A DNA stretch of 64,000 nucleotides, taken from Escherichia phage MIZ6. A program made the translations under genes and the position numbers. Under the pieces are notes generated by a model that was not told where the DNA came from, searched no databases, and saw only the letters and a program-made list of their open reading frames with translations. The stretch lies in sequence record OR192075.1; one strand, 5' to 3'. Shown here one piece after another: positions 1-64,000 of this stretch. Numbering within the stretch: position 1 is the first letter of the stretch; each line of letters begins with the position of its first letter.

Positions 1-1827
<1,827 letters not shown>

Positions 1828-1858
1828 CGATAATGCATAAAAAGATGAGGAAATTCTA

Positions 1859-3862
1859 ATGACTCTATTATCACCGGGTTTCGAAACGAAAGAAACTACT
1901 CTCTCCACTACCATTGTGCAATCTGCGACTGGTCGCGCTGCACTGGTAGGTAAATTCCAATGGGGTCCAGCTTTCCAGATTATTCAAGTAACTAATGAAG
2001 TTGAATTAGTTAATAAATTTGGTCAGCCGGATAATAACACCGCAGACTATTTCATGAGCGGGGCTAACTTCCTCCAGTATGGCAATGACCTGCGTGTTGT
2101 TCGTGTATTGAATAAAGAAAAAGCGAAAAACGCAACTGCCCTAGCTGGTAACATCGAGTTTGAAATCACAAACGAAGGTTCAAACTATGAAGTAGGCGAT
2201 ACCATCAAGATTAAACATAACCGTCAAGATATTGAAACGGCTGGTAAAGTAACTAAAGTTGATGGTGATGGTAAAGTTAAGGGTGTATTTATCCCAACTG
2301 GTAAAATTATCGCTCACGCTAAAGCAATCGGTGTATATCCAGAACTTGATGGCGGTTGGACGGCAGAGTTCACTTCTTCGTCAGGTAACGGTAGTGCGGC
2401 GCTGTCAGTAACTAAAATTGTTACTGATTCCGGTCTTCTGTTAACGGATCTGGAAACTTCCCGCGCCAATATCACAAATCAGACTTTCTTGACTAAACTC
2501 CAGAAGTATGATATGCCAGCGGTAAGCGCGATCTATGCTGGTGAGATTGGCAACTCGCTGGAAGTTGAAATTCTGGCACGTAGCGCGTTCAGTGGCGCGG
2601 TAGCACCTGAATTAACTATATATCCGTTCGGCGGAACTCGTGCCGCAGCACGCAACCTGATTCCATATGCACCGCAGAATGATAATCAATATGCATTTAT
2701 TGTTCGTCGCGATGGTGTTGTGGTAGAATCCTATGTACTGTCTACTCTGAAAGGGGATAAAGACGTATACGGCAATTCTATCTACATGGACGACTTCTTT
2801 GCTCGTGGTTCTAGCCAGTACATCTATGCAACCGCTCAAGGGTGGGTAGATGGTTTCAGTGGTATTATCTCTCTTGCTGGTGGTGTTTCTGCTAACGAAG
2901 CAACGACTGCTGGTGTTGGTGCTGATCCGTTCATCGGTGCGATGATGCAAGGTTGGGATCTGTTTGCTGAACGAGAATCTATTCATGTAAACCTGTTGAT
3001 CGCTGGTGCATGTGCTGGCGAAGGCGATGCGTTCTCTACCGTACAGAAACATGCTGTTTCCATCGGTGATGAGCGTCAGGATTGCTTAGTAATGGTTTCT
3101 CCGCCGCGTAGCACTGTTGTTAATATTCCGGTGACTACCGCAATTGATAACCTGATTGCATGGCGCGAAGGTTCAGGAAACTATAATGAAAACAACATGA
3201 ACATTAATACCACTTACGCGGTTATTGATGGTAACTACAAATATCAGTATGACAAATACAACGACGTAAACCGTTGGGTTCCGTTGGCTGCTGATATTGC
3301 TGGTTTGTGCGCTCGCACTGATGCTGTATCCCAGCCGTGGATGAGTCCGGCAGGTTATAACCGTGGTCAGATCATGAACGTGGTTAAACTGGCAATTGAG
3401 CCTCGCAAGGCGCACCGCGATCGTCTGTACCAGGCCGCAATTAACCCGGTAATCGGTGCTGGTGGTGAAGGGTTTATCCTGATGGGTGATAAAACCGCTA
3501 CGACTGTTCCTAGCCCGTTTGACCGCATTAACGTTCGTCGTCTGTTTAACATGCTGAAAAAGAATATCGGCGATTCAAGCAAATACAAACTGTTTGAAAA
3601 CAACGATAACTTTACTCGCGCTTCCTTCCGTATGGAGGTTTCGCAATATCTCAGCACGATTCGCTCTCTGGGTGGCATTTATGACTTCCGAGTACAATGC
3701 GACACCACGAATAACACGCCGGATGTAATTGATCGTAATGAATTTGTTGCTAGTATGTTCATCAAACCAGCAAAATCGATCAACTATATCATGCTCAATT
3801 TCACTGCTGTTGCAACTGGTGCTGATTTTGACGAAATTATCGGTCCAGCTAACCAGGCATAA
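1859..3862 (+). CDS. 18: Tail sheath protein gp18
   Basis: 667-aa ORF; N-terminus MTLLSPGFETKE and long conserved blocks match T4 gp18. Confidence 0.95.
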   Translation: MTLLSPGFETKETTLSTTIVQSATGRAALVGKFQWGPAFQIIQVTNEVELVNKFGQPDNNTADYFMSGANFLQYGNDLRVVRVLNKEKAKNATALAGNIEFEITNEGSNYEVGDTIKIKHNRQDIETAGKVTKVDGDGKVKGVFIPTGKIIAHAKAIGVYPELDGGWTAEFTSSSGNGSAALSVTKIVTDSGLLLTDLETSRANITNQTFLTKLQKYDMPAVSAIYAGEIGNSLEVEILARSAFSGAVAPELTIYPFGGTRAAARNLIPYAPQNDNQYAFIVRRDGVVVESYVLSTLKGDKDVYGNSIYMDDFFARGSSQYIYATAQGWVDGFSGIISLAGGVSANEATTAGVGADPFIGAMMQGWDLFAERESIHVNLLIAGACAGEGDAFSTVQKHAVSIGDERQDCLVMVSPPRSTVVNIPVTTAIDNLIAWREGSGNYNENNMNINTTYAVIDGNYKYQYDKYNDVNRWVPLAADIAGLCARTDAVSQPWMSPAGYNRGQIMNVVKLAIEPRKAHRDRLYQAAINPVIGAGGEGFILMGDKTATTVPSPFDRINVRRLFNMLKKNIGDSSKYKLFENNDNFTRASFRMEVSQYLSTIRSLGGIYDFRVQCDTTNNTPDVIDRNEFVASMFIKPAKSINYIMLNFTAVATGADFDEIIGPANQA

Positions 3863-3896
3863 TCAGTAAATTAGCATAGATTAAAAGTTAAATCAA

Positions 3897-3915
3897 GCGG
3901 GGAGAAGTTCCCCGC
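3897..3915 (+). other. GC-rich hairpin GCGGGG-AGAAGTT-CCCCGC between genes 18 and 19 (copy 1 of 2 identical)
   Basis: Perfect 6-bp stem, 7-nt loop; no T-run after it; identical 19-mer recurs at 4443..4461. Confidence 0.6.
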
Positions 3916-3935
3916 TCTATTAAGGAATATCAATT

Positions 3936-4430
3936 ATGGCACTCGATTTGAATGATATTACACGCGGTTTCGAGTCTGGCGATTTTGCTCGTCCTAACCT
4001 GTTTGAAGTTGAGATCCCGTATCTGGGGCAAAACTTTAAGCTGATGTGTAAGGCTGCGACTGTCCCGGCTGCTACCGTAGAAAAAATTGCTGTAGGCTAT
4101 CAAAACCGTAAAATTAACATCGCTGGCGACCGTGTATACGACGACTGGACCATCACTGTATTCAACGATGACGCACACAAGATCCGTGATGCTATCGTTG
4201 CATGGAGCGATCAGACACATGGCACAGGTTCGGCGATCACTGGTGCAACTCCTGCACAATATAAGAAACAAGCTATTGTTCGTCAACTTAACCGTAACAC
4301 CGAATCAACTAGCGAAAAAACATTGTACGGTATTTTCCCGACCAACGTTGGTGAAGTAACCCTCGATTGGGAACAAAACAACGAAGTTGAAACGTTTGAA
4401 GTTACTTTTGCTATCGATTGGGTAGAATAA
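3936..4430 (+). CDS. 19: Tail tube protein gp19
   Basis: 164-aa ORF directly after sheath gene; size and position as T4 gp19. Confidence 0.85.
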   Translation: MALDLNDITRGFESGDFARPNLFEVEIPYLGQNFKLMCKAATVPAATVEKIAVGYQNRKINIAGDRVYDDWTITVFNDDAHKIRDAIVAWSDQTHGTGSAITGATPAQYKKQAIVRQLNRNTESTSEKTLYGIFPTNVGEVTLDWEQNNEVETFEVTFAIDWVE

Positions 4431-4442
4431 ATATATTATCAT

Positions 4443-4461
4443 GCGGGGAGAAGTTCCCCGC
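4443..4461 (+). other. GC-rich hairpin GCGGGG-AGAAGTT-CCCCGC between genes 19 and 20 (copy 2)
   Basis: Identical 19-mer to 3897..3915; lies 27 nt before gene 20 ATG. Confidence 0.6.
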
Positions 4462-4488
4462 CTAATTTCTCCCAATTCGAGGTGAATA

Positions 4489-6054
4489 ATGTTTAGTAGA
4501 TTAAAAATGCTTGCGCGTTGGGCTGATTTTGACAACGACAAATACGAAGAACAAATTAAAGATAAAGCAGAGTCTATCGCCGCACCTAAAAACAATGATG
4601 GTGCTACGGAAGTAGAAATTAATGATAATTTACCTGCTAGCGCGTGGAACTCTCTTACCCAGCAATTTTACAGCACCGACCAGAAAATCAGCACAACTAA
4701 GCAATTAGTTAACACATATCGCGGTTTGATGAATAACCATGAAGTCGAAAACGCTGTACAAAATATCGTTAACGATGCGATTGTATTTGAAGAAGGTCAT
4801 GAAGTTGTTTCATTAAATCTTGAGGCGACTGGCTTTAGTGAATCTGTAAAAGAGCGCATTCATGAAGAATTTAAAGATCTTTTAAACACTATCCAGTTTG
4901 ATAGGCGCGGTCAGGATATGTTCCGTCGCTGGTATGTCGATTCGCGTATTTTCTTCCATAAAATCATCGGCAAAAATCCAAAAGATGGTATCGTAGAATT
5001 ACGCCAGCTTGACCCACGTAATCTTGAATACGTTCGAGAGATCATTACAGAAGACACACCGGAAGGTAAAATTTATAAAGCAACGAAAGAATATTTCATT
5101 TACACTGTAGGCAATAGCTCTTATTGCGCAGGTGGTCAAGTATTCTCTCCTAATAGTCGCGTTAAAATCCCGCGTAGTGCTATTACATACGCTCACAGCG
5201 GCTTGATGGATTGCGATGATAAATATATCATTGGTTATTTGCATCGGGCTGTTAAGCCAGCAAACCAGCTTAAATTGTTGGAAGACGCAATGGTCGTTTA
5301 TCGTATCACGCGTGCACCGGAACGCCGAGTGTTCTTTATTGATACCGGAAACATGAACAACCGCAAGGCTGCACAGCACATGAACTCAGTGGCACAGTCT
5401 TTTAAAAACCGCGTTGTTTATGATGCATCGACTGGTAAACTTAAAAACCAGCAAGCAAATCTATCAATGACAGAGGACTACTGGTTACAGCGTCGAGATG
5501 GTAAAGCAATCACCGACGTTACTACTTTACCCGGTGCATCCGGTATGAGTGATATCGATGATATTCGCTACTTTAACCGTAAATTGTATGAAGCGTTGCG
5601 TGTACCATTGTCACGCAGTAATCTCTCCGATGCTAATATGGTGATCGGTGGTGACGGTTCAGAAATTACTCGCGATGAGTTGGAATTTTCGAAATTCATT
5701 AGAACTCTGCAATCACAGTTTTCGGAAGTATTGCGCGATCCTCTGAAATATAATCTGATTCTCAAAAATGTAATTACGGAAGACGATTGGGATCGTGAAA
5801 TAAATAATATCAAGGTGGTTTTCCATCGGGACTCTTATTATACAGAAGTTAAAGACGCGGAAATTTTAGAACGTCGAATCGGTCTAATCGAACGTATTAC
5901 ACCTTACATTGGTAAATATTTCTCTAACCAGACAGTGATGCGTGACATTCTGAAATATACCGATGACCAGATGGACACCGAGAAGAAACAGATCGAAGAA
6001 GAAGCGAACGATCCGCGCTTTAAACAAACTCCCGATGAAATAGAGGATTTTTAA
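4489..6054 (+). CDS. 20: Portal vertex protein gp20
   Basis: 521-aa ORF; blocks such as IGYLHRAVKPANQLKLLEDA and TEDYWLQRRDGKA match T4 gp20. Confidence 0.95.
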   Translation: MFSRLKMLARWADFDNDKYEEQIKDKAESIAAPKNNDGATEVEINDNLPASAWNSLTQQFYSTDQKISTTKQLVNTYRGLMNNHEVENAVQNIVNDAIVFEEGHEVVSLNLEATGFSESVKERIHEEFKDLLNTIQFDRRGQDMFRRWYVDSRIFFHKIIGKNPKDGIVELRQLDPRNLEYVREIITEDTPEGKIYKATKEYFIYTVGNSSYCAGGQVFSPNSRVKIPRSAITYAHSGLMDCDDKYIIGYLHRAVKPANQLKLLEDAMVVYRITRAPERRVFFIDTGNMNNRKAAQHMNSVAQSFKNRVVYDASTGKLKNQQANLSMTEDYWLQRRDGKAITDVTTLPGASGMSDIDDIRYFNRKLYEALRVPLSRSNLSDANMVIGGDGSEITRDELEFSKFIRTLQSQFSEVLRDPLKYNLILKNVITEDDWDREINNIKVVFHRDSYYTEVKDAEILERRIGLIERITPYIGKYFSNQTVMRDILKYTDDQMDTEKKQIEEEANDPRFKQTPDEIEDF

Positions 6055-6297
6055 ATGAAACAATTTATCGAAGCAATTAAAACTCGCGATCTAACGCTGA
6101 TCGAAAAAGAATTTGATAAGATCATGGAGGCTAAAAAAGCCCAGATCATCGAATCCCAGCGTGTCGAAATCGCATCCAGTATCATGATCGAAGGTGAGGA
6201 AGAAAAAGACCGCGATGATGAAGAAGATATGGAAGATGAGGACGACGAAGACGAAGATCGCAAAGACGATAAAAAAGACAAAGAAGACGACGAATAA
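6055..6297 (+). CDS. 67: Prohead core protein gp67-like (acidic C-terminus)
   Basis: 80-aa ORF with Asp/Glu-rich tail, between genes 20 and 21 as in T4. Confidence 0.6.
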   Translation: MKQFIEAIKTRDLTLIEKEFDKIMEAKKAQIIESQRVEIASSIMIEGEEEKDRDDEEDMEDEDDEDEDRKDDKKDKEDDE

Positions 6298-6309
6298 TAG
6301 GAAGCCAAC

Positions 6310-6717
6310 ATGATTAAAGATTTTACTCCTAAAGCTGACTTAGAAACTTTTCTGCCGGAAGCACAGGAAAAATTGGACATGTTGGCTATGTTTGAGTCAG
6401 AAGAACTATTGAAAATCGTTGAAGGTATCTCCGAGGATGAGCCGGAACTGGCGGTAGCAATGCTGTCTATCATCGACGGAATTACTGTAAATGAAGCAAT
6501 GGTTAAACATGTAAACGCACGCGGGGAAGTTGCACGTAAGAAAGATCGCAAAACCCGTGAGCGCAATGCTTACATGACTACTGGCCTAAGCAAAGCTAAA
6601 CGCCGTCAAATTGCCCGTCGTGCTGCAAAAACCAAACGTGCAAATCCATCTATCGAACGTCATGCGGAACGTAAGCGCAAAAAAGCAATGCGTAAACGTA
6701 AGGCGTTAGGATTATAA
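6310..6717 (+). CDS. 68: Prohead core protein gp68-like
   Basis: 135-aa ORF with basic C-terminus; position between 67 and 21. Confidence 0.55.
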   Translation: MIKDFTPKADLETFLPEAQEKLDMLAMFESEELLKIVEGISEDEPELAVAMLSIIDGITVNEAMVKHVNARGEVARKKDRKTRERNAYMTTGLSKAKRRQIARRAAKTKRANPSIERHAERKRKKAMRKRKALGL

Positions 6718-6728
6718 CAGGAAACAAC

Positions 6729-7424
6729 ATGGAAAAGAACGAATTACTGATCGAACAATGGGGCGTTCCTTGTGCTCGCGGTAGTTCGTCATTGCTTGAA
6801 TCATTTGATGATAAGGCTACAGGAAATCTCTATATTCAAGGGATTTTCCTGCAAGCCGAAACGGTAAACCGCAATAAACGCTGGTATCCTCGCAGTGTTC
6901 TCGAAAATGCGGTTACTAAATACATACATGAACAAGTTGAGACACATCAAGCTCTAGGCGAACTTAATCACCCAGCAAGAGCAATGCCAGATCCATCTAA
7001 TGCTTGCATCATAATTGAAAAATTATGGTGGGAAGGTAATAACGTGATGGGTAAAGCCCGTGTTATTGAAGGGGATAAAGGCGCAGGTGATAAACTTGCT
7101 GCACTGATTCGCGCTGGCTGGATTCCTGGCGTTTCCTCCCGTGGGTTGGGTCGGTTGAAAGACTCTGGTCGCGGATACAATATTGTACAGGAAGGTTTTG
7201 TGTTGACGGTTGGTGTTGATGTTGTATGGGGTCCGAGCGCACCAGATGCGTGGGTAACTCCGGTGGTTGAGTCAACGGATAGCGATTCTAGCGCGTCAGA
7301 CGCACCAGAAATCGATAAAACCGAAAAAGTGACTAACCCTACAGCCTCGCAACAAAACATCGTAGAATCGAATAATAGCGCGTTTATGGCGCTCGCAGAA
7401 GCGTTATCTAAACGCTATAAATAA
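6729..7424 (+). CDS. 21: Prohead core protease gp21
   Basis: 231-aa ORF; ALGELNHP and AGWIPGVSSRGLG blocks match T4 gp21. Confidence 0.9.
   Translation: MEKNELLIEQWGVPCARGSSSLLESFDDKATGNLYIQGIFLQAETVNRNKRWYPRSVLENAVTKYIHEQVETHQALGELNHPARAMPDPSNACIIIEKLWWEGNNVMGKARVIEGDKGAGDKLAALIRAGWIPGVSSRGLGRLKDSGRGYNIVQEGFVLTVGVDVVWGPSAPDAWVTPVVESTDSDSSASDAPEIDKTEKVTNPTASQQNIVESNNSAFMALAEALSKRYK
7416..7423 (+). promoter_or_regulatory. Late promoter TATAAATA upstream of gene 22
   Basis: Exact TATAAATA overlapping gene 21 stop, 33 nt before gene 22 ATG. Confidence 0.7.
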
Positions 7425-7455
7425 TAACGTCGTTATCAACAAGAAGGTTATAACC

Positions 7456-8250
7456 ATGCTTAAAGAAATGCTGCTCGAAGAAGCAAAACAGATCACCGTA
7501 GACGTTGCTCTCGATGACCTGTTTGAATCCGTCGAACTGTCGCCGGAAGTAAAAGAAAATTTTGGTACTATCTACGCTCAGGCGGTAAAAGCTAATGCTG
7601 TTGCTCTGGCAGAAAGCCACATTGAAAAAATCGCCGCTAAAGCCGATGAACTGGTAGAATCAAAGGTCGAAGAAGCACGCACCGAGATTGAAACCAAACT
7701 GTACGAAGATGCAGATAAATTCCTGAATCACTTAGGCGCTAAATGGCTGGCAGAAAATAAAGAAGCCGTCACCCGTAATATTAAAGCGGATCTGTGCGAA
7801 TCCCTGATTGGTTCTCTGAAAGATGTTTTCGTTACTCACAATGTTGTAGTACCGGAAGAATCTGTAGACGTTGTTGCTGAACTTGACGAAGCACTCAAAG
7901 AAGAAAAAGAAAAAACCTCTGAACTCTTTGATGCCAAACTGCAACTTGAAAGCGAAATTCGTGGCATGAAGCGCGAACAAGCGATCAATGAAAGCACTCG
8001 TGATCTTTCCGATACTCAGAAAGAAAAAGTAACCGCGCTGATTGAAGGTCTGGAATATAGCGAAACTTTCGATAAGAAATTAACTGCAATTGTCGAAATG
8101 GTTGCTAAGAAAGAAGACAAACCAGCGAAGATTGAAGAATCACTAAATACTGATGCCGACAAGCTGAATGTTATTGCAGAAGCTGTCGAAGAATCAGAGA
8201 AAAAGGCAACTGTAGATTCCGGCGTATCCCGCTACCTGAATTTCATCTAA
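7456..8250 (+). CDS. 22: Prohead core scaffold protein gp22
   Basis: 264-aa acidic, helix-rich ORF between 21 and 23. Confidence 0.8.
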   Translation: MLKEMLLEEAKQITVDVALDDLFESVELSPEVKENFGTIYAQAVKANAVALAESHIEKIAAKADELVESKVEEARTEIETKLYEDADKFLNHLGAKWLAENKEAVTRNIKADLCESLIGSLKDVFVTHNVVVPEESVDVVAELDEALKEEKEKTSELFDAKLQLESEIRGMKREQAINESTRDLSDTQKEKVTALIEGLEYSETFDKKLTAIVEMVAKKEDKPAKIEESLNTDADKLNVIAEAVEESEKKATVDSGVSRYLNFI

Positions 8251-8268
8251 TGTAATTCAAATCTACTT

Positions 8269-8276
8269 TATAAATA
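8269..8276 (+). promoter_or_regulatory. Late promoter TATAAATA upstream of gene 23
   Basis: Exact TATAAATA 34 nt upstream of gene 23 ATG. Confidence 0.75.
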
Positions 8277-8309
8277 CTTTAGGTTAACAACAAACAAGGT
8301 TTAAAGAAC

Positions 8310-9908
8310 ATGAAAACTACCAAAGAACTGATGGAAAAATGGTCCCCGCTGCTGGAGAACGAAAAACTGCCGGAAATCGCAACTGCGTCTAAGCAGAAAC
8401 TGGTTGCTAAAATTCTGGAATCTCAGGAAGCGGATTTTGCTGTAGACCCGATCTATAAGGATGAAAAAGTTGTTGAAGCATTCGGTGGCTTTATCGCAGA
8501 AGCCGAAGTTGCTGGCGACCACGGTTATGACGCATCTCACATCGCGGCTGGTCAGACTACTGGTGCAATCACCAACGTAGGTCCGGCTGTTATCGGTATG
8601 GTTCGCCGTGCTATCCCTAACCTGATCGCATTTGATATTTGTGGTGTTCAGCCGATGAGCACTCCGACTAGCCAGATCTTTGCAATCCGTTCTGTATACG
8701 GTCCAGATCCGCTGGCAGGTGGCAATGCTCAGAATGTTCGTGAAGCATTCCATCCGATGTATGCACCTGATGCGTTCCATAGCTCTCTTGCTGCTAAAGG
8801 TGCAACTGTAGGTTCACCAACTGGTACTGCATTCGCTAAACTAACTCTCAGTACTCCGATTGATGCAGGTGATATTGTACATCACACCTTCGCAGAAACT
8901 GGCATTGCGTATCTGCAAAACGTTACCGCAGAACAAGTAACCCCGACCAAAGCTGGCAGCGAGTCCGAAGATGAAGTTGTCATGAAGCTGATGGAAGAAG
9001 GTAAACTGGCTGAAATCGCTTTCGGTATGGCGACTTCCATTGCCGAAATTCAGGAAGGCTTTAACGGTTCCAGCAATAACCCGTGGGCTGAAATGTCAAT
9101 GCGTATTGACAAACAGGTTGTTGAAGCGAAATCTCGCCAACTGAAAGCCCGTTACTCTATCGAAGTTGCGCAGGATCTGCGTGCTGTACACGGTATGGAT
9201 GCTGACGCTGAACTGAATGCTATCCTGGCTAACGAAGTTCTGCTTGAAATCAACCGTGAAATCGTTGACGTCATCAACTTTACCGCTCAGGTTGGTAAGA
9301 CTGGTATGACTCAGACCGTTGGTTCTAAAGCTGGTGTATTTGACCTGCAAGACCCGATCGATACTCGCGGTGCTCGTTGGGCTGGTGAATCCTTCAAATC
9401 TCTGATCTACCAGATCGACAAAGAAGCTGCTGAAATCGCTCGTCAGACTGGTCGCGGTGCTGGTAACTTTGTTATCGCTTCCCGTAACGTTGTAAACATT
9501 CTTGCTTCTGCTGATCAGGGTATCAGTCTTGCTATGCAGGGTGCTGCAAAAGGTCTGAATACCGACACCACTAAAGCTGTGTTCGCTGGTGTTCTGGCTG
9601 GTAAGTACAAAGTGTTCATCGACCAGTATGCTCGTCAAGACTACTTCACCGTAGGTTACAAAGGCGACAACGAAATGGATGCTGGTATCTACTATGCTCC
9701 GTATGTTGCTCTGACTCCGCTGCGTGCAACTGACCCGCAGTCTTTCCACCCGGTTCTGGGCTTCAAGACTCGCTATGGCATCGGCATTAACCCGTTTGCA
9801 GACAGCAAATCCCAGGCACCGTCCGCTCGCATCACCTCCGGTATGTTGAGCAAAGACAGCGTAGGTAAAAACGCATACTTCCGTCGTGTATGGGTTAAAG
9901 GTTGCTAA
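8310..9908 (+). CDS. 23: Major capsid protein gp23
   Basis: 532-aa ORF; typical T4 gp23 N-terminal propeptide region and conserved core blocks. Confidence 0.95.
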   Translation: MKTTKELMEKWSPLLENEKLPEIATASKQKLVAKILESQEADFAVDPIYKDEKVVEAFGGFIAEAEVAGDHGYDASHIAAGQTTGAITNVGPAVIGMVRRAIPNLIAFDICGVQPMSTPTSQIFAIRSVYGPDPLAGGNAQNVREAFHPMYAPDAFHSSLAAKGATVGSPTGTAFAKLTLSTPIDAGDIVHHTFAETGIAYLQNVTAEQVTPTKAGSESEDEVVMKLMEEGKLAEIAFGMATSIAEIQEGFNGSSNNPWAEMSMRIDKQVVEAKSRQLKARYSIEVAQDLRAVHGMDADAELNAILANEVLLEINREIVDVINFTAQVGKTGMTQTVGSKAGVFDLQDPIDTRGARWAGESFKSLIYQIDKEAAEIARQTGRGAGNFVIASRNVVNILASADQGISLAMQGAAKGLNTDTTKAVFAGVLAGKYKVFIDQYARQDYFTVGYKGDNEMDAGIYYAPYVALTPLRATDPQSFHPVLGFKTRYGIGINPFADSKSQAPSARITSGMLSKDSVGKNAYFRRVWVKGC

Positions 9909-9994
9909 TATAAGCCAATTCCTGAAAAACTCCGGTCGGGTGCAATACCCGACTTATCATAAACCTTATGACAGTGTAAAGTGTTAATTCCAAA

Positions 9995-10023
9995 GGGAAG
10001 ACTCGAAAGGGTCTTCCCTTTTT
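9995..10023 (+). terminator. Rho-independent terminator after gene 23
   Basis: Stem GGGAAGAC/GTCTTCCC, loop TCGAAAGG, followed by TTTTT. Confidence 0.75.
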
Positions 10024-10039
10024 GCGTATTATATCCCGT

Positions 10040-10047
10040 TATAAATA
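10040..10047 (+). promoter_or_regulatory. Late promoter TATAAATA downstream of gene 23 terminator
   Basis: Exact TATAAATA; precedes a ~340-nt leader and a small ORF. Confidence 0.5.
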
Positions 10048-10388
10048 AGGTTGCAAGCCTATATTCTACTGGGAGCGAAAATAGATACACACAACAAAGA
10101 CAGGAAGATGCAGAACATCGGTGGCTATGATATGTGTGATTGCTTTTGATGCTGGATTTATTAAAACACAACAAACAATTCCACCAATTTTCGTAGTAAC
10201 TGCATGGCAAAGGGACCAATGAATGAAATGAGCGTTCATGTTGATATTGGGTCGGATAGATTTGGTAGATATACAGATCTGGTGTATGCCGACCTTGTTA
10301 TGACATTCCAGCGTGACGCTAGCGGTAATTTTTGGTTTTGGTACGCTGTTCCCTGAATTAACCCAAAATTCTCCATAAGGAGGAATGC

Positions 10389-10541
10389 ATGAGTAAGAAA
10401 GAAAACAGCTATGTTATGACTCGTAAGGAATACAACGAATTGATGTTAGCATTAGCTTATGCAATTATTCGTTCTGATCATGCAATTAATCTGGTAAACA
10501 AAGTTAACCGTAGCGTTGATAATGTTTCTAGGAAGAAGTAA
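10389..10541 (+). CDS. Hypothetical small protein (50 aa)
   Basis: ATG preceded by AAGGAGG at 10377..10383; followed by terminator hairpin. Confidence 0.4.
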   Translation: MSKKENSYVMTRKEYNELMLALAYAIIRSDHAINLVNKVNRSVDNVSRKK

Positions 10542-10551
10542 GTTTATTTTT

Positions 10552-10580
10552 GGAATCCTTCGGATTCCTTTTTCTTTTTG
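10552..10580 (+). terminator. Rho-independent terminator
   Basis: Stem GGAATCC/GGATTCC, loop TTC, then T-run. Confidence 0.6.
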
Positions 10581-10588
10581 TATAAATA
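10581..10588 (+). promoter_or_regulatory. Late promoter TATAAATA upstream of gene 24
   Basis: Exact TATAAATA 38 nt upstream of ATG at 10626. Confidence 0.7.
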
Positions 10589-10625
10589 TGATATATCCAT
10601 TAAGGCAAATACAGGATTCATAAAC

Positions 10626-11867
10626 ATGACTCATATTTTTACTGAACTGTTGCGGGAATCTACTTCCTCAGTAGCTAACCAGACAGCGCGACCGCAACTA
10701 TTATCATTAACTCGCGCGGTAAACAACCTGATTTTCTCTGATCTGGTAGCAATCCAGCCAACGGATCAACCAGTATCTGCATTGTACGGCCTACGTTATC
10801 TTAATCATGATGGTCAGATGACTTTCCGAACTGCTGCAACCTACGGTGGCGCGGTTGGTGATCGCACAGAGATTGAAGAGTTTTCAAAAGAAAAATCTTA
10901 TGAAGAAGGCGCACTATTCAAATCAGGCGATGTTGTATACGAAGTTGTGACCGCTGGTACAGTCGGTGAAGATGCCGCAACTCCAGAAGCTGCGATCTTT
11001 AAAGGCGTAATGACAAACAAAATTCGTTTCTATAGCGATTGTGCATCGGTAGAATACTTTGAAGATAAAAACACCGAAATTGCGTCTACCTCTATGCAGT
11101 TTGACAAGTGGCAAGTTAATGTAGGTTCTCGTAAACTGAAAACCTCGTTCACCACTGAATTAATGCAGGATCTTGAGGCAAGCCAAATCAACTCTGAAAA
11201 CTCTGTAATTGATCTTCTGGCTACTGTTGCTTCCGAAGAGATCAACAAAGATATTATTCAGAAGTTGATCACTGTATCATCTCGCTATAAAATTAAAGGG
11301 ATCACCCCTGATGGCGTACTTTCTCTCGTTAGCGTTCAGGATGCACCAACACAAGCGCGTGAACTTTACCGCTATGCTTGCGAGATGAGCAATCAAATGT
11401 TGCGGACTTCCTCCTTTGCTGGTACATACGTTTTGGCGTCTTCTCGCGTGGTTGGCCTCCTGCAATCTTCCGGTTGGATGGAAGAAACCGACAATGCTCT
11501 AAGCGAAGGTCGTCTACGTTGCGGTCTGGAAGTGTACGCAGACACGACAACACCTTTCGATTATATGCTCGTTGGTTGTAAGCACATGATCGGTGATATG
11601 GAGAGTGTAGGTTCTCTGTTCTACTCCCCATATACAGAAGCCGACGGCGCTGGCGCGTATAAGAGTGTAATTGACCCTAATAGCTTCCAGCATCATGTAG
11701 CTATTATGAATCGTTATTCACTCTCTGTCAACCCATACACATCAAAAGTTGATCAGGAAGAACACCAGGTCATCAAGGGTGACGATTGGGGTAAAATGGC
11801 TGGACGTTCAGAAATGTCCTACATTTTAGGAATCGAACTGCCACCGCTTGAGATTGACAACGCTTAA
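10626..11867 (+). CDS. 24: Capsid vertex protein gp24
   Basis: Start moved to ATG 10626 (MTHIFTELLRES aligns with T4 gp24 N-terminus); track start 10578 is TTG inside the promoter box. Confidence 0.9.
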   Translation: MTHIFTELLRESTSSVANQTARPQLLSLTRAVNNLIFSDLVAIQPTDQPVSALYGLRYLNHDGQMTFRTAATYGGAVGDRTEIEEFSKEKSYEEGALFKSGDVVYEVVTAGTVGEDAATPEAAIFKGVMTNKIRFYSDCASVEYFEDKNTEIASTSMQFDKWQVNVGSRKLKTSFTTELMQDLEASQINSENSVIDLLATVASEEINKDIIQKLITVSSRYKIKGITPDGVLSLVSVQDAPTQARELYRYACEMSNQMLRTSSFAGTYVLASSRVVGLLQSSGWMEETDNALSEGRLRCGLEVYADTTTPFDYMLVGCKHMIGDMESVGSLFYSPYTEADGAGAYKSVIDPNSFQHHVAIMNRYSLSVNPYTSKVDQEEHQVIKGDDWGKMAGRSEMSYILGIELPPLEIDNA

Positions 11868-12455
11868 CTAAATATCTAACCAAGACAAGTCAGATCCGCC
11901 CAAGATTTTTTCGACGGCGGATCTATTTTCTTGATGATATAAGTTAAAACATGGTATCCCATGTCTACGGGCAACATAAACAGCAATTCTAGTTCCTCCA
12001 GAAACGATTCCATTAACTTCTTTCGCCCAGAATATCACACAATCTACAGGATCATCAAGTGTCTCACCTAAGACTTGAGCAACATTTCTAAAAAACAGAT
12101 TTTGCATGTATAACGGTATAGAACGAGGATTATCATAAACGTGTTCTAATTCATCCATCGCCAGATTTTTTTGTTCTAAGGTTTGCCATGCAATCACATC
12201 ATGACCGTTATGCTTGTGGTCATAAAACTTCCAATTTGGAATGAAAATTTTTCTATAATCTGGATCGTAATACCTCATGAAAGCATTGTCCATACCGTAA
12301 GCCCCTCCAGAATGCGCTACAACGCGATTTTCTGACAATACCCTCCCGATGGTACTAGCCATTATCAAAATGTCGCTAGGCGCTTTTCTAGAGCCTATTA
12401 AAGCACATCTACGAAGTGGTTTTACTCCAAATAGATCTTGTAACTGGTCAAACAT
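11868..12455 (-). CDS. SLOG-superfamily Rossmann protein (DprA/Smf-like)
   Basis: 195 aa; IGSRK ... SGGAYGMD ... RN ... SGGTRIA pattern resembles DprA/Smf nucleotide-binding fold. Confidence 0.45.
   Translation of the reverse strand: MFDQLQDLFGVKPLRRCALIGSRKAPSDILIMASTIGRVLSENRVVAHSGGAYGMDNAFMRYYDPDYRKIFIPNWKFYDHKHNGHDVIAWQTLEQKNLAMDELEHVYDNPRSIPLYMQNLFFRNVAQVLGETLDDPVDCVIFWAKEVNGIVSGGTRIAVYVARRHGIPCFNLYHQENRSAVEKILGGSDLSWLDI
11892..11932 (+). terminator. Possible terminator hairpin after gene 24 (long loop)
   Basis: AGATCCGCC ... GGCGGATCT inverted repeat followed by ATTTTCTT; overlaps 3' end of minus-strand ORF. Confidence 0.35.
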
Positions 12456-12607
12456 AATATTTCCTCCATAGAAAGCAATATCATACTACAAGTTAATAAC
12501 AAATACAAGTATCCGCGTAGCGGAAGCGAGCACAGCGAGCAATAAAACACTTCCAGTAATTGATTAATAAATGTTCGAAACAAATTTTTATTATTCTATA
12601 AGATAAG

Positions 12608-12633
12608 TCTTCGTTTTGATCATAATTTAATCA
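12608..12633. repeat. Direct repeat copy 1 (TCTTCGTTTTGATCATAATTTAATCA) in AT-rich noncoding region
   Basis: 26-nt exact match to 12758..12783, 150 bp apart. Confidence 0.7.
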
Positions 12634-12757
12634 TACATGTAAAAACTACACAAAAGGATATCGCTTCGCGAACTCCTACGGAGTATAACATTTGTGTTAC
12701 AATATGTAGTGATTAATAATTAACCAAAGATACATTTTTCTATGTTCTAAAGATCTT

Positions 12758-12783
12758 TCTTCGTTTTGATCATAATTTAATCA
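12758..12783. repeat. Direct repeat copy 2
   Basis: Exact 26-nt copy of 12608..12633. Confidence 0.7.
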
Positions 12784-12835
12784 AACAGTATTAATATTGT
12801 GCACATGTAAACTAAAATTATGTTAATAACAGATA

Positions 12836-12861
12836 CAAAAAAGCCGCCCCAAAGGACGGCT
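12836..12861 (-). terminator. Rho-independent terminator (minus strand)
   Basis: Hairpin AGCCG...CGGCT preceded on plus strand by A-run (T-run on minus). Confidence 0.55.
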
Positions 12862-12869
12862 AATGTTAA

Positions 12870-13307
12870 TTATTTGTTGATAACGATCTGATTTCGGCGA
12901 ATGGTAACATTACTCTTAGAGATGATCAGATCATCCGGCACTACGTTAGTTTTGTATGGCTGGAAGCGAACAAGCATCTGATTGCGTTTAGACCCTTCCT
13001 TAATCTTGATTTCCATCTGGATATTGTTGCCTACGTGAGCAACCGCAATTTCACCTTTATTCTCATAGACCCACTTGCTGGTAACGTCTCCCGCAAAAGC
13101 CTTAATAACTTGCAATGCTTCGTCGTATGCGGTAGAGCTGTGAACTTTCAGAAGGCCAGCCGTAGCAAGACGGGAGCAGGTGATCGCCGGAGATTGCCAA
13201 ACATCAACATTAATTTGCTCAATCAGAGTAACACCGCCCTGGTCAACTGCTTTGAATGCTTCGAACATTGCCTTTTTCATTGCTACGTGGTTTTTACGGA
13301 ATTTCAT
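12870..13307 (-). CDS. Hypothetical protein (145 aa)
   Basis: ORF with ATG start; no recognisable motif. Confidence 0.5.
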   Translation of the reverse strand: MKFRKNHVAMKKAMFEAFKAVDQGGVTLIEQINVDVWQSPAITCSRLATAGLLKVHSSTAYDEALQVIKAFAGDVTSKWVYENKGEIAVAHVGNNIQMEIKIKEGSKRNQMLVRFQPYKTNVVPDDLIISKSNVTIRRNQIVINK

Positions 13308-13353
13308 AATTAGTCACCTCTATTGATTAGTTATTCAGAATATTAATTACAAA

Positions 13354-13629
13354 TCAGGACATTGCCCGTTTGAATGCGTCCATTATAACAGTGTTATTTG
13401 GCTTGTCAACACGTTTTTGAACTTTATTTTTAAATTTTTTGTTGATGTGGTGTTTACGATAAACAACCTTTTCACGGTTGGCGTAAGCCTCGCGTGCGTC
13501 TTTTACCATCAACCATGCCTTAGCCGCATCTTGTCCGCTGATCCCGCCAATCTTCTTAGCAATATCAACAAAATTAAGACCGTGGTCTTCGCGTAGCATG
13601 TAAACCATTAACGCTGTTTTCTTGTCCAT
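13354..13629 (-). CDS. Hypothetical protein, possible helix-turn-helix (91 aa from internal ATG)
   Basis: ATG at 13629 overlaps upstream stop (ATGA coupling); track ORF extends to 13737 in frame. Confidence 0.4.
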   Translation of the reverse strand: MDKKTALMVYMLREDHGLNFVDIAKKIGGISGQDAAKAWLMVKDAREAYANREKVVYRKHHINKKFKNKVQKRVDKPNNTVIMDAFKRAMS

Positions 13630-13826
13630 CACTTCGCCCCATTGACGATTAACAGGATAGTGATCAGCACCGGAAACTGGATCATGATAGTGCCAATAAA
13701 CCGGATAAATGCATTTTCTGACTTCCACACATGACATGCGACTAGCTGATAGACCATTGTTGAAACCAGAACTAGGATATAAACCGAAAGCGGTGTAACT
13801 TCGATTAGTCGGGAAATCTCATTCAT
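13629..13826 (-). CDS. Small membrane protein (65 aa)
   Basis: Two hydrophobic stretches; SD GAGGTGA before ATG; consensus promoter upstream. Confidence 0.45.
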   Translation of the reverse strand: MNEISRLIEVTPLSVYILVLVSTMVYQLVACHVWKSENAFIRFIGTIMIQFPVLITILLIVNGAK

Positions 13827-13953
13827 ACTTCACCTCATACATTCATAAACACAACAACGAATAATACAGTAACAGTTATCAACGCCATTTTCAACCCCAT
13901 ATTCATAATATTTTCTTCGCCTCACTATGGACAATAGCATGTCGATGCGTGCC

Positions 13954-13981
13954 ATTATAGGCATCTAAATCGCTCTGTCAA
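13954..13981 (-). promoter_or_regulatory. Sigma70-type early promoter (TTGACA-16-TATAAT)
   Basis: Minus-strand TTGACA and TATAAT hexamers with 16-nt spacer upstream of 13629..13826. Confidence 0.6.
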
Positions 13982-13990
13982 GCACAAAAA

Positions 13991-14016
13991 CAAAAAAGCC
14001 ACCCCGAAGGATGGCT
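13991..14016 (-). terminator. Rho-independent terminator after hoc
   Basis: Hairpin AGCCA-CCCCGAAGGA-TGGCT with A-run on plus (T-run on minus). Confidence 0.6.
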
Positions 14017-14027
14017 GATAGATTTCA

Positions 14028-15242
14028 TTAAGCAGGATGCGTTTCACGAATGCGTAGAACTCGCTCTAACGTCTCTCGGTCCAGTTTATGTAACTCTTTG
14101 GAATGATACATGAAACCATTGCGAGATTCCATGCAAGTGCAATCACTATATTTTTCTTCCGCTGCCGCGATTGTCTCCAGATCTTTGGCGTACTTGCTGG
14201 TTGAATAAACTTCTCGATCACGCCACTCTAACCCAGCCTCATTGAATTTAACAATCTCGTCAAATACCCACCATCCAATGTAGATAAATGAAGTTTTGCG
14301 CCACGGGATCGGGTGTACGTAACGAAACATTTTAACAACTTCCATTGAACATTTTCGGCTTGTACTTGCTGCAACTTCTACTGTTTCATCTTCGATCTGT
14401 TGATATAGTTTAGCAACACACCAGAATTTGGCTGTGTCATCGTAAGTAGCACTCTCTTTGAACAGATGACCGTCTGGAGTGATAGAAAATCCTTCCAGTG
14501 CTTCGCCGACCTCACTACCGATCAGAGTCGGTGACATTTGCCCTTCGCGCTGCAAATACCAGTTATATTTGATCGTCAAATTAGGCATACCGCTAGAATC
14601 GCCTACAATGTTCTCTGACACAACATAATTAAGTAAGATCTCATTACCTAGTGCCACGGTCTTTGATTCCACCACATCCTGATCTACGTTCATTGTTGCC
14701 AGCATTATTTTAGTCGATGCGCTAGCGGCTGAATCTTCCGACTCACCCCACACTTTTACAGTATACACGCCGTTTTTATCTGCTGTAAATTCTTGGATCG
14801 TAATATCCTGTTTTGTTTCTATAACTTCTTCGCCCTTACTCCAACTATAATGTAGTTCATAGTTGTCTGCTGGAGTCTTCCCACCAGAAAAATTTACTGT
14901 TGCATGTAATTCTACGTCTGATTGTGATGATACGTAGAATTGCTGTGGTTCGGTGATATTTACGATTAATTCAGCTTCTTCCATGAGGAAAACTTCAGAT
15001 TCTACTGATTCCGTCGTATCGGTATCTTGTACCGTTACTTTATAGCTACCCGCATTTTCACTTGTTGCGTCTGCTACAGTTAGCGTAGCTGTGTTATTTT
15101 CATGCGGTTGGTCGTCTTTTGTCCATGTATATGTCAAATTGCTGGGTAATGGTTCGTCACCCGCTACAGTCGCCGTTAAGGTGAAACCATCTCCAGCAAG
15201 AAAACATCTTTTGTTAGATTGTATTGATACTGTGAAAGCCAT
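14028..15242 (-). CDS. hoc: Hoc-like outer capsid protein with Ig-like repeats
   Basis: 404 aa; three tandem Ig-like segments (LTYTWTKD...SYKVTV; YELHYSWSK...YTVKVWG) plus distinct C-terminal domain. Confidence 0.65.
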   Translation of the reverse strand: MAFTVSIQSNKRCFLAGDGFTLTATVAGDEPLPSNLTYTWTKDDQPHENNTATLTVADATSENAGSYKVTVQDTDTTESVESEVFLMEEAELIVNITEPQQFYVSSQSDVELHATVNFSGGKTPADNYELHYSWSKGEEVIETKQDITIQEFTADKNGVYTVKVWGESEDSAASASTKIMLATMNVDQDVVESKTVALGNEILLNYVVSENIVGDSSGMPNLTIKYNWYLQREGQMSPTLIGSEVGEALEGFSITPDGHLFKESATYDDTAKFWCVAKLYQQIEDETVEVAASTSRKCSMEVVKMFRYVHPIPWRKTSFIYIGWWVFDEIVKFNEAGLEWRDREVYSTSKYAKDLETIAAAEEKYSDCTCMESRNGFMYHSKELHKLDRETLERVLRIRETHPA

Positions 15243-15507
15243 ATAAAGCCACTCCCATCGAAAATCCGAATTTAATTAATTGAAATAGTTGATTGTCATC
15301 AACCAGATAACCATTGCGAGATTCCAATACATGAGTATTAGAATAGTGATGCAACGAGGCCGAAATAGTATCGATCTCGTCTGGGTATTTGTTCTATTTG
15401 ATGTAATACATTGATTTTGTTAGACATGTAGTATCCTCTTTTTAATTGCATAACGGAACTACAATTAAAATTATAACAAATATTTCACAACTTTTATCAC
15501 CCAAAAA

Positions 15508-16236
15508 TTACTTGAGTGTGTGGAATTGGCTATGTTTAGTCTCTCGCACCTTGACAGACCCATCGCGTTTGATATAATAGATCAGTGACTTGAGGGTGTC
15601 GTGTACATACGCGTGCGGGAAACGCTCTGGATACTTCTTCCAATCTGGAGTATTAACGATCCAGTCGAAAATCCACCACGGGCAGGAGTAGTAACCACGA
15701 CCGCCACCGATCAAACAAATGGTCGGACGGAAACCAGTAAGATCGCAAAATGAATCAGTGTCATGTGCAGGAGAACGATGCTCTGCTTCGTCAGAGAAAA
15801 TGTTGGCTACCGGAGATTCTACTTTAACTTCCGGTACAACCACAATTTCAACTGGTACTGTGTGTGGTTTGGCTTCTTCTACAACTGTAACTGTAACTGT
15901 AATTGGTTCTTCTTTTTGTTCTGGTTCTTTCATTGCTTCAACCAGAGACGGATCAACTTCGTCGAATACTACTTTATCATCTGCGGTATCTGCTGCCAGA
16001 ATAAGATCGTTAATACTGGTTCCTTCTGCCGGAGTTTCTTCTTCCATTTCGGAAGCCAGTTTAGTTAATTCGGTTTCTACGAACTCGATCATGTTCTCTA
16101 GTGATAACGTCTTTTTGACCTTAATATCAAATTGTTTCGCGTAGTCCGCTAATTCTGTTTTAGCGGTTTTCTGTGCTTCTTTGTCGTCGGACGCCGCAAT
16201 AGCGCGGAGTTCTTCGAAATATTCTTTATCAAACAT
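15508..16236 (-). CDS. Hypothetical protein (acidic N-half); T4 inh sits at this position
   Basis: 242 aa; SD GGAG before ATG; no confident motif. Confidence 0.5.
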   Translation of the reverse strand: MFDKEYFEELRAIAASDDKEAQKTAKTELADYAKQFDIKVKKTLSLENMIEFVETELTKLASEMEEETPAEGTSINDLILAADTADDKVVFDEVDPSLVEAMKEPEQKEEPITVTVTVVEEAKPHTVPVEIVVVPEVKVESPVANIFSDEAEHRSPAHDTDSFCDLTGFRPTICLIGGGRGYYSCPWWIFDWIVNTPDWKKYPERFPHAYVHDTLKSLIYYIKRDGSVKVRETKHSQFHTLK

Positions 16237-16262
16237 GTTATTCTCCTGATTGGGGGTGTTTG

Positions 16263-16270
16263 TATAAATA
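16263..16270 (+). promoter_or_regulatory. Late promoter TATAAATA upstream of uvsW
   Basis: Exact TATAAATA 37 nt upstream of ATG 16307. Confidence 0.65.
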
Positions 16271-16306
16271 TTTGTATACTGTATTTATTGAGTGAGGCTA
16301 TTCGCT

Positions 16307-17809
16307 ATGCAAGATATTAAAATTCACTTTCTGAACTACTCCCATGTTCAAATTGAATGTAGCGATTCAATTTTATTAGAAATGCGAGATTATTTTAGTT
16401 TTGAAGTCGAGGGAGCGCGGTTTCAAAAAAGATTTAAGTATGGTGGATGGGATGGGCGTATTCGTCTTTTAGATTACAACGGAAAGCTGCCAATCGGCCT
16501 AACTAAAACCGTGGGAATCTTCGCTAAAAATATGGGCTATAGCGTATGGGTAGATCCTCGCTTATTCGAAAAAGAACAAGTTACAGAAGAAGAAATTACA
16601 AAATGGTGTAATGACTTAGAATTATATTCCGGCGCTAACAGGATCACCCCGCATTGGTATCAATCAAAGGCCGTCTTTGAAGGTATTCATCATAAACGCC
16701 GTATGTTAGTTTTGCCTACGTCCGCTGGTAAATCTGCGATTGCTTGTATGTTGTCTCGTTGGTACTTAGAGAACTACGAAGGGAAAGTGTTGATCATCGT
16801 TCCTACCACGTCGCTAGTGCTGCAAATGCGTGATGACTTTGTTGATTATCGCCAGTTTCCTTATGAAGCAATTCATACTATCATGAGCGGTACTAGTAAA
16901 CACGTAGGTGATCGCCTGATCGTTGTTAGTACGTGGCAATCTGCATGTAAACAACCTCGTGAGTGGTTCCAACAATTCGGGATGGTTATTGTTGACGAAT
17001 GTCACAAGGCCACTGCTAAAAACCTGCTAAACATCGTTACTGATATGGAACATTGCCAGTTTAAGATCGGCATGACTGGTTCCCCTCGTGACGGGAAAGC
17101 TAACATGATGCAGTATGTCGGGCTTTTCGGTGATATTTCTAAGATCGTGAGTATTGACCGCCTGATGGAAGAAGGTCAAGTGACAAAACTGAAAATTAAC
17201 TGTCTTTTCCTTCGTTATACCGATGAGGAATGTAGCGCGGTTAAGGGGCGAGAATATGCGGAAGAGATCAAGTATATTACGTCTAATCCACGACGAAATA
17301 AGTTTGCTTGTAATTTGGCGCTAAAACTCGCTAAGAATGGCGAAAACGTATTCCTGATGTTCCGCAATACTAAGCACGGAAAACTTATGTATGACGCGTT
17401 ACAGAAGGTACACGACAAGGTTTATTATATTGACGGTGGAGTTAAGACAGAAGAACGTGATGAATTTAAGAAATTAGCGGAAGGGGAAACAGGGATCATT
17501 TGTGTTGCGTCTTATGGTGTGTTCTCTACTGGTGTTTCAATTAAGAATTTGCACCATGTTATTTTCGGTCATCCCGTGAAGGAATCAACTATCGTTCGTC
17601 AGAGTATCGGTCGTGCATTGCGTAAACATGGTTCGAAAGACATTGCAACGGTCTGGGATCTTATAGATCATTTGGCAGTGAAGACAAAGAGCAAGAATGC
17701 TAAAAAACAGTTTAGCCACCTTAATTATGCTCTTAAACATGCCCTTGAAAGAATAAAAATTTACAACACCGACCGATTCGAATATGTCACGAAAACCATC
17801 GAGATTTAA
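16307..17809 (+). CDS. uvsW: UvsW recombination/repair helicase
   Basis: Start moved to ATG 16307 (track start is GTG); PTSAGKS Walker A and DECH box; resembles T4 UvsW along whole length. Confidence 0.95.
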   Translation: MQDIKIHFLNYSHVQIECSDSILLEMRDYFSFEVEGARFQKRFKYGGWDGRIRLLDYNGKLPIGLTKTVGIFAKNMGYSVWVDPRLFEKEQVTEEEITKWCNDLELYSGANRITPHWYQSKAVFEGIHHKRRMLVLPTSAGKSAIACMLSRWYLENYEGKVLIIVPTTSLVLQMRDDFVDYRQFPYEAIHTIMSGTSKHVGDRLIVVSTWQSACKQPREWFQQFGMVIVDECHKATAKNLLNIVTDMEHCQFKIGMTGSPRDGKANMMQYVGLFGDISKIVSIDRLMEEGQVTKLKINCLFLRYTDEECSAVKGREYAEEIKYITSNPRRNKFACNLALKLAKNGENVFLMFRNTKHGKLMYDALQKVHDKVYYIDGGVKTEERDEFKKLAEGETGIICVASYGVFSTGVSIKNLHHVIFGHPVKESTIVRQSIGRALRKHGSKDIATVWDLIDHLAVKTKSKNAKKQFSHLNYALKHALERIKIYNTDRFEYVTKTIEI

Positions 17810-17815
17810 TAAATA

Positions 17816-17839
17816 GGGGCTTTAATGCCCCTTTATTCT
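17816..17839 (+). terminator. Terminator/attenuator hairpin after uvsW
   Basis: GGGGC-TTTAAT-GCCCC followed by TTTATTCT. Confidence 0.5.
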
Positions 17840-17852
17840 ACGGAGATTAAAA

Positions 17853-18089
17853 ATGATTAGCTTTAAACGTTTTTTGGTTGAGGCCGCTATTGACGGTTTC
17901 ATGCGTAAGATTTATTCTTGTAATACTATCGAGGGATTAAATGAACTTGAGGCATATTATGAGAAGCGCAAGAAAGAAACAGAATTGAAACCTGCTGATG
18001 ATATTTCGATCCGTGATGCCATCGCTGGACGCCGTAAGCAATTGGAAGCGGACAACGAGCCAGAAGAGGAGCCGGAAGAGGATTTTTAA
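17853..18089 (+). CDS. uvsW.1: UvsW.1-like small acidic protein
   Basis: 78-aa ORF directly after uvsW, as uvsW.1 in T4. Confidence 0.6.
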   Translation: MISFKRFLVEAAIDGFMRKIYSCNTIEGLNELEAYYEKRKKETELKPADDISIRDAIAGRRKQLEADNEPEEEPEEDF

Positions 18090-18094
18090 GATAT

Positions 18095-18119
18095 AAAAAA
18101 GCCCCATCAATGATGGGGC
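18095..18119 (-). terminator. Rho-independent terminator (minus strand)
   Basis: Hairpin GCCCCATC-AAT-GATGGGGC with T-run on minus strand. Confidence 0.6.
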
Positions 18120-18152
18120 AAAATAAACCAATTAAAATCGGTTATCAACAAA

Positions 18153-18329
18153 TTACATTAACAGCATTGTTTGCTCTACGAGTTGTTCTTGTTCTTCGCC
18201 GTTCGCATCTTCACTAATCGAACGTTCTGTTACTAGCTGTAAGCAGTAGCCAGTGTGAACAACGCCGTTTTCTGTCTGGACTGCTAACGCATCCTCGACA
18301 GGTTGTTTACAACAAATACAGATTTTCAT
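18153..18329 (-). CDS. Hypothetical Cys-rich small protein (58 aa)
   Basis: ORF below track cutoff; N-terminus MKICICCKQP; lies between uvsY and terminator. Confidence 0.3.
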   Translation of the reverse strand: MKICICCKQPVEDALAVQTENGVVHTGYCLQLVTERSISEDANGEEQEQLVEQTMLLM

Positions 18330-18350
18330 AAAAATTCCTCCTGCATGTAT

Positions 18351-18758
18351 TTAGCGACCAGATTCCAGCATACGCAATTCTATAGCATTCTTGATCGCAA
18401 ATCCACGAGATTTAACGATATCAAGTGCGCGACCAGCAAAATCCATTACCATCTGGTAATATGCAATTTTCGTATCAAGCGGTAAGATCTCGTCGTCTGC
18501 TGCCATGACAACTTTCAATTCTGATTTCTCATATTCAGCACGACACCAGTCATCACTACGGTTAGTGTAAAAGTCAAGACGATTTTTCATAGCCTTTTTC
18601 TTTTTAGCCTCAAGAGCAATCGTCTCTCTTTTCGCCTCGCTGTAAATCCTTAACCACTTTGAGTATACTACCGGATTATTCAGCGCCTCCCATTGCAACT
18701 TAGTCGCATCGATCTTCATGTCAGCTTCTAATTGTTCTTTCAAATCGTTTAGGTCCAT
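18351..18758 (-). CDS. uvsY: UvsY recombination mediator
   Basis: 135 aa; KSRGFAIK and YSKWL blocks match T4 UvsY. Confidence 0.9.
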   Translation of the reverse strand: MDLNDLKEQLEADMKIDATKLQWEALNNPVVYSKWLRIYSEAKRETIALEAKKKKAMKNRLDFYTNRSDDWCRAEYEKSELKVVMAADDEILPLDTKIAYYQMVMDFAGRALDIVKSRGFAIKNAIELRMLESGR

Positions 18759-18805
18759 AATATCCCCTTATTCACACTAAGACCTATATCATATCACACA
18801 CAAAA

Positions 18806-19192
18806 TCACTTTGCAAGTCTTATGCGTAGTTGTTCAAGATCATCTGGGTTATCTATTACTGAAAAGTAGATTGATACTATGATTGAGTTATCGTCGTACT
18901 GCGGGGTTACTTCTACTGTCAGGTTTCGGACCCGTGGTTCATAGTTTCGGATCGCCTCATTGATGTTTTTTGATAAGGTATCCACTGTCAGTGGGTTCAT
19001 GTTCTCAAACAGTGATTTATTGAGATCGCATCCAAACAGTGGATCAAATGGACGAGATCCCTTGCGAGTAGTCACGATCAGTAGAATAGAATCCTTAACC
19101 GCTTTAATCCCTATGTTCTTTTTAACGTCGTTATTCCACGATCTGGATATATTGAGATCCAAATCAGTATACATCTGATTAATAGTTGCCAT
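18806..19192 (-). CDS. 25: Baseplate wedge protein gp25
   Basis: TTRKGSRPFDP.FGCDL and FSVIDNPDD blocks match T4 gp25; start moved to ATG 19192. Confidence 0.9.
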   Translation of the reverse strand: MATINQMYTDLDLNISRSWNNDVKKNIGIKAVKDSILLIVTTRKGSRPFDPLFGCDLNKSLFENMNPLTVDTLSKNINEAIRNYEPRVRNLTVEVTPQYDDNSIIVSIYFSVIDNPDDLEQLRIRLAK

Positions 19193-19200
19193 GTTATACC

Positions 19201-19830
19201 TCAAAGAATTTTAAGGAAACTGGATAGACCTGATAATGAATATACACCAGATTCCCCGCATTCGCACTTGATCGGTACTGCCAGCGTGATTTGATTTCTT
19301 GTTAGCTCGTCGATCACTTCTTCCACTTTATCCGTGGTAAGCATATCCAGCACGCGGTCAAAGTCCTGTGCGTTCAGGTCGTCTATATTGAATTGCTGAT
19401 CGCCGATCACGATATATTCGATACATGCAATTACCATCTGCATAATATCAACATCTTCTGTAAACTTAGGTTGACGAAATTTTATTTTTACTTGCCCTAA
19501 GTCCAGAATATACGGTTCAACTTCTGGTATCTGTGTGCGTGAAACATCAAGAGAGTATACTTTCTCTTTATTGCATACACCACACACCCAAGTAGCATCA
19601 ATTTTCATCTTATTGAGGCTGTGACACCATAAGAGAAGAAAAATATATTCTGCTTCGCATTTCTCTAGCTCTAATGCATTGATCCCCGTACATTCATGTA
19701 TGATCTCTATAACAACCTCTGACAGCTTGCCAGTCTCTTTTGCTGCTACCAGTTTTTGAAATTCGCCGAAGGTGAAAGCACGGGCGTGTATCAACTTTTC
19801 GCCTAATTGGATCTTGAAAAAGTATTGCAT
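19201..19830 (-). CDS. 26: Baseplate hub protein gp26 (by synteny)
   Basis: 209-aa ORF upstream of gene 25, divergent from gene 51. Confidence 0.55.
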   Translation of the reverse strand: MQYFFKIQLGEKLIHARAFTFGEFQKLVAAKETGKLSEVVIEIIHECTGINALELEKCEAEYIFLLLWCHSLNKMKIDATWVCGVCNKEKVYSLDVSRTQIPEVEPYILDLGQVKIKFRQPKFTEDVDIMQMVIACIEYIVIGDQQFNIDDLNAQDFDRVLDMLTTDKVEEVIDELTRNQITLAVPIKCECGESGVYSLSGLSSFLKIL

Positions 19831-19872
19831 AATAAAACACCCTTTATAAACACATAGAATTATTTAGTATTT

Positions 19873-19880
19873 TATAAATA
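19873..19880 (+). promoter_or_regulatory. Late promoter TATAAATA upstream of gene 51
   Basis: Exact TATAAATA 21 nt upstream of ATG 19901. Confidence 0.65.
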
Positions 19881-19900
19881 CCCGAAAGGGGGATTATACC

Positions 19901-20671
19901 ATGAATATTATCAGAATAAAACTACCGGAAGGTGTGCAGAGATTTAAACCATTCACGGTAAAAGATTATAGAGATTTCCTTCTGGTGTCAACTGAAATTA
20001 AGATGAATCCAGAAGAAGAACAAACGATTCTTGATGAGCTATTAGAAGAAATATATCCAGACGTAGATCCGGCATTTCGTGAATATATTTTCCTGAATGT
20101 CTTTACTAGTTCAATTGGTAAAACTAAGATACCGCTTTGTTTTACTTGCCCGACTTGCAACAAAGAAAGAAAAATGTTGCTTAACTTACAGATTGAAGCA
20201 CTAAAACCAATCGTTCTAGAGGCCGCAGGGCTTAAAATAACTTTCCGGTATGTTAAACCATCAACCGACTATGCAAAAACGTTTCTGGATGCGATAGAGC
20301 GTGTATCTGACGGTATTAATGATTATCTATGGACTGAATTACCGGAAGAAGTTAGAGACCAGGTTATCGATTCAATCTCATTTGCTGAATTTGAAGAAGT
20401 TGTCAAGCAGATGCACACAATCAAGATCGAACAAAAGATATCTTGTTGTGAAAGTCATGACCTGAAATACATAGGTCTTCTTCCATTATTCAAATTGTTG
20501 TTGAATCCAGATGAGTTATTCATCTTTTATCGAATAAACCATCTATTGGCAAAATCAAATTATTCTATCAGTGATCTTATGGATATGTTACCGGTCGAGA
20601 GAAACATTGCACTGACACTGGTCGAGAAAGACGTAAAAGAGGCAAATAATGCAAAGAACGGGGTTTCCTAA
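19901..20671 (+). CDS. 51: Baseplate hub assembly protein gp51 (by synteny)
   Basis: 256-aa ORF heading the 51-27-28-29-48-54 block. Confidence 0.55.
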   Translation: MNIIRIKLPEGVQRFKPFTVKDYRDFLLVSTEIKMNPEEEQTILDELLEEIYPDVDPAFREYIFLNVFTSSIGKTKIPLCFTCPTCNKERKMLLNLQIEALKPIVLEAAGLKITFRYVKPSTDYAKTFLDAIERVSDGINDYLWTELPEEVRDQVIDSISFAEFEEVVKQMHTIKIEQKISCCESHDLKYIGLLPLFKLLLNPDELFIFYRINHLLAKSNYSISDLMDMLPVERNIALTLVEKDVKEANNAKNGVS

Positions 20672-21758
20672 TGTCTCAATAAAACTTTATCAGGATTATG
20701 AGGCATTTCTAAATCATCGCTTTATAGAATTGGGTGCTACCTTTGTTACAATGACTCTGCGTGATTCGATTCGTGGGGTGAACGAAGGATTGTTGCAATT
20801 CTATGATAATAAGGCGATGCATACAAAATTAAACGGGAGAGAGATCATTCAGATTTCGCTATCCACTGCTAATACAGATGAAGTGTTTAACCGAATCTAT
20901 GGGATCTCTCATAGCAATGTAACAATTGACCAAAAATCTGACAACATTTTAACATTCCAGTTAAAGAGCTATCACGAAACACTAAACCTTAAATTTTCTC
21001 GCTCATTGACAAATAACGCTGTTAATAACGTAACTAGCATGATTGATGCCATCTATAAGGAAGTTCCTTTATGGAAACCTACTATAAAGGGTGATAACGT
21101 TGTTATTCCTCGTTGTCCGTGGGTTAGTACCATAAATGACTATATGGATTTTGTGAGGGCATACGGGCAAAGCGTAGAAACAGAGTCTTTCGTGTATTGC
21201 TGGGAAGATTTTGATGGTATAACGATCGCTGGACACGATACAATATTAAAAAATGAGCCAATACCAGCTATAATCTGTGAGCCTAGACTCATGGGGCAAT
21301 TTATTGATATGTCGCCTAATCTGATGGTTTTTAATTTCGAGTGGCAGACTAAGAGCAATGCTAAAGTTAAAAATTCATTTAGCAATGTGACATACACAAC
21401 TATTGATTTTGTTACTAAGCAGTATAATAAAATTATTGTTGGTAATGGGGATAATATTGCACACTTTGCTCATGGTGGCGCTTATGGCGATTTAACTTAT
21501 AAGAATGCGTTTTTGGAAGGTTCTAAACTTGCCACAATAGAACAATATGATTCATATGCTACCGCCGTGTGTCACGGTAATTTTTCGTTGCGCCCCGGTA
21601 TGGTTATTCGATTCTTTGATGAGAAGCAACAAGCACGCAATGATTTTATTGTTGACGAAGTGGTGCATGAAATTAGCCGAGAGCAATCATTAACTCACCT
21701 GTATATGATCGGTAACAGCGAAGAATTACAGGAAGTCAAATTTGAAGGTAAGATATAA
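20649..21758 (+). CDS. 27: Baseplate hub subunit gp27
   Basis: 369-aa ORF; size and position as T4 gp27. Confidence 0.65.
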   Translation: MQRTGFPNVSIKLYQDYEAFLNHRFIELGATFVTMTLRDSIRGVNEGLLQFYDNKAMHTKLNGREIIQISLSTANTDEVFNRIYGISHSNVTIDQKSDNILTFQLKSYHETLNLKFSRSLTNNAVNNVTSMIDAIYKEVPLWKPTIKGDNVVIPRCPWVSTINDYMDFVRAYGQSVETESFVYCWEDFDGITIAGHDTILKNEPIPAIICEPRLMGQFIDMSPNLMVFNFEWQTKSNAKVKNSFSNVTYTTIDFVTKQYNKIIVGNGDNIAHFAHGGAYGDLTYKNAFLEGSKLATIEQYDSYATAVCHGNFSLRPGMVIRFFDEKQQARNDFIVDEVVHEISREQSLTHLYMIGNSEELQEVKFEGKI

Positions 21759-22276
21759 TGACAGAAACTAAACCTATGTTAAAATTTGTTGTTCCTGTAA
21801 AAAAATTAGAGATAAACGGGAAACATATCAAGATTCCAAAAATGGGGATTAAGCAACATCGATTATTAAAAGATGTTCGTAGCTGTGATGAAACATTAAA
21901 GATTCTTCTTGATTCAATCTGTCCTGGGTTAAACGCTGCCGAGTCTGAATTGGTTATGCTTAACCTTTGTGCGTTTAATGGTAAGTGTCTGGAAGAAAAA
22001 GATGGTCTTAAGCTGTCTGATGTGTATATTTGTACAGAGACTGAATTTACTTTAAATGGTAAAGTCTTTAAATTTAAAAATCCAATGTACACTTCTGACC
22101 CCATTATCGATGACGCTGATTTCTTGAGTCATCATTATCACGATCCTAGTGTAGACTTCCATGATTTCCCAGCTTTTATTATGGATTGGGCTACAGGATT
22201 AAGAAAAACTATTGCGCTGGATACACCGGAAGGTACTATCTATGGTGGAATTAACATATTGGATCGCCTATCATGA
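21758..22276 (+). CDS. 28: Baseplate hub distal subunit gp28
   Basis: 172-aa ORF; ATGA overlap with gene 27. Confidence 0.6.
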   Translation: MTETKPMLKFVVPVKKLEINGKHIKIPKMGIKQHRLLKDVRSCDETLKILLDSICPGLNAAESELVMLNLCAFNGKCLEEKDGLKLSDVYICTETEFTLNGKVFKFKNPMYTSDPIIDDADFLSHHYHDPSVDFHDFPAFIMDWATGLRKTIALDTPEGTIYGGINILDRLS

Positions 22277-24006
22277 ATGACGCATTAACATCATTTCGCG
22301 GGATGCGCAAGGAAGCGGAAGAAAACCCGATTGATAAACTTAACAAATTAGATAAACTTGATTCTATTGATAATTTGCAAGCCGCTACCGAATTGGTGGC
22401 AGAGACAGTAGAACAAAAATCTAATGAAGTTGTTGGTGCGGTAGAGGATAACACCGCAGCCAATGAATTGACGGCAGAAAATACACAATCTACCGCTGGC
22501 AATACCCAAAAAACTTATGAAGAATTGCAAAAACTCAATAATTTCTCTTCTCAGATGAATGAGAAATTACGTGGTTTTGGTGTTATGATGGAACGTAGAT
22601 TTGGTGTTGTCAGTAAAATGGCTAGCGGTATTGGTGCGATTGAAGAAGCACTGAAAAAACCGGAACAACCGCAAACAATGCCATCACCTCAGCCAGTTTT
22701 GCCTACTGTACCGGAACAGCCTAATAATGACAACTATCAAGGTCTTCCAAAGAAAAAACCGGATGTTGAGGAACGGAAGAAAAAGAACGCCGCAGATAAG
22801 CGCAATGCGGATTCTATGGAAAATCTTCTTAAAGTTGTTCGTGGAGGATTTAAAGAAACCATAGGTATCTCTAATAAGGTCTTAGGGATGTTATTTAAGA
22901 TCACCTTGACCGCTATGGCAGAAGCCGCAAAATGGGGCGCTATTTTGATGGGTATTGTTTTTGCCATTGATACCCTTATGATTCATTTCAGATATTGGAG
23001 TGATTTATTCGAAACAAAATTTGATGAATTTATGGATAAAGCCGGAGAATGGGCTGGACCAATTAGTGATATTCTAACAACTATTCGTCAAGTTCGAGAT
23101 TATTGGTCTAAAGGCGAATATGGAGAGTTAATTAAATCTCTTGTTATGGGTATTGGTGATGCATTCTATAAAACCTTTATCCAACTTGATCGAATTATCA
23201 CTACTGGTATTGCTAAAATTCTTCGCATGATCCCTGGTATGGGTGATTATGCCGATAAGTTAGAATACGGTGCTTTAAAGTCTGCTGTCGCTCAAGGCTA
23301 TACGCCAAATGAAAGAGAACTCGAATTAATGGATAAGGTCGAGTCTGAACATGAAGAAGACAAATATGGAGAGCGTACTGGTTGGACCGGAAAAGCCCGT
23401 GATATTGGCGAAGCTATTGGGGATTCTATTAAGGATAAAGTTAACGAAGGTCTTGTTAGTCTGGGCTGGCGAGATCAAAAGGATGTTGACGCAGAGAAAC
23501 GACAAGAAGAATTAAAACGCGGGGAATATAAGTCTGTTTCTGCTGAACAACGATCTGCTAGTCGTAAACTTAGAATTAAAAGCGAGGGCGCGATCAATAA
23601 TATTAATGAAGTTATGGAGAATTTGAGCGGTGACTATGACAAAGAAAGAATGGGAGAGTTGAAAAAGGATATTGATGTTTACCGTGAGCAAGTTCAAGAT
23701 CCTACATTAGTTGAAAGTGATCGTTCTCAGTTAGAGCGTCTTATTGAAAAATTTGATGAGATGTATGCTGATAAAACTAAGGGTGCGGTTCCAACTAATC
23801 CTGTTCCTGCAACTGAAACGGAAACAGCAAAACAAGCGGAACGTACTGAACAAATGCAGAAACAAGCTGCAATCCAGCAACAAACGACAAATCAGACCTC
23901 AAACGTAAATAATACACAAATTGTAACAAACAATAGAACTGTTAAACAGGGTGCACCAACAACTAGAATTGATGCCCCCGGTACAATTAATATGGGGAAC
24001 TTTTAA
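22273..24006 (+). CDS. 29: Baseplate hub subunit / tail length determinator gp29
   Basis: 577-aa ORF, helix-rich with Gln-rich C-terminus; position as T4 gp29. Confidence 0.65.
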   Translation: MNDALTSFRGMRKEAEENPIDKLNKLDKLDSIDNLQAATELVAETVEQKSNEVVGAVEDNTAANELTAENTQSTAGNTQKTYEELQKLNNFSSQMNEKLRGFGVMMERRFGVVSKMASGIGAIEEALKKPEQPQTMPSPQPVLPTVPEQPNNDNYQGLPKKKPDVEERKKKNAADKRNADSMENLLKVVRGGFKETIGISNKVLGMLFKITLTAMAEAAKWGAILMGIVFAIDTLMIHFRYWSDLFETKFDEFMDKAGEWAGPISDILTTIRQVRDYWSKGEYGELIKSLVMGIGDAFYKTFIQLDRIITTGIAKILRMIPGMGDYADKLEYGALKSAVAQGYTPNERELELMDKVESEHEEDKYGERTGWTGKARDIGEAIGDSIKDKVNEGLVSLGWRDQKDVDAEKRQEELKRGEYKSVSAEQRSASRKLRIKSEGAINNINEVMENLSGDYDKERMGELKKDIDVYREQVQDPTLVESDRSQLERLIEKFDEMYADKTKGAVPTNPVPATETETAKQAERTEQMQKQAAIQQQTTNQTSNVNNTQIVTNNRTVKQGAPTTRIDAPGTINMGNF

Positions 24007-25064
24007 TGAAAATTAGTGTTATCAATGATGCCGTTGATAGCTTTAAAGCGGGGGTTAAAACCTCCGCTGGTTTTACCTCAAAAAATAAAGGGAAAACATT
24101 AACCGCTCAATTCCCCGCTGAACGTGCTAGCGGTAATGATGCTAGCGGTTATTATATCAACGACTTATATAATAATGGTCTGTTATTCACTGCATACGAT
24201 TATACATCTCGTACTACTGGATCGTTGCGTGATTTCAGGAAAAAGAAAAATGTTGCTAGCGGTTTTGGCGGTAGCGTTAATATCGCTGGTTTTGATTTAA
24301 ATTTGGGAGGGAGAAATGCTGCATTTGACCGCGAGGCAATTGCTAATATTCTTCTTCCTCGTAGTCAATCTGACGTTGACGCTGCTAGCCATAAGTTTAA
24401 TGATGTTGGTGAATCTGTCATTTCTCGCGGCGGTGGTACTTTAGGCGGTGCTCTTTCTAATATGGCATCTACTGCCGTTTTTGGTGGTATCGAAAGTATT
24501 ACTGGTGGATACCTTGCCGATCACGGTGAACAGATTTATAATACTGCGCGAAGCATGTATGCTGGTGCTGACGCACGAACTAAAAACTACGTATGGCATT
24601 TAACCCCACGTAGTATTGAAGACCTTCGCAATATTCTGATCATATACGAAACGTTTTTAGAATTGTCTTATGGATCTAGTGGTATTTCCAGCACCGCAAA
24701 AGAATTAAAAGCGGAAGTTGATGCGTGGTATAAAAATACACTATTGAGAAAATCCACCCCAGAGGAAGCGAAGAGAAATGATACTCTGTTTGAAGGGATC
24801 ACCGATTTTCTATCAAACGCAATTACTGTATCTAACCCGACAATATGGATGATCTCTAACTTTGGTAAGCGTACATCGTTTGAAGGGCGTAGCGATGCAT
24901 TTGGTCCCGCTCAGATCTCAAGTGTACGTCTGGACAAGTCGCCTGATGGTAAGTTTAATGGCCTTGCTATTTCTCCTAACTTGCCTAGTACATTTGTTCT
25001 TGAAGTATCATTTAGAGAGATCTTGACACTTTCCCGTGGTACTATATTTGGGAGTGCGGTATAA
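24006..25064 (+). CDS. 48: Baseplate tail tube cap gp48
   Basis: 352-aa ORF; position and size as T4 gp48. Confidence 0.7.
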   Translation: MKISVINDAVDSFKAGVKTSAGFTSKNKGKTLTAQFPAERASGNDASGYYINDLYNNGLLFTAYDYTSRTTGSLRDFRKKKNVASGFGGSVNIAGFDLNLGGRNAAFDREAIANILLPRSQSDVDAASHKFNDVGESVISRGGGTLGGALSNMASTAVFGGIESITGGYLADHGEQIYNTARSMYAGADARTKNYVWHLTPRSIEDLRNILIIYETFLELSYGSSGISSTAKELKAEVDAWYKNTLLRKSTPEEAKRNDTLFEGITDFLSNAITVSNPTIWMISNFGKRTSFEGRSDAFGPAQISSVRLDKSPDGKFNGLAISPNLPSTFVLEVSFREILTLSRGTIFGSAV

Positions 25065-25996
25065 TGTTTGATTTAAATGACTTTAACGAACAAGCCGCTA
25101 ACCTTGACTTTCAGCGATCTAACTTATTCAGCGTGGCATTTGCCACCACTCCAAGTAATAAGACACAAGCGATCCTAGAAAGTATGGGCGGTGCGGTATA
25201 TGATATTATACCAAATGCATTAAATGACTATTTCGGGATTACTCGTGGTGATTATACTGACGCATTAACAAATCTTGCTGTACAGGGTGTTAGGCGTGCT
25301 GTTGATTCATCTGGTGTCAAAAAGTATCTTTTAGGTGCAATGTCATCCCGCGTAGTTCAATCTCTTCTGGGGCAATTTGATGTTGGTACGTATGCGCTTG
25401 ACTGGTTCAATATGGCATATAAGACAAGCGGTCTTCTGGTGTATGCTGTTAAGGTTCCAGAAAACAGATTGAATTATGAAATGGACCGTAACCACAATGC
25501 ACCAAACATTCGAATTACCGGACGTGATTTTGATCCGCTTGTGTTGAGCTTTAGAATGGACTCTAGCGCATCAAACTATAGAGCAATGCAAGATTGGGTT
25601 AACTCAGTAGAAGACCCCGTCACAGGGCTTCGTGCGCTTCCTGTTGACGTTGAAGCGGATATTCAGGTCAACTTACATAACCGAATGGGAGTCCCTCACA
25701 CGATCATGATGTTTAATGGTTGTGTTCCTGTTGGTGTGAGTGCACCGGAATTAACCTATGAAAACAACAACGAAATTACAACATTCGATGTTACTTTTGC
25801 GTATAGGACTATGCAAACTGGTGCTGTAGGAGAGCAAGCCGCGCGAGAATGGATTGAGGATAAGGCAATAAACGCAATAACAAACACTTTCGGCAATAAT
25901 TTACTTGATAGTGGGTTATCTGCTGCTGGTAATGCTTTATCGCGTCTAAATGGCGTTGGTGGGCGTGTGGTGAATACTGTCACTAACTGGTTCTGA
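25064..25996 (+). CDS. 54: Baseplate tail tube initiator gp54
   Basis: 310-aa ORF; N-terminus MFDLNDF; gp19-like fold signature; position as T4 gp54. Confidence 0.75.
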   Translation: MFDLNDFNEQAANLDFQRSNLFSVAFATTPSNKTQAILESMGGAVYDIIPNALNDYFGITRGDYTDALTNLAVQGVRRAVDSSGVKKYLLGAMSSRVVQSLLGQFDVGTYALDWFNMAYKTSGLLVYAVKVPENRLNYEMDRNHNAPNIRITGRDFDPLVLSFRMDSSASNYRAMQDWVNSVEDPVTGLRALPVDVEADIQVNLHNRMGVPHTIMMFNGCVPVGVSAPELTYENNNEITTFDVTFAYRTMQTGAVGEQAAREWIEDKAINAITNTFGNNLLDSGLSAAGNALSRLNGVGGRVVNTVTNWF

Positions 25997-26005
25997 TAAG
26001 CGAAA

Positions 26006-26034
26006 GGCGGGGATTATCCCCCGCCTTTTTATTT
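26006..26034 (+). terminator. Rho-independent terminator after gene 54
   Basis: GGCGGGG-ATTAT-CCCCCGCC followed by TTTTTATTTT. Confidence 0.75.
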
Positions 26035-26514
26035 TGCTAAATCATTGCAATATTTTAGTGCCTTAGTTTGAAATTCTGCGCTGTTAAGTTCTTCATAACG
26101 GTCATAATCACCGTTTAATGCTGTCTTTCTTGCTTCTTGCTCTATCTGCATGTCAGACATGATAATACAGCGATCCCGTGCTTTCATCTTCTCAAGTTGT
26201 ATAGACTCTTCTTTCTGCTTGCGCAATTCTTCTTGACGCTTCTTTTCTTCTTGTGCTTTCTCTTCCCGCGCTTCTTTGATTGCATCCTTGAACATCTGCG
26301 TTTGTGGTGCTAAACCAACTTTAACGCGATCCACGTCTCGACGTTCCATTTTAGAAATAAAGCATGATTCGATCTGATCATCACTTGCATATGCTGCTTT
26401 ACATTCACGAAGCAAGAAAACCGGATCTGATTTAGCATTCATCATAGCTTCCATGTTGGCACAACCAGTAAGCATGAATGCAGCCGCAAGACCAATCAGT
26501 TTAATCATTTTCAT
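26029..26514 (-). CDS. Predicted lipoprotein with coiled-coil region
   Basis: 161 aa; signal peptide with lipobox LTGC; charged Glu/Lys/Arg-rich helix. Confidence 0.6.
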   Translation of the reverse strand: MKMIKLIGLAAAFMLTGCANMEAMMNAKSDPVFLLRECKAAYASDDQIESCFISKMERRDVDRVKVGLAPQTQMFKDAIKEAREEKAQEEKKRQEELRKQKEESIQLEKMKARDRCIIMSDMQIEQEARKTALNGDYDRYEELNSAEFQTKALKYCNDLAK

Positions 26515-27335
26515 TTAGTCACCTCACCGAAAATTGTAAATTGTCTACGATTCTCATCGCCGAAAGATTCTACTACGTCGTTTACCTTGACGCAAGTCCC
26601 GCGCGGTAAAATTACTTCACATTCGCAAGGGTTCCATGCAATTGACCCAACAACAAAACCTTTATGGTCTTTTACGTCAATTACCCATGATACATTACAA
26701 GAATGTTGCATCTTTCCGGTCATGGATTCATATCGATTCTCACAATAAAGGCTAGTGCTATTTGAAAGCCAGCCTCCAAAGATGATCGGTGTCATGCTGG
26801 TCGATACAAAGTTTTTAAAGGTAAACTCCTTATCTTCAATAATACGCTCTATTGTCTGAATGTCAAGATGTTGACCGCGATAAAGAGTACCGTTTAACTT
26901 TTCGGTTTTATCCATGACACAATCCATCAAATCAACAATCTCTGATATCTCATCGGTCATGTCTTCTTCCCCTAAGAGAGCACCATTTACCCATTCGTAT
27001 TGTTCAGACACATAATCACAGATTGCATTATATTCTGCTGGGGTTATGTTGTTATGTTTGTAATGTTTGAATACATTATCTCCAAAGTCTTCGGAGTGTA
27101 CTTCATACATCACATTAATGATTTTCTTGACAAATCCATAATCTTGTGTCTCACGCTCAAGGAAGCGGATAACCTTCACATAATCATCAAAGTTAATCTG
27201 ATCGCTGATCATCTCAGTGATCATGTAACCATTAATCCCCTCAATGTCATATGTTTCGATGTAATTATCCATACGTTCCATCATTGATTCGCGTGATTCT
27301 TCTGAAAGACGAAAATCCTGTAATTTCTTGAACAT
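26511..27335 (-). CDS. ADP-ribosyltransferase (Alt/Mod-family paralog)
   Basis: 274 aa; R-S-E triad context LYRG ... FVSTS ... CECEVILPRG parallels Alt. Confidence 0.7.
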   Translation of the reverse strand: MFKKLQDFRLSEESRESMMERMDNYIETYDIEGINGYMITEMISDQINFDDYVKVIRFLERETQDYGFVKKIINVMYEVHSEDFGDNVFKHYKHNNITPAEYNAICDYVSEQYEWVNGALLGEEDMTDEISEIVDLMDCVMDKTEKLNGTLYRGQHLDIQTIERIIEDKEFTFKNFVSTSMTPIIFGGWLSNSTSLYCENRYESMTGKMQHSCNVSWVIDVKDHKGFVVGSIAWNPCECEVILPRGTCVKVNDVVESFGDENRRQFTIFGEVTK

Positions 27336-27354
27336 TTTAAACCTCCCATATAAC

Positions 27355-27386
27355 AGAAAACGGGGCTAGTATAAAACTAGTCCCCG
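27355..27386 (-). terminator. Terminator-like hairpin after alt
   Basis: CGGGGCTAGT ... ACTAGTCCCCG imperfect stem preceded by plus-strand A-run. Confidence 0.45.
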
Positions 27387-27413
27387 TTTGAGTCAACCAT
27401 TATTTCTTAAAAA

Positions 27414-29465
27414 TTACATTTTAAATTTATCTGGCATTGCGTCTACAGATACCAGATCAGCGATAAGCTGACGTAGAGTTGCCTTATCTGCTTTCTTACG
27501 TTCGGTTTTAGCTTCGCTAATGAAGCTGGAGAAAGACAGGTCAGAAGCAGGTTTAACAACACCTTCACGGATGAATGCATCACCGTCCGCGATCATCTCA
27601 CCAGATTCTTGTAATGCTGCCAGTTCACTTTTGTTCATAATATGTGCCTCAATGTAATAAGTTTCTTGTGAATCCGTCGATGCCGTAGCACGAGTTACCG
27701 TATCAAAGGATAACACAACACCGCGAGGAAGTAAAATCTCGCATTCTTTGTAAGCAAATGCTTTGTTACCTACTGGCAATACAGGGATGTTTTCCGCGCC
27801 AGCAATGGAGAAAGCAACATTAGCGCCACCTTCACCGCGAGAGCCAGCCATAGAATCAACACCAGCAATGGCACTAGCCACGTTTGCATTCCAGCCACCA
27901 AAAATGTTAGGTGCAAGGGAAGTGCTCACATAGTTTTTAAAGTAAAACGCTTTTTGCTTACGTGCAGTTTCCCACATTTGAGACCGGAAGTCCATACCAC
28001 GATACAGAATAGTACCCGGATCAAGTTTAACGCCATAGTTAGAGAAGGCATTATCCAGTGCATCGCACATCTTGACCAATTCTTCTGGATCTGCGATTCC
28101 CTCAAACTCTTCCAGCTTACGATCAGTTAGGAAGTTGTTCATATTGATGTATGCTGCATCGGCATATTCGCTCAACACAAAACCTTCCGCGCCCGGCAGA
28201 TCAAGATCAATATCTGCCATCATTTCACCCATGTTGCTAGCAATTGCTTCAAACATACCGGACGCAACATTACGAAGGGCATCGGTTTTAATCTGGGTGA
28301 TATGACTACGCAGCATTTCAGCTTTTACATCTGCTGGCATAGACTGGTCTACTCGATCCATTGCCAGGGCGGTGATCTTGTTTTCGAATACTTCCTCGCT
28401 CATGATTTCTTTTAAGCGTTTGATTGAGGCTGCGATAACTTCCGCAGACAACGGATCATATTGATCCTGAACTTTTACCAGTTCGCTTACTGCGTATTTT
28501 GCATCGGCTTCGCTTTCAAAAATAGTACGCATGAAACCATAGCGAGTGATAATATCACTTGTCCAGTCATTCAGAGAACGAGCGGTTGAACGTTCTAAGG
28601 CTTGACGATCAATCAGAGTATTAAACTGTTTCTTAGGTTCGGCTTCGGTGATATCTTCTTCCGGTTTAAGATTAATTTTTTCTGGATGATTCACATAGTC
28701 GCTGTTATAGGTCGCTTGAGTTTTCAGCATTTCTTCTTTAGTCAAACGAGATTTAGCCGCTACGCGTTGTTCTGCTTCCGCGTTTCGTTCTTCTTCTGAC
28801 ACAAGACTAGCCGCATACGCCTCATCTTTAGTCAGAGATTCACCAGTAGCCTTAGATACCCAGCGATCACCTAAATCACTTTCTACTTTAGTGAACAAGG
28901 ATTCATCAAGTTTAATCCCTTTAATCTTATCAATCGCCATCCCGCGACGCTTGACAACAACTAAAGCGATCTTTTTGCTGGTCATTACTTCCTGCTGGAA
29001 TACTTCAAACTTCGGTGTACGACGCACCAGACGCTCTATAACGCGCTTAACCAGTTCGGTCTTACCTTTCATGCGGGATACGTTAAAACGGAACATAACA
29101 GCGTCTAATTGCGCTTTACGGGCTGTTTCCATAACCACATCAAAAGCACTTGCCATAACTGCAATCGGGTTATCGCCTAGACCATTTTTAAGCTGTACAA
29201 TACGACCGCTTTTGTTCATTTCGCACAGTACAACATGTGCGGTCTTGTCACCCATACGAATGATTTTAGGTGTTTTGTTGGTGAAGTTACAAAGACGGAC
29301 AATCACATCTTTATCGCGTGTCTGTACTGCAAAAAGCTGTTTAGGATTCTGCTTAGGCTTTAAGCACTGTACCGGAGCAATACTGCCAAAGTTTTCTTCC
29401 TCTTCCGTCAACAGCCATTTCTCGAAAGATTCAATCATTAGATCGTCGATTTCTAAGTTAAACAT
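27414..29465 (-). CDS. alt: ADP-ribosyltransferase Alt
   Basis: 683 aa; LYRGMDF ... YVSTS ... YKECEILLPRG; size and position (after gene 54) as T4 Alt. Confidence 0.8.
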   Translation of the reverse strand: MFNLEIDDLMIESFEKWLLTEEEENFGSIAPVQCLKPKQNPKQLFAVQTRDKDVIVRLCNFTNKTPKIIRMGDKTAHVVLCEMNKSGRIVQLKNGLGDNPIAVMASAFDVVMETARKAQLDAVMFRFNVSRMKGKTELVKRVIERLVRRTPKFEVFQQEVMTSKKIALVVVKRRGMAIDKIKGIKLDESLFTKVESDLGDRWVSKATGESLTKDEAYAASLVSEEERNAEAEQRVAAKSRLTKEEMLKTQATYNSDYVNHPEKINLKPEEDITEAEPKKQFNTLIDRQALERSTARSLNDWTSDIITRYGFMRTIFESEADAKYAVSELVKVQDQYDPLSAEVIAASIKRLKEIMSEEVFENKITALAMDRVDQSMPADVKAEMLRSHITQIKTDALRNVASGMFEAIASNMGEMMADIDLDLPGAEGFVLSEYADAAYINMNNFLTDRKLEEFEGIADPEELVKMCDALDNAFSNYGVKLDPGTILYRGMDFRSQMWETARKQKAFYFKNYVSTSLAPNIFGGWNANVASAIAGVDSMAGSRGEGGANVAFSIAGAENIPVLPVGNKAFAYKECEILLPRGVVLSFDTVTRATASTDSQETYYIEAHIMNKSELAALQESGEMIADGDAFIREGVVKPASDLSFSSFISEAKTERKKADKATLRQLIADLVSVDAMPDKFKM

Positions 29466-29505
29466 TTTATATCCTCTAGTTGATAACCTATAAACCTATA
29501 TTTAT

Positions 29506-29534
29506 GAAAAAGGGGCTTAACGCCCCCTTTTATT
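29506..29534. terminator. Bidirectional terminator hairpin
   Basis: AAAAA-GGGGC-TTAAC-GCCCC-CTTTTATT. Confidence 0.6.
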
Positions 29535-29745
29535 ATAATGCACCATCGAGTAATTGCTCTAAGGTGTATCCTGAATAGTCTTTTTCAATAAGGGTATATT
29601 TTCCTACTCGTTTAATACAACCGCGCATTTCAACGTATTCTGCGTAGTTGATGGTACGAGTTGTTCCATCTTCCAGTAATGCAGTACCGATTTCGTTAAT
29701 GCGGTCATAAGTTACGTCGGTAATGATGATTTCGATGTTAGCCAT
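29533..29745 (-). CDS. Hypothetical early protein (70 aa)
   Basis: SD GGAGTATCAA before ATG; promoter cassette upstream. Confidence 0.5.
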   Translation of the reverse strand: MANIEIIITDVTYDRINEIGTALLEDGTTRTINYAEYVEMRGCIKRVGKYTLIEKDYSGYTLEQLLDGAL

Positions 29746-29781
29746 TTGATACTCCTTAGTAGTTCGTTTCGGTATGGGTGT

Positions 29782-29810
29782 ATTATGCTATACACCCTCT
29801 GTTATGTCAA
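29782..29810 (-). promoter_or_regulatory. Early promoter cassette (TTGACA-17-CATAAT) with inverted repeat over -10
   Basis: Minus-strand TTGACA; inverted repeat GGGTGTAT/ATACACCC 29776..29797; conserved leader + SD. Confidence 0.55.
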
Positions 29811-29816
29811 CAACTT

Positions 29817-29996
29817 TTAGAACATTTTTGAAATTAATTTTGCTTTGATTTCGCAGAGAACACCTAAAGATTTCTCGTCACCCGCTTTTGCTGCTTCTGA
29901 TTGCATTTTTGAAATGGCTTCAATGTCAGTGCAATTATAAGCCGCTTGAACTTTAGCGATTGCGATGATTGCCGATTCGATGGTTAAGTGTTTCAT
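29817..29996 (-). CDS. Hypothetical early protein (59 aa)
   Basis: ORF just below track cutoff; ATG preceded by GGAGAATCAAAC; promoter cassette upstream. Confidence 0.45.
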   Translation of the reverse strand: MKHLTIESAIIAIAKVQAAYNCTDIEAISKMQSEAAKAGDEKSLGVLCEIKAKLISKMF

Positions 29997-30028
29997 GTTT
30001 GATTCTCCTTTCGTTTCGGTATGTGTGC

Positions 30029-30058
30029 ATTATAGGGGGATCACCGATCCCCTGTCAA
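30029..30058 (-). promoter_or_regulatory. Early promoter cassette (TTGACA-18-TATAAT); spacer is GGGGATC-ACC-GATCCCC palindrome
   Basis: Consensus hexamers; spacer palindrome contains two GATC sites. Confidence 0.6.
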
Positions 30059-30065
30059 CAACTTT

Positions 30066-30584
30066 TTAGTTATTTTTTAATTGCTCATCTTGTAATAGGG
30101 CAATAACATGCTGTCGATGTTCTTCCGATTGAGGCACACCGAAAAAGTTTGTTTTGTAGAAATACTCTAATCGGTCTTCTCGTGTGCTCTCTTCCATCAT
30201 GATCGCGGGTAGTCCGAGATTTCGGAAACGTCGCTTTTCTGCTGGCGTAAAATCACTGTAATACAACATAGAATCATCATTACCAGCAATGCTAAACTCA
30301 TCATTCATAAAGGAGAATATTGCGTTTAAACGCTGTTTACCGTCCACGATTTCGATCTCATAGCGAGAGCCATCATCAATCTTAGCCATTGCGATAGCAC
30401 CAACCGGAAAATCATTAATCAGGTTTTCGATAAACATACGTTTGTTTTCGGTGTCCCATACCAAAGGACGCTGATAATCTGGGTTCATGTTGATATAGCC
30501 ATCTTCTAACCACGCCTCATAAACAGAGATGACAAAGTTTTTAGTATTGGTATAGTAACGGCGTTTAGGCGTTAAACGGTTCAT
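30066..30584 (-). CDS. DUF262 (ParB/Srx-like, GmrS N-domain-like) protein
   Basis: 172 aa from ATG 30584 (SD AGGAG upstream); motifs DYQRP and VDGKQR typical of DUF262. Confidence 0.55.
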   Translation of the reverse strand: MNRLTPKRRYYTNTKNFVISVYEAWLEDGYINMNPDYQRPLVWDTENKRMFIENLINDFPVGAIAMAKIDDGSRYEIEIVDGKQRLNAIFSFMNDEFSIAGNDDSMLYYSDFTPAEKRRFRNLGLPAIMMEESTREDRLEYFYKTNFFGVPQSEEHRQHVIALLQDEQLKNN

Positions 30585-30585
30585 G

Positions 30586-30918
30586 TTATAGTCTCCTGAA
30601 TGGATCATCACGTAAATCAATATCTTTTAAGAACTCATCCCATGAATGGCGGATATTGTTCTTAATTCTCCAGATAAGCGCAGGGATTGAACGCTCTCCC
30701 ATCTGGAAGTAGGGATCATATGATCCGTATGCCCAATATGCTACTACAATTCCACAATCAGCGCAATAGTATTCTATTTCACTTGCTGGCGACCAAATTC
30801 CATCAATATGATCGGTGATCCTGCTTTCGATGTTATGGCTATGGCAATCAGGGCAACGGATGCAATGACCTTGTTTATCGTAATTTGACGTTAGAGAATA
30901 CTTAAACAATCTCATCAT
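30586..30918 (-). CDS. Zn-ribbon protein, possible degenerate HNH-like His-Me finger
   Basis: 110 aa; CIRCPDCHSH ... DHID ... CADCG; stop abuts downstream ATG. Confidence 0.45.
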   Translation of the reverse strand: MMRLFKYSLTSNYDKQGHCIRCPDCHSHNIESRITDHIDGIWSPASEIEYYCADCGIVVAYWAYGSYDPYFQMGERSIPALIWRIKNNIRHSWDEFLKDIDLRDDPFRRL

Positions 30919-31631
30919 AGATCCTTATTGGCTTCAAATACTGCCTTTGCGAATCCTCGCGGGGTAAGTGACCTGATAGTCTTTGTTCTGGTTCCTTTCC
31001 CGCCTAGCTTAGAATGCTGTTTACTGTACCCTTTATTAATCTGCAACGGTTTCTTTTCTGGCATTATAAAGCCTTGTCCGGTCCATAAGCAAGTCTTTTT
31101 CGGGTACATATCACGGGCGGCAATATACTCAGGAAACGTAGGATGTTTATCATCTTCCGGCAAATAACCGCCATATTCCCACGGATGGAACATGTAATCA
31201 GGCTTACGCCACATACTAGAGATAACGCTTACAGGATTCTCTATCATGTAGGGAACTCCTATCCATTCACCCAAATAAGCGGTTATTTTAGCTGCCCGTA
31301 CATCATGAACTTGAATCAATGGTCCTTGTTCTCGTTTCTTTCGTTCAAAGTGCGCAGCGCCACTAACAGCTAAATTGGTGCACGGTGGGAATGCAAATAT
31401 AATATCCGGTTTCCCCCATTCAAGGTCCATTGCTCTTTCCAGCCAGTTCAAATCAATCCAGGTGTTTACATAGGTAATGTTTGGATGTTCAAATCTGGTA
31501 TTATACTTTTTGTATGTACCGTGGTCGGCGTCATCCGCATTAAAGCAGACTACCTTATGACCTGCTTTAGCCCATTCTAGCCCCATTATCCCCGATCCGT
31601 CAAAGTTGCAGAATATTAATTTTTGTTTCAT
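30915..31631 (-). CDS. Minimal C5-cytosine methyltransferase-fold protein
   Basis: 238 aa; FDGSG (motif I-like), FPPCT (motif IV PC-like), ENP (motif VI-like) at DNMT-like spacing; too short for a full TRD. Confidence 0.45.
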   Translation of the reverse strand: MKQKLIFCNFDGSGIMGLEWAKAGHKVVCFNADDADHGTYKKYNTRFEHPNITYVNTWIDLNWLERAMDLEWGKPDIIFAFPPCTNLAVSGAAHFERKKREQGPLIQVHDVRAAKITAYLGEWIGVPYMIENPVSVISSMWRKPDYMFHPWEYGGYLPEDDKHPTFPEYIAARDMYPKKTCLWTGQGFIMPEKKPLQINKGYSKQHSKLGGKGTRTKTIRSLTPRGFAKAVFEANKDL

Positions 31632-31873
31632 ATACGACCCTTTAACCCAGCACAGATTTTAGTCGGTTCTTTACCGTGCCACATTAAGTAAAGTCCGTTA
31701 ATGCGACCTTGTTTTGTGTGTGATTCTTTTCTGATCTTCTTATAGTGTCGTGCTTCCTCAACTGATTGTTTAGAATACCAATCATAAAGGAAGAGGCACA
31801 AAGGCCAACCATTAGCGGCCTTAATGCAGTTATTAAGAAATTCCTTATTGCGTTTAATTAATTTTCTTTTCAC
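31628..31873 (-). CDS. Hypothetical basic protein (81 aa)
   Basis: GTG start overlapping upstream stop (GTGA); GGGGG SD-like upstream. Confidence 0.4.
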   Translation of the reverse strand: MKRKLIKRNKEFLNNCIKAANGWPLCLFLYDWYSKQSVEEARHYKKIRKESHTKQGRINGLYLMWHGKEPTKICAGLKGRI

Positions 31874-32121
31874 GCTGCCCCCATTGGTTTGATAGTAACA
31901 GAATCTAAAAGACCTTTGTTAGCCAGTTCGCGGCAAGTTTTCAGATCCGCAACTTCCCAGCCAGCCGCAATCAGGTTATCAATGAGGCTGTTAGCAACTT
32001 CTTCGCTCATGAAAGAGCACTGTTTGCCTATGGTGTAGCGTACACGCTGTAATTTCAGTTTACGGAAGCCTTTAACGTTCAGGTCTTTAGCGATTTTCTT
32101 TGCGGTTTCGATGTTAGCCAT
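31870..32121 (-). CDS. Hypothetical protein (83 aa), first gene of operon
   Basis: ATG preceded by GGAGAATCAAAC leader. Confidence 0.5.
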   Translation of the reverse strand: MANIETAKKIAKDLNVKGFRKLKLQRVRYTIGKQCSFMSEEVANSLIDNLIAAGWEVADLKTCRELANKGLLDSVTIKPMGAA

Positions 32122-32161
32122 TGTTTGATTCTCCTAAGTGGTATCTCGTCTTGATGGTTGT

Positions 32162-32191
32162 ATTGTAGGGGATCTCCCGATCCCCTGTCAA
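32162..32191 (-). promoter_or_regulatory. Early promoter cassette (TTGACA-18-TACAAT), palindromic GATC spacer
   Basis: Spacer GGGGATC-GGGA-GATCCCC; heads the five-gene operon 30066..32121. Confidence 0.55.
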
Positions 32192-32205
32192 CACTTTTTA
32201 TAAAA

Positions 32206-32373
32206 TTATTTGTTAATTTCTGGTGCGTTGCTCGGATAGTAACCTTCTTTAACACCAAGATATTTTGCAACCATTCCTACAATCTTCTGTGCTACTACAA
32301 TGTCAAATTTCAGATAATCTTCGCCGTGGGTTTCAATGATATATGCTTCACATGCTGCTTTAGTCTCGAACAT
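32206..32373 (-). CDS. Hypothetical small protein (55 aa), paralog of 36524..36691
   Basis: 3' 72 nt identical to 36524..36595; SD GGAGAATCAAA before ATG. Confidence 0.5.
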   Translation of the reverse strand: MFETKAACEAYIIETHGEDYLKFDIVVAQKIVGMVAKYLGVKEGYYPSNAPEINK

Positions 32374-32407
32374 TTTGATTCTCCTATTTCGTTTCGTTAT
32401 GTGTGTA

Positions 32408-32436
32408 TTATAGGGGATCTCCCGATCCCCGTCAAC
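32408..32436 (-). promoter_or_regulatory. Early promoter cassette (TTGACG-17-TATAAT), palindromic GATC spacer
   Basis: Spacer GGGATCGGGAGATCCCC. Confidence 0.55.
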
Positions 32437-32448
32437 AACTTTTTAAAA

Positions 32449-32922
32449 TTATTTGCACCAAATTCGAATGATTTCGTCTCGTTCAAATTTTTGCCAGATT
32501 ACTCGGTCGCCCGCTGCCATAATACTGACAAATCCAGTTATATTTCCGGTGTACTTGCTTTTAGTTTCTGCATCATATTCAAAGAATGGAGCTTTAAGAT
32601 CGCTAAACTCATCTTTTCCCACAAACTTCATAACATGACGGTGTGCGTAATATTCGCTTCTTAGTGTTGTTGTGATAGTTCCGTCATCATTTGATTTCAG
32701 ATGCAATTCGGCATCTTCATAAAGACTTGCATCTCGTTGTTTACTTTCGATACCATCATTATATGTTGATTTGGTTGCACTCCAACATTGATATGTCTTA
32801 TCTACATTTTCGATCTTTTCCTGTGTCATGTCAAAAAGCGGCGCAACCTTTTTCTTAGCCGCGTGCGCAACGTTGGTCATAGACAGTGCCGCAACAACCG
32901 CAATAGCAATAATTTTCTTCAT
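32449..32922 (-). CDS. Predicted secreted/periplasmic protein
   Basis: 157 aa; N-terminal signal peptide MKKIIAIAVVAALSMTNVAHA followed by AKKK. Confidence 0.55.
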   Translation of the reverse strand: MKKIIAIAVVAALSMTNVAHAAKKKVAPLFDMTQEKIENVDKTYQCWSATKSTYNDGIESKQRDASLYEDAELHLKSNDDGTITTTLRSEYYAHRHVMKFVGKDEFSDLKAPFFEYDAETKSKYTGNITGFVSIMAAGDRVIWQKFERDEIIRIWCK

Positions 32923-32983
32923 AATATCATCTCCTTTGGTTTATATGGCGGGAGTATCTTAGCAATACTCCCTTAATACTATA

Positions 32984-33265
32984 TTATTCGTGATTAGTTT
33001 CGATGTTGTGCATTTTGCACCAGTTCAGCCAATCGCCCAGATCTTGATAGTTGATGCTTTTATCTGCTGCCATCGTTTTTGTCTTGATACCCATATGTGC
33101 GTTATGAGTAAGCATTTTTACAGTGAACTCAATTTTATCGCCTTTAGCTTTAACATCAACCAGTTTGGTCCACTGGCTACCAGCGCCGCGAATGTTCATG
33201 CCAACGATGTTTCCGATGTATGCTTCTTTGTTTTTCAGGATTTCGGTTGCTTTGATGAATTTCAT
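32984..33265 (-). CDS. Hypothetical early protein (93 aa)
   Basis: Conserved leader and promoter cassette upstream. Confidence 0.5.
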   Translation of the reverse strand: MKFIKATEILKNKEAYIGNIVGMNIRGAGSQWTKLVDVKAKGDKIEFTVKMLTHNAHMGIKTKTMAADKSINYQDLGDWLNWCKMHNIETNHE

Positions 33266-33298
33266 TTTTGATTCTCCAGTTCGTTTCGGTATGGGTGT

Positions 33299-33327
33299 AT
33301 TATGCTATGTTCTTACTTTGGTGTCAA
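33299..33327 (-). promoter_or_regulatory. Early promoter cassette (TTGACA-17-CATAAT)
   Basis: Minus-strand hexamers; A-tract upstream of -35. Confidence 0.55.
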
Positions 33328-33335
33328 CAACTTTT

Positions 33336-33605
33336 TTAGATATTTTCAGAAATAAATTTTAAAACTTGACGTAAATGTTTCTCATCTTTGATAGTCGCCG
33401 GAAGTTCTTCTTTTACTTCCTGTGCAAGATAGATATTTCCGTTCCAAGTGAAAGATCCGTCTTCGTTTACGCGATAGCTGAACATCCACTCGCAATCATT
33501 TTCGATTTCATATACACACAGAAGGGTGTAATCGTTAAAGCTATTGATTTCAAGGTCGAAGCCGTGACGTTTTGCAAAGTTGGTAGTGGTTTTAGTCAGT
33601 GCCAT
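33336..33605 (-). CDS. Hypothetical early protein (89 aa)
   Basis: Conserved leader GGAGAATCAAACA before ATG. Confidence 0.5.
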   Translation of the reverse strand: MALTKTTTNFAKRHGFDLEINSFNDYTLLCVYEIENDCEWMFSYRVNEDGSFTWNGNIYLAQEVKEELPATIKDEKHLRQVLKFISENI

Positions 33606-33645
33606 TGTTTGATTCTCCTAAGTGGTATCTCGTTTCGATGGGTGT

Positions 33646-33674
33646 ATTATGCTATACACAGGATCTGGTGTCAA
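33646..33674 (-). promoter_or_regulatory. Early promoter cassette (TTGACA-17-CATAAT)
   Basis: Minus-strand hexamers; partial inverted repeat over -10. Confidence 0.55.
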
Positions 33675-33696
33675 CAACTTTTTTAAAAAATAGGCA

Positions 33697-33722
33697 ATAA
33701 AAAAGCCGACACTATGGTCGGC
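33697..33722 (-). terminator. Rho-independent terminator
   Basis: GCCGAC-ACTATG-GTCGGC with A-run on plus strand. Confidence 0.65.
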
Positions 33723-33727
33723 ACATT

Positions 33728-33982
33728 TTAAAAATTCTTGCTATATATGCAAGCCTCATAATCTAGAGGATGACCGCCAATCCTACCAGGCTTAATATTC
33801 CAACCGCATCGATATTTGCTGACCATGCTAACCGTTTCGGTTCTTAGAGCATTTCTTTGCAAATCATACCCCCTAAATTCTTGTCTATAAGGACAGTCCG
33901 CTTTGCAAGTTGGCGGTTCTACGTCATTTAGCGGGTCAGAAGCAGTTGGCTTTATTATCAATTCTTTGTTTGCAATAATCAT
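33728..33982 (-). CDS. Hypothetical protein (start uncertain)
   Basis: Track ORF 33728..34045 overlaps upstream gene; internal ATG at 33982 chosen; Cys-containing. Confidence 0.3.
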   Translation of the reverse strand: MIIANKELIIKPTASDPLNDVEPPTCKADCPYRQEFRGYDLQRNALRTETVSMVSKYRCGWNIKPGRIGGHPLDYEACIYSKNF

Positions 33983-34115
33983 AAGCACATCCCATTGAAG
34001 GCAATTTAACATCTTCGCAATAAGTGTTGAATCCGTCAAATACAATCACTTCGTATTTGACTCCATCGGCGATAGCTTTTACTTTATACCATCCATGCTT
34101 GTATAAAATCTTCAT
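33936..34115 (-). CDS. Hypothetical small protein (59 aa)
   Basis: ATG at 34115 preceded by GAGGGAAATAAAG; track ORF extends with TTG start. Confidence 0.45.
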   Translation of the reverse strand: MKILYKHGWYKVKAIADGVKYEVIVFDGFNTYCEDVKLPSMGCAYDYCKQRIDNKANCF

Positions 34116-34148
34116 CTTTATTTCCCTCAATCTCGTTTCGATTGGTGT

Positions 34149-34177
34149 ATTATGCTATAGGCGTGAACTGGTGTCAA
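34149..34177 (-). promoter_or_regulatory. Early promoter cassette (TTGACA-17-CATAAT)
   Basis: Minus-strand hexamers. Confidence 0.55.
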
Positions 34178-34202
34178 TGCCTTTTTTTAAAATTTTATGC
34201 AA

Positions 34203-34227
34203 TAAAAAAGCCGACACTAAGGTCGGC
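34203..34227 (-). terminator. Rho-independent terminator
   Basis: GCCGAC-ACTAAG-GTCGGC with A-run on plus strand. Confidence 0.65.
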
Positions 34228-34235
34228 TAATAAAA

Positions 34236-34544
34236 TCATTTAGACAAATAATCATTCTGTGCAATCCGGTCGGCGTATGCTGGTGTTATGTCAATCGCCA
34301 GCACTTTAACGCGTGCTTTCTTGCGACCTGGGTTTTCTCGTAACCAGTGCTCATGACCGTGAACATTTTTATACTTTGATGCTGTTTCGAAAGTACGGAT
34401 CGGACCTGGGTAATCAGCGTAAAGGATCTCTAGATCTTCGGTGATGTAAAAATATACATCGTAATTGCTGTTCTCTAGCTTAAGCAGAGACTTTCGGAAC
34501 ATTGGGAGATTTTCGCGGGTAAATTCAAAGATATTATCTTTCAT
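34236..34544 (-). CDS. HxHW-motif small protein family, member 1
   Basis: 102 aa; YDVYFYITEDLEI ... HGHEHWL ... VKVLAIDI. Confidence 0.5.
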   Translation of the reverse strand: MKDNIFEFTRENLPMFRKSLLKLENSNYDVYFYITEDLEILYADYPGPIRTFETASKYKNVHGHEHWLRENPGRKKARVKVLAIDITPAYADRIAQNDYLSK

Positions 34545-34567
34545 AGTATTATCCTCAATAGTTGGAT

Positions 34568-34588
34568 GAAAAGGGGCGTTAACGCCCC
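34568..34588 (-). terminator. Terminator-like hairpin
   Basis: GGGGCG-TTAA-CGCCCC with flanking A/T runs. Confidence 0.5.
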
Positions 34589-34594
34589 CATATA

Positions 34595-34882
34595 TTAAAA
34601 CAGTCCTTCCTGTACACCGTAGTAGAGTTCGTCGCTGATAATTTCATTAATGCGACGGTGTGCATATTCCTGATTTGCGAAGTTGTCAGCAAGTTCTACT
34701 TTAGTTTCGCCGTCATGAGTCCATTTAGTGATAACTTTACCATCTGCAAATTTGAAGTTGAACTCTTTAGCTACTGCATCGCGTACCAGACGTGCAAACT
34801 TATTGTTGCGGATTGCATTGTCGGTTTCGTGTGCAGCGTGAGCAAATTTGTTAACTTTCAGAGTGATAGTGATGTATGCCAT
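34595..34882 (-). CDS. Hypothetical early protein (95 aa)
   Basis: Leader GGAGAATCAAATT before ATG. Confidence 0.5.
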   Translation of the reverse strand: MAYITITLKVNKFAHAAHETDNAIRNNKFARLVRDAVAKEFNFKFADGKVITKWTHDGETKVELADNFANQEYAHRRINEIISDELYYGVQEGLF

Positions 34883-34928
34883 AATTTGATTCTCCTAGTT
34901 AGAAAGTGTATCTCGTTTCGATGGGTGT

Positions 34929-34957
34929 ATTATGCTATACACCCGATCCGTTGTCAA
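34929..34957 (-). promoter_or_regulatory. Early promoter cassette (TTGACA-17-CATAAT) with inverted repeat GGGTGTAT/ATACACCC
   Basis: Perfect 8-bp inverted repeat 34923..34944 overlapping -10. Confidence 0.55.
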
Positions 34958-34963
34958 CACTTT

Positions 34964-35242
34964 TTATAAAATAATTTTTTGATATTTTTCTATGATGTTT
35001 GTGTAGGTCACATCAACCGCTAGCACCGTTGCTTCGAATCCACCGTTTAGCCAATGGCTATGGTCATGATCGTGAAAGAAACCAAGACCAGTACGAAGAC
35101 CTTCTTTATATTCGGCGCGTACATTTAGATCATCATCGATAAACAGATAAAACCATGAATTTTTACTAGGATTGATGATACAACCTTTCAGATTAGGGAG
35201 AATATCACGACTAAGAATAAACTTATCACCTACTTTTAGCAT
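34964..35242 (-). CDS. HxHW-motif family, member 2
   Basis: From ATG 35242 (SD GTGAGGAAA); FYLFIDDDLNV ... HDHDHSHWL ... VLAVDV. Confidence 0.5.
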   Translation of the reverse strand: MLKVGDKFILSRDILPNLKGCIINPSKNSWFYLFIDDDLNVRAEYKEGLRTGLGFFHDHDHSHWLNGGFEATVLAVDVTYTNIIEKYQKIIL

Positions 35243-35256
35243 AATATTTTCCTCAC

Positions 35257-35565
35257 TTATAAAGTTTGACCGTTGTTTTTCGCGTAATGCTGAATGCGTG
35301 CTTGATCTGCTTCCGCTGGTGATAGATTCCATGCGATCACTACAACTTCTGACGCATCATGATCATTATCACTTACCCAATGATTATGATTCATACAATT
35401 GTTTGCTATCGCGTGAGAAAATGATCTCATTACCGGAGACGTATAATCATAGTAACGGATTTTCAGATTTTCATCAACGTACAAGTAGATCGTATACGGC
35501 TTATATTCAGTAACCAGTAACAGACAGTTACGCAATTCTGGGAAAATCTTTTTAGTTAATTTCAT
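35257..35565 (-). CDS. HxHW-motif family, member 3
   Basis: From ATG 35565 (SD CGAGGATTA); IYLYVDENLKI ... NHNHW ... VVVIAW. Confidence 0.45.
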   Translation of the reverse strand: MKLTKKIFPELRNCLLLVTEYKPYTIYLYVDENLKIRYYDYTSPVMRSFSHAIANNCMNHNHWVSDNDHDASEVVVIAWNLSPAEADQARIQHYAKNNGQTL

Positions 35566-35566
35566 T

Positions 35567-35785
35567 TTATAATCCTCGGTCGCGGCTATAGTACACGGTA
35601 CGCCATACAATTTCATGTTTCGTGTCGCTCCAGCACACGATCTCATTTACTCTTAAATCTTTGTTATCAACAAAAGATGAACATTGTGACGCTTCTTTCA
35701 TCATTTTATCTGCTGTTTTCTCATCAAATACAGCACAGATTTCTTTATACACTCGATAATCTTTGAATTGACTCTGGATACCCAT
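35567..35785 (-). CDS. Hypothetical small protein, paralog of 35745..36002
   Basis: Shared FK.Y..Y ... KMM.EAS.C.SF motif with neighbour; 41-nt out-of-frame overlap. Confidence 0.4.
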   Translation of the reverse strand: MGIQSQFKDYRVYKEICAVFDEKTADKMMKEASQCSSFVDNKDLRVNEIVCWSDTKHEIVWRTVYYSRDRGL

Positions 35786-36002
35786 AATTAACACCATTCC
35801 AACCAATTGTTTTTGAGAAAACGTTTATCCACTGTTGAGTGTAGCATGTTTCTTTCCATGATACAATACGAGTAGAATAATGGTTTTTGTTTCCAGAAAA
35901 GGACGGGCATTTTGATGCATCTTCCATCATCTTTTCGGCGAACTCTGGTGCGTATACTCGCAGGATCTGTTGATATGCTTTGTATTCTTTAAATTTGCTC
36001 AT
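35745..36002 (-). CDS. Hypothetical small protein, paralog of 35567..35785
   Basis: MSKFKEYKAY ... EKMMEDASKCPSF. Confidence 0.4.
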   Translation of the reverse strand: MSKFKEYKAYQQILRVYAPEFAEKMMEDASKCPSFSGNKNHYSTRIVSWKETCYTQQWINVFSKTIGWNGVNYGYPESIQRLSSV

Positions 36003-36267
36003 AATCATTCACTACCTTATCAGCTTCTTTTGTTGTTTTTACATCAACTGCGATAACTCGTAAAGGTTCGTCATGGTTCCACCAGTGGTCATGAATATCA
36101 GCTTGTGATTTATCACCAAAGGAATCACGAATATCATTTTTACATTTATAGCTAATGTGACCTTCATAGTCAACATAAAGGTAATTATCGAAAATCGGCG
36201 TTTTTAAGATCATACCGAAAAATCTTTCTTTGTGTGTCTTATCCAGCGTTGCAGTAATTCGCATCAT
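35989..36267 (-). CDS. HxHW-motif family, member 4
   Basis: NYLYVDYEGHI ... IHDHWW ... VIAVDV; SD AGAGGAATA. Confidence 0.5.
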   Translation of the reverse strand: MMRITATLDKTHKERFFGMILKTPIFDNYLYVDYEGHISYKCKNDIRDSFGDKSQADIHDHWWNHDEPLRVIAVDVKTTKEADKVVNDYEQI

Positions 36268-36279
36268 AATATATTCCTC

Positions 36280-36459
36280 TTAGAAAGGGATGGTCATTTC
36301 TTGAGCTTGTACGTTCTCGTTAGGATTAAACTTCATCCAGCCGATATTGTCTACCAGCATATGCACATTTTTATCATATCCTACGTGGGTAGTCAATACT
36401 GTATGTGCTTTACCTTCAATGATGAGTTCCATGTACTTCTGAACTTCGATAGCTTTCAT
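36280..36459 (-). CDS. Hypothetical small protein (59 aa)
   Basis: ATG preceded by GGAGAATCAAA; promoter cassette upstream. Confidence 0.45.
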   Translation of the reverse strand: MKAIEVQKYMELIIEGKAHTVLTTHVGYDKNVHMLVDNIGWMKFNPNENVQAQEMTIPF

Positions 36460-36491
36460 TTTGATTCTCCGTTTGTTGTCTTGATGGGAGT

Positions 36492-36520
36492 ATCTTACTA
36501 CTCCCTTTAATCATTGTCAA
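36492..36520 (-). promoter_or_regulatory. Early promoter cassette (TTGACA-17-TAAGAT) with inverted repeat GGGAGTA/TACTCCC
   Basis: Minus-strand hexamers; heads the run 36459 down to 34964. Confidence 0.5.
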
Positions 36521-36523
36521 CTA

Positions 36524-36691
36524 TTATTTGTTAATTTCTGGTGCGTTGCTCGGATAGTAACCTTCTTTAACACCAAGATATTTTGCAACCATTCCGGTGA
36601 TCTTCTGTGCTACTACGATATCGAATTTCAGGTAGTCTTCACCGTGGTTTGCTACAATGTATGCTTCGCATTCTGCTTTAGTCTGGAACAT
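36524..36691 (-). CDS. Hypothetical small protein (55 aa), paralog of 32206..32373
   Basis: 3' 72 nt identical to 32206..32277. Confidence 0.5.
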   Translation of the reverse strand: MFQTKAECEAYIVANHGEDYLKFDIVVAQKITGMVAKYLGVKEGYYPSNAPEINK

Positions 36692-36723
36692 TTTTGATTC
36701 TCCTATCTCGTTGGTATGTGTGC

Positions 36724-36752
36724 ATTATAGGGGATCACCGATCCCCTGTCAA
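36724..36752 (-). promoter_or_regulatory. Early promoter cassette (TTGACA-17-TATAAT), palindromic GATC spacer
   Basis: Spacer GGGGATCACCGATCCCC. Confidence 0.6.
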
Positions 36753-36757
36753 CAACT

Positions 36758-37051
36758 TTATAATGCTTTATATGCGTATTTCATAAATTTGTCTGCCACT
36801 TCATTGGCATGTTCAGATTCTACGCCTGATTCGAGAACAATAGCTAGGTCGGTTTCGTCATTCCCGCCGTACCAATGATTTGATGTTCGATTTTTTTCAA
36901 TTGGAAATTGGTCACTTTTATCTGTGCGACAAAATACATCTAAATGCTCGTCGATGTAAAAGATCCAATCTTCATAAAGAATAACGGTATTAGCCAGATT
37001 TTTATTGCCTTCAACGAAAGGTTCGGCTACAAACAAATTAGTATGTTCCAT
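36758..37051 (-). CDS. HxHW-motif family, member 5 (divergent)
   Basis: From ATG 37051; ILYEDWIFYIDEHLDV ... SNHWYGG ... LAIVLESG. Confidence 0.4.
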   Translation of the reverse strand: MEHTNLFVAEPFVEGNKNLANTVILYEDWIFYIDEHLDVFCRTDKSDQFPIEKNRTSNHWYGGNDETDLAIVLESGVESEHANEVADKFMKYAYKAL

Positions 37052-37067
37052 AGTATTTTCCTCAAAA

Positions 37068-37259
37068 TTATACAGCTTCGTAAACTTCCCAATGTCCAAC
37101 ACCAGCACGCTTAACGAAAAGGTTTTCTTTTATGTTATTCATAAACGTCTGGATGGATTTAATGCGGTTTGAAGGTTTCCATTCTTCGTTGGTATTGCGT
37201 CGATACATCATAACATTACCAGTTCGCTTATATTCAGCAACCATTTTAAGACCACACAT
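37068..37259 (-). CDS. Hypothetical small protein (63 aa)
   Basis: SD TTGAGGATAA before ATG. Confidence 0.45.
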   Translation of the reverse strand: MCGLKMVAEYKRTGNVMMYRRNTNEEWKPSNRIKSIQTFMNNIKENLFVKRAGVGHWEVYEAV

Positions 37260-37315
37260 AATATTATCCTCAATTTGTGGGAGAGTATTACCCTCCCGAT
37301 TATTGTTATACTACA

Positions 37316-37618
37316 TTACGCAAAATGGCGTGTCAATGCTTCTTTTGCTGTTCCGCTAAGATTCTCGATCTCTCCTGGCATAACATCAACCGCAAGAACT
37401 TCTACAACATCCTCTGATCCTAACCAGTGAGTATGACCTTTGTAGAACTTGATATCCCATTTATCGCTATCGCTAGCCCACCACACATCACCGTCGATAA
37501 AGTTGATGTAAAGCACACTACGCCACATTGAATTAATTACTTTCAATACTGCGCCTTTCATCTCTTCCACGGTGTGGTCTTCCATTTTGAAGACCTCACC
37601 TACCTGAACTTTTGCCAT
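37316..37618 (-). CDS. HxHW-motif family, member 6
   Basis: LYINFIDGDVW ... GHTHWLG ... VLAVDV; SD AGAGGTGA. Confidence 0.5.
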   Translation of the reverse strand: MAKVQVGEVFKMEDHTVEEMKGAVLKVINSMWRSVLYINFIDGDVWWASDSDKWDIKFYKGHTHWLGSEDVVEVLAVDVMPGEIENLSGTAKEALTRHFA

Positions 37619-37635
37619 TTAGTCACCTCTCTTTA

Positions 37636-37815
37636 TTACATAACAATCACGCCAGCCGTTGAAAGTTGATGTTTCAACTGAGCATTTTCTGCTACCGTCA
37701 AATCAATGATTTCTTGTGACGCTGCAATCATATAGCCATTGGTGATATTGTTTTGCATCAGTTCAATGGTTTCTTCGTTGTAGCGGATTTTAGCGATGAT
37801 TTCGTTGAAGTTCAT
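37636..37815 (-). CDS. Hypothetical small protein (59 aa)
   Basis: ATG 37815 preceded by GGAGAATCAATT; track ORF extends with TTG start. Confidence 0.45.
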   Translation of the reverse strand: MNFNEIIAKIRYNEETIELMQNNITNGYMIAASQEIIDLTVAENAQLKHQLSTAGVIVM

Positions 37816-37849
37816 AATTGATTCTCCTAGTTCGTTTCGGTATGTGTGT

Positions 37850-37878
37850 AGTATAGGGGATCGGTGATCCCCTGTCAA
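37850..37878 (-). promoter_or_regulatory. Early promoter cassette (TTGACA-17-TATACT), palindromic GATC spacer
   Basis: Spacer GGGGATCACCGATCCCC on minus strand. Confidence 0.55.
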
Positions 37879-37886
37879 CAACTTTT

Positions 37887-38198
37887 TTAAAGTTTTTCCA
37901 TGATAACGGTCATAATTACATCTTCTGCGCGAGCGGTCAGATTATCAGCGTCAGCATGTGGGCGGCTGGTTGTTACAGAGATAACACCGTTGCGCACTGG
38001 TTTGATGTTGATATCAAGATGATCCGCGAAACGTTCGCCAGTTACAGAATGAATTTTGGTGTTAAATTCTTTTGCCAGTGCCTTGCGAACTTCACGAATC
38101 AGGGTAGCGTTTTTCAGTTGGTTCTCCGCGCTCATGGTCTTCTGGGTGTTCATGGTTCCGTCGAAGTCAATCATTGGCAGCGTTACGATGTATTTCAT
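37887..38198 (-). CDS. Hypothetical early protein (103 aa)
   Basis: ATG 38198 preceded by GGAGAATCAAAA. Confidence 0.5.
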   Translation of the reverse strand: MKYIVTLPMIDFDGTMNTQKTMSAENQLKNATLIREVRKALAKEFNTKIHSVTGERFADHLDINIKPVRNGVISVTTSRPHADADNLTARAEDVIMTVIMEKL

Positions 38199-38243
38199 TT
38201 TTGATTCTCCGTTTAAGAAAGTGTGTTTCGTTTTGATGTGTGT

Positions 38244-38272
38244 AGTATAGGGGATCACCGATCCCCTGTCAA
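38244..38272 (-). promoter_or_regulatory. Early promoter cassette (TTGACA-17-TATACT), palindromic GATC spacer
   Basis: Spacer GGGGATCGGTGATCCCC. Confidence 0.55.
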
Positions 38273-38284
38273 CAACTTTTTGAA

Positions 38285-38761
38285 TTATTTTTCTTGATGC
38301 TCGCGATCGTACTTTTCGAAATAAAATTCTACTGGCTGGTCGTGGATTGACAGCAAGCCAAAGCGTTTAGCCGCTCGCAATCCCATATTGCGCTGAATGT
38401 ACTTCTGGAAGTTCTCGCGTATACACTTACGCCAGTATTCTAAGCCCATACAGCTTTTATAAAGATTGCATTGCACACACGCCGGATTCATGTTATAAAG
38501 TATATCATGCTCCGGTTTATGCATTCCTACAACCTTATATTTCCATGATCCATCATCATTACGGGCAATTCGTCCATTTTCATCATAGACTACCTTTGAG
38601 CGTCGCAATACTGGTTTGATGTGGTCTGCGTGCCAGCGATCCCCTAGTTCCTCGCCACAATAGGCACAACGTCCACCATATTTCATTTTCAGGATCTGGC
38701 GTTGCTCTTTCTTTGACAATTTTTTAGGTTTAGGGGCTTTCGCCCCTTCATTATCACACAT
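38285..38761 (-). CDS. HNH endonuclease (free-standing, homing-endonuclease-like)
   Basis: CAYCG ... HADHIKP ... N ... CVQCN ... K motif; overlaps ligase stop by 8 nt. Confidence 0.7.
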   Translation of the reverse strand: MCDNEGAKAPKPKKLSKKEQRQILKMKYGGRCAYCGEELGDRWHADHIKPVLRRSKVVYDENGRIARNDDGSWKYKVVGMHKPEHDILYNMNPACVQCNLYKSCMGLEYWRKCIRENFQKYIQRNMGLRAAKRFGLLSIHDQPVEFYFEKYDREHQEK

Positions 38762-40250
38762 CGAATACCTCTTTTACTGTATTTGCAGTGGTCTTGTCGT
38801 AGCGAATACGTTTGATGATTGGGAGAAATAAAGAGAACTCCGGTTCATCTTCTTTACGTGATTTGCTGCGGATATACCCGTTGCATGTCATCTCAATAAC
38901 TTTTCCAATCAGGTTATGACGGTCAGCCCATAACATTTCTCGGTCGAGTTCATTTCGACGATCGAACGGAATTACACGTTCAGTACCATCATCACCTTTT
39001 TCGGTTGTAGTGTCGGTTAATCCCGATCCGGTGTTAGTCATCATTCGTCCGCACGCACTACGGACAGTAAAACCGCCTACCTTATTGGGGTCTTTACTAT
39101 GCGGATATACATCAACAATTTCCGCGTCGAAGTCAATCACTTCTTTAAATTTAACCTGATCTTTACTACGGCGATCTTCAAATACACCATGTAAATTTTT
39201 AAGGATAATACCTTCTAAGCCCATGTTGACATAACGATGATATACTTCGCGAGCTTCATCGATATTGTTAACTACAGTGTTTTCGATGATCTGAACACGA
39301 GGATCGTTAAGTTCTTCAACAATCTGTTTTAGTTCTTCGAATCGATCTTTATATTGCTTCGTTGCTTTCTCGTTTCCGTAATACACATCACGGTCGATAA
39401 CATCCCAGACAGTGTAAACAATACATTGGGCTTCTTCTTTTGGAATAGTTCCTTTAAGTGATTTGTTGAGGATACCATTTCCGGTCTGACGATCTGCAAC
39501 AACGGATTCTTTCACTGCTTCCGCTACTGGCGTTAATGGCATTTCCTCTTCTTCAAATATCCATGACAGAGTACCATCATAAACGCTTTCAACGAAGTTC
39601 TGCGCTGGTGTTTGCGAAAGGGTAGGCATATATACCAATTCGCCATCTAGAACAATTCCACGGCCTCGTAGACGCTCTAAAACCGCAAACAAATCATCAA
39701 GCCCTTGATAGGTATTACCTGAGCGGGTATAGATTGCTAATGTTTCCCCGTCAATATCAGCCATACCACGAGCGCCATCGCTTTTAAGTTGTGCATACGC
39801 CGGATACTTGATATTAGCAATAGTCTTATCAGAACATGACGATGCAAGGTGGCACGGCTGCTGGGGGATCAGTTTCTTCCATACCTTGTTTGCAGTAGTA
39901 GCGGAACAACCACATTCCAGATCACGATTCAGGACCATCATTGCAACTTTAGCATCATCTTCTGACAAGCAAGTCAGAGTATCGGTAACTAGCTGTAATG
40001 CTGCATTACCAGTTACTTGACGCGTGGCAAGTTTATTTTTAAAGACCTGTAATGCACCGGATAAAGACAATACAGACGAATAGCGAGACGGTTTATCGTA
40101 TTTCTTTACGCCAAACGTAACCTGTTTGCAATATGCCAGATAAAAGCATTCTTTCAGCGTTTCATTGCTCGCGGATTCTTTCAGAATCTTTTCTTTCAGC
40201 GATGTTTTGTCTGTTGCTGCAAGCTGATTAATGATATTAAGAATTGACAT
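38754..40250 (-). CDS. 30: ATP-dependent DNA ligase gp30
   Basis: Start moved to ATG 40250 (SD GAGGTG); catalytic lysine motif KSDGAR; resembles T4 DNA ligase along whole length. Confidence 0.95.
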   Translation of the reverse strand: MSILNIINQLAATDKTSLKEKILKESASNETLKECFYLAYCKQVTFGVKKYDKPSRYSSVLSLSGALQVFKNKLATRQVTGNAALQLVTDTLTCLSEDDAKVAMMVLNRDLECGCSATTANKVWKKLIPQQPCHLASSCSDKTIANIKYPAYAQLKSDGARGMADIDGETLAIYTRSGNTYQGLDDLFAVLERLRGRGIVLDGELVYMPTLSQTPAQNFVESVYDGTLSWIFEEEEMPLTPVAEAVKESVVADRQTGNGILNKSLKGTIPKEEAQCIVYTVWDVIDRDVYYGNEKATKQYKDRFEELKQIVEELNDPRVQIIENTVVNNIDEAREVYHRYVNMGLEGIILKNLHGVFEDRRSKDQVKFKEVIDFDAEIVDVYPHSKDPNKVGGFTVRSACGRMMTNTGSGLTDTTTEKGDDGTERVIPFDRRNELDREMLWADRHNLIGKVIEMTCNGYIRSKSRKEDEPEFSLFLPIIKRIRYDKTTANTVKEVFDV

Positions 40251-40716
40251 TTTCACCTCGTTTTGTTAAACGTTCACGAATATCATTGAGGATACTACAA
40301 AATTCCGATTCAGTCAATATAGTCTTTAACGGATCAGTTCCACCTATGCTATGACGTAATTTCTTATTTCCGGTAGAGAGTAATGCTTTACAAAATTCTG
40401 GGTTATTCCGTGCCATCGTAACAAATGCCAGATGTACCAGTCTGTAATAATGCTCACTCATTCGATGAATCGGGCGACCCTGAAAATATAACATGTGATT
40501 CTCAATCTTTTCAGTTCTTCCGGTTCTTTTTGCTTTGCCACCGTGCATCAAAAAGATTTCTCTTTGTCTCTGAGGGTTCTTAAATCTTAGCCCCTGTAAA
40601 AATCCTTCTGTGCTGTTAATATCGCAACCAAATAGACGGAATGGTCTTTTATTGAAATTACTCAATTCACCCGATGGATAAGGTCCACCCGCATAGATAT
40701 CAATTTCAGAAGTCAT
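40237..40716 (-). CDS. NADAR-like (YbiA/DUF1768-like) domain protein
   Basis: 159 aa; IDIYAGGPYPSGELSNF ... FRLFG ... STEGFLQGLRF resembles NADAR N-terminal signature. Confidence 0.5.
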   Translation of the reverse strand: MTSEIDIYAGGPYPSGELSNFNKRPFRLFGCDINSTEGFLQGLRFKNPQRQREIFLMHGGKAKRTGRTEKIENHMLYFQGRPIHRMSEHYYRLVHLAFVTMARNNPEFCKALLSTGNKKLRHSIGGTDPLKTILTESEFCSILNDIRERLTKRGENVNS

Positions 40717-40870
40717 TGAAACTAATCTCGCTAATCAGAGAGAACGGATCATAATCGTCATTAGGAATATCGATAGTAATCGAATGAGGGTTTACCCATA
40801 CACCAAACTGGTCTTCTTCGGTGAATACTTCGGTATGGATTTCGTGGATGTTTACATTCATAGTTTTCAT
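40706..40870 (-). CDS. Hypothetical small acidic protein (54 aa)
   Basis: ATG preceded by AAGGAA; overlaps next gene start by 11 nt. Confidence 0.3.
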   Translation of the reverse strand: MKTMNVNIHEIHTEVFTEEDQFGVWVNPHSITIDIPNDDYDPFSLISEISFNDF

Positions 40871-40914
40871 AATAAAATTTCCTTAATAATCAATAACTTA
40901 CAAAATCATATAGC

Positions 40915-40942
40915 CAAAATATAGGCGGGATTATTTCCCGCC
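40915..40942 (-). terminator. Rho-independent terminator after gene 31
   Basis: GGCGGGA-TTATT-TCCCGCC with T-run on minus strand. Confidence 0.6.
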
Positions 40943-40953
40943 GTTTAAAATCA

Positions 40954-41277
40954 TTAACCGTAAACTACCACAATATTCTGTTTGTGCGTTACAGTCCATT
41001 TCAGGTCGATCTCTTCTTCCTTCTTAACGCCGTTAATAACGTCTGGATGAGGAACTTTATTCATCTTGCCATGTGGCAGTAAAACAGTTTTACCCAGCAA
41101 TTCTTTATCTACCGTTTCACCGATATCAATAATCTTACCTACCAGCGGAATCTCGCCCATAGTGCGCTTTTGCTCAATAATGATCCCCATAGAGCTTTTT
41201 ACTTCTGTCCCTGCGCTTTCTGCTTTAGCTTCAATAATCACATAGTCACCAAGTGCTTTAGGAGTTTTAACGGTCAT
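40954..41277 (-). CDS. 31: Co-chaperonin gp31 (GroES-like)
   Basis: 107 aa; GDYVII ... VPHP pattern and position as T4 gp31. Confidence 0.65.
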   Translation of the reverse strand: MTVKTPKALGDYVIIEAKAESAGTEVKSSMGIIIEQKRTMGEIPLVGKIIDIGETVDKELLGKTVLLPHGKMNKVPHPDVINGVKKEEEIDLKWTVTHKQNIVVVYG

Positions 41278-41318
41278 AATTTTATTACCTCTTCAAATCA
41301 ATACAGTTTAATGATGAA

Positions 41319-41633
41319 TTATTTATAAATTTCGACGATCTGCGCTGGAGTCAGCCCGTCTACATTAATCAGACTATCAAGCCCAAAACTACGGAAACCT
41401 TCAACTGCAATTTCATATACTGGCAAAGATGTTTCTGATTCTTTACGCGGTTTTTCAACATTAGGAACTAACCACTTTTCGTATGTTTCGAAAGGCATCA
41501 GTGCCGGATCTCGCGTGGCGATCATCTCACGGACAGTACCATCTTTCTTAGTAAACTGCAAAGAGTGAGTACCGACCGAAAACATTTTCTTTAGTGCTTC
41601 ACGAAGTGCGATATTATCAACTTGTTCAGTCAT
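41319..41633 (-). CDS. Hypothetical protein (104 aa)
   Basis: ATG at 41633; overlaps cd stop. Confidence 0.45.
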   Translation of the reverse strand: MTEQVDNIALREALKKMFSVGTHSLQFTKKDGTVREMIATRDPALMPFETYEKWLVPNVEKPRKESETSLPVYEIAVEGFRSFGLDSLINVDGLTPAQIVEIYK

Positions 41634-42132
41634 TATCAATACCCTTCAAATCAGTCAATAATGCTTTTGGAATACGCGTGATCGTAATATCTGCATTATT
41701 CAGAATATCAGCCCAATCACGCCCACCATTTCGATCATATGTGTCGCAATAGTATAGATGTTTAATTCCACTGTTTGCAATTGCTTTAGCGCAATCTGGA
41801 CACGGTGAAGCAGTACACCACATACTAGCGCCTTCAATCGATACACCGCTACGTGCAGCAAACAAAATAGCATTTAATTCAGCGTGGATTTCGTTTTTCT
41901 GTGACCATGCGCTATGTTCTGGTCGTTTTTCTGGGATCATTTTGCCGTCATCATCCAGCCAACCGTTTTTATGTGCATGACAGCTACAATTTACTTGCCC
42001 TGCTGGAGTTCCGTTAAATCCAGTAGAAATGATTCGCCCGTCTTTTTCAATTAGTGCGCCTACCTTCCACGAAACGCATTTAGAGTTCTTTGCGATTAGA
42101 TAGGCGATCTGCATGTAAGTTTGTGACAACAT
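41626..42132 (-). CDS. cd: dCMP deaminase
   Basis: HAELNAI ... PCPDCAKAI zinc-binding deaminase motifs. Confidence 0.9.
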   Translation of the reverse strand: MLSQTYMQIAYLIAKNSKCVSWKVGALIEKDGRIISTGFNGTPAGQVNCSCHAHKNGWLDDDGKMIPEKRPEHSAWSQKNEIHAELNAILFAARSGVSIEGASMWCTASPCPDCAKAIANSGIKHLYYCDTYDRNGGRDWADILNNADITITRIPKALLTDLKGIDND

Positions 42133-42158
42133 AATATAATCCTCACATCACATATTAA

Positions 42159-42362
42159 TTAACCGTATACGCGAAAGTATTCTACTGATCCGTCGCTATA
42201 CTGTTTTACATTGAATGTATTCACACCATGATTATTTCTCATGATGACATATACACTGCGACGTTCATCGCTAAACGGCATAACTGGCGCTGGTTCAATA
42301 TCAACACTAAAACCACGTTTAGCAAGTGCTTCGCCTAATTGCTTGAGTTTATCGGTAAACAT
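42159..42362 (-). CDS. Hypothetical small protein (67 aa)
   Basis: ATG overlaps pseT stop (TAATG). Confidence 0.45.
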   Translation of the reverse strand: MFTDKLKQLGEALAKRGFSVDIEPAPVMPFSDERRSVYVIMRNNHGVNTFNVKQYSDGSVEYFRVYG

Positions 42363-43240
42363 TAAAAGTCTCCGTAGTTAACCTGAAAACATTCTACACC
42401 AATTGAGCGGTACATGTCAACCACTTGATCACGGTCATCTACTGCCAACACAACATGATAACGCGGTGCAATTTCAGAGAAGAAAATCTCTTTCTTCACT
42501 TCATGATCAGGACGACGATCATTAGTTTCACGTTGAAAATGATCGCTAGGTTCAATACCCTGTTCACGCAGCCATTGCAGAGTATCTTCTTCGCAAACAT
42601 CCTCACGCCCTGAGCATGTAATGATACGATAACCATTATCACGATACAGTTTAAGCATTTCGATCACTTGCGGACGCGGTTTATCTTCTTTGACCTTTGT
42701 CCAGTCAAACGGATGACGACCGCCCTTATCCGCTAATGTTCCATCAATATCAAAGATCACTGCCTTCGGCAGCATGGTATTCGGTTTGTATACTTCTTGA
42801 CCCATATATTCCTGCATCAGATAAAATTGGTTGCGCAAATTAGAAAGTGGAATTGCTTTCTCGCCGCGATAGAAATTACGTTTCTTTAGTGTCTCAAATG
42901 ATTCATTGAACACTTGTTCAGTATACACCGCGTTAAATTCTTTTGCAAGTTCTTTGTAGAATACACGATGTTTTTCTTTCAGGTTGGTATCGGAGATAAT
43001 GATACTCAATCCGCGTGATAGAGTCTCACGAGCAATCATTCTCTGAATAGACTCTACCAGCTTTTCTTTTTCCTTAGTATACTTGTATTTCAAATGTGAG
43101 TCAACACCAAACAACATAAGACGAAGATCATCACGATTCACATTACGATAATTACTAAACCGTTTACACGTTTCCATAGCCCATGTAGTTTTACCGGACC
43201 CAGAACAACCAACGGTTAAAATCACTTCACATTTCGGCAT
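42362..43240 (-). CDS. pseT: Polynucleotide kinase / 3'-phosphatase
   Basis: From ATG 43240; Walker A GCSGSGKTT and HAD phosphatase motif VIFDIDGTL. Confidence 0.9.
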   Translation of the reverse strand: MPKCEVILTVGCSGSGKTTWAMETCKRFSNYRNVNRDDLRLMLFGVDSHLKYKYTKEKEKLVESIQRMIARETLSRGLSIIISDTNLKEKHRVFYKELAKEFNAVYTEQVFNESFETLKKRNFYRGEKAIPLSNLRNQFYLMQEYMGQEVYKPNTMLPKAVIFDIDGTLADKGGRHPFDWTKVKEDKPRPQVIEMLKLYRDNGYRIITCSGREDVCEEDTLQWLREQGIEPSDHFQRETNDRRPDHEVKKEIFFSEIAPRYHVVLAVDDRDQVVDMYRSIGVECFQVNYGDF

Positions 43241-43692
43241 TATTTCTCCTTCGGTTTGCACCGTTCCTCATTAAGTTCTTTTCGATAATAACACATGATC
43301 AACTTACTTTCAAGTGTATATCTCTTAATATCCGCAAGCCAGACTCTGAATTTTTGGGAGTCCTCCCACGACATAGAAACTCTAGGTTTACCGTCTATTG
43401 TATCCACTTTCAGGTCAATGTCAACTTTTTCTATTGGTGCTGGTAGTTGAGGATGTAATTTCGGTTCCTGTGAATAATGGTCCATTGTACACGAAGAAAG
43501 AGCAAATACAATAGGTACAACGAAGACATGGATTATTGCGGTCTGAAAATTCTTATGTGCTTTCTTAAACATCCAGTGTATCACGAAAATTGAAAACACC
43601 ATCAGGATAATAATGCTTGCACATATCCCCAGATAATCAACCAGATTAAAATTGCTTATCTGCTCTTGCGTAGGCAATATTTCTATGCTCAT
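43240..43692 (-). CDS. Putative o-spanin-like lipoprotein (start uncertain)
   Basis: Lipobox-like FALSSC after hydrophobic segment; position equivalent to T4 pseT.2. Confidence 0.4.
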   Translation of the reverse strand: MSIEILPTQEQISNFNLVDYLGICASIIILMVFSIFVIHWMFKKAHKNFQTAIIHVFVVPIVFALSSCTMDHYSQEPKLHPQLPAPIEKVDIDLKVDTIDGKPRVSMSWEDSQKFRVWLADIKRYTLESKLIMCYYRKELNEERCKPKEK

Positions 43693-44012
43693 TTAGTAGC
43701 CTCCTTTAATTCTTCGGTAAACTCCTTAAATGAATCATTAAGCTGTTTCTCTACCAACTTGGGTTTTTGTGCTACTACATAGCCTCGTGTAGCGTCTTTC
43801 ATTGCTTTGTTTTGTTCTTCTGCAAACTTAGTTCTTATTCCGTACATATCCTTTTGTAGTGAGTCTACGACCTTCATCTTTTCATCTGTCTTTTTCTTAT
43901 ACTCTGTAAATTCCTGATTCAGTCGATCTACCTCCTTTTTATTTTCCCACCACATATTGCCACCTACCCCCAGCAACACAGATATGATAACAATGTATAT
44001 CAGCTTTGACAT
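43689..44012 (-). CDS. Putative i-spanin-like protein (N-terminal TM + coiled coil)
   Basis: From ATG 44012 (SD GGGGG); TM helix then charged helical region; position equivalent to T4 pseT.3. Confidence 0.45.
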   Translation of the reverse strand: MSKLIYIVIISVLLGVGGNMWWENKKEVDRLNQEFTEYKKKTDEKMKVVDSLQKDMYGIRTKFAEEQNKAMKDATRGYVVAQKPKLVEKQLNDSFKEFTEELKEATK

Positions 44013-44026
44013 ATTACCCCCAACGA

Positions 44027-44050
44027 CAAAAGGCGGGGAACTAGCCCCGC
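44027..44050 (-). terminator. Rho-independent terminator after rnlA
   Basis: GCGGGG-AACTAG-CCCCGC with A-run on plus strand. Confidence 0.55.
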
Positions 44051-44056
44051 TTATTA

Positions 44057-45226
44057 TTACCAATCAATCTTATCAGCCGGAATCAGTTTCTTATAATTCC
44101 GTAGATAGTAAGTTTTCATTGAATCCAGAATACGGTCATAATCAAGACCATCAAATGCAATCATCAGACACATGAAAATATATGCTTGTGCATCACCATG
44201 TTTACGTGATTCGATAGTCGCATTGGATGCATATGTCTTTCTGTCTTCTCCCGCGTGTGCGTTATAAAATTCTGTTGCTGTCGTGAAGGCATTGCGAAGA
44301 ATAGACCTGAATGCCTCCTCGAATAGCTCGATTCGTTCCAGTGCTTCCGGTTCGCCTTCATATGCAGCACGCAAATCATCGGTTTCGCTTTCTACGACAT
44401 AGTAGATCAGATTATTAGGAAACATCGATGTGTTTTTAATGTTATGCACACCAATATACCATTCACTCTTCACTTTGAACATTTGACCGTCTTTAGTGCG
44501 TGCAACAATTCCTTCGATACCTTCTGCGGTCCGAACTTCATCAAGAATATTGCTAAAACGCGCTGAATCAACCTGTAACGCATTTACCAGATGAGGACGT
44601 AGGATTGCGTCAGCAAATAGCATTTGATGCGGTACGTACTCTCCTGTGACGTTATGGCGTACATTCAGAAGTGTTAGCGACGGTTCAGAATATTCTACAA
44701 CAATTCGGTTGCTGGGTGCTGTATATTCAAAGTTGAAAGTATAATCAGACCCAATATCAGCAATCTTAGCGCGTAGATCCGCATACTTCTCTGAATACAG
44801 AAGACCGTTTGCTCTCTCTGCCTGGCTTGAGTACAAGGCCGCTTTAGACTTCAACTGAACATAGCCGTTATCAATGTAGGTGCTTACTAGACTACCGTCC
44901 ATTTTGTCCATGACCATTTCCACATCTTCCGGCTTAAAGCGAGCGCGATCATTCTCGCCTAAATTAAAAAACTTCTCCATAGGACGAGATGCAATGCGGA
45001 CCGGACGACCTTTATCGTCAATTTCAAACATGATCCCGCGACACTCTAACGCATCTGGTTTATTCCACATTTCCGGTTTGCTCAAGTACAGATAACTAAA
45101 AATGCGCATACGGGTTTGCATCGCCGTAATTTCATCTTTGTAATAGAACGTATCAGATCCGTCACATAGTGCCATCAGATTTTTGAACAATGCTAAAACT
45201 TTTTTGTTGTTTTCTTTTGTTGACAT
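44057..45226 (-). CDS. rnlA: RNA ligase 1
   Basis: PDALECRGIMFE and RIASRPMEKFFNL blocks match T4 Rnl1. Confidence 0.9.
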   Translation of the reverse strand: MSTKENNKKVLALFKNLMALCDGSDTFYYKDEITAMQTRMRIFSYLYLSKPEMWNKPDALECRGIMFEIDDKGRPVRIASRPMEKFFNLGENDRARFKPEDVEMVMDKMDGSLVSTYIDNGYVQLKSKAALYSSQAERANGLLYSEKYADLRAKIADIGSDYTFNFEYTAPSNRIVVEYSEPSLTLLNVRHNVTGEYVPHQMLFADAILRPHLVNALQVDSARFSNILDEVRTAEGIEGIVARTKDGQMFKVKSEWYIGVHNIKNTSMFPNNLIYYVVESETDDLRAAYEGEPEALERIELFEEAFRSILRNAFTTATEFYNAHAGEDRKTYASNATIESRKHGDAQAYIFMCLMIAFDGLDYDRILDSMKTYYLRNYKKLIPADKIDW

Positions 45227-45623
45227 AATTTGTGTTCCATTCTGGTTTAAATTTGGTGATCAAAACAGGTTCTTCGATATCGGCAGTGCTTATAATATCC
45301 TTACCCGTTGGATTCTCGATGTACAACTCAAAGCACTGTCGGTAATAGAATGTTACTGTCTTACCTTCCTCTAGCGCCTTATGAATATTCTTACTCTTGC
45401 GAGTATCCGCTGTTGGTGTTTGTCTGTTAATGCTAGTCCGGTAATAATTGATCCGCTTTCTGAGATTGACAGTCTGACCAATGTATACCAGTTCATCATC
45501 AACAACAATAGCGTAAAGAACATTTAAACGGTTCTTCTGAGGCGGCAGAATCACATCACCATCTTTACACTCTAAACATGAATATTTAACGAATCCATAG
45601 TTTTCTATTAGCTCATTAATCAT
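45162..45623 (-). CDS. denA: Endonuclease II (GIY-YIG)
   Basis: YAIVVDDELVYIGQTVNLRKRINYYRT matches T4 EndoII GIY-YIG core. Confidence 0.8.
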   Translation of the reverse strand: MINELIENYGFVKYSCLECKDGDVILPPQKNRLNVLYAIVVDDELVYIGQTVNLRKRINYYRTSINRQTPTADTRKSKNIHKALEEGKTVTFYYRQCFELYIENPTGKDIISTADIEEPVLITKFKPEWNTNYVNKRKQQKSFSIVQKSDGTM

Positions 45624-45640
45624 TATCCTTTCCTCACGTC

Positions 45641-45666
45641 ACAACAAAGGCGGGATTTCTCCCGCC
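45641..45666 (-). terminator. Terminator-like hairpin
   Basis: GGCGGGA-TTTC-TCCCGCC. Confidence 0.45.
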
Positions 45667-45673
45667 CACCTTA

Positions 45674-46072
45674 TTAACTTTCCAGAATATCGCGAGCTTC
45701 GTTACGCTCCTTGATGATTTTCAGGACAAATTCCAGTTTTTCTTTGTTCAGTGTTCCGTTTTCCATTGCTTCTTTGACGGTAAACACTCCGCCACCTTGC
45801 CCGTATACAGTGACAGTGATTTCACCTAACATCGTGGTATGAAAACCGCCAATTTTCGGTGATTCGAAAGAAACAATTACCTCGCGAACAGTATTACCGT
45901 CGTTGATTTCTGAGAGGGTAATGTCGTTTTTGTAGGCGGTTGCTTTAACCATACGGATCAGCATAGTCTGATCTGGGGAGATGGTCATTTTGTCCATTGC
46001 ATGTTGCAATGCAGCGTAACCGAAAACTTTAACGAAGTCCAGAACATCTTTGCGAGTTTGAAATTTAATCAT
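45674..46072 (-). CDS. Hypothetical protein (132 aa)
   Basis: SD AAGGAGTAC before ATG; promoter cassette upstream. Confidence 0.5.
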   Translation of the reverse strand: MIKFQTRKDVLDFVKVFGYAALQHAMDKMTISPDQTMLIRMVKATAYKNDITLSEINDGNTVREVIVSFESPKIGGFHTTMLGEITVTVYGQGGGVFTVKEAMENGTLNKEKLEFVLKIIKERNEARDILES

Positions 46073-46105
46073 CTTGGTACTCCTTAGTTGTTTTGGTGTG
46101 GGAGT

Positions 46106-46134
46106 ATCTTACTACTCCCGTGATATGCTGTCAA
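46106..46134 (-). promoter_or_regulatory. Early promoter cassette (TTGACA-17-TAAGAT), inverted repeat GGGAGTA/TACTCCC
   Basis: Minus-strand hexamers. Confidence 0.5.
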
Positions 46135-46142
46135 CTGCTTTT

Positions 46143-46292
46143 TTATGCAACCGCAAACATCAACATTTGAACATTCTTGGCTGTCTGGCTTTCAAAGTTC
46201 TGACATTCTTTGATAATGTCCTCTACTTTCTCGCCGGAGATCTCCGCGTAAGTTTCGATTGCCATTTTCAGTACCGCGTCAAAGTTGTTCAT
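46143..46292 (-). CDS. Hypothetical small protein (49 aa)
   Basis: ATG preceded by GGAGAATCAAA; intact after anchoring to flanking ORFs. Confidence 0.4.
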   Translation of the reverse strand: MNNFDAVLKMAIETYAEISGEKVEDIIKECQNFESQTAKNVQMLMFAVA

Positions 46293-46332
46293 TTGATTCT
46301 CCTTAAAGTGTATTTCGTTTCGATGGGGGGGT

Positions 46333-46361
46333 ATATTACTACCCCCGTTTCATGCTGTCAA
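46333..46361 (-). promoter_or_regulatory. Early promoter cassette (TTGACA-17-TAATAT)
   Basis: Inverted repeat GGGGGTA/TACCCCC over -10. Confidence 0.5.
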
Positions 46362-46580
46362 CTACTTTTTAATGACAAGTTCGAATTTTGCTACCTTGCG
46401 TCCTCGTTTATTGAAAGCAACCCACGGACGGTTTTCAATGTAGAACAATTCTTCACCAATAATGAATACTGGCTGATTGTAAAGGCGACCCATCAGGTCA
46501 CGCTGGCGAATGGTAGTAGATTCGTATACTTCGCCTACTACAAAGTGTTTGCTGATAGAGTCGGTGCAAGTAAATTTCAT
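46362..46580 (-). CDS. Hypothetical early protein (72 aa)
   Basis: Leader GGAGAATCAAA before ATG. Confidence 0.5.
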   Translation of the reverse strand: MKFTCTDSISKHFVVGEVYESTTIRQRDLMGRLYNQPVFIIGEELFYIENRPWVAFNKRGRKVAKFELVIKK

Positions 46581-46611
46581 TTTGATTCTCCTTTGTTTTC
46601 TTGATGGGAGT

Positions 46612-46641
46612 ATCTTACTACCCCCCGTTATTCAGTGTCAA
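46612..46641 (-). promoter_or_regulatory. Early promoter cassette (TTGACA-18-TAAGAT)
   Basis: Inverted repeat GGGAGTA/TACCCCC variant. Confidence 0.5.
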
Positions 46642-46648
46642 CTACTTT

Positions 46649-46867
46649 TTACTTGTTGTATTCATTCCACCACTGGGTGAGCTTATCAATTATTTTTGTG
46701 TTTCTATCCAACTTCTCCCACCGTTTTCTATGGTTTATCAACCGGAATAGGTAAGGTGTACTTGTTAAGTGAACTCGGTCAATGTAGTGATTGATGTACT
46801 GCTTTTCGATTCTAAGTTTCATCTTTTTACGATGAAAATATGCAATGACTTGTTCTTCTGTTTCCAT
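46649..46867 (-). CDS. Hypothetical early protein (72 aa)
   Basis: SD GGAGGAACAT before ATG. Confidence 0.5.
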   Translation of the reverse strand: METEEQVIAYFHRKKMKLRIEKQYINHYIDRVHLTSTPYLFRLINHRKRWEKLDRNTKIIDKLTQWWNEYNK

Positions 46868-46891
46868 ATGTTCCTCCGTTTCGATGGGTGC

Positions 46892-46920
46892 ATTATGCTA
46901 TACCCCGATCCGATTGTCAA
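46892..46920 (-). promoter_or_regulatory. Early promoter cassette (TTGACA-17-CATAAT)
   Basis: Minus-strand hexamers. Confidence 0.55.
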
Positions 46921-46931
46921 CACCCAATAAC

Positions 46932-46955
46932 AAAAAAGTCGCCACTATGGGCGAC
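46932..46955 (-). terminator. Rho-independent terminator
   Basis: GTCGCC-ACTATGG-GCGAC with A-run on plus strand. Confidence 0.6.
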
Positions 46956-46967
46956 TTTGAACAAACA

Positions 46968-47444
46968 TTAATCATGACCGTGATTTGCAATATCCGCTCG
47001 CGTCTTATCTTTGTGATTTCCTACGTCAAAGACACGATAACCATTTTCACGCAAAACTTTAATCACTTCTGGGTTATCCTCAAAGACTCCGACAACTTCA
47101 TCTTTATCAAAGGATTTAATTACCTCTAATTTGATGTGATAGTCTTTACGGGAATCGGTACGGCCTCTCATAAAGATTTTATCAAAACACACCCCGTTAG
47201 AAATTAACCAATCAATTGTTTCCATGTAAGCATGTGAACTTCGTCCGGTGAGGATGTAAATCAAATGCCCGTTGTCGGAAAGAGCATTAATAACACGAAT
47301 TACATCGTAAATGGGGGAATCTCCCCCACATGCCTTGTTATATTCGATCCATGACTCGACTTTATCAAGATTTTCGGTTGGCATCTTTGCTAGTCGATGC
47401 GTTGGATCTGTGATCGTAAAATCTAAATCGACAAAATATATCAT
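46968..47444 (-). CDS. HAD-like phosphatase/nucleotidase
   Basis: FVDLDFTI (DxDxT-like motif I), ILTGR, C-terminal FEDNP. Confidence 0.45.
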   Translation of the reverse strand: MIYFVDLDFTITDPTHRLAKMPTENLDKVESWIEYNKACGGDSPIYDVIRVINALSDNGHLIYILTGRSSHAYMETIDWLISNGVCFDKIFMRGRTDSRKDYHIKLEVIKSFDKDEVVGVFEDNPEVIKVLRENGYRVFDVGNHKDKTRADIANHGHD

Positions 47445-48604
47445 AGATATTTCCCGAATCGGTTGTAGTCGTCGTCTGTTAAATCGGTATTAACCTGAGA
47501 TACCAGATACATGATCTCTACTTCCTGCGCTGCATTCTGTACTTCGTCAGAGTTCAACCATTTACGCATCCACGGTAACGGATGACGACGAACACTAAAC
47601 GGGCTTTTCAGTCCGGCAGCACGCATACGGGAATCTGCCAGGTATTCTATATAGGTTTTCAGAATTTCCGGTGACAGGTTAGGAATTGCCCCCATTGCGA
47701 ATAGGTGGTCTACCCATTCTTTTTCTTGCTCGACAACATCCAGAAAGATTTTCGTTGCTTCGCCTTCAAGTTCTTCCGCAATCTGTTTCCACTCATCACC
47801 ATCAACCCCCGTTTGCCATTGACGAATAATGTATTGTGTGCCTTTTAAGTGAAGTTGTTCATCACGCGCAATAAATTTCATGATCTTCGCGTTACCTTCC
47901 AGTAAACCACGTTCGGCAAAGCTGAAAGTACATGCAAAGGACACATAAAAACGGATTGCCTCCAGTGCATTAACGCAATGCATACACAGATAGAGTGATT
48001 CCATCAGATTGCGTTTAGTTTCTTCCACGTACGAAATGCTATCAGAATATGCATCAAGGTCAAATTCATTTTCAGAAGAACGACTAAAACTTTCTTTAGC
48101 GTCCTCGTATTCACGGATTTTCACCAGAACATCATCATAATATTTCCCGATAGATTCCGCTCGCTTCATGATAGCAGGGTTATCGATGATCTGGTCGAAC
48201 TCACTAGCCGGATCAATGAAACAGTTACGCATAATGTGTGTATAGCTTCGGCTATGAATCGTTTCGCTGAATGTCCATGTTTGCAACCATGTATCGAGAG
48301 TTGGATCAGATACAATTGGACCAAATGCTGCGGACGGTGCGCGACCTTGAATAGAATCAAGTAATGTCTGATACTTCAAGTTTTCAGTAAAGAAACGCTT
48401 TTCAACGTCACCCATATTAAGATATTGAATGCGGTCGGTTGCAAGTGAAATTTCTTCTGGACGCCAGAAAAATGACAATTGCTTTTCGATCAGTTCTTCA
48501 AATACTTGATGACGCTGAATATCATAGCGAGCTATACCCAACCCACTACCCAGAAACATCGGTTCGTTCATAATATCAACATGTTCGCGGTTAAATACGC
48601 TCAT
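47441..48604 (-). CDS. nrdB: Ribonucleotide reductase small subunit
   Basis: Di-iron ligand motifs (ETIHSRSY, ERGLLEG context); 387 aa. Confidence 0.95.
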   Translation of the reverse strand: MSVFNREHVDIMNEPMFLGSGLGIARYDIQRHQVFEELIEKQLSFFWRPEEISLATDRIQYLNMGDVEKRFFTENLKYQTLLDSIQGRAPSAAFGPIVSDPTLDTWLQTWTFSETIHSRSYTHIMRNCFIDPASEFDQIIDNPAIMKRAESIGKYYDDVLVKIREYEDAKESFSRSSENEFDLDAYSDSISYVEETKRNLMESLYLCMHCVNALEAIRFYVSFACTFSFAERGLLEGNAKIMKFIARDEQLHLKGTQYIIRQWQTGVDGDEWKQIAEELEGEATKIFLDVVEQEKEWVDHLFAMGAIPNLSPEILKTYIEYLADSRMRAAGLKSPFSVRRHPLPWMRKWLNSDEVQNAAQEVEIMYLVSQVNTDLTDDDYNRFGKYL

Positions 48605-48619
48605 TAATTCACCTCACTA

Positions 48620-48787
48620 TCACTTTTTAACACAAAAGAACTTAGTATTTCTGTTTATTTCGCTATCCTGCTGCAATTCCTGCACAGCTTCAAAACAATT
48701 TTGATATGATGAAAACTCTACGCTGGTAACAGTTCCTTTATTATATACGCCTACGCTAACGGAAAGCAATAACCATAATGTAGTCAT
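48620..48787 (-). CDS. Small membrane/secreted protein, tandem paralog 1 (55 aa)
   Basis: MTTLWLLLSVSVGVYN hydrophobic N-terminus; start overlaps upstream stop (TAATG). Confidence 0.4.
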   Translation of the reverse strand: MTTLWLLLSVSVGVYNKGTVTSVEFSSYQNCFEAVQELQQDSEINRNTKFFCVKK

Positions 48788-48960
48788 TAGTTCACCTTTT
48801 GTTTTTCAACGCAATATAGATTCATAAAGCGTTTATTGTCTTCGCTGATAATCTCGCGAGCTTTAACGCAATCCTGCTTTGTTGCAAACTCAATGCTTGA
48901 CATATTTCCGTAATTATACATTGAATTGCTTATTGCAATCAATAACCATACAGTAGCCAT
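48787..48960 (-). CDS. Small membrane/secreted protein, tandem paralog 2 (57 aa)
   Basis: MATVWLLIAISNSMYN; shares SS.EF and C.K.E motifs with paralog 1. Confidence 0.4.
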   Translation of the reverse strand: MATVWLLIAISNSMYNYGNMSSIEFATKQDCVKAREIISEDNKRFMNLYCVEKQKVN

Positions 48961-49127
48961 TATCCGACAACCTCAAAACATTTATCATCAGGAAGAATCG
49001 CCCATTCTACACCGTATTCATCCTCGACGTAGTAGCAAGTCCCATCATGTCGAGCATCATATTCATCACCAACAACAAAGCTATCAGCTAGTTCAAAATC
49101 TACAGCAACACATTTTAATTTGGTCAT
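48960..49127 (-). CDS. Hypothetical small protein (55 aa from ATG 49127)
   Basis: SD GTGAGGATTT before ATG; track ORF extends to GTG at 49190. Confidence 0.4.
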   Translation of the reverse strand: MTKLKCVAVDFELADSFVVGDEYDARHDGTCYYVEDEYGVEWAILPDDKCFEVVG

Positions 49128-49158
49128 AATAAAATCCTCACTTGTTTTTGATGGTTGT

Positions 49159-49187
49159 ATTATAGCGGGGATTTCTCCCCGCGTCAA
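49159..49187 (-). promoter_or_regulatory. Early promoter cassette (TTGACG-17-TATAAT), spacer palindrome CGGGGA-TTTC-TCCCCG
   Basis: Sits 9 nt below nrdA stop. Confidence 0.5.
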
Positions 49188-49195
49188 CACTTATT

Positions 49196-51439
49196 TTACA
49201 GCTTGCAAGATGAGCACTCGCTAGAGTCTTCCGTACCATCTGCACCGTCGCGAACGTTCGCATAATACAGGGTTTTCAGACCGTAATATTGAGCAAACAA
49301 CATATCATCTAAAACATCAGCAATATCGACTTTACCCGTCTTATAAGTGCTTGGATCGTAGGATGTGTTGGAACTAATCGCCTGATCTACAAACTTCTGC
49401 ATGATCGCTGCCAGTGTCAGATAAGGCTTGTTACCTTTCTTGATCAGTGTCCAAAGCAGGTCAATAACATCAGCATTATTCTCTACGTTCGGAATAACCT
49501 GATTAAATTGCCCTTCTTTCGATCCTTTAACCGATACAATACCGCGAGGCGGTTCAATACCGTTTGTGCTGTTAGATACCTGAGAAGACGACTCACAAGG
49601 CATCAGAGCCGAAAGCGTACTGTTACGAATGCCATATTTTTTCAGGTCTTCGCGCAGTTCTTCCCAATCCATCTCATATACCGGATCAACCAGTTCATCT
49701 ACTGTCTTTTTGTACCAGTCGATAGGCAGTTCACCGCGACCATAACGTGTTTCGTGCATCAGTTCGCAAGCACCCTTCTCTTTAGCCAGTTGCACACTAG
49801 CCTTAATCAGAGCATATTGCAAGCGTTCAAACGTTTTATGCGTAAACTCGTTAGCGTCTTCATATGTGAAGAAATTATCCGCGAGATACGATGCAAAGTT
49901 AGTCACCCCAACACCCAGAGAGCGACGTTTTTTGGCTGTCAGAGCTTGCTCTACAGGATAATCCTGGTAATCTAACAGGTTGTCAAGTGCACGCACCATA
50001 ACCATAGCAATGCGTTCTACTTCTTCCATATTTTCGATATCAAAGTTTCCTAAAACATATGCTGCCAAAGTACATAGGCTGATCTCTGAATCATCACGAC
50101 CCATCGGTTTTGTAGGCAGAGCAATTTCACAACACAGGTTGGATTGTTTAATCGGTGCTACATTACGAATAAACGCCCCGTGATTGTTCATGTTGTCTGT
50201 GAACGTTGGGTAGATTCGACCAGTGTTAAAACGTTCAATTGCCACCGCTAAAAACAGGTCTTCGGCTTTAACACGAGTTTTACGAACACTCGGATCTTTT
50301 TCCAGTTTTTCGTAAAGCTGGCGGAAACCTTCCTCATCTCGGAAGTATAGATCCCACAACAAGCCACCTGCAACATCTGGACTAAACAGAGTAATGTAAT
50401 CCCGTTTAAGGAATCGCTCTACCATCAGGTTATTAATCTGTACGCCGTAATCAAGATGACGAATGCGGTTATCTTCCACCCCCTTATTGTTCTTTAACAC
50501 AATCAGACTTTCAAACTCTAAATGCCACATTGGGTAATAGAGAGTCGCCGCCCCGCCACGAATACCGCCTTGTGAGCATGACTTAACGGCAGTCTGAAAA
50601 TGTTTCCAGAATGGGATAACGCCAGTATGACGAACTTCACCATGCCCGATCTTAGATCCTTCCGCGCGAATCATGCCAGCGTTGATACCGATACCAGCAC
50701 GCTTGCTAATATACTTGATGATTGCATTTGCTGTTTCGTTGATGCCCTGCAATGAGTCATCACTTTCAATCACCACACACGAACTAAATTGGCGTGTTGG
50801 GGTACGCACACCTGCCATAATCGGAGTAGGCAGAGAGATTTGCTTATTCGCAACAGCATTATAAAAATCAATCACATGTTCAAGTCGATTTTCGGTCTCT
50901 TCTTGATGCAAGCACATACCGATCAGCATATACGCAAATTGCGGTGTTTCGATGATTTTCTTAGTGCTGCGATCCTGAACAAGATATTTCTCTTTTAACT
51001 GCATCGCACCAGCATAGGTCATTTTAAAATCAAGTTTATGGTCGATGAATTTCTCCAGATATTCCACTTCTTCACGGGAATACTTTTGCAGAATTTCGCG
51101 ATCATATTTTCCGATTGCAATATTACGCTCAATATGGCTATAAAAATCAATAGGTTGGAATTGACCGTATACTGATTTACGAAGCGCGAACATTGCAAGG
51201 TTACTTGCTACATATTGATAATCGGGTGTTTCTACCGTGATGTTATCTGCGGCGACCTTAATCAATACTTTCTGGATATCATTGGTAGACATACCTTCTG
51301 TCAGAAGTGGTTCAACCATATCAAACAATTCATATGGATCAACGTTATGACCTTCGGCTGCCGCTTCCAGAATTTTCATTACTTTTTCTTTTTCAAACGG
51401 AACAGTCAGACCGGAAGACTTAACAACATTTTTAATCAT
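49196..51439 (-). CDS. nrdA: Ribonucleotide reductase large subunit
   Basis: 747 aa; N-terminal ATP-cone and catalytic Cys/Asn/Glu blocks. Confidence 0.95.
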   Translation of the reverse strand: MIKNVVKSSGLTVPFEKEKVMKILEAAAEGHNVDPYELFDMVEPLLTEGMSTNDIQKVLIKVAADNITVETPDYQYVASNLAMFALRKSVYGQFQPIDFYSHIERNIAIGKYDREILQKYSREEVEYLEKFIDHKLDFKMTYAGAMQLKEKYLVQDRSTKKIIETPQFAYMLIGMCLHQEETENRLEHVIDFYNAVANKQISLPTPIMAGVRTPTRQFSSCVVIESDDSLQGINETANAIIKYISKRAGIGINAGMIRAEGSKIGHGEVRHTGVIPFWKHFQTAVKSCSQGGIRGGAATLYYPMWHLEFESLIVLKNNKGVEDNRIRHLDYGVQINNLMVERFLKRDYITLFSPDVAGGLLWDLYFRDEEGFRQLYEKLEKDPSVRKTRVKAEDLFLAVAIERFNTGRIYPTFTDNMNNHGAFIRNVAPIKQSNLCCEIALPTKPMGRDDSEISLCTLAAYVLGNFDIENMEEVERIAMVMVRALDNLLDYQDYPVEQALTAKKRRSLGVGVTNFASYLADNFFTYEDANEFTHKTFERLQYALIKASVQLAKEKGACELMHETRYGRGELPIDWYKKTVDELVDPVYEMDWEELREDLKKYGIRNSTLSALMPCESSSQVSNSTNGIEPPRGIVSVKGSKEGQFNQVIPNVENNADVIDLLWTLIKKGNKPYLTLAAIMQKFVDQAISSNTSYDPSTYKTGKVDIADVLDDMLFAQYYGLKTLYYANVRDGADGTEDSSECSSCKL

Positions 51440-51486
51440 ATTACCTCACTTCATATTTTAGCAGGAACAAGTTTATCCTCCATATT

Positions 51487-51502
51487 GGGGGCTTTCGCCC
51501 CC
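51487..51502. other. GC-rich hairpin GGGGGC-TTTC-GCCCCC between td and nrdA
   Basis: T-rich tail is on the plus strand, opposite to both flanking genes. Confidence 0.5.
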
Positions 51503-51507
51503 TTTGT

Positions 51508-52740
51508 TTATACTGCCATTTGAGCGGTGATCGCTGGATGGCTTTGATAGTTGTGAATTTTAAAGTCTTTCGGAGTCTTTGTCAATACCTCATCTAAAGA
51601 TTTAAATTCCGGCAACTCAATTGTTGGTTTATCAAACGGAACACGGCTTAACTGTTCCATAACTTGATCAAAGTGGTTTTTGTAAATGTGAGTATCTCCA
51701 CCAGAGAAAATCAGTTCTCCTACCTCAAGATCACACATTTTCGCTATGATGTGAGTTAACAGCGCATAGCTGGCAACATTAAAGGGCAAGCCCAAAAAGC
51801 TGTCTACGCTTCGCTGAAACCACATACAAGACAGTTTACCTTCATTGACGTAGAATTGCACGAAAGGATGACATACACCCAATACAGCATTATGTGTTCC
51901 TTGTACGTTCCATGAGTCAATGATGATACGTCGATCCGTTGGATTGTTTTTAATTTGTTCAATCACGTTTTGTAACTGGTCTTCCCAAATCTTCGGGCGA
52001 TAGACATATTCTTCATCGTCTTTAGTGCTCGATGTGTCTACGTCCATACTAGCAAAGATCGTGGTATCTGGTGCTAAAATATCCCCACCCAGATAATCAC
52101 TATCAAGTAGATAACCGAAATAACCATCATCTACCCATTCCTGGAATCCCCACAAGCAATATGCATCATTAACAAAATTAGATTGAGTCTTCCAGTGATC
52201 TGCTACTAAGAATTGATTATATTCAGAATCAAACTCTTCATAACGCATACCACGCCAGATAGCACATAAACGGTCTTCTGTGTCGTTGGTTGGCGTAAAG
52301 TCTTCTACCCACGGGTGTTTAAATGTATGTGTATATTTGCTCTTAACGCGCTTAATTTTGATTTCACCGTGTGGATGAATCGGTTTGCGTCGCCATGCCA
52401 TACCATACATATTGCCGACATTATAACCATTGAATCGCAAAGGATTCTTTTCTTTCATATCAAGACAGTTGCCGCGCCAAATGTCGAAGGCTTCTTCGTC
52501 AAACTTTCCGCGTGTAATTTCCTGTAAGCGACGGCGGTCAAGTGATCCCTCCATAAACCATAGCAATTCGCCAATTACAGAGGCTGTAGCCATCTTTTTA
52601 GTGGTCAGTAACGGAAACCCCTTGCTTAAGTCAATTCGCATCTCTGCGCCGAATTTAGAGAGCGTACCTACCCCCGTTCGGTCTTCACGAGGCCAACCGT
52701 TATCAAGAACATCACGCAATAGTTTCAAATATTCTTTCAT
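51508..52740 (-). CDS. td: Thymidylate synthase with ~135-aa in-frame insertion
   Basis: NPTDRRIIIDSWN, VCHPFVQFYV, GGDTHIYKNH (Asn retained); 410 aa versus ~265-290 typical. Confidence 0.85.
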   Translation of the reverse strand: MKEYLKLLRDVLDNGWPREDRTGVGTLSKFGAEMRIDLSKGFPLLTTKKMATASVIGELLWFMEGSLDRRRLQEITRGKFDEEAFDIWRGNCLDMKEKNPLRFNGYNVGNMYGMAWRRKPIHPHGEIKIKRVKSKYTHTFKHPWVEDFTPTNDTEDRLCAIWRGMRYEEFDSEYNQFLVADHWKTQSNFVNDAYCLWGFQEWVDDGYFGYLLDSDYLGGDILAPDTTIFASMDVDTSSTKDDEEYVYRPKIWEDQLQNVIEQIKNNPTDRRIIIDSWNVQGTHNAVLGVCHPFVQFYVNEGKLSCMWFQRSVDSFLGLPFNVASYALLTHIIAKMCDLEVGELIFSGGDTHIYKNHFDQVMEQLSRVPFDKPTIELPEFKSLDEVLTKTPKDFKIHNYQSHPAITAQMAV

Positions 52741-52981
52741 CCCACATCACCTTTTTCTTGTTGATTGCTTTCTTACGCAGTTTTGCTACTGTCTCGTCAA
52801 TATCGATAAAGACAACGCCACGGTCGAATACAGTAGCAGGTCTTGAGATATCGCTATTTTCTTGCACAGGAAGCCATGATGCGCTCGCTTCATCATAGAG
52901 ATATTGTAAACCGTAATAATCTACGGCTACTGCGTAGTTTTCACTGGTAGCCGTCCATAATTGAATAATACCGACTTTCAT
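52712..52981 (-). CDS. Hypothetical protein (90 aa from ATG 52981)
   Basis: ATG overlaps upstream stop (TAATG). Confidence 0.4.
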   Translation of the reverse strand: MKVGIIQLWTATSENYAVAVDYYGLQYLYDEASASWLPVQENSDISRPATVFDRGVVFIDIDETVAKLRKKAINKKKVMWDERIFETIA

Positions 52982-53073
52982 TATTGTTCCCGTCCGCAAT
53001 GTAAGCACCGACTACCAGCAAACATTAAAGATTCACCACAATGTTTGCACTCATAATCTGTCAGAATTTTCAT
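52981..53073 (-). CDS. Tiny Zn-ribbon protein (30 aa)
   Basis: MKILTDYECKHCG ... CLHCG, two CxxC pairs. Confidence 0.3.
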   Translation of the reverse strand: MKILTDYECKHCGESLMFAGSRCLHCGREQ

Positions 53074-53074
53074 G

Positions 53075-53644
53075 TTACGCCTTCTTACGTTCTAAAATTT
53101 GTTCGCTGATCAGGTAATTATCAAGGAAGTAATTATGTTCTTCTTTGGTTACAAAGTCAAAATATAATTCCTGAATCATTTCCTTAGAGATACCAACATC
53201 ATATTCAAATGGATCGTTGATCCCTGAACGTTGAACATACGTTAACACAATACGGTCCGCAAAGTCAACCGCTTTTTCAATCAGGGAAGGTCCGCCGATA
53301 ACACTTACCAAACCTTGCGTTTTCTCTAGGGCTTTTAACAGATCCTTCAATTCAATTCCAGTATACACATCAGGTTGGTCGCCATTTTTAGCTTTCGGTT
53401 CTGGCTTGCTGGTATCGGTGCTAATAACCACATTCAAACGTCCCCAAAGTGCTTTAGGCAGACTTTCAAAGGTATTACGTCCCATTACTACCGCAGCAAA
53501 ATCAACCTCGCCAATAGTGCGGATTTTAAAGTTTTCCATATCTTTTTTGATTGGACGCCCCCACGGTAAACCGCCTTTAAAACCAAAAGCCCAATTTTCA
53601 TCCGACATTTTAGTGTCACCAATCGCAAATACACATTGAATCAT
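53075..53644 (-). CDS. frd: Dihydrofolate reductase
   Basis: 189 aa; GLPWGRP and NVVIS motifs. Confidence 0.85.
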   Translation of the reverse strand: MIQCVFAIGDTKMSDENWAFGFKGGLPWGRPIKKDMENFKIRTIGEVDFAAVVMGRNTFESLPKALWGRLNVVISTDTSKPEPKAKNGDQPDVYTGIELKDLLKALEKTQGLVSVIGGPSLIEKAVDFADRIVLTYVQRSGINDPFEYDVGISKEMIQELYFDFVTKEEHNYFLDNYLISEQILERKKA

Positions 53645-53659
53645 AATATAAATCTCCTA

Positions 53660-53989
53660 TCAAATCAGTTTAAAGAAGTTTTCGTTTACATTTTCTTCTG
53701 TGATTGCTGTCTTAAATTCTTGACCGTTATCCGGTGTGATGAAATAACGGTCAGAATAATCACGAAAACGTTTTAAGTGAGATACCCCAACATTAACACC
53801 ATTTTCCCAAAAACGAAAGGTAATCATTTTTGGTTCATATCGATAGTCGCTGGTTAACACAGTACCATCACCGCGACGGGCTTCATAAACCGTAATACAT
53901 TCACGATTAGCGGCTTTAAGGCATTCTTCAATAGTGCCGCACGAGATAATACTTACTTTTTCATCTACGATTTGTTCTACAGTCCACAT
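53660..53989 (-). CDS. Hypothetical protein (109 aa)
   Basis: SD AGAGGATTAT before ATG; promoter cassette upstream. Confidence 0.5.
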   Translation of the reverse strand: MWTVEQIVDEKVSIISCGTIEECLKAANRECITVYEARRGDGTVLTSDYRYEPKMITFRFWENGVNVGVSHLKRFRDYSDRYFITPDNGQEFKTAITEENVNENFFKLI

Positions 53990-54020
53990 AATATAATCCT
54001 CTCTTTGTTTTGATGTTTGT

Positions 54021-54048
54021 ATTATACACTATTGCGTTGCGCTGTCAA
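54021..54048 (-). promoter_or_regulatory. Early promoter cassette (TTGACA-16-TATAAT)
   Basis: -35 overlaps stop of upstream gene. Confidence 0.5.
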
Positions 54049-54374
54049 CCTTTTTGTTCCATGAAAAGCGGTGCTGTTTCTTCTTTCAGTTTAATAACTA
54101 GCGCGGAAACTTCATCAAGAAAATCTTTTTCCATATGAGCAAGCATTGATTTAGAATCTTTGATGACTTTCAAAGAATATTCACTTAGATTTCCTTGTCC
54201 TAACAATAATGCAGGATACACACTATGTGGGATCTCGATTTCATGATATTCGCTCATATTATAATATTTGTGAATTTTTAAATCTATATTTCTTCGTTGT
54301 ACGTCCACATCAGCAATGACATACAGAAGTTCGATTTTATCACTTTTCTGGGAAAGGGTAGCATTCAAAAACAT
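54045..54374 (-). CDS. Hypothetical protein (109 aa)
   Basis: SD CGGAGGATTAA before ATG. Confidence 0.5.
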   Translation of the reverse strand: MFLNATLSQKSDKIELLYVIADVDVQRRNIDLKIHKYYNMSEYHEIEIPHSVYPALLLGQGNLSEYSLKVIKDSKSMLAHMEKDFLDEVSALVIKLKEETAPLFMEQKG

Positions 54375-54403
54375 TGTTAATCCTCCGTTGTTTCGATGAG
54401 TTC

Positions 54404-54431
54404 ATTATACATTACCTCGCCAACATGTCAA
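54404..54431 (-). promoter_or_regulatory. Early promoter cassette (TTGACA-16-TATAAT)
   Basis: Minus-strand hexamers. Confidence 0.5.
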
Positions 54432-54454
54432 TACATTTTCATAAAATTTTAGGC

Positions 54455-54483
54455 AATAAAAAAGCCTCCCCGAAGGAAGGCTT
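54455..54483 (-). terminator. Rho-independent terminator after gene 32
   Basis: AAGCCT-CCCCGAAGGA-AGGCTT with A-run on plus strand. Confidence 0.6.
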
Positions 54484-54492
54484 TAAAATTCA

Positions 54493-55461
54493 TTACATCC
54501 CTAACAGAGCGTCAAGATCATCCAGATCAGAAGCGGAGGAAGTACCGCCACCCAGGTCCAGAGATGCCATCAGGTCATCAGCGGAAGAATCTAACGCCGT
54601 GCTAGCTGCGTTAATACCAACTACAGTGCTAGCTGCGGTAGTACCAGCGTCGAATGCATTCATCTGTGCGTCAAAATCATCAAGCTGGCTGTTAATCGCT
54701 GCCGCAGCACTGGAAGCCGCAGCACCAGCTACCATAGAAACGCCCATAGTTTTCTTAAATTTGGTTTCCAGTTCATCGAACGGTTTAAACTGGCTAGGCG
54801 CTACAATCTCACTCAGATCAACCATGTTTTCCATCAGATATTTCTGATATGCTTCGTCTTCAATTTTCGGAAGCTGTGATTGCTGCATGAAACGAGAATC
54901 ATCATAGTTCTGGTGTTTATCAACCTTCTTAGCTTTCAGGAGGAAGTTAGCACCGGAGAACACACAAGTTACATCTACCGGAACTTCGCCCATGTCGGTA
55001 TTCACGTTCACCATTGCAACGATCTTATCATAAATTTTCTGACCGAAGCGGAATTTGAATACCTTACCTTCATTTTCTGGTGCTTGAGGATCTTTCAGTA
55101 CCAGAATGTTTGCGTAGTAAGACGCTTTACGCTTAATCAGTTGCCATTCGGTTTTATCGGTATTGTATAGGTCTTTTTCGTTAATATATTTGCACACAGG
55201 GCAAGAATCAAAATCACCGTGGGTGCTGGAGCAGTTTTCCCAATACCATTTACCATTAACTTTGAAGGAATGGTTTACCAGTTTCACAATCGGCAGACCG
55301 TCTTCTGTCTTAGACGGCAGGAAGCGAATCAGGGCTTCACCGTTACCTGCTGCATCAGTCTTAATCTTCCACTCTTTCGGATCTTCTTTGGAGAAACCGT
55401 TGCCACCTTTCAGTGCGGCCAGTTGAGCTTGCAGTTTGGAAGAATCTTGGCGTTTAAACAT
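54493..55461 (-). CDS. 32: Single-stranded DNA-binding protein gp32
   Basis: From ATG 55461; [13 protein letters not shown], zinc ligands H-C-C-C, acidic C-terminus. Confidence 0.95.
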
Positions 55462-55521
55462 ATTCACTATTCCTTCTTTTGATTAATTTACTAGACTATT
55501 ATACAGATTTAAATTTACTTG

Positions 55522-56202
55522 TCAACTATTTGTTTCGGCTTTTAATTGAGATATTTCTTTACACTCTTTAACTACTTTAACAAATAATGCTCTTGCTTTT
55601 GCGGCGTCAATAACAAGTAGTTTCTTGTACGCCTTCATTTTAACACTATAAGTTTGCCAAATCAAGTCTTTGGCTACCTTGTCGTGTTCGTCGATTATAT
55701 TTAGAAAGCTATCTAACAACATAAAAGACTCAAACGATATAATCCGATTTTGCAGTAGTTTAAAGATACCGCTAGTTTCGGTTGCGGGATTGTATGTGAT
55801 TAGCTCTTTAAGAGTAACCCCGCGTTTCTCGGAGAAGTATACCAGACTTTTAATGTCATCGTCAAATCGTGTTGCTGCATCGGTTATCTTTCCTATGTAT
55901 TCCATATAAAAGCCGTATGCGTCAACATCAGTGATTTCACCTACCCATGCATCGGTATTGGCTACCAGATTGCTTAGGAATAGGAAGTATAGTTCTCTTA
56001 GATTGTACTTTTCCGCTAATTTTGCGAAATAATACTTATCTCTGCGTTTATTGAATGCGGCATCAGACAACCGCATCCTCCAATTGTATTTTACACAATC
56101 ATAACGCCCGTTCATATGAGCTTTCATCATGCAATATAACATATACACAGATTTAGCATTAATTCGCATATCTGGATCTGGAGGAAGACGGTTTCTGATC
56201 AT
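55522..56202 (-). CDS. 59: Helicase loader gp59
   Basis: KSVYMLYCMMKAHMNGRYD and YFAKLAEKY blocks match T4 gp59. Confidence 0.9.
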   Translation of the reverse strand: MIRNRLPPDPDMRINAKSVYMLYCMMKAHMNGRYDCVKYNWRMRLSDAAFNKRRDKYYFAKLAEKYNLRELYFLFLSNLVANTDAWVGEITDVDAYGFYMEYIGKITDAATRFDDDIKSLVYFSEKRGVTLKELITYNPATETSGIFKLLQNRIISFESFMLLDSFLNIIDEHDKVAKDLIWQTYSVKMKAYKKLLVIDAAKARALFVKVVKECKEISQLKAETNS

Positions 56203-56211
56203 ACATACCCC

Positions 56212-56481
56212 TTAAATATCGAGAGTGTTGGTCGGTTCGTCGATCACTCCCTTCCTGAGCGTTCTATTTACTATACATTCTTGTGTGATCTTGTCAATAA
56301 TGGACACCGGAATATACTTCTGATAGTGACCATATTCGATAGAGTTTTCCTCTACAAACTGCGTTGTCGCTTCAAGATAAGTCAACCCCTCTTCAACAAC
56401 CAGTTTTTCGATTGCAAGACCGTTTGCTGTTTTATTCGCGGCTTTTACCGCATGTTCATTAAGCATTGAACACCCGATCAT
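56212..56481 (-). CDS. Possible late transcription co-activator gp33 (by synteny only)
   Basis: 89-aa ORF between gene 59 and dsbA, where gene 33 lies in T4; alternative ATG at 56466. Confidence 0.35.
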   Translation of the reverse strand: MIGCSMLNEHAVKAANKTANGLAIEKLVVEEGLTYLEATTQFVEENSIEYGHYQKYIPVSIIDKITQECIVNRTLRKGVIDEPTNTLDI

Positions 56482-56734
56482 AGAGTTCTACTGCTTCATC
56501 GCGTTCTGCTTCGAAGGTTTCGCGCTGTTGTTGGTGATACAGTTTAAACAGAATGCCCCACATTTTACCATCTACGCCTAATTCTTCTTTAGCACGCTGC
56601 TTGATCTCTTTGATCTTATCGCCGTATGCTTCTTGAATGGTTTTCTGATCGCTGGCTTCTTTAATCAGTTGTGCCAGGGTATTTCCGTGCACTGCTTCGT
56701 CAAATACTACTTTTTCTTTTTTCTGTTCAGTCAT
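56459..56734 (-). CDS. dsbA: dsDNA-binding protein DsbA
   Basis: VFDEAVHG ... LGVDGKM ... VELYD blocks match T4 DsbA. Confidence 0.75.
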   Translation of the reverse strand: MTEQKKEKVVFDEAVHGNTLAQLIKEASDQKTIQEAYGDKIKEIKQRAKEELGVDGKMWGILFKLYHQQQRETFEAERDEAVELYDRVFNA

Positions 56735-56738
56735 AATA

Positions 56739-57335
56739 TTAACCCTCTTTCGTCATTAATTGAAAACCACGTTCAGCTTTTGAGATTTCGCTAGGACTTA
56801 AATCGTCACCAACATATTCTAGCATCATTTCTCGGATAATGTCAAGTGCTTTTTCATCACCTGATTTTAACTCGAACTCAAGTTCATAGTGAGCATCTCC
56901 AATTCCTTCGCCTAAACGTCGATAATAGAAAGTGTCTTTGCACATTTCCACTATACCACAACCCATATCTAGAGTCAATGACTTGCGATGTGTCATTATT
57001 TGCATTAGAGGAATGACATGTTCTGAGTTCACCCCTAGACTATCAACAAAATGGGCGAACTCATCCCATTTTGAAAACGTCATTTCCTCACGGTTGAACA
57101 GTCCAGATTCACCATCGACAATTTTGACCATGACTAATGTTCTATAAACGTCAAGTCGTGCATAAATTCCTTTTCGACGTAGTGCATGGTCTTCGGTATC
57201 ATAATAAAATTCGTGTTTTAATATGTTATCTCGGTCGACGAGATTGTACCCGTCATACATTGCCACCCACACATCACAGATTGTTTCCACGCCTTCATGT
57301 GAATGAGCATAGTATTTTAATTCAAGCTCTCTCAT
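56739..57335 (-). CDS. CYTH-like (triphosphate tunnel metalloenzyme) domain protein
   Basis: 198 aa; N-terminal ELELKY (ExExK), central YDTEDHALRRKGIYARLDVY, C-terminal HYELEFELK. Confidence 0.5.
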   Translation of the reverse strand: MRELELKYYAHSHEGVETICDVWVAMYDGYNLVDRDNILKHEFYYDTEDHALRRKGIYARLDVYRTLVMVKIVDGESGLFNREEMTFSKWDEFAHFVDSLGVNSEHVIPLMQIMTHRKSLTLDMGCGIVEMCKDTFYYRRLGEGIGDAHYELEFELKSGDEKALDIIREMMLEYVGDDLSPSEISKAERGFQLMTKEG

Positions 57336-57345
57336 ATGTCAACCC

Positions 57346-58293
57346 TTAGAACTCACCAATTTTCTGCAACATTTTAACTAACGCATTTGTTACAAAATAG
57401 TTATAAATTTTACCGCGTGGTGCTGGTTTAGATTTTTCCCATGCTAACAAAATTTCATATTCGATGTTATCGGGAATAAATTCAAAATCAATAAGTTCGC
57501 GGTTTTCGTCAAAGCGTCGTGCTTCTTCCTCTGTCATCAAAGACTTTGGATCTTCGGCATCGAAAATTTGCTCTAACCATTTGGTTGCAATTGGTTTAGC
57601 TCGTTCCCCTTCCAGTCGTGAGATAATGAAATCGCTACGGCACTTGATAGAAGCTACACCGTCTTTTGCGTCACCCTTAACACATTTTACCATAAGGTCT
57701 TTGTAAGGGCTACCGTATTTGCATTTCTTCCATGCTTTCTGTACTGGTGCCCACTGTTTCACGTTTTTGTATTTGTGCAACTGTGTGTAGTCACCATCGC
57801 CGGAGTTGATTAGCACCTGGCGACCTTCTACAGAAAACTTTTTAGTTAATACAGCGATTATATCATCCGCTTCAACTTTGTCAACCTTAATAACGTGATA
57901 AGGCATGTTCTCTTTAAACTCTTCGGTGATCTTATTGATCGCAGCAAAGATCATCTCCCAATCACGCGGATCTGCGTCTCGTTTTTCCTTACGGTTGCGT
58001 TTATAGTAAGGGGCGATATCACGTCGCCAGTAACCTTTACTTGAATCAAAGGCAAGTACCGTAATTGGGTATTGCTCTTTGAATTTTGTCATATTATAAC
58101 GCATGGTGTCAAGGATAAGATGACGGATCATGCCTTCATTAATAGGATCTTCCGGTTTAAAGGTATGCGAGATAGTAGCAATCATAAGCTGCGACATATC
58201 AATCAAATGCACACCTTCCGGCAGTTTATCTTCTGGATCATCGAAGAAATCATTAAGTGTAGCGGTAGTTTTTGTAAACGGGTTATACGTCAT
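57346..58293 (-). CDS. rnh: RNase H (5'-3' exonuclease / flap endonuclease)
   Basis: EADDIIAVL and SGDGDYTQL acidic motifs; resembles T4 RNase H. Confidence 0.9.
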   Translation of the reverse strand: MTYNPFTKTTATLNDFFDDPEDKLPEGVHLIDMSQLMIATISHTFKPEDPINEGMIRHLILDTMRYNMTKFKEQYPITVLAFDSSKGYWRRDIAPYYKRNRKEKRDADPRDWEMIFAAINKITEEFKENMPYHVIKVDKVEADDIIAVLTKKFSVEGRQVLINSGDGDYTQLHKYKNVKQWAPVQKAWKKCKYGSPYKDLMVKCVKGDAKDGVASIKCRSDFIISRLEGERAKPIATKWLEQIFDAEDPKSLMTEEEARRFDENRELIDFEFIPDNIEYEILLAWEKSKPAPRGKIYNYFVTNALVKMLQKIGEF

Positions 58294-58295
58294 AA

Positions 58296-58481
58296 TTAAG
58301 TTCTCTCCACTCTCACAACAACATATTCACCAAACGAGTTAGATACTTCACGGTCATACCCGTACTTTTCCATAACTCGCAGAATTGCATTGTTTAATTC
58401 GGCACGGAAATAATTATAATCCTTATCAGGGATTCTGTCAACTACCCATTTTGCACCTTCTGACAAATCAACTTTAACCAT
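58296..58481 (-). CDS. Hypothetical small protein (61 aa)
   Basis: ORF abutting rnh. Confidence 0.4.
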   Translation of the reverse strand: MVKVDLSEGAKWVVDRIPDKDYNYFRAELNNAILRVMEKYGYDREVSNSFGEYVVVRVERT

Positions 58482-58519
58482 AATATATCATCCTCTTTTG
58501 TTTCTATCAAGCCTTATTT

Positions 58520-58527
58520 TATAAATA
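58520..58527 (+). promoter_or_regulatory. Late promoter TATAAATA upstream of gene 34
   Basis: Exact TATAAATA; SD AAAGGAGA; ATG 58556. Confidence 0.7.
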
Positions 58528-58555
58528 TGAACATACTATAAAAGGAGACCCAATA

Positions 58556-61500
58556 ATGGCAGATTTTTCTCAACATTTCAAGGCCACATTTGGCTTTGAC
58601 GCTGGTAATGAAAAGGTCGTCAATGTAGCATACGCAGATAAAAACACATCAACGGATGCGGTCAACGTTGAATTTTTCAATTACCATAATGGTATTACTC
58701 AGTATGACACAACTCGCGGTTATGATCAATACGGAACTACAATCTATCAAAACCGTCCGTATTATGCAAAAGAAGATATCACAAAGCCAGCAGGTGATTT
58801 TGACCCGACTAAATGGCAAGCACTGCGCACCGATCCACGTTGGGATTATATTGCAGCAACTTCCGGTGATACTCCTTTAAAGTCTGGTGATTATATCGCA
58901 GCAGATGGTCAATTTGCAAACTTGACTTTCTCTATGCCAACTAAACCAGCAGAGGGAGACACTATAACAGTAAAAGATATCGGTGGCAAGTGTGGTGTTA
59001 ACGAATTATCGTTCTTGAGTTCAGGACATGAGTTTTACCATAACGGTAATGTGTATAACCGAAAATGGTATTGCACTACCCCGTATGCAATGAACTATTT
59101 CATCTTTGTTCGGAATCGTTGGCATGTTTATCAGACGGGAACAGAGCCGCGCGGTGTGTACGCACAGCCAGCGATTGATGCTATTCAAATGCAGAATGGT
59201 GACCAGGTATTTCGTCGTAGTTCGTTGGGTAATATTACCTTAGTGCTTCCTAAGTTTGCCAACAATGGCGACATGATCCAGACTACAGACCTTGACGGAT
59301 TAACCGCAACCAACCACGTTACGGTTAAAGTTCATGAGCACGCAGAAGAACAATCAATTGGCACGTCCGGTCTAAAAGAGATTATCGGTAAGCGTAGCGG
59401 TCATGGTGTATTCATCTTTGACAAGACGGAAAACTTATGGCGTTTGTGGGATGGTGATCAGTCTGTTCGTCTTAAACCGATCATCGATGACACTCGCTTG
59501 CAACCTAATAGCTATGTTGCTGTATTTGGTGATCGTGATGTTACTCTGACGCTGCCGACCAATGTCGAGCCGGGTGATCGTATTCAAGTTTCTATGCAGT
59601 ATATGCACGGAAACCAGAATTGCCGTATTATCACCCCCACAGAGGATACAAAAATCCTTATGCAGAAAAACATGGTTCAGTTTCCTAAGCGTAGCGAGTA
59701 CCCATTCAACGGGACCGACACATGGAAGGAAGTGTCTGAATTGTCGTTCAATGCGGCTAGTGATTATGTACCTTATCTGGAGTTCTCTTATTCAGAAGGT
59801 GATGATGGTAAGAAACATTGGCTGGTAGCACACTCTCATCCGATCGTCGAACGAGTAGACCCTACTCGTAAAGAGCGTGTTGGTGTAATTGCACTGGCTA
59901 CCCAGGATGAAACAAACAAAAACCATGAAGATAATCCTAGCGACGAAGTTGCGGTGACTCCAAAGGTTCTGGCTAATAAAACAGCCAACGAAACTCGACG
60001 CGGTATTGCTCGCATTGCAACTCAAGCGGAAACGCATCAAGATACTGGTTCCAACTTCCTGGATGATGTTATCGTTACGCCTAAAAAGTTAAATGACTGT
60101 GTTGCTACCGAAGCCCGTCGTGGTGTGATGGAAATTGCAACCCAGCACGAAACCAATGAAGGTTTAGACGATACCCGCGCTATTACTCCTAAGAAATTAG
60201 AAGAACGTCGCGCTTCCGAAGATCTCGCTGGTATTGCTGAAATTGTTCAGGTTGGCGGTAGTGCTGCCGCTCGACGTGGCGAAGCTGGTACAGGGATCTA
60301 TAACATCAACGACCATGCTAAAATTGTTACGCCAAAAAACATCAACGAGGTCAAGGCGACCGAAACTTCCCGTGGTGTTGGCTATCTGGCAACTGACGCG
60401 GAAGTGCAAGGGGCTACAGAATCAACCCCGCAAGATGCTTTACTAATCACGACTCGCACGCTAACGAAACGTACTGCTACCGAATCGCGCACTGGTATCG
60501 CTGAAATTGCAACTCAGGAAGAAACAAACTTAGGTCAAAGTGATAACCATATCATCACGCCTAAAAAGCTGCATACTCGCCGCGCAACGGAAACTTTACA
60601 TGGTTTAGCAGAAATTGCAACTCAGCCGGAATTTGACGCAGGTCTTGACGATGCTCGCATTTCTACTCCATTGAAGATTAAAACCTTCTTTGAGAATGCA
60701 CAGCGTTTGAAAGTAGATCCGACTCAGGGGCTTAACCTTACTGGTGATTTGTGGCAAGGTATCATGATCAGCGGTCTGGATGCAACCGAAGACACAAAAG
60801 GTGTCGCTAAAGTTGCTACTACTCAGCTTACGGATGCTGGTCAAGATGATACTACAATCATCACGCCTAAAAAGCTGCAAGGCAAAAAAGCCACCGAAGG
60901 TAAAGAAGGTATTATCCGCGTTGGTACTCAAGCCGAAACCGTGGCTGGTACACTGGCTAATGTAGCAATTTCTCCGAAGAACTTCAAATATGTTGTTCAG
61001 ACAGAGGATACATGGAAAGCAACCGAAGCTCGTCGTGGTTTCTTGAAAGTTGCTACTCAGGAAAACTGTTTTGTTGGTGACAATCTGCAAGGTTCTACTC
61101 AAGAACTAGGAAACTACCAGCATGACGGAATTGCTGTTACTCCGAAAGGATTAAACTACGCACTTGCTAATTTCTTACCTAAGATGGCAACCGCTCAGAA
61201 TAGTTTGAAATTGGGTAACGTAGAGGCCGCTAAATGGGCGCGTAGAGACATTGACCAGACCATAGAGAGCAATTACACGTTTAATAAAAACGTTAACGTG
61301 AAGGGCGATTTAGGGTGCTTAAAATCTGGTTCCTTTGAAACTCTTTCTGTGACTAAGAACTCTACTGATGTTCCGAGTAATGGTCATCTGGTGTTGGGTA
61401 AGCGTGGAGTTGACGGTCACACCGGAATTACTCTGCATGGTACAACCGCATCGGAAGGCATGAAAAACTCGTGGTCTATTATCGTTGGTGGTACTGGAAC

Positions 61501-62296
61501 AGCGCAAGTTGTTGATAGTGATGCTATCGCTTTCGGTCAAATCAATGATGGTGGAGTCGTCGAGCATTACGCCTTTGCTGTGGAACACAATGGCGACGCG
61601 ACAGCATATAGAGACTTTATTGCAGGTCGTAACCTGTATGCGAAACAAGGCGGTTTATACATTGTTGACCAGTCTAATCCGGCAATGACTCGTTCCCCAG
61701 ATGGTATGCTGAATATCGGTCACGGTGGAAGTGTTAACATCAAGGCAGGTCATCAAACGTTAACTACCGAGATCGCCGGACAGAAATATCAGATCGTACA
61801 CGCAGGAAACGCTGACGAAGTTCTTAACCGTCAGTTTGTTAAGAATGCTGGCGATACAATGGTCGGCAAGCTGACTATGGATAATGCGCCTATTGTTTCT
61901 GTTAAGCATGAAGCTAGCGCGGCAACCGCTCCGGCAATCGGCAACATCGGTTTCTGGAATATGCGAGTTACTACCCAGAACATCAAAGAAACTTATCCAG
62001 AGAAGAAAAACGGTACTCTGATGCAATGGGGTACTGACGCGGACGGGCTTACCCAGCTTTGGTCCCCTGATGGTACTCATAAACATTATATCCGTTCCGG
62101 TACTGGTGGTCAATGGACCGCATGGGGTGAAATTTACACCAAACAGAATAAGCCTACCGCTCAGGAAATCGGGGCAGTAGTTGCAGAAGGTGGTTTAATG
62201 AACTCTATGACGGTTCGTGATTGGATCAAAGTTGGTAATGTTAAAATCATCGCCAATAATCTGACTCGTACCGTAGACTTTATCTGGGAAGACTAA
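58556..62296 (+). CDS. 34: Long tail fibre proximal subunit gp34
   Basis: 1246 aa; repeated ITPKKL / GIAEIATQ fibre motifs. Confidence 0.85.
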   Translation: MADFSQHFKATFGFDAGNEKVVNVAYADKNTSTDAVNVEFFNYHNGITQYDTTRGYDQYGTTIYQNRPYYAKEDITKPAGDFDPTKWQALRTDPRWDYIAATSGDTPLKSGDYIAADGQFANLTFSMPTKPAEGDTITVKDIGGKCGVNELSFLSSGHEFYHNGNVYNRKWYCTTPYAMNYFIFVRNRWHVYQTGTEPRGVYAQPAIDAIQMQNGDQVFRRSSLGNITLVLPKFANNGDMIQTTDLDGLTATNHVTVKVHEHAEEQSIGTSGLKEIIGKRSGHGVFIFDKTENLWRLWDGDQSVRLKPIIDDTRLQPNSYVAVFGDRDVTLTLPTNVEPGDRIQVSMQYMHGNQNCRIITPTEDTKILMQKNMVQFPKRSEYPFNGTDTWKEVSELSFNAASDYVPYLEFSYSEGDDGKKHWLVAHSHPIVERVDPTRKERVGVIALATQDETNKNHEDNPSDEVAVTPKVLANKTANETRRGIARIATQAETHQDTGSNFLDDVIVTPKKLNDCVATEARRGVMEIATQHETNEGLDDTRAITPKKLEERRASEDLAGIAEIVQVGGSAAARRGEAGTGIYNINDHAKIVTPKNINEVKATETSRGVGYLATDAEVQGATESTPQDALLITTRTLTKRTATESRTGIAEIATQEETNLGQSDNHIITPKKLHTRRATETLHGLAEIATQPEFDAGLDDARISTPLKIKTFFENAQRLKVDPTQGLNLTGDLWQGIMISGLDATEDTKGVAKVATTQLTDAGQDDTTIITPKKLQGKKATEGKEGIIRVGTQAETVAGTLANVAISPKNFKYVVQTEDTWKATEARRGFLKVATQENCFVGDNLQGSTQELGNYQHDGIAVTPKGLNYALANFLPKMATAQNSLKLGNVEAAKWARRDIDQTIESNYTFNKNVNVKGDLGCLKSGSFETLSVTKNSTDVPSNGHLVLGKRGVDGHTGITLHGTTASEGMKNSWSIIVGGTGTAQVVDSDAIAFGQINDGGVVEHYAFAVEHNGDATAYRDFIAGRNLYAKQGGLYIVDQSNPAMTRSPDGMLNIGHGGSVNIKAGHQTLTTEIAGQKYQIVHAGNADEVLNRQFVKNAGDTMVGKLTMDNAPIVSVKHEASAATAPAIGNIGFWNMRVTTQNIKETYPEKKNGTLMQWGTDADGLTQLWSPDGTHKHYIRSGTGGQWTAWGEIYTKQNKPTAQEIGAVVAEGGLMNSMTVRDWIKVGNVKIIANNLTRTVDFIWED

Positions 62297-62301
62297 TTAA
62301 A

Positions 62302-62317
62302 GGGGGCGAAAGCCCCC
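62302..62317 (+). other. Hairpin GGGGGC-GAAA-GCCCCC between genes 34 and 35
   Basis: GNRA-type tetraloop; no T-run after it. Confidence 0.5.
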
Positions 62318-62329
62318 TATGGGGTTATT

Positions 62330-63469
62330 ATGACACAAGATATAGAATTACGCAACACTGGAATTAGGTTTGCGCATTTCGACGAAGACTCTGCGACATT
62401 TACCAGCATTTCAGAAAATAACTCTGTGATGTATAAGCTGGAAGTGCGCGGATCTAATGCGGATTCTACCAAACCAGCAAGAATTAGATTTAATGGAGTG
62501 GAGATCGTTGGCACTGGCTATGAAAATGGCCTAAATTTTAAAGTTCTTACTCCAACTGGACAACTACACGAAGAAAAGGTATTCTATGGTCGCGGTGCTG
62601 TTTTGGCAATGCGTGATTATCTTTCTTTGCTGAAAGGTGACTATATCATTGCGATGGCAACGCATGGAGAATTGTTTGCAGATCCGATAAGTGATGTTGT
62701 ATTTTCTAAGATGGGATCTGTATCATTCCCGAATCACATTTTGCTACAGCAAATGCCTCGCGTATCCTATGCAGCAATTTATTCTACTAAAATGGGTAAA
62801 ATTGTGTGCGAAGGGATGCAAGCGACCCACGGGGAAGGACAAGATTCATCTATACAAATTGAGAAGGTTTATGATACTATAGATGATCTTGCTATAACAG
62901 GAACACCACAACGATTTTTAGATTATCCGGTTGAGTATGTTAGCGAAGATGCCGAACATTTCGAGCTAATACAATGGCCTCGTGATGAGACCAGCGCACC
63001 ACTTGAGGATTTTAACATAAAGGCAGGTGACAAACTATCAATATCCTTTGAATTGTTCCGTGATAGTGCCGCAGCCGCAGCCAACGTAACAGCGCGTTTC
63101 TATCACAACTACTTCACCGATGGACAATATCAAACTGGTGTTCGATACAATGCCAGCAAAAAAGACCAATGGGAAAAGTTTGAAGCCGTCTATACCGTAC
63201 CGGAAGGTGTCGATAGTGTAGTAACTGGTTGTATCAGATATCCAACCAACTCCAATGAAGGTATTGTTAAAATTAGAAACATACTAATAACGCCGATCAG
63301 TGGAGTGGTCAAAACTACTGGTCCTACTTCATTTGGTGTTAATGGTGTTAGAACAACTCATATTCAGGATAACGGTGATTTTACTAACCCTGTAATGAGT
63401 CTTCTTAAGCTGCCTAGAGACAATAAACATATCACATCCAACAACTTTAAAGAGTTCGATGTTGATTAA
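62330..63469 (+). CDS. 35: Long tail fibre hinge protein gp35
   Basis: 379-aa ORF between genes 34 and 36. Confidence 0.65.
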   Translation: MTQDIELRNTGIRFAHFDEDSATFTSISENNSVMYKLEVRGSNADSTKPARIRFNGVEIVGTGYENGLNFKVLTPTGQLHEEKVFYGRGAVLAMRDYLSLLKGDYIIAMATHGELFADPISDVVFSKMGSVSFPNHILLQQMPRVSYAAIYSTKMGKIVCEGMQATHGEGQDSSIQIEKVYDTIDDLAITGTPQRFLDYPVEYVSEDAEHFELIQWPRDETSAPLEDFNIKAGDKLSISFELFRDSAAAAANVTARFYHNYFTDGQYQTGVRYNASKKDQWEKFEAVYTVPEGVDSVVTGCIRYPTNSNEGIVKIRNILITPISGVVKTTGPTSFGVNGVRTTHIQDNGDFTNPVMSLLKLPRDNKHITSNNFKEFDVD

Positions 63470-63481
63470 CATTTTTAACAA

Positions 63482-63509
63482 GCCGATCCATGTGGTCGGC
63501 TTTATTTTT
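63482..63509 (+). terminator. Rho-independent terminator after gene 35
   Basis: GCCGATC-CATGTG-GTCGGC followed by TTTATTTTT. Confidence 0.65.
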
Positions 63510-63631
63510 ATACAGTTGGTTAAAATGTAACCAAAACGAAGAAAGATCTTTAGAATAATAGAAAATTTGTTTCGGTTAAAAATTAGTCAGTGCCTCCGGC
63601 ACGTCGCGAAGCGATATTTTTGTTAACATTC

Positions 63632-63639
63632 TATAAATA
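63632..63639 (+). promoter_or_regulatory. Late promoter TATAAATA upstream of gene 36
   Basis: Exact TATAAATA 33 nt upstream of ATG 63673. Confidence 0.7.
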
Positions 63640-63672
63640 CTCGGAACTATAACTAATTTTTGAGGTTACTTT

Positions 63673-64000
63673 ATGGCAGATTTGAAATATGGATCTACTG
63701 TAGGTGGATCTCCCATTTGGACGCAAGGAAACTTGACGATCCAGCCAGCGGGGGATCAGCTTTTCTACAAAGGTCATAAAATCTATACCGCTTTTGATAG
63801 ACCTTCGGCTACCGATTTTGATGCTGTTAGTGCATCCGAAGGTGGCACATTTCAAAAGCAAGTTCATTTCGAGGAAGGTTTAAGCGTAGGTAGCGCATCG
63901 GCTGGAGAAACCAAAAAGAATGGTATCTTTAAAGGTCAGAGTGACGCTGCTAATTTTGACGGCGTAAGCTGGGGTTTGCATTCATGGAAGTCAATCGGCT
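63673..64000 (+). CDS. 36: Long tail fibre protein gp36 (3'-truncated by window end)
   Basis: N-terminus MADLKYGSTVGGSPIWTQGN aligns with T4 gp36 N-terminus. Confidence 0.8.
   Translation, partial: MADLKYGSTVGGSPIWTQGNLTIQPAGDQLFYKGHKIYTAFDRPSATDFDAVSASEGGTFQKQVHFEEGLSVGSASAGETKKNGIFKGQSDAANFDGVSWGLHSWKSIG

Follow-up and report, generated by a model that had tools for sequence, protein, structure and literature searches.

The array of small ORFs and intergenic repeats at positions 29782-38272 of Escherichia phage MIZ6 (OR192075.1) is very probably that of HPR3 in an RB49-like, T4-type phage, with its PeSL (promoter-early stem-loop) cassettes. The cassette array, its region and its kind were already described in 2010; the finding is thus real but known. 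The window, i.e., the whole stretch of 64,000 nucleotides that was analysed, matches Escherichia phage MIZ2/MIZ3, an RB49-like Krischvirus, at 100% identity. The interval 29782-38272 is 100% identical to MIZ2 and 95.7% identical to RB49 114758-123294, and is collinear with RB49 ORF185c-211c. This is the hyperplastic region HPR3, in which, according to Arbiol et al. 2010 (PMC2839356), PeSLs were defined and PeSL193/192, 206/205 and 211/210 were tested. The first-pass annotation had likened the array to the PeSL cassettes of RB49/RB43-type phages, and this was correct. The block is located between alt and the gp30 ligase, in the hyperplastic region and with its cassettes upstream of ORFans; the only matches of its ORFs are PHROGs of unknown function, and some ORFs have none.

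Each cassette fills the ~75-90 nt that separate the stop codon of a small early ORF from the start of the following one, the stop codon of the upstream gene lying 10-25 nt ahead of the -35. In minus-strand order, the cassette consists of an A-tract (AAAAAGTTG), TTGACA, a spacer, the -10, ACACNCAT, a leader, GGAGAATCA and ATG. This shared layout had been proposed from the first reading, and the cassettes indeed form a family with motifs far above chance: GGAGAATCA occurs 12 times (0.67 expected), on the minus strand only and each time at a cassette SD, and CGAAACGA occurs 11 times (2.4 expected). An AT-rich tract, AAAAAGTTG or TAAAAAGTG, is found immediately 5' of TTGACA. The proposed spacer of 16-18 nt holds for all 158 copies across the relatives, with 17 nt in 138 of them. 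The leader motif CGAAACGA, given as common to the cassettes, is exact in 8 of the 12 canonical copies, but the rest have the variants CAAGACGA, CAAAACGA or CCAACGA. The hairpin loop, -10 type and leader type are found in nearly every combination.

The number of cassettes in the interval had been put at 19 or more, which was too high: a profile search gave 12 canonical cassettes, to which two atypical ones can be added. Over the whole window there are 17 strong profile matches, or about 21 with the weak and atypical ones. Of the other copies that had been placed outside the interval, those at 46070-46935 (four cassettes) and 49125-49200 (one cassette) are right, but the two sites at 53987-54445 are only near-consensus promoters, with neither A-tract, stem nor GGAGAATCA. 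The cassettes, all on the minus strand, are as follows.

38196..38284, minus strand: PeSL upstream of the ORF210 homologue (37887-38198), homologue of PeSL211/210; profile E = 1.6e-14; spacer stem GGGGATC-GGT-GATCCCC, -10 TATACT; hairpin -13 kcal/mol, z = -2.45.
37813..37892, minus strand: PeSL upstream of a 59-aa ORF (37636-37815); stem as in 38196..38284 with the loop inverted (ACC); crossover partner in the ORF210 deletion of JK32, Brandy and UPWr_E1.
37257..37350, minus strand: atypical PeSL, missed by the profile; TTGACA-17-TAGTAT, SD of the TGAGGATAATATT type; the stem GGGAGGG/CTCTCCC, with a single G·U pair, follows the -10, which fits a published PeSL subclass (stem "downstream of the -10", PMC2839356).
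36689..36765, minus strand: PeSL upstream of a 55-aa ORF (36524-36691, RB49 ORF205 homologue), homologue of PeSL206/205; spacer stem GGGGATC-GGT-GATCCCC; TTGACA-17-TATAAT, a 12/12 promoter match.
36457..36531, minus strand: PeSL; stem GGGAGTA-GTAAGA-TACTCCC over the -10 (TAAGAT); z = -4.7.
34880..34971, minus strand: PeSL; stem GGGTGTAT-AGCATA-ATACACCC over the -10 (CATAAT); the RB49 orthologue has the doubly compensated stem GGGGATAT/ATATCCCC.
34113..34228, minus strand: PeSL without embedded stem; canonical terminator GCCGACCTTAGTGTCGGC-T6 ahead (34209-34228); one copy of a ~96-nt repeat (terminator plus promoter) that flanks two ORFs missing in kaaroe and 011D4.
33603..33722, minus strand: PeSL with decayed stem GTGTAT/ATACAC; canonical terminator GCCGACCATAGTGTCGGC-T6 ahead (33705-33722).
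33263..33340, minus strand: cassette with promoter, leader and SD, and no stem-loop; MFE -0.5.
32920..33000, minus strand: degenerate PeSL upstream of the ORF192 homologue; stem GGGAGTA-TTGCTAAGA-TACTCCC and -10 TAAGAT, no TTGACA; position 32983 is the left breakpoint common to three different deletions in relatives.
32371..32448, minus strand: PeSL; TTGACG, stem GGGGATC-GGGA-GATCCCC, TATAAT; W115, kaaroe and 011D4 lost ORF192 with the right breakpoint here.
32119..32205, minus strand: PeSL; stem GGGGATC-GGGA-GATCCCC, TACAAT; z = -3.3; breakpoint in Brandy, JK32 and UPWr_E1.
29994..30069, minus strand: PeSL; stem GGGGATC-GGT-GATCCCC, 18-nt spacer, TATAAT; in JK32, partner in the crossover that deleted the 59-aa ORF.
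29743..29823, minus strand: PeSL; stem GGGTGTAT-AGCATA-ATACACCC over the -10; SD GGAGTATCA; z = -3.5; breakpoint in JK32 and MIZ4.
46070..46935, minus strand: four PeSLs with upstream ends at 46935, 46651, 46375 and 46147; stem series GGGAGTA/TACTCCC, GGGGGTA/TACTCCC (G·U), GGGGGTA/TACCCCC.
49125..49200, minus strand: PeSL; spacer stem GCGGGGA-GAAA-TCCCCGC; z = -3.9.

The -35 and -10 elements equal the E. coli sigma-70 consensus or come close to it. The window has 31 sites that match it at 11 or more of 12 positions, 30 of them on the minus strand, whereas shuffled sequences gave 2.4 ± 1.5; 11 of the 31 are cassette sites in the interval, all on the minus strand, and three further interval sites match at 10 of 12. 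With its UP-like A-tract and near-consensus TTGACA-17-TATAAT, such a cassette would recruit the unmodified host sigma-70 RNA polymerase right after infection. Mapped 5' ends agree with the RB49 early-promoter consensus. One cassette was assayed as a lacZ fusion: PeSL206/205, whose homologue in the window is 36689-36765, gave ~13,000 Miller units (PMC2839356). By homology to these RB49/phi1 constructs, the cassettes of the window are predicted to be active promoters. At its 3' end, the cassette carries the SD of the following ORF and its start codon: 10 of the 14 interval elements have GGAGAATCA 4-6 nt before the ATG, and the others have GGAGTATCA, GAGGGAAAT, GGAGATGAT or GAGGATAAT. The conserved leader and the SD GGAGAATCAAA may confer strong translation. 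The same SD has 10 of the 11 consensus positions of a T4 RegB/S1 cleavage site. It is probably also a candidate site for such cleavage, which would allow rapid shut-off.

Comparison of cassette positions across the relatives, as suggested in the first reading, showed that ORFs are gained or lost at cassettes. Both ends fell within cassettes in 7 of 11 indels relative to eight relatives (p = 0.005 versus random gene junctions). Base by base, the junction cassettes in the relatives are left/right chimeras of two window cassettes, and the ORF210 event involved at least two different crossover points. The indel ends and the chimeric junction cassettes support PeSL-mediated recombination. Since the same ~50-90 nt recur in direct orientation every 250-900 bp, the phage homologous recombination machinery most likely crosses over between cassettes, and such crossovers would delete, duplicate or swap the ORFs that the cassettes flank. 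The chimeric junction cassettes of the relatives show crossing over, as do mini-circles in the literature. Arbiol et al. 2010 (PMC2839356) describe ORFan192/210 mini-circles; in published work, circular excision products were sequenced and mini-circles were found at about 1 per 100,000 virions.

The cassettes might instead be only repeated strong promoters, and the indels passive deletions between direct repeats, with no mobile-element or gene-transfer role. Each event relative to the eight relatives is a presence or absence between neighbouring direct repeats, and all of the indels seen fit simple deletion equally well. The published mini-circle frequency agrees with this explanation, and no ORF of the region was found elsewhere in the genome. 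No paralogue of the region's ORFs was found in another HPR, so that insertion through mini-circles is at most a putative route here. However, two HPRs have an identical cassette, including the leader, that drives ORFs unrelated to each other (at 38284 and at MIZ2 121212), an extra ORF (ORF211) is inserted just upstream of a cassette in RB49 and 011D4, and the paralogous ORFs g06 and g20 each have their own cassette. Circular excision products have also already been sequenced. We therefore consider this explanation unlikely, though far from negligible.

Every cassette had been said to contain an inverted repeat. A perfect embedded stem of 7-8 bp is present in 9 of the 12 canonical cassettes, but not in the other three: cassette 33688 has a decayed 6-bp stem, and cassettes 34190 and 33340 have no embedded stem. 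When all elements and positions are considered, stem-loops occur in 13 of the 14 interval elements, 33263-33340 being the one without any. Five stems are in the spacer, six over the -10 (one of them decayed) and one downstream of the -10, while one element has a stem-loop only upstream of the -35, in the form of a canonical terminator. The published PeSL stem-loop is likewise stable, often polyG...polyC, and in one of five positions relative to the promoter (PMC2839356). Folding gave 7-8 bp stems in 13 of 20 window cassettes. For 12 of these 13 stems, no more than 7% of 300 shuffled sequences were as stable; the figure for cassette 30058 was 23%.

The compensatory variation noted in the first reading was confirmed. 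The alternative arm pairs GGGTGTAT/ATACACCC, GGGGATAT/ATATCCCC, GGGAGTA/TACTCCC, GGGGGTA/TACCCCC, GGGGATC/GATCCCC, GGGGAG/CTCCCC and GCGGTTAT/ATAACCGC are all present, and the relatives contain 18 distinct perfect stem types. Double-sided changes exceeded all 500 shuffles and all slid controls; by group, covariation went beyond 500 of 500 shuffles for the register over the -10 and 497 of 500 for the GGGAGTA family. Because the cassettes recombine with each other, some "compensatory" differences at orthologous sites may have been copied by conversion from elsewhere in the array, and independent events are few. The 3' arm of the stems over the -10 coincides with a conserved discriminator, ACACCCAT, that is also present in stemless promoters, so that part of the apparent stem conservation is promoter sequence. 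The G·U intermediate GGGGGTA/TACTCCC adjoins the A-U and G-C versions of the same stem, and single mismatches on the sense strand comprise 5-7 G·U versus one A·C, which is peripheral. The G-run/C-run ends of the stems are nearly invariant. The hairpin loops flip between copies (GGT/ACC). No Rfam 15 covariance model matched the window at gathering score, and the interval gave only a chance snoRNA match (E = 0.31). In PMC2839356, keywords for a formal covariation test, a sense-strand G·U bias or a resemblance of the SD to RegB sites gave no match, and neither a statistical test of stem/terminator complementarity nor loop flips were found in the sections consulted.

The first reading had left open whether selection acts on secondary structure or on a dimeric binding site; our results favour single-strand (RNA) structure, and not the dimeric site. 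Throughout the MIZ2 genome, a canonical terminator lies no more than 90 nt upstream of 6 of 10 stemless cassettes, but of just 2 of 27 cassettes that have a stem (Fisher p = 0.002). In the interval, canonical intrinsic terminators precede cassettes 34190 (34209-34228) and 33688 (33705-33722); a terminator scan called none of the embedded stems, and the only terminators near cassettes on the minus strand were those at 34228 and 33722. The embedded stems are not followed by a U-tract, but by TATAAT/TATACT or ATCGAAAC. Attenuation has been shown experimentally in RB49/phi1 for a single spacer-type stem: that of PeSL211/210, whose homologue is 38196-38284, lowered lacZ expression to about the same extent as rrnB T1 (PMC2839356).

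The palindromes might also act in double-stranded DNA, as an operator for a dimeric repressor of the early promoters or as the target of a dedicated recombination protein. The latter was speculated for GGGG...CCCC by Arbiol et al. 2010 themselves (PMC2839356). Action in duplex DNA would suit both the near-invariant G-run/C-run ends and the loop flips, which are expected from recombination within a palindrome or cruciform; the perfect spacer-type palindromes lie exactly between -35 and -10, the classic operator position. Against this, the arms come in at least 18 different sequences, the loops measure 3-6 nt and the stems occupy four or more positions with respect to the promoter, a diversity that one sequence-specific dimer would not read. 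Moreover, the preference for G·U over A·C mismatches on the sense strand would be meaningless in duplex DNA, and the stems are dispensable where a canonical terminator is upstream. A DNA-level role is therefore improbable, and the G·U mismatches and the stem/terminator complementarity favour an RNA-level terminator or insulator. Still less credible, to the point of being negligible, is that the stems arise by chance from G+C-rich promoter spacers and have no function: three of the 12 canonical interval cassettes retain promoter and SD without a good stem, but well under 1% of such segments should contain a perfect 7-8 bp stem, the cassette hairpins have z-scores of -2 to -4.7, the covariation exceeds every shuffle, and the distribution is complementary to canonical terminators.

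For the RNA-level reading, a G+C-rich stem-loop within the spacer, overlapping the -10, or slightly to either side would by its position be present only in read-through RNA from the upstream unit. It would attenuate or terminate that transcript, or stabilise its 3' end, and thereby make each ORF an insulated unit. Covariation, G·U bias and terminator complementarity suggest such an attenuator role for stems other than the one tested, and homology to the RB49/phi1 constructs points to terminator activity of the window stems.

The closest known system is that of the PeSLs of RB49 and phi1 (PMC2839356; Comeau et al. 2014, PMC4122927), from which the present array shows no essential difference. 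The genus and the genomic block (RB49 ORF185c-211c, HPR3) are the same, and so is the layout of stop codon, AT-rich tract, sigma-70 consensus, stem-loop, SD and ATG. Both have stems within the spacer, overlapping the -10, ahead of the -35 and downstream of the -10, and in both the gain and loss of ORFans, including ORFan192 and ORFan210, is linked to the cassettes. The isolate described here retains ORF192 and ORF210 like RB49, but lacks ORF211. The T4 early promoters and the promoter/stem-loop elements of the T-even IP locus (Repoila et al. 1994, cited in PMC2839356) are also strong early promoters with an upstream A-tract, which recur ahead of small non-essential genes in plastic parts of the genome and have been put forward as linkers for recombination. 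They differ in their T4-type -35 (GTTTAC) and weak AT-rich stems, and Arbiol et al. 2010 (PMC2839356) term them analogues, not homologues, of PeSLs. Canonical Rho-independent terminators share with the PeSL stems a G+C-rich hairpin right after the stop codon, but are followed by a U-tract; judging from the stem/terminator complementarity, the two appear functionally interchangeable in the genome. Lambdoid "morons" and Botstein/Campbell linkers resemble PeSLs as autonomous promoter-gene-terminator units between genes and as conserved linkers that guide exchange, respectively. In the moron model, however, the regulatory sequences are not the recombination vehicle, whereas in the PeSL system crossing over takes place in the repeated regulatory cassette.

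The flagged 8.5 kb (29782-38272) is 100% identical, at the same coordinates, in Escherichia phages MIZ2 and MIZ3, and 95.7% identical to RB49 114758-123294. All of the relatives compared here belong to the genus Krischvirus, the RB49-like T4-type phages. The RB49 counterpart is ORF185c-ORF211c, flanked by alt and gp30 DNA ligase. In Arbiol et al. 2010 (PMC2839356), this block is HPR3, the hyperplastic region in which the promoter-early stem-loop (PeSL) cassettes were defined. The first-pass annotation had named PeSLs as a parallel, correctly and for precisely this locus: the interval is the HPR3 block itself. All of the sequence-level defining features of a PeSL are found in the window. The same paper reports promoter activity for PeSL206/205, terminator activity for the PeSL211/210 stem-loop (the only experimental test, made on a spacer-type stem), sequenced mini-circles from PeSL x PeSL recombination around ORFan192 and ORFan210, and five PeSL subclasses, one with the stem upstream of the -35 element. 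RB49 5' ends were mapped by Desplats et al. 2002, as cited in PMC1524935.

Cassettes were located by reading the minus strand and by a search with a 15-copy profile. The elements found in the window were the following.

Cassettes and related promoters of the window
38284, 37892, 36765, 36531, 34971, 34190, 33688, 33340, 32448, 32205, 30069, 29823 (upstream ends), minus strand: the 12 canonical cassettes of the interval, from the profile search
37257-37350, minus strand: atypical element with the stem downstream of the -10
32920-33000, minus strand: atypical element with stem and -10, without TTGACA
46070-46935: four cassettes outside the interval
49125-49200: one cassette outside the interval
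53987-54445: two plain consensus promoters

The earlier count of at least 19 cassettes is too high for the interval, which holds 12 and two atypical elements, and fits the whole window, with about 21. The shared anatomy is AAAAAGTTG, TTGACA, spacer, -10, ACACNCAT, leader, GGAGAATCA and ATG, with TATAAT, TATACT, TACAAT, CATAAT or TAAGAT as the -10; pooled over all relatives, 138 of 158 copies have a 17-nt spacer. CGAAACGA occurs 11 times (2.4 expected) and GGAGAATCA 12 times (0.67 expected), every copy of the latter at a cassette SD. The window has 31 sites that match sigma-70 at 11/12 or better (30 on the minus strand), compared to 2.4 +/- 1.5 in shuffled sequences. The complete MIZ2 genome has 36 cassettes by profile, all on the early-gene strand. 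About ten more sigma-70 promoters of at least 11/12 lie on the minus strand at 54000-62200 (for example at 62113, 58441, 57884, 57342, 56845 and 55525); they have no A-tract, stem-loop or GGAGAATCA, and some are apparently within coding sequence. The 14-mer AAAAGTTGTTGACA was discarded as a cassette probe, because its 120 loci in viral_contigs were mostly lone chance matches in unrelated contigs; further cassettes were taken from annotated Krischvirus genomes instead.

Within operons, genes that lack a cassette have another conserved ribosome-binding site, TGAGGA(T/A)AATA(T/C)TATG, distinct from the cassette SD. Tandem paralogous small ORFs occupy 34236-37618.

Second ribosome-binding motif and ORF families
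37260-37275, 37052-37068, 36268-36283, 35243-35258, 34545-34560: (T)GAGGA(T/A)AATA(T/C)T-ATG
36524-36691 and 32206-32373: paralogous ORFs, 89% identity, each with its own cassette
35745-36002 and 35567-35785: paralogous ORFs, 39% identity
37316-37618, 35989-36267, 35257-35565, 34964-35242, 34236-34544: five-member family with the motif H-x-HW...V(L/I)A(V/I)D
37887-38198 and 34595-34882: matches to phrog_7474

At 30066-31631 there is a three-gene block with no internal cassettes, absent from MIZ4, which encodes a protein whose sole domain is GmrSD_N (DUF262; E = 4e-20), a weak Zn-ribbon protein and a DNA methyltransferase that matches phrog_757 but no Pfam family. A link of the block to anti-restriction or defence is possible. 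At the other end, an HNH endonuclease ORF lies immediately upstream of the first cassette and adjoins the DNA ligase gene (38285-38761; L001 11551-11895).

A perfect stem of 7-8 bp is present in 13 of the 20 window promoters, and for 12 of these stems no more than 7% of 300 shuffles reach the same stability (23% for the exception, 30058). Of the 12 canonical cassettes within the interval, nine carry a perfect stem of this length; that of 33688 has decayed to 6 bp, and 34190 and 33340 have none embedded. The earlier statement of an inverted repeat in every cassette thus goes too far; it holds for these nine. A textbook intrinsic terminator, GCCGACC(T/A)TAGTGTCGGC-T6, lies just before both 34190 and 33688, leaving 33340 as the only canonical cassette of the interval without a stem of any sort. 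These two terminators belong to a direct repeat that flanks two ORFs (33728-34115), both lacking in kaaroe and 011D4.

Direct repeat of about 96 nt
34113-34228 and 33603-33722: canonical terminator (GCCGACC-N-TAGTGTCGGC-T6) plus stemless promoter

In the MIZ2 genome, a canonical terminator is found at most 90 nt upstream of 6/10 stemless cassettes vs 2/27 stem-bearing ones (Fisher p = 0.002). Thus, embedded stem and real terminator appear interchangeable, which is what the published terminator/insulator role predicts. No U-tract follows the embedded stems and a consensus terminator scan calls none of them, which speaks against the canonical mechanism. A search of Rfam gave no family match.

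The window was aligned with RB49, MIZ4, kaaroe, W115, Brandy, JK32, 011D4 and UPWr_E1. In this comparison, of the kind proposed in the first-pass annotation, ORFs are gained or lost at cassettes: both ends lie in cassettes for 7 of 11 distinct indel or replacement events, and the junctions are chimeric.

Indel and replacement events relative to the eight relatives
29786 / 30010: JK32, both ends in cassettes
29786 / 32983: MIZ4, both ends in cassettes
32453 / 32983: W115, kaaroe and 011D4, both ends in cassettes; the published ORFan192 case
32210 / 32983: Brandy, JK32 and UPWr_E1, both ends in cassettes
33722 / 34130: kaaroe and 011D4, both ends inside the 96-nt terminator-plus-promoter repeat
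37904 / 38227: Brandy, JK32 and UPWr_E1, both ends in cassettes; ORFan210
38292 / 38301: RB49 and 011D4, both ends in cassettes; insertion of ORF211 between the HNH endonuclease ORF and the first cassette
31630/31857, 37065/37257, insertion at 37621, insertion at 30584: the remaining four events, located elsewhere

With cassettes at 14 of 29 gene junctions, at least seven double matches among 11 have p = 0.005. The single cassette of JK32 is a chimera that takes its left flank and GGT loop from 38284 and its leader from 37892. In Brandy and UPWr_E1 the left flank is that of 38284, yet the loop is the ACC of 37892, which means either another crossover point than in JK32 or a flip of the loop. 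At a second JK32 junction, 30069 is fused to 29823 within CATACCGAAACGAA. Nearly every combination of hairpin loop, -10 type and leader type is present; therefore, the cassettes are themselves mosaics. As read from the alignments, these indels and chimeras agree with the published PeSL recombination model. Plain deletion between direct repeats is equally compatible with the same events. None of the 27 ORFs of the region, searched against the rest of the genome, has a paralogue in another HPR; however, the cassettes at 38284 and MIZ2 121212 are identical and drive unrelated ORFs.

The 3-nt loops GGT and ACC, which are exact reverse complements, swap between adjacent cassettes (38250-38266 vs 37856-37872) and between orthologues (36730-36746 vs L004:9453, L002:6823 and L007:8335); ATC, TGT and GCC loops also occur. 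These swaps resemble flips of the whole palindrome, or copy-to-copy exchange, more than three point mutations. The GGT/ACC flips hint that the palindromes may also be active at the DNA level, where hairpins or cruciforms would initiate the exchanges.

Covariation of the stem arms was assessed in 158 copies (110 unique cores): those of MIZ2, those in the parts of RB49 and Brandy that were sampled, and those in the orthologous region of six other relatives. Three stem registers can be distinguished: in the spacer (GGGGATC/GATCCCC, GGGGAG/CTCCCC, GCGGGGA/TCCCCGC), over the -10 as 8 bp (GGGTGTAT/ATACACCC, GGGGATAT/ATATCCCC, GGGAGTAT/ATACTCCC, GCGGTTAT/ATAACCGC) and over the -10 as 7 bp (GGGAGTA/TACTCCC, GGGGGTA/TACCCCC). 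The 8-bp register was tested on 42 unique sequences, stemless ones included, against 500 shuffles and slid controls. Cells changed on both sides numbered 17, compared to 8.5 +/- 2.2 in shuffles, and the covariation score was 0.104 vs 0.075; neither value was attained in any of the 500 shuffles, and all slid controls were below. In the 7-bp register, one pair is A-U in 13 sequences, G-C in 5, G·U in 2 and unpaired in none, and 3/500 shuffles reached the observed score. The neighbouring cassettes 46147, 46651 and 46375 form a series from A-U through G·U to G-C. Spacer-type stems, whose 3- and 4-nt loops MAFFT set out of register, were compared by eye and by a hairpin census. This confirms the compensatory variation noticed at first reading, subject to three caveats. 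Stems over the -10 have as their 3' arm the conserved discriminator ACACCCAT, which is also found on stemless promoters; the cassettes recombine with one another, so conversion, instead of paired point mutation, may account for differences at orthologous sites; and independent compensatory events number at most about ten.

The hairpin census, which is blind to mismatch type, yielded 18 perfect stem types, 5 with one G·U in the interior, read on the sense strand (7 counting 46651 and the 37350 stem), and 1 with an A·C, located in a peripheral A-T extension. An asymmetry of this kind is not expected of duplex DNA; at these small numbers, P is about 0.04-0.06. Each stem lies upstream of the start site of its own cassette and is therefore present only in read-through RNA of the preceding unit. 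A dedicated DNA-binding protein recognising the palindromes, an idea floated in the 2010 paper (PMC2839356), is unlikely given how diverse the arms, loops and positions are. In 12/37 MIZ2 cassettes, across stem classes, a GATC lies at, or within 1 nt of, spacer position +9 as counted from TTGACA, and spacer-type stems have two GATC sites each; a Dam mechanism was rejected because GATC is neither depleted nor special genome-wide in MIZ2 (939 observed, 882 expected, ratio 1.06), and the fixed position is explained by common ancestry of the cassettes. The phage encodes a Dam methylase. Among tetranucleotide palindromes in the MIZ2 genome, the observed/expected ratio is 0.43 for GGCC, a strong depletion, and 0.62 for AGCT, also depleted.

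At 10 of 11 positions, the cassette SD GGAGAATCAAA agrees with the consensus of strong T4 RegB/S1 cleavage sites, GG*AGRAYARAA (PMC3014915). It is read in 11 window cassettes (e.g., 38200-38210, 36693-36703 and 32374-32384), while the 12th exact copy of GGAGAATCA, at 37819-37827, continues with ATT. The phage encodes a RegB-type endoribonuclease (MIZ2 129519-129941), and a keyword search of the 2010 PeSL paper (PMC2839356) gave no mention of RegB. Judging from this match, the SD may be a built-in mRNA shut-off site for rapid inactivation. We tentatively suggest, as a rather doubtful reading, that the cassette could be more than a promoter plus terminator: an expression module in three parts, "fast on, insulated, fast off", perhaps with palindrome activity at the DNA level. 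In such a module, the phage RegB would cleave every cassette-driven mRNA at its ribosome-binding site, and the stem-loop about 30-45 nt upstream of the SD would form the protected 3' end of the mRNA from the ORF before it. The proposal merits a modest experiment and is not a new kind of system.

PeSLs are among the few concrete mechanisms proposed for shuffling accessory genes in large virulent phages while regulation is kept intact, and the published two-genome comparison is widened here by eight more relatives. The signature of a stem on the sense strand, at the RNA level, and the RegB-like SD are two leads, neither of which amounts to a discovery. The array is an already known, published element recognised at its type locus, a clean new instance of PeSLs and no new kind of element; two of the window cassettes are homologues of the PeSLs with published promoter and terminator activity.

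Follow-up and report, generated by a model that had tools for sequence, protein, structure and literature searches.

A predicted compact Dcm-like methyltransferase beside a zinc ribbon and a solo DUF262 protein in a PeSL-bounded early cassette of an RB49-like phage

A compact phage Dcm type is already known and characterized: when expressed from pBAD as the sole phage gene, the Dcm protein of phage K42 puts 5mC on msDNA, as determined by LC-MS, and triggers retron Ec86, and a quadruple mutant of the protein has no such activity (bioRxiv 10.1101/2023.08.16.553469). DUF262 domains occur in the type IV enzymes GmrSD and BrxU, and also in Menshen, where NsnA joins a ParB-DUF262 to a ParBDB domain and is followed by the genes for the NsnB ATPase and the NsnC effector (PMC12065111); SspE, DndB and PD-T4-2 are further DUF262 sensors. 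For the phages RB49 and phi1, cassettes of ORFans with a PeSL (an early promoter of sigma-70 type that contains a stem-loop) have been described, and sequenced PeSL mini-circles have one of their two crossover sites in the PeSL between ORF190 and ORF191; the ORFs were treated there as anonymous ORFans, and methylation, restriction and cytosine go unmentioned (Arbiol et al. 2010, PMC2839356). Here we describe the five-gene operon that the orthologous PeSL heads in a related phage, and which we consider likely to be a PeSL-bounded early accessory cassette in which an orphan compact Dcm lies beside independently acquired passengers, rather than beside other subunits of one machine.

The window, the whole 64,000-nucleotide stretch of Escherichia phage MIZ6 DNA that was analyzed (OR192075.1), is 100% identical to phage MIZ2, an RB49-like coliphage of the genus Krischvirus, and the same promoter and gene block are annotated in phages GEC-3S (NC_025425) and RB49. 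RB49 and MIZ2 were grown on E. coli B, and BL21, to which retron Ec86 is native, is an E. coli B strain. The operon is headed by a PeSL at 32162..32191 on the minus strand (TTGACA-GGGGATC-GGGA-GATCCCC-TACAAT); read from 32191 to 32162 as TTGACA-18-TACAAT, it matches 11 of 12 consensus positions, is annotated as a promoter in the curated GEC-3S record, and is orthologous to the PeSL between RB49 ORF191 and ORF190 when the RB49 orthologs are aligned. All five genes lie on the minus strand. The 83-aa product of the first (31870..32121; RB49 ORF190c) belongs to phrog_14908, of unknown function (E = 5e-59), and PADLOC weakly matches it to the C-terminal portion of RT_UG35 (E = 2.6e-5); among 80 dcm loci this gene is present at the Krischvirus locus only. 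The second gene (31628..31873; RB49 p189.1), with a GTG start that overlaps the upstream gene by GTGA, encodes an 81-aa protein of phrog_7065, also of unknown function (E = 4e-38). There follow the genes for a 238-aa orphan enzyme, a compact DNA cytosine-C5 methyltransferase that belongs to the phage Dcm-like family (30915..31631; RB49 ORF189c), a 110-aa stand-alone four-cysteine zinc-ribbon protein (30586..30918; RB49 ORF188c; phrog_2993, E = 1e-33) and a 172-aa solo DUF262 protein with a ParB/Srx fold of the NTP-binding type (30066..30584; RB49 ORF187c).

The junctions between the five genes are, in order, GTGA, ATGA and ATGA overlaps and then TAA-C-ATG, an arrangement that fits translational coupling, and no terminator-like site separates any two of them; the one same-strand terminator-like site, at 31194..31172, lies inside the 238-aa gene, has just 3 G-C pairs and is probably due to chance. 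Downstream the cassette is bounded by the next PeSL, at 30029..30058 on the minus strand (TTGACA-GGGGATC-GGT-GATCCCC-C-TATAAT), which lies 3' of the DUF262 gene, heads the next gene (59 aa), matches the consensus at 12 of 12 positions from 30058 to 30029 and is also annotated as a promoter in GEC-3S; its core is present in four exact copies in the window, against 0 expected. The GGGGATC/GATCCCC stems of both flanking PeSLs can be read straight from the sequence, as in the PeSLs defined by Arbiol et al. (2010), early promoters in which a GGGG...CCCC stem-loop is embedded and which a Shine-Dalgarno sequence follows. An earlier note on this DNA had described one early promoter and five coupled minus-strand genes, and all of this is confirmed in the sequence, as is the presence in the translations of every motif it quoted for the 238-, 110- and 172-aa products. 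Flanked by these two mobile promoter elements, the operon lies in a known hyperplastic region of RB49-like phages; it is probably an accessory cassette, and it may form mini-circles as the described cassettes do.

The 238-aa protein contains F10-D-G-S-G14, F81-P-P-C84-T, E131-N-P133, K178-K179 and a motif IX-like R220-S-L-T-P-R-G. In an alignment of 39 family members, F10, G12, S13 and G14 of the SAM-binding motif I (FxGxG) are kept in at least 90%, and both P82-P83-C84-T85, with the Pro-Cys of motif IV, and E131-N132-P133, with the ENV-type glutamate of motif VI, are invariant; in the C-terminal family motif LGGK...IRSLTPRG, L209-G-G211 and I219-R-S-L222 are invariant, and at least 90% of the members keep K212, T223, P224 and G226. 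The protein matches phrog_757 over residues 1-237 (E = 7e-91); its Pfam PF00145 match of 15.2 bits is under the 22-bit gathering cut-off and aligns residues 10-100 alone, and precomputed PF00145 matches are present in a few relatives (P0003, P0016, P0027). The expectation of a DNMT catalytic fold was borne out, in that the fold is closest to solved DNA C5-methyltransferases, with DNMT3, which has a reduced target-recognition domain and works as an oligomer, being the nearest. Sequence searches were less informative: the Dcm family profile barely detects solved C5-methyltransferases (a marginal match to motif I of M.HaeIII, E = 0.96), single-protein searches against solved structures gave no matches, and an NCBIfam search gave nothing useful.

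A large target-recognition domain (motifs VIII-IX) is absent, with ~70 residues separating the ENP region from IRSLTPRG. The earlier note was right that the protein is too short for a normal domain of this kind, yet this is a trait of the whole family (7,320 homologs, the 120 listed all being 219-259 aa), and the enzyme is no unusual miniature: it belongs to a common family, present in 1,523 phage records and often annotated as Dcm or C5 methyltransferase, with a characterized member that needs no other phage protein. The 238-aa protein aligns end to end with the KarlJaspers (Bas06) Dcm, bas06_0055 (BLASTP 2e-92, 56% identity), whose C82, E128, K175 and K176 align with C84, E131, K178 and K179. 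By its motifs and family matches it belongs to the widespread compact phage Dcm-like family, and it is a predicted DNA cytosine-C5 methyltransferase that would use SAM and act alone. The methyltransferase gene is a broadly conserved gene of known function, which the genes for the 110- and 172-aa proteins are not.

The 110-aa protein, for which a zinc ribbon or a degenerate His-Me finger had been proposed from C19xxC22xxC25, D36-H37 and C52xxC55, retains the first of these assignments only. The two CxxC knuckles of a zinc ribbon, C22xxC25 and C52xxC55, are invariant across four phage lineages, and beside these four cysteines the Y-G-x-Y-x-P of a conserved YWAYGSYxP motif that follows the ribbon is invariant also. 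C19, D36 and H37 vary in the same lineages, the DH being replaced by DQ, VI or FT in homologs, so that the protein is not an HNH enzyme; there is no HNH profile among its Pfam or NCBIfam matches, and the Pfam match to Zn_Ribbon_TF is sub-threshold (E = 6.5e-4). Its relatives, small stand-alone proteins, form 175 representative clusters, nearly all of 55-140 aa and without a fused enzymatic domain, and the gene is present in 227 phage records. These patterns identify a predicted small four-cysteine zinc ribbon with no catalytic motif.

The DUF262 assignment of the 172-aa protein stands, as a genuine and complete ParB/Srx fold. It contains D-Y37-Q-R-P, and the motifs Y37-Q-R-x-x-V-W43, D81-G-K-Q-R85, which is of the DGQQR type, and N146-F-x-G-V-P-Q-S-x-E-H156 are invariant in 39 family members; it matches PF03235 with 73 bits (E = 4.4e-20), the cut-off being 33.2 bits, and its family profile detects the solved DUF262 proteins 9jfl (5e-6) and BrxU (2.5e-4). 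The AlphaFold model (pLDDT 92.8) ends straight after the DUF262 core, with Foldseek matches to PadC, ParB-CTP, Noc, BrxU and SspE, and a DNA-binding middle domain is absent. PADLOC matches it best to NsnA (E = 6e-21, model positions 47-188 of 385 only) and also to PD-T4-2_A (E = 4e-12). The protein probably binds a nucleotide triphosphate. The further claim that it forms part of a GmrSD-like enzyme is not supported: neither Pfam nor PADLOC matches a DUF1524/HNH nuclease in any of the five operon products. The solo DUF262 gene is present in 319 phage records and recurs in the T4-like genera Pseudotevenvirus, Slopekvirus and Krischvirus; it encodes a complete sensor domain without an effector that recurs in large virulent phages, and knowledge of its role would show if phages borrow, or imitate, a sensor domain that is widespread in bacterial immune systems.

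The three genes have separate, wider distributions (the 1,523, 227 and 319 phage records given above) and are adjacent in Krischvirus alone, where the adjacency is kept in all 56 records. Within ±10 kb of dcm, tblastn found no zinc-ribbon, DUF262, 81-aa or 83-aa gene at any of 79 non-Krischvirus loci, and HMM searches of the same loci likewise found no zinc-ribbon or DUF262 gene. Three zinc-ribbon loci (JenK1, Mushroom and PM-CJR) have no methyltransferase or DUF262 neighbor, and ten solo-DUF262 loci, in five distinct contexts, have no dcm or zinc-ribbon gene. Phage Phynn carries dcm as well as a solo DUF262 gene, although neither lies within 4 kb of the other, and phage kaaroe has an additional 59-aa gene between the zinc-ribbon and DUF262 genes. 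Conserved synteny of the three genes is therefore rejected, both by the annotated neighborhoods of JenK1, Mushroom, PM-CJR, Lw1, Miro, KarlJaspers and Phynn and by scanning 80 dcm and 10 DUF262 loci with tblastn and HMMs. We also considered the ~108-aa and ~310-aa neighbors of DUF262 in Lw1 and Miro as a divergent zinc ribbon and Dcm, and rejected them (BLASTP E ~10, no Pfam domains, no counterpart in the window). That the three genes form a modification-plus-restriction module is thus not supported, and the neighbors appear to be independent.

CCWGG, the Dcm/EcoRII site and the site of the characterized relative, occurs 27 times in the window against 72.5 expected (O/E 0.37), whereas KarlJaspers does not avoid it (O/E 1.03) and most dcm-bearing phage loci are not poor in it (pooled O/E 0.91-1.09). 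Given this avoidance, protection at CCWGG may be partial or of recent date, or the enzyme may recognize a different site; for an enzyme 56% identical to a CCWGG-linked one, we conclude that site specificity or protective value probably differs from that of the relative. Two explanations of the avoidance found no support. The first invoked the loop that precedes LGGK, of which both subtypes (GYSxQH and DNPGW) occur mostly in non-avoiding phages (pooled O/E 0.91 and 1.09), Krischvirus being an outlier within its own subtype; the second was loss by 5mC deamination, the products of which, CTWGG and CCWAG, are not enriched in what is a crude test (O/E 0.51). HpaII and NheI both cut RB49 DNA, which is without hmC or glucosyl-hmC, and TB34 virion DNA yields no modified nucleoside by HPLC/MS; the cutting and the TB34 result are consistent with sparse site-specific methylation, and the latter could reflect very sparse sites or packaging of unmethylated DNA. 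For therapeutic RB49-like phages, this bears on forecasts of their escape from restriction and of their triggering of retron Ec86.

The earlier note's central idea was a miniature modification plus GmrSD-like module, in which the methyltransferase would mark self while the DUF262 and zinc proteins would sense and cut competitors' hmC or glucosyl-hmC DNA. The genes are indeed adjacent and translationally coupled behind one early promoter, the DUF262 is genuine with intact nucleotide-binding motifs and recurs as a solo protein in three T4-like genera, and Krischvirus DNA is essentially unmodified, so that a modification-dependent weapon would spare the phage itself; some T4 relatives lack hmC genes and probably have no major DNA modification (Petrov et al. 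2010), which also counts for this reading. We nevertheless judge it very unlikely: there is no nuclease, the zinc protein having four conserved Cys, no conserved His, Asn or Asp and no HNH/DUF1524 profile match; the DUF262 protein stops directly after its core domain; outside Krischvirus, none of the scanned loci has the genes linked; and the DUF262 homologs of Lw1 and Miro have entirely different neighbors. It is unlikely, too, that the operon serves counter-defence, with 5mC exposing the phage to DUF262-family enzymes and the solo DUF262 acting against them as a decoy, poison subunit or nucleotide sink, so that dcm and the DUF262 gene would complement each other in this lineage. BrxU does cleave 5mC DNA, its preference being 5-glc-mdC > 5-mdC > 5-hmdC (PMC13390438), TB34, a carrier of the operon, escapes BrxU restriction, the N-domain of BrxU is similar to the solo DUF262 both by sequence profile and by fold, and the adjacency of dcm, zinc-ribbon and DUF262 genes is kept in all 56 Krischvirus records; but the immunity of TB34 is more simply explained by its unmodified DNA, 1,467 other dcm-bearing phage records have no adjacent DUF262, solo DUF262 genes occur in phages without dcm nearby, and the solo protein is only distantly similar to BrxU (E = 2.5e-4, ~12% identity), so that it is doubtful whether the two would form heteromers.

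The tight coupling of the genes throughout Krischvirus would fit a functional link peculiar to this lineage, and dcm and the solo DUF262 could be a co-adapted pair in which DUF262, perhaps with the zinc ribbon, would neutralize BrxU/GmrSD-like and retron Ec86-type sensors of the phage's sparse 5mC; we hold this to be improbable, although if true solo DUF262 proteins would be a new class of phage anti-defence protein, imitating the domain with which host immunity senses. We give almost no credence to the proposal that the 238-aa enzyme adds another C5 group (hydroxymethyl or carboxymethyl) and so contributes to the unexplained cytosine hypermodification of phage SAP, which carries hmC and glucosyl-hmC although Krischvirus is without dCMP hydroxymethylase and glucosyltransferases. 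One of the few differences between SAP and TB34 does sit at the operon edge, a 79-bp PeSL-like insertion at the downstream PeSL of SAP; however, besides this intergenic insert the aligned 3.5-kb locus shows only a 1-base indel and a mismatch at its end, and all of these differences fall outside the five coding sequences, which are identical in the two phages. With plain cytosine in TB34, the operon is not sufficient for hypermodification, and we rejected it as a sufficient source of the difference between SAP and TB34; moreover, the close homolog K42 Dcm makes 5mC, RB49 lacks both modified cytosines, and no glycosyltransferase is present.

The reading that we favor is therefore the accessory cassette, in which five co-transcribed and translationally coupled genes would nonetheless be independently acquired passengers placed together by cassette shuffling. 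Counting against it are the avoidance of CCWGG, the lack of a modified nucleoside in TB34 virion DNA, the sub-threshold PF00145 score with the near-absence of profile matches to solved C5-methyltransferases, and the coupling that all 56 Krischvirus records retain. As inferred from family chemistry, FxGSG would bind SAM, Cys84 of PPC would attack C6 of the target cytosine and Glu131 of ENP would protonate N3. The enzyme would be made early, and its most likely target is a short specific site in phage DNA during replication, with host DNA methylated incidentally; such methylation would blunt host type II restriction, suggesting an anti-restriction role, and CCWGG offers a candidate for the site that the Krischvirus enzyme may recognize in vivo. 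The zinc ribbon and DUF262 would, on the present evidence, act independently of the methyltransferase. The result is mainly a correction, in which an apparent "mini methylase + GmrSD-like module" resolves into a compact Dcm of a well-known phage type and a pair of accessory genes unrelated to it.

Comparison with the known systems places each part of the cassette. With the GmrSD and BrxU type IV enzymes, the 172-aa protein has in common their N-terminal DUF262 domain, nucleotide-binding motifs included, and its fold matches that of BrxU (TM 0.51 normalized to the query), but, unlike them, it lacks a DUF1524/HNH nuclease, a middle helical domain and a GmrD-like partner gene; it is less than one third of the ~587 aa of BrxU, and its gene lies in a virulent phage rather than in a host or prophage defence island. 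With Menshen NsnA it has the ParB-DUF262 core in common (PMC12065111), without the ParBDB DNA-binding domain and without NsnB ATPase and NsnC effector genes nearby. The 238-aa enzyme is ~90-240 residues shorter than the classical C5-methyltransferases (M.HhaI, M.HaeIII and E. coli Dcm; PF00145) and the DNMT3 catalytic domain, and, unlike M.HhaI, M.HaeIII and E. coli Dcm, it has no large target-recognition domain. It is closest to the 236-aa K42/KarlJaspers Dcm: FxGSG, PPC, ENP, KKTC and IRSLTPRG are common to both, all four residues mutated in the inactive K42 Dcm are conserved, and both enzymes are orphans with no cognate restriction gene. The two differ in a loop of ~12 residues that leads up to the invariant LGGK (DNPGW type versus GYSKQH type) and in their carriers, a Drexlerviridae siphovirus versus a T4-like myovirus; 50 of the 51.5 kb of KarlJaspers contain no homolog of the zinc-ribbon or DUF262 protein. 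Finally, like the PeSL and ORFan cassettes of RB49 and phi1 (Arbiol et al. 2010), the operon is bounded by two PeSLs.

The operon region of the window matches that of Escherichia phages MIZ2 and MIZ3 at 100% identity; against RB49, Phi1, GEC-3S, JSE and roughly 50 further Krischvirus genomes the identity is 97-98.5%. The five minus-strand open reading frames described in the earlier note are present, among them those for the 238-aa (30915-31631), 110-aa (30586-30918) and 172-aa (30066-30584) products, and every sequence motif quoted from their products was found. The overlapping stop and start codons are likewise there, with junctions GTGA, ATGA, ATGA and then TAA-C-ATG, which are typical of translational coupling. 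The early promoter proposed to head the operon is a sigma-70-type element at 32191..32162 (TTGACA-18-TACAAT, 11/12 positions); a second minus-strand promoter at 30058..30029 (12/12 positions) lies beyond the last gene, and both are annotated in the curated GEC-3S record. In RB49 the counterparts are, in order, ORF190c, p189.1, ORF189c, ORF188c and ORF187c, closely followed by ORF186c, ORF185c and alt. Here, as in RB49 and GEC-3S, the gene directly downstream of the accessory-gene region is for an Alt-like RNA polymerase ADP-ribosyltransferase (683 aa; 27414-29465, minus strand). The first gene of the operon (83 aa, 31870-32121, minus strand) gave a weak PADLOC match to RT_UG35 (DRT) (E = 2.6e-5) spanning positions 722-785 of the 938-position model, and otherwise matches just one PHROG, of unknown function.

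The 238-aa product is predicted to be a compact, stand-alone orphan C5-methyltransferase belonging to a known and functionally validated family. Although Pfam PF00145 scores it below threshold (15.2 bits; cut-off 22 bits), phrog_757 ("DNA methyltransferase") aligns with it end to end (E = 7e-91), so the C5-methyltransferase part of the earlier reading stands. Its short length, also remarked on earlier, is confirmed: among the matches listed from 7,320 homologs, all 120 measure 219-259 aa, which makes shortness a family trait and not a sign that this copy is truncated. Across 39 aligned members PPCT, ENP and K178 in the PKKTC segment are invariant, and conservation is at least 90% for K179, F10, G12-S-G14 and most of the motif-IX-like C-terminal stretch LGGKS...IRSLTPRG. 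Members of the family turn up in 1,523 of the 50,697 phage records, including T1-like, HK578-like and rV5-like phages, phiKO2, Webervirus and BASEL phages; their usual annotation there is Dcm or "Dcm-like C5 cytosine methyltransferase".

The 110-aa product belongs to phrog_2993 (unknown function), has homologs in 227 phage records (e.g. Nonagvirus/Seuratvirus, Gorganvirus and Felixounavirus) and matches zinc-ribbon profiles below threshold. In an alignment over four lineages the only invariants are C22, C25, C52, C55 and a Y-G-x-Y-x-P segment, a pattern that makes the protein a four-cysteine zinc ribbon. A His-Me (HNH) finger, the other fold offered for it, was rejected, since C19 and D36-H37 vary among these lineages. 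An exhaustive HMMER search with the family returned 175 representative clusters, nearly all of 55-140 aa, and none carries a fused enzymatic domain.

For the 172-aa product the DUF262 assignment is solid. PF03235 matches at E = 4.4e-20, PADLOC NsnA at 6e-21 (limited to the DUF262 portion of that model), and the profile of the family matches the solved DUF262 proteins 9jfl (5e-6), BrxU (2.5e-4) and SspE (4e-3). The top structural matches of its structure model (pLDDT 92.8) are CTP-binding ParB N-domains, PadC, Noc, BrxU, SspE, sulfiredoxin and Osa, and it has all three subfamily-invariant motifs (YQRxxVW, DGKQR and NFxGVPQSxEH). The protein ends directly past the DUF262 core, without a nuclease, and it also lacks the DNA-binding middle domain that NsnA, SspE and GmrSD possess (PMC12065111); a GmrSD-like enzyme, as had been suggested, does not fit. 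Solo proteins of this subfamily (160-195 aa) recur in large virulent phages, with carriers including Pseudotevenvirus, Slopekvirus, ENC19, JC221, POP12 and Phynn, and in some phage-like regions within Vibrio genomes.

The proposal that the three genes act together as a module is contradicted by their distribution. At the DNA level the three-gene block is found in 56 records, all Krischvirus, and in a further 578 matching records the dcm segment alone is shared with it. We surveyed 80 IMG/VR loci encoding members of the 238-aa family, with flanks of up to 10 kb each (tblastn E <= 1e-3; Zn-ribbon and DUF262 profile HMMs E <= 0.01). By tblastn, no Zn-ribbon, DUF262, p81 or p83 gene lies near 79 of these loci, the sole exception being the Krischvirus locus; the profile HMMs agree, finding neither a Zn-ribbon nor a DUF262 gene at the other 79. 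Unrelated genes surround Zn-ribbon in JenK1, Mushroom and PM-CJR. In Lw1 and Miro, solo DUF262 has on one side a ~108-aa membrane-like protein that is unrelated and on the other a translationally coupled 304-319-aa protein, no dcm or Zn-ribbon gene lies near solo DUF262 in three further contexts of other kinds, and Phynn has both dcm and solo DUF262, yet not within 4 kb of one another. Synteny of the three genes outside Krischvirus was thus not found at any dcm, Zn-ribbon or DUF262 locus examined. Their adjacency in this one genus is the only positive support for another reading, in which 5mC made by the phage itself is paired with a solo DUF262 protein that serves as a decoy of DUF262-type immunity, and we regard that as quite improbable. 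The evidence says that dcm, Zn-ribbon and DUF262 are not a module; the earlier interpretation is partly supported, in that two of three fold assignments stand up, unlike the claims of an HNH, a GmrSD-like enzyme and a module.

The coupled 304-319-aa protein (positions 3004-3963 of the Lw1 locus and 3004-3918 of the Miro locus) is conserved and has no Pfam match. It could be a partner or effector of DUF262 in these lineages, the RB43-like and Slopekvirus phages; the window holds no counterpart.

A PeSL, an early promoter into which a GGGGATC...GATCCCC stem-loop is built, stands at either end of the operon. The PeSL core TTGACAGGGGATCnnnGATCCCC occurs in four exact minus-strand copies (30036-30058, 36730-36752, 37856-37878 and 38250-38272; none expected by chance), marking out this stretch as hyperplastic and made up of early-promoter cassettes. 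In RB49 and phi1, PeSLs are mobile regulatory cassettes that shuffle ORFans in hyperplastic regions, and one sequenced mini-circle arose by crossover at the ORF190/191 intergenic PeSL (Arbiol et al. 2010, PMC2839356), the element that serves this operon as its promoter. Given such shuffling, accretion of unrelated accessory genes is the expected history of the locus. A nearby 157-aa protein with a signal-peptide-like N-terminus (32449-32922, minus strand) is 58% identical to RB49 ORF192c, an ORFan whose PeSL mini-circles were shown in the same study (PMC2839356); neighboring genes are ~97-99% identical, a contrast suggesting that a cassette was replaced here. Between Zn-ribbon and DUF262, phage kaaroe carries a further gene of 59 aa, translationally coupled and absent from MIZ2 (positions 1284-1463 of that locus), indicating that the operon tolerates insertions even without a flanking PeSL.

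Krischvirus SAP is reported to have hmC and glucosyl-hmC, and TB34, 99.96% identical, plain cytosine; the pathway for SAP hypermodification was not found in that study (Durham 2026, PMC13390438). At the operon locus SAP differs from TB34 by a 79-bp insert immediately after the DUF262 gene, a PeSL-like promoter/RBS duplication (835-913 of the SAP locus, L002, relative to the TB34 locus, L003) that corresponds to window position ~30034, between the DUF262 and 59-aa genes, and creates a 38-aa ORF (SAP_052); MIZ2 resembles TB34 here. Apart from this, the two differ in a single-base indel and a mismatch at the terminus, both upstream of the operon. Since all are outside the five coding sequences, the operon is not sufficient for SAP modification, and the insert is worth flagging for this puzzle.

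RB49-type DNA is cut by HpaII and NheI (PMC4041780), and no modified nucleoside was found in TB34 by HPLC/MS (PMC13390438); without bulk cytosine modification, any methylation would be sparse and site-specific. Restriction-site avoidance in the window is strong: GAATTC (18 expected) and CTGCAG (8 expected) are both absent, GGCC and CCSGG have O/E of 0.34 and 0.30, and GATC (1.05) is not avoided. The avoidance of CCWGG (27 observed, 72.5 expected; O/E 0.37) is unexpected given a Dcm-like enzyme. KarlJaspers shows none (125 observed, 121 expected; O/E 1.03), nor do most dcm-bearing loci (pooled O/E 0.91-1.09). The loop before LGGK differs between the two enzymes (GYSKQH here, DNPGW in KarlJaspers Dcm), and was rejected as the cause because both subtypes are mostly non-avoiding. 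We assign the 238-aa protein as a putative orphan anti-restriction methyltransferase.

The closest comparison is with the dcm (711 bp) of the Drexlerviridae phage K42, whose genome is 95% identical to that of BASEL phage KarlJaspers; it was hit in 4/4 mutants escaping retron Ec86, and expressed from pBAD as the sole phage gene it triggered the retron and, by LC-MS, placed 5mC on msDNA, whereas a C82A/E128A/K175A/K176A mutant did not (bioRxiv 10.1101/2023.08.16.553469). Dcm of the KarlJaspers type works without other phage proteins, which we counted against a module, and neither a Zn-ribbon nor a DUF262 gene was found in the 50 kb of KarlJaspers examined. The product of KarlJaspers bas06_0055 (711 bp) is 56% identical to the 238-aa protein over its full length (E = 2e-92), and C82, E128, K175 and K176 of the K42/KarlJaspers enzyme align with its C84, E131, K178 and K179.

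Follow-up and report, generated by a model that had tools for sequence, protein, structure and literature searches.

Genes A and B and their genomic setting

The window analysed here, that is the whole 64-kb stretch of DNA, belongs to a Krischvirus, an RB49-like pseudo-T-even (T4-type) coliphage of the Straboviridae. Between 31.8 and 37.2 kb it matches Escherichia phage MIZ2/MIZ3 at 99.9% identity, with coinciding coordinates, and RB49, Sf20, W115 and others at 92-97%. Inside the hyperplastic region between alt and the DNA ligase gp30, which holds 28 small co-directional CDSs and whose gene content varies among 23 genomes, we have identified two paralogous genes, A and B (Table 1), lying 4.3 kb apart in direct orientation and sharing 89% amino acid and 88.7% nucleotide identity.

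Table 1. Coordinates of genes A and B, the identical block, the associated regulatory elements and the neighbouring paralogs
Feature	Position in the window	Strand	Description
Gene A	32206..32373	-	ORF of 55 aa; annotated CDS in phage MIZ2; RB49 ORF191c ortholog; PHROG 8009
Gene B	36524..36691	-	ORF of 55 aa; annotated CDS in MIZ2; RB49 ORF205c ortholog
Identical block, copy A	32205..32277	-	Gene A codons 33-55, stop codon and 1 nt; putative maximal converted tract and recipient
Identical block, copy B	36523..36595	-	Gene B codons 33-55, stop codon and 1 nt; putative donor
Gene A, apparently unconverted 5' part	32278..32373	-	Coding positions 1-96; A-type at 19/19 diagnostic sites
Gene A PeSL early promoter	32407..32435	-	TTGACG, 17 nt, TATAAT; stem-loop between the hexamers
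Gene A PeSL stem-loop	32413-32430	-	GGGGATCTCCCGATCCCC; GGGGATC-TCCC-GATCCCC
Gene A RBS	32380-32384	-	GGAGA
Gene B PeSL early promoter	36724..36752	-	TTGACA, 17 nt, TATAAT, 12/12 matches; encloses stem-loop GGGGATCGGTGATCCCC
PeSL promoter/stem-loop of the ORF190 homolog, downstream of A	32162..32191	-	No homology to the sequence downstream of B; end of cassette homology
Promoter-like site of the ORF204 homolog, downstream of B	36492..36520	-	Other stem-loop, GGGAGTAGTAAGATACTCCC (repeat family D5); unrelated to the sequence downstream of A
H-x-H-W paralogs of ~100 aa	34236-34544, 34964-35242, 35257-35565, 35989-36267, 37316-37618; probably 36758-37051

PeSLs have been described in RB49/phi1 as mobile promoter/terminator cassettes that drive the shuffling of ORFans (Arbiol et al. 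2010, PMC2839356; Comeau et al. 2014, PMC4122927), and their promoter and terminator activities, together with the formation of mini-circles, were demonstrated experimentally in these phages (PMC2839356). The features of PeSL+ORFan cassettes, namely a sigma-70-consensus promoter, a GGGG...CCCC stem-loop, an AT-rich tract and a hyperplastic location, are present at A as well as at B. Thus the cassette setting proposed in a preliminary description of this DNA was confirmed, each gene standing behind a PeSL promoter/stem-loop in the hyperplastic region known from RB49 (PMC2839356). The RBS GGAGAATCAAA is found ahead of both genes and the AT-rich tracts TTTTAAAAAG and CATTATAAAG upstream of the -35 elements of A and B. 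The PeSL and leader upstream of the two genes are homologous, with small indels, while homology ends abruptly past the stop codon because the downstream genes carry different promoter/stem-loop types; the homologous upstream part and the unrelated downstream sequences together delimit a repeated cassette unit of ~245 nt. The PeSL stem-loop downstream of A is a stable predicted hairpin (z = -3.8). Downstream of gene B (36485-36529), and twice near 46 kb (46099-46143 and 46326-46370), we observed a second class of promoter-associated stem-loop, GGGAGTA..TACTCCC, flanked by a TTGACA -35 element on one side and a weak -10 on the other and distinct from the GGGGATC...GATCCCC PeSL type.

The region contains other repeated and variable elements. 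Diverged paralogs of ~100 aa with the motif H-x-H-W ... V(L/I)A(V/I)D occupy 34236-37618 at 26-34% amino acid identity, and a second pair is found at 35567-35797 and 35745-36008 (40%). Both groups are too diverged for nucleotide-level conversion to be expected, and the possibility of similar identity blocks in the other paralogs of the region was ruled out, since these families share 26-40% amino acid identity and no long nucleotide stretches. The ORF198 (34595-34882) and ORF210 (37887-38198) homologs, which share a nucleotide and protein segment ..A(V/L)AKEFN.. of repeat family D10 that is also seen at 42932-42968, are apparently a further old pair of paralogs; in RB49/phi1, ORF210 is among the cassettes forming mini-circles. 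The window and RB49 carry the ORF192 homolog (32449-32922, 157 aa, with a signal-peptide-like N-terminus), which phi1, Sf20, kvi, G37-3 and others lack, a textbook case of the PeSL-flanked indels described by Arbiol et al. 2010. Further away, a periodic protein-coding repeat of family D6 (59881-60644, spacing 108-120 nt, motif ..IATQ.E..) probably belongs to a repeat-containing fibre or collar protein.

The identical block

According to the preliminary description, both genes encode 55-aa proteins with diverged 5' halves and share an identical 3' stretch of 72 nt that starts exactly at the stop codon. Ungapped alignment bears out nearly all of this; the two minus-strand genes have the same length, their 3' 72 nt are identical (32206-32277 and 36524-36595) and 19 differences fall in the remaining 96 nt. 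The stop codon is indeed included, but the real edge of the identity lies one base beyond it, at 32205/36523, so that the exact match (32205-32277 with 36523-36595) measures 73 nt. Far from being shorter or interrupted, the block is uninterrupted and 1 nt longer than claimed. It is the longest exact repeat within the window, the second longest, of 35 nt, lying within PeSL motifs.

The 19 differences are distributed over 10 codons with synonymous and 6 codons with amino-acid-changing substitutions, and their clustering exceeds chance. In a run-length permutation, a difference-free stretch of 72 nt with 19 differences per 168 nt was obtained with P = 2.6e-4. At synonymous sites, 10/25 were changed in codons 1-32 against 0/22 in codons 33-55 (Fisher test, P = 7.6e-4). 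The search for a recombination junction, suggested beforehand as a check, placed the maximum chi-square breakpoint at coding position 96 (permutation P = 0.0047). Directly at this side, a 4-nt mismatch cluster at coding positions 93-96 (32278-32281), which is a fixed A/B difference in all genomes examined, bounds the tract, and in comparison with the nearest A alleles all changes fall within 32233-32275 (coding positions 99-141).

Allele comparison and direction of transfer

A protein-based search for the locus in IMG/VR gave 2 loci; therefore relatives were drawn from the GenBank phage collection, where 23 related genomes, of ~58 known Krischvirus genomes, were compared, 15 of the 23 holding both copies in the alignment. 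Copies were assigned to locus A or B by their unique downstream flank, and 15 A and 21 B copies (36) were aligned.

Where both copies are held, the 5' halves of A and B differ at 16-20 positions (10 in PTE-Eco09). The 3' halves show 0 differences only in MIZ2, which equals the window, and 2-8 differences, all synonymous, in the 14 other genomes; in RB49, Phi1, JSE, ECD7 and PTE-Eco09 they differ at 6-8 synonymous sites (99, 108, 114, 117, 120, 141, 153). At these sites the canonical alleles, represented by phi1, RB49 and GEC-3S, read G99 G108 C114 C117 A120 T141 A153 at locus A and A99 A108 T114 G117 T120 A141 G153 at locus B. The A gene of the window reads A99 A108 T114 T117 T120 G141 A153, which is the allele found at the B locus of five phages (MIZ2, Sf20, TB34, W115 and kvi), and its 3' half differs at 2-6 positions from all 14 other A alleles. 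T117 in particular, which falls at 32257 in the window, is present at B loci only among the genomes aligned, apart from the A gene of the window. In its 5' half, by contrast, this gene differs at 0-3 positions from the other A copies and at 13-20 from the B copies. The recent gene conversion between cassettes put forward in the preliminary description is thus well supported.

The window's B gene has the same 3' half as the B alleles of Sf20, TB34, W115 and kvi. An unchanged donor argues that the event was non-reciprocal, and a 3' half of A that equals a B allele, including the otherwise B-only T117, argues for a transfer from B to A in the MIZ2/MIZ3 lineage; taken together, the compared alleles indicate a non-reciprocal B-to-A direction. 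The closest A alleles (W115, kvi, kaaroe and LF73P4) are only 2-3 sites from that of the window. Because only 2 sites changed in comparison with the closest of them, few positions are informative on the last event, chiefly T117 together with 99 or 141. In fact, an older B-type patch at positions 108-120 is carried by the A copies of G37-3, Sf20, TB34, OZ035808, LF73P4, W115, kaaroe and kvi, and the kvi copy is B-type at 99-120. The state of A in MIZ2 hence seems cumulative, the MIZ2 lineage having added 99, 117 and 141 to the older 108-120 patch, and at least two B-to-A transfers probably occurred, the most recent of them in this lineage.

Recurrence of patches and natural deletions

Patches are not confined to the MIZ2 lineage. 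The B genes of Brandy and PTE-Eco09 are A-type at 51-75, that of LF73P4 is A-type at 69-75 and that of OZ035808 carries an A-type base at position 7, while the A gene of PTE-Eco09 has a B-type leader and B-type positions 7-24. Judging from these mosaics, other lineages carry independent patches in both directions. In PTE-Eco09 (PQ306574) both 168-nt genes are mosaic, and its B gene (2352-2519) adjoins the ORF210 homolog, with ORF206-209 missing, a further cassette deletion.

Across the 15 A and 21 B copies no fixed A/B difference was found in positions 97-168; fixed differences occur only in two dense clusters, at 33/36/39/41 and at 93-96. At positions 108, 117 and 141 the same polymorphisms segregate at the A and the B locus, and the diversity within each locus is greater in the 3' half (A, 0.039; B, 0.031) than in the 5' half (0.007 and 0.023, respectively). 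Shared polymorphism and raised 3' diversity are classical signatures of ongoing interlocus conversion, here with tracts that would end at mismatch-dense sequence or at the end of homology.

Cognac (MZ504877, 356-523) and FL04 (PP358550, 5444-5611) hold a single 168-nt copy between the ORF190 homolog, which is the neighbour on the A side, and the ORF206 homolog, the neighbour on the B side. In both, the 4.3-kb interval that corresponds to 32206-36691 of the window (ORF192-204, about 13 ORFans) is deleted; the Cognac junction falls in the shared RBS/ATG block and that of FL04 within the PeSL stem-loop. The two single copies are the apparent crossover counterpart of the conversion patches. In Brandy, MIZ4, JK32 and UPWr_E1 the interval is kept and gene A is absent, a loss consistent with the PeSL-to-PeSL excision of Arbiol's model. 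The mosaic patterns, the direction of transfer, its non-reciprocity, the recurrence and the natural deletion products can all be read from the genomes compared here.

Probable interlocus conversion and its alternatives

We consider that the 73-nt identity is very probably the footprint of non-reciprocal ectopic homologous recombination, i.e. interlocus gene conversion, between paralogous PeSL+ORFan cassettes. An over-long identity tract, phylogenetic incongruence between two halves of one gene, unconverted copies in relatives and an unchanged donor, by which interlocus conversion is recognized, are found together at this locus.

It could be argued that an unsampled co-infecting phage supplied the complete A allele by ordinary allelic recombination, with no ectopic event in the lineage of the window. 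Krischvirus genomes are highly mosaic and 23 genomes were compared in detail, which leaves some room for such a source. Nonetheless, among the ~58 Krischvirus genomes of the phage collection only MIZ2/MIZ3 match the 251-nt A region at more than 98.8% identity, and the converted A allele has no exact match in IMG/VR. Moreover, an imported allele would still need a B-to-A conversion for T117 and G141, so that the event would be relocated and not removed. Import is in our opinion quite improbable.

We regard as similarly improbable an artefact of assembly or polishing, in which cross-mapped reads of the paralogs homogenised the MIZ2/MIZ3 consensus. No genome other than MIZ2 and MIZ3, two sister isolates whose records were deposited together, shows the full block, and the nearest A alleles are only those 2-3 sites away, as such an artefact would have it. 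Against it, the block is far shorter than typical reads and has unique flanks within about 100 nt, the 5' half of gene A is cleanly A-type with zero mixed sites, and the two separate records are concordant; like mosaics occur in at least 9 genomes from other groups, together with the matching deletion products.

The preliminary description had also offered an embedded RNA element or another nucleotide-level constraint. On this account a structured RNA, a target of an sRNA or antisense RNA, or a protein-binding site holds the 3' 72 nt identical, which would agree with a peptide of residues 33-55 that is invariant in 36/36 gene copies and with an A/B divergence that is lower in the 3' than in the 5' half in every genome. 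Yet at least 11 synonymous sites vary among orthologs in positions 97-168, the polymorphisms at 99, 105, 108, 114, 117, 120, 132, 141, 153 and 159 speaking against constraint on RNA, and within each locus it is the 3' half that is the more polymorphic. No Rfam match was obtained in 31500-37500 at E<=1. The fold of the 73-nt block compared with shuffles shows no unusual stability (z = -0.30 for the mRNA strand, -1.10 for the antisense), the 5' halves of A and B show none either, and z-scores become significant only once the flanking or downstream PeSL stem-loops are included. This suggestion finds no support here, and we give it very little credence.

Finally, ordinary divergence, with chance clustering plus purifying selection or codon preference on the C-terminal half, is scarcely tenable, for although the invariant C-terminal peptide speaks of strong amino acid constraint, the synonymous-site and run-length probabilities (P = 7.6e-4 and 2.6e-4) stand against it, the same synonymous sites vary freely among orthologs, and the A gene of the window groups with B alleles in its 3' half and with A alleles in its 5' half, two different nearest relatives for which divergence or purifying selection alone is insufficient.

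Proposed mechanism

If the identity arose by interlocus conversion, the resident B sequence (ORF205 ortholog) would have overwritten the 3' part of A (ORF191 ortholog) in the MIZ2/MIZ3 lineage, over a tract that begins just past the fixed 93-96 mismatch cluster and stops where cassette homology does, one base beyond the stop codon. A DNA end belonging to one cassette may invade its paralog on the same genome, on a sister genome or on a PeSL mini-circle; the invading 3' end would then copy a short stretch and re-anneal, so that a non-crossover patch is left behind. Were this pairing resolved as a crossover instead, the interval between the copies would be deleted and a circle produced in addition. 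Enzymology and substrate are inferred from what is established on T4-type recombination, as summarised in PMC2839356. Recombination-dependent replication of the T4 type is very active, with a homology need of about 50 bp or less, and Arbiol et al. invoke the phage recombination system for the recombination of PeSL-flanked ORFans and the formation of mini-circles in RB49/phi1 (PMC2839356). A mini-circle with ORF191-194 was detected in RB49 infections (PMC2839356), which shows that such substrates can carry gene A. Intragenomic conversion, exchange with a co-infecting genome and the mini-circle route appear indistinguishable by these data.

It is worth mentioning that an HNH endonuclease gene (ORF212 homolog, 38285-38761) lies 1.6 kb from gene B and adjoins the DNA ligase gene. 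Homing-type double-strand breaks made by this endonuclease could raise local recombination.

The encoded protein family

The A and B proteins match the PHROG 8009 profile, a family of unknown function, over residues 1-55/55 (E = 6.8e-38 for A and 1.2e-38 for B). Neither a Pfam search nor a PDB sequence search at E<=10 gave a match. This is a narrow ORFan family, with 4 clusters in 5.8 billion proteins and 3 matches (1 marginal) among 1.8 billion representatives; homologs are found in Krischvirus and, at 70-72% identity, in a few ~45-kb siphoviruses, among them swi2, SeSz-2, D10 and Bas81. In swi2 the homolog is a small ORF located between hypothetical genes close to the terminase, a context that offers no hint of its function. 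AlphaFold2, run on a 6-sequence alignment, returned a low-confidence model (pLDDT 61.5, pTM 0.32) with helices at 5-16 and 19-39 and a disordered tail, too weak a basis for fold comparison. It suggests that the product of the identical block comprises the last part of helix 2 and the disordered C-terminal tail. The peptide of the block, GMVAKYLGVKEGYYPSNAPEINK, is invariant in all copies. Given the consensus early promoter, the product is most likely an immediate-early accessory protein.

The two mismatch clusters, at codons 11-15 and 31-32, include amino-acid-changing codons; the fixed replacements are I13V, E14A and V32T. Perhaps the A/B pair is a selected arrangement of two modules, at which a C-terminal module is homogenised by frequent conversion, the clusters are shielded from conversion because A and B target different host or defence factors, and ORF191 mini-circles serve as a mobile donor or recipient. 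We hold this to be a long shot. If true, the pair would be a small device by which an early protein of host takeover or anti-defence is diversified combinatorially.

Relation to known systems and significance

The closest published system is the PeSL shuffling of RB49/phi1 (PMC2839356, PMC4122927), with which our locus shares the genus, the hyperplastic region and the PeSLs on both genes; gene A is the ortholog of ORF191, carried on the detected ORF191-194 mini-circle, and the junction of the FL04 deletion inside a PeSL stem-loop is as in the published model. Unlike an insertion, deletion or replacement at PeSLs, the MIZ exchange lies within the coding sequence and takes the form of a non-crossover patch. 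Term searches found no mention of paralogs or gene conversion in PMC2839356 and PMC4122927, nor of ORF191/ORF205 by name in PMC2839356, and the literature on ectopic gene conversion in phages yielded nothing specific to the A/B pair.

Interlocus conversion and concerted evolution have been reported for bacterial rRNA operons (PMC8022953) and eukaryotic duplicates (PMC3966223). The non-reciprocal tract, the shared polymorphisms, the raised within-locus diversity and the bounding of tracts by mismatch-dense or non-homologous sequence are common to these systems and ours. However, the present case concerns a lytic phage with its own recombination-dependent replication, genes of 168 nt and tracts of tens of nt, and two fixed mismatch clusters that keep A and B distinct. 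Similarly, T4 deletions between short direct repeats, with a homology need of ~50 bp, are on record (Singer et al. 1982 and Mosig et al. 1998, as cited in PMC2839356). Cognac and FL04 look like such deletions between the A and B repeats, with junctions in shared blocks of about 20 nt; unlike selected laboratory deletion mutants, they are natural variants inferred by comparison.

The ectopic conversion described here is a known process in a well-studied setting and involves no new mechanism or gene function; it is ordinary in highly recombinogenic phages and would not surprise a specialist. Nevertheless it has practical consequences. Trees or typing schemes based on ORF191/ORF205 will mislead, and short-read assemblies of the region need care. 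The A/B pair, with two locus-specific flanks and about 26 diagnostic sites per 168 nt, could serve as an assay of ectopic rates and tract lengths in T4-type phages. For the biology of these phages, the PeSL picture is extended in that the coding sequences of duplicated cassettes would recombine too, exchanging short patches in both directions, and resolution of the same pairing as a crossover would cost the phage a 4.3-kb block with about 13 ORFans.
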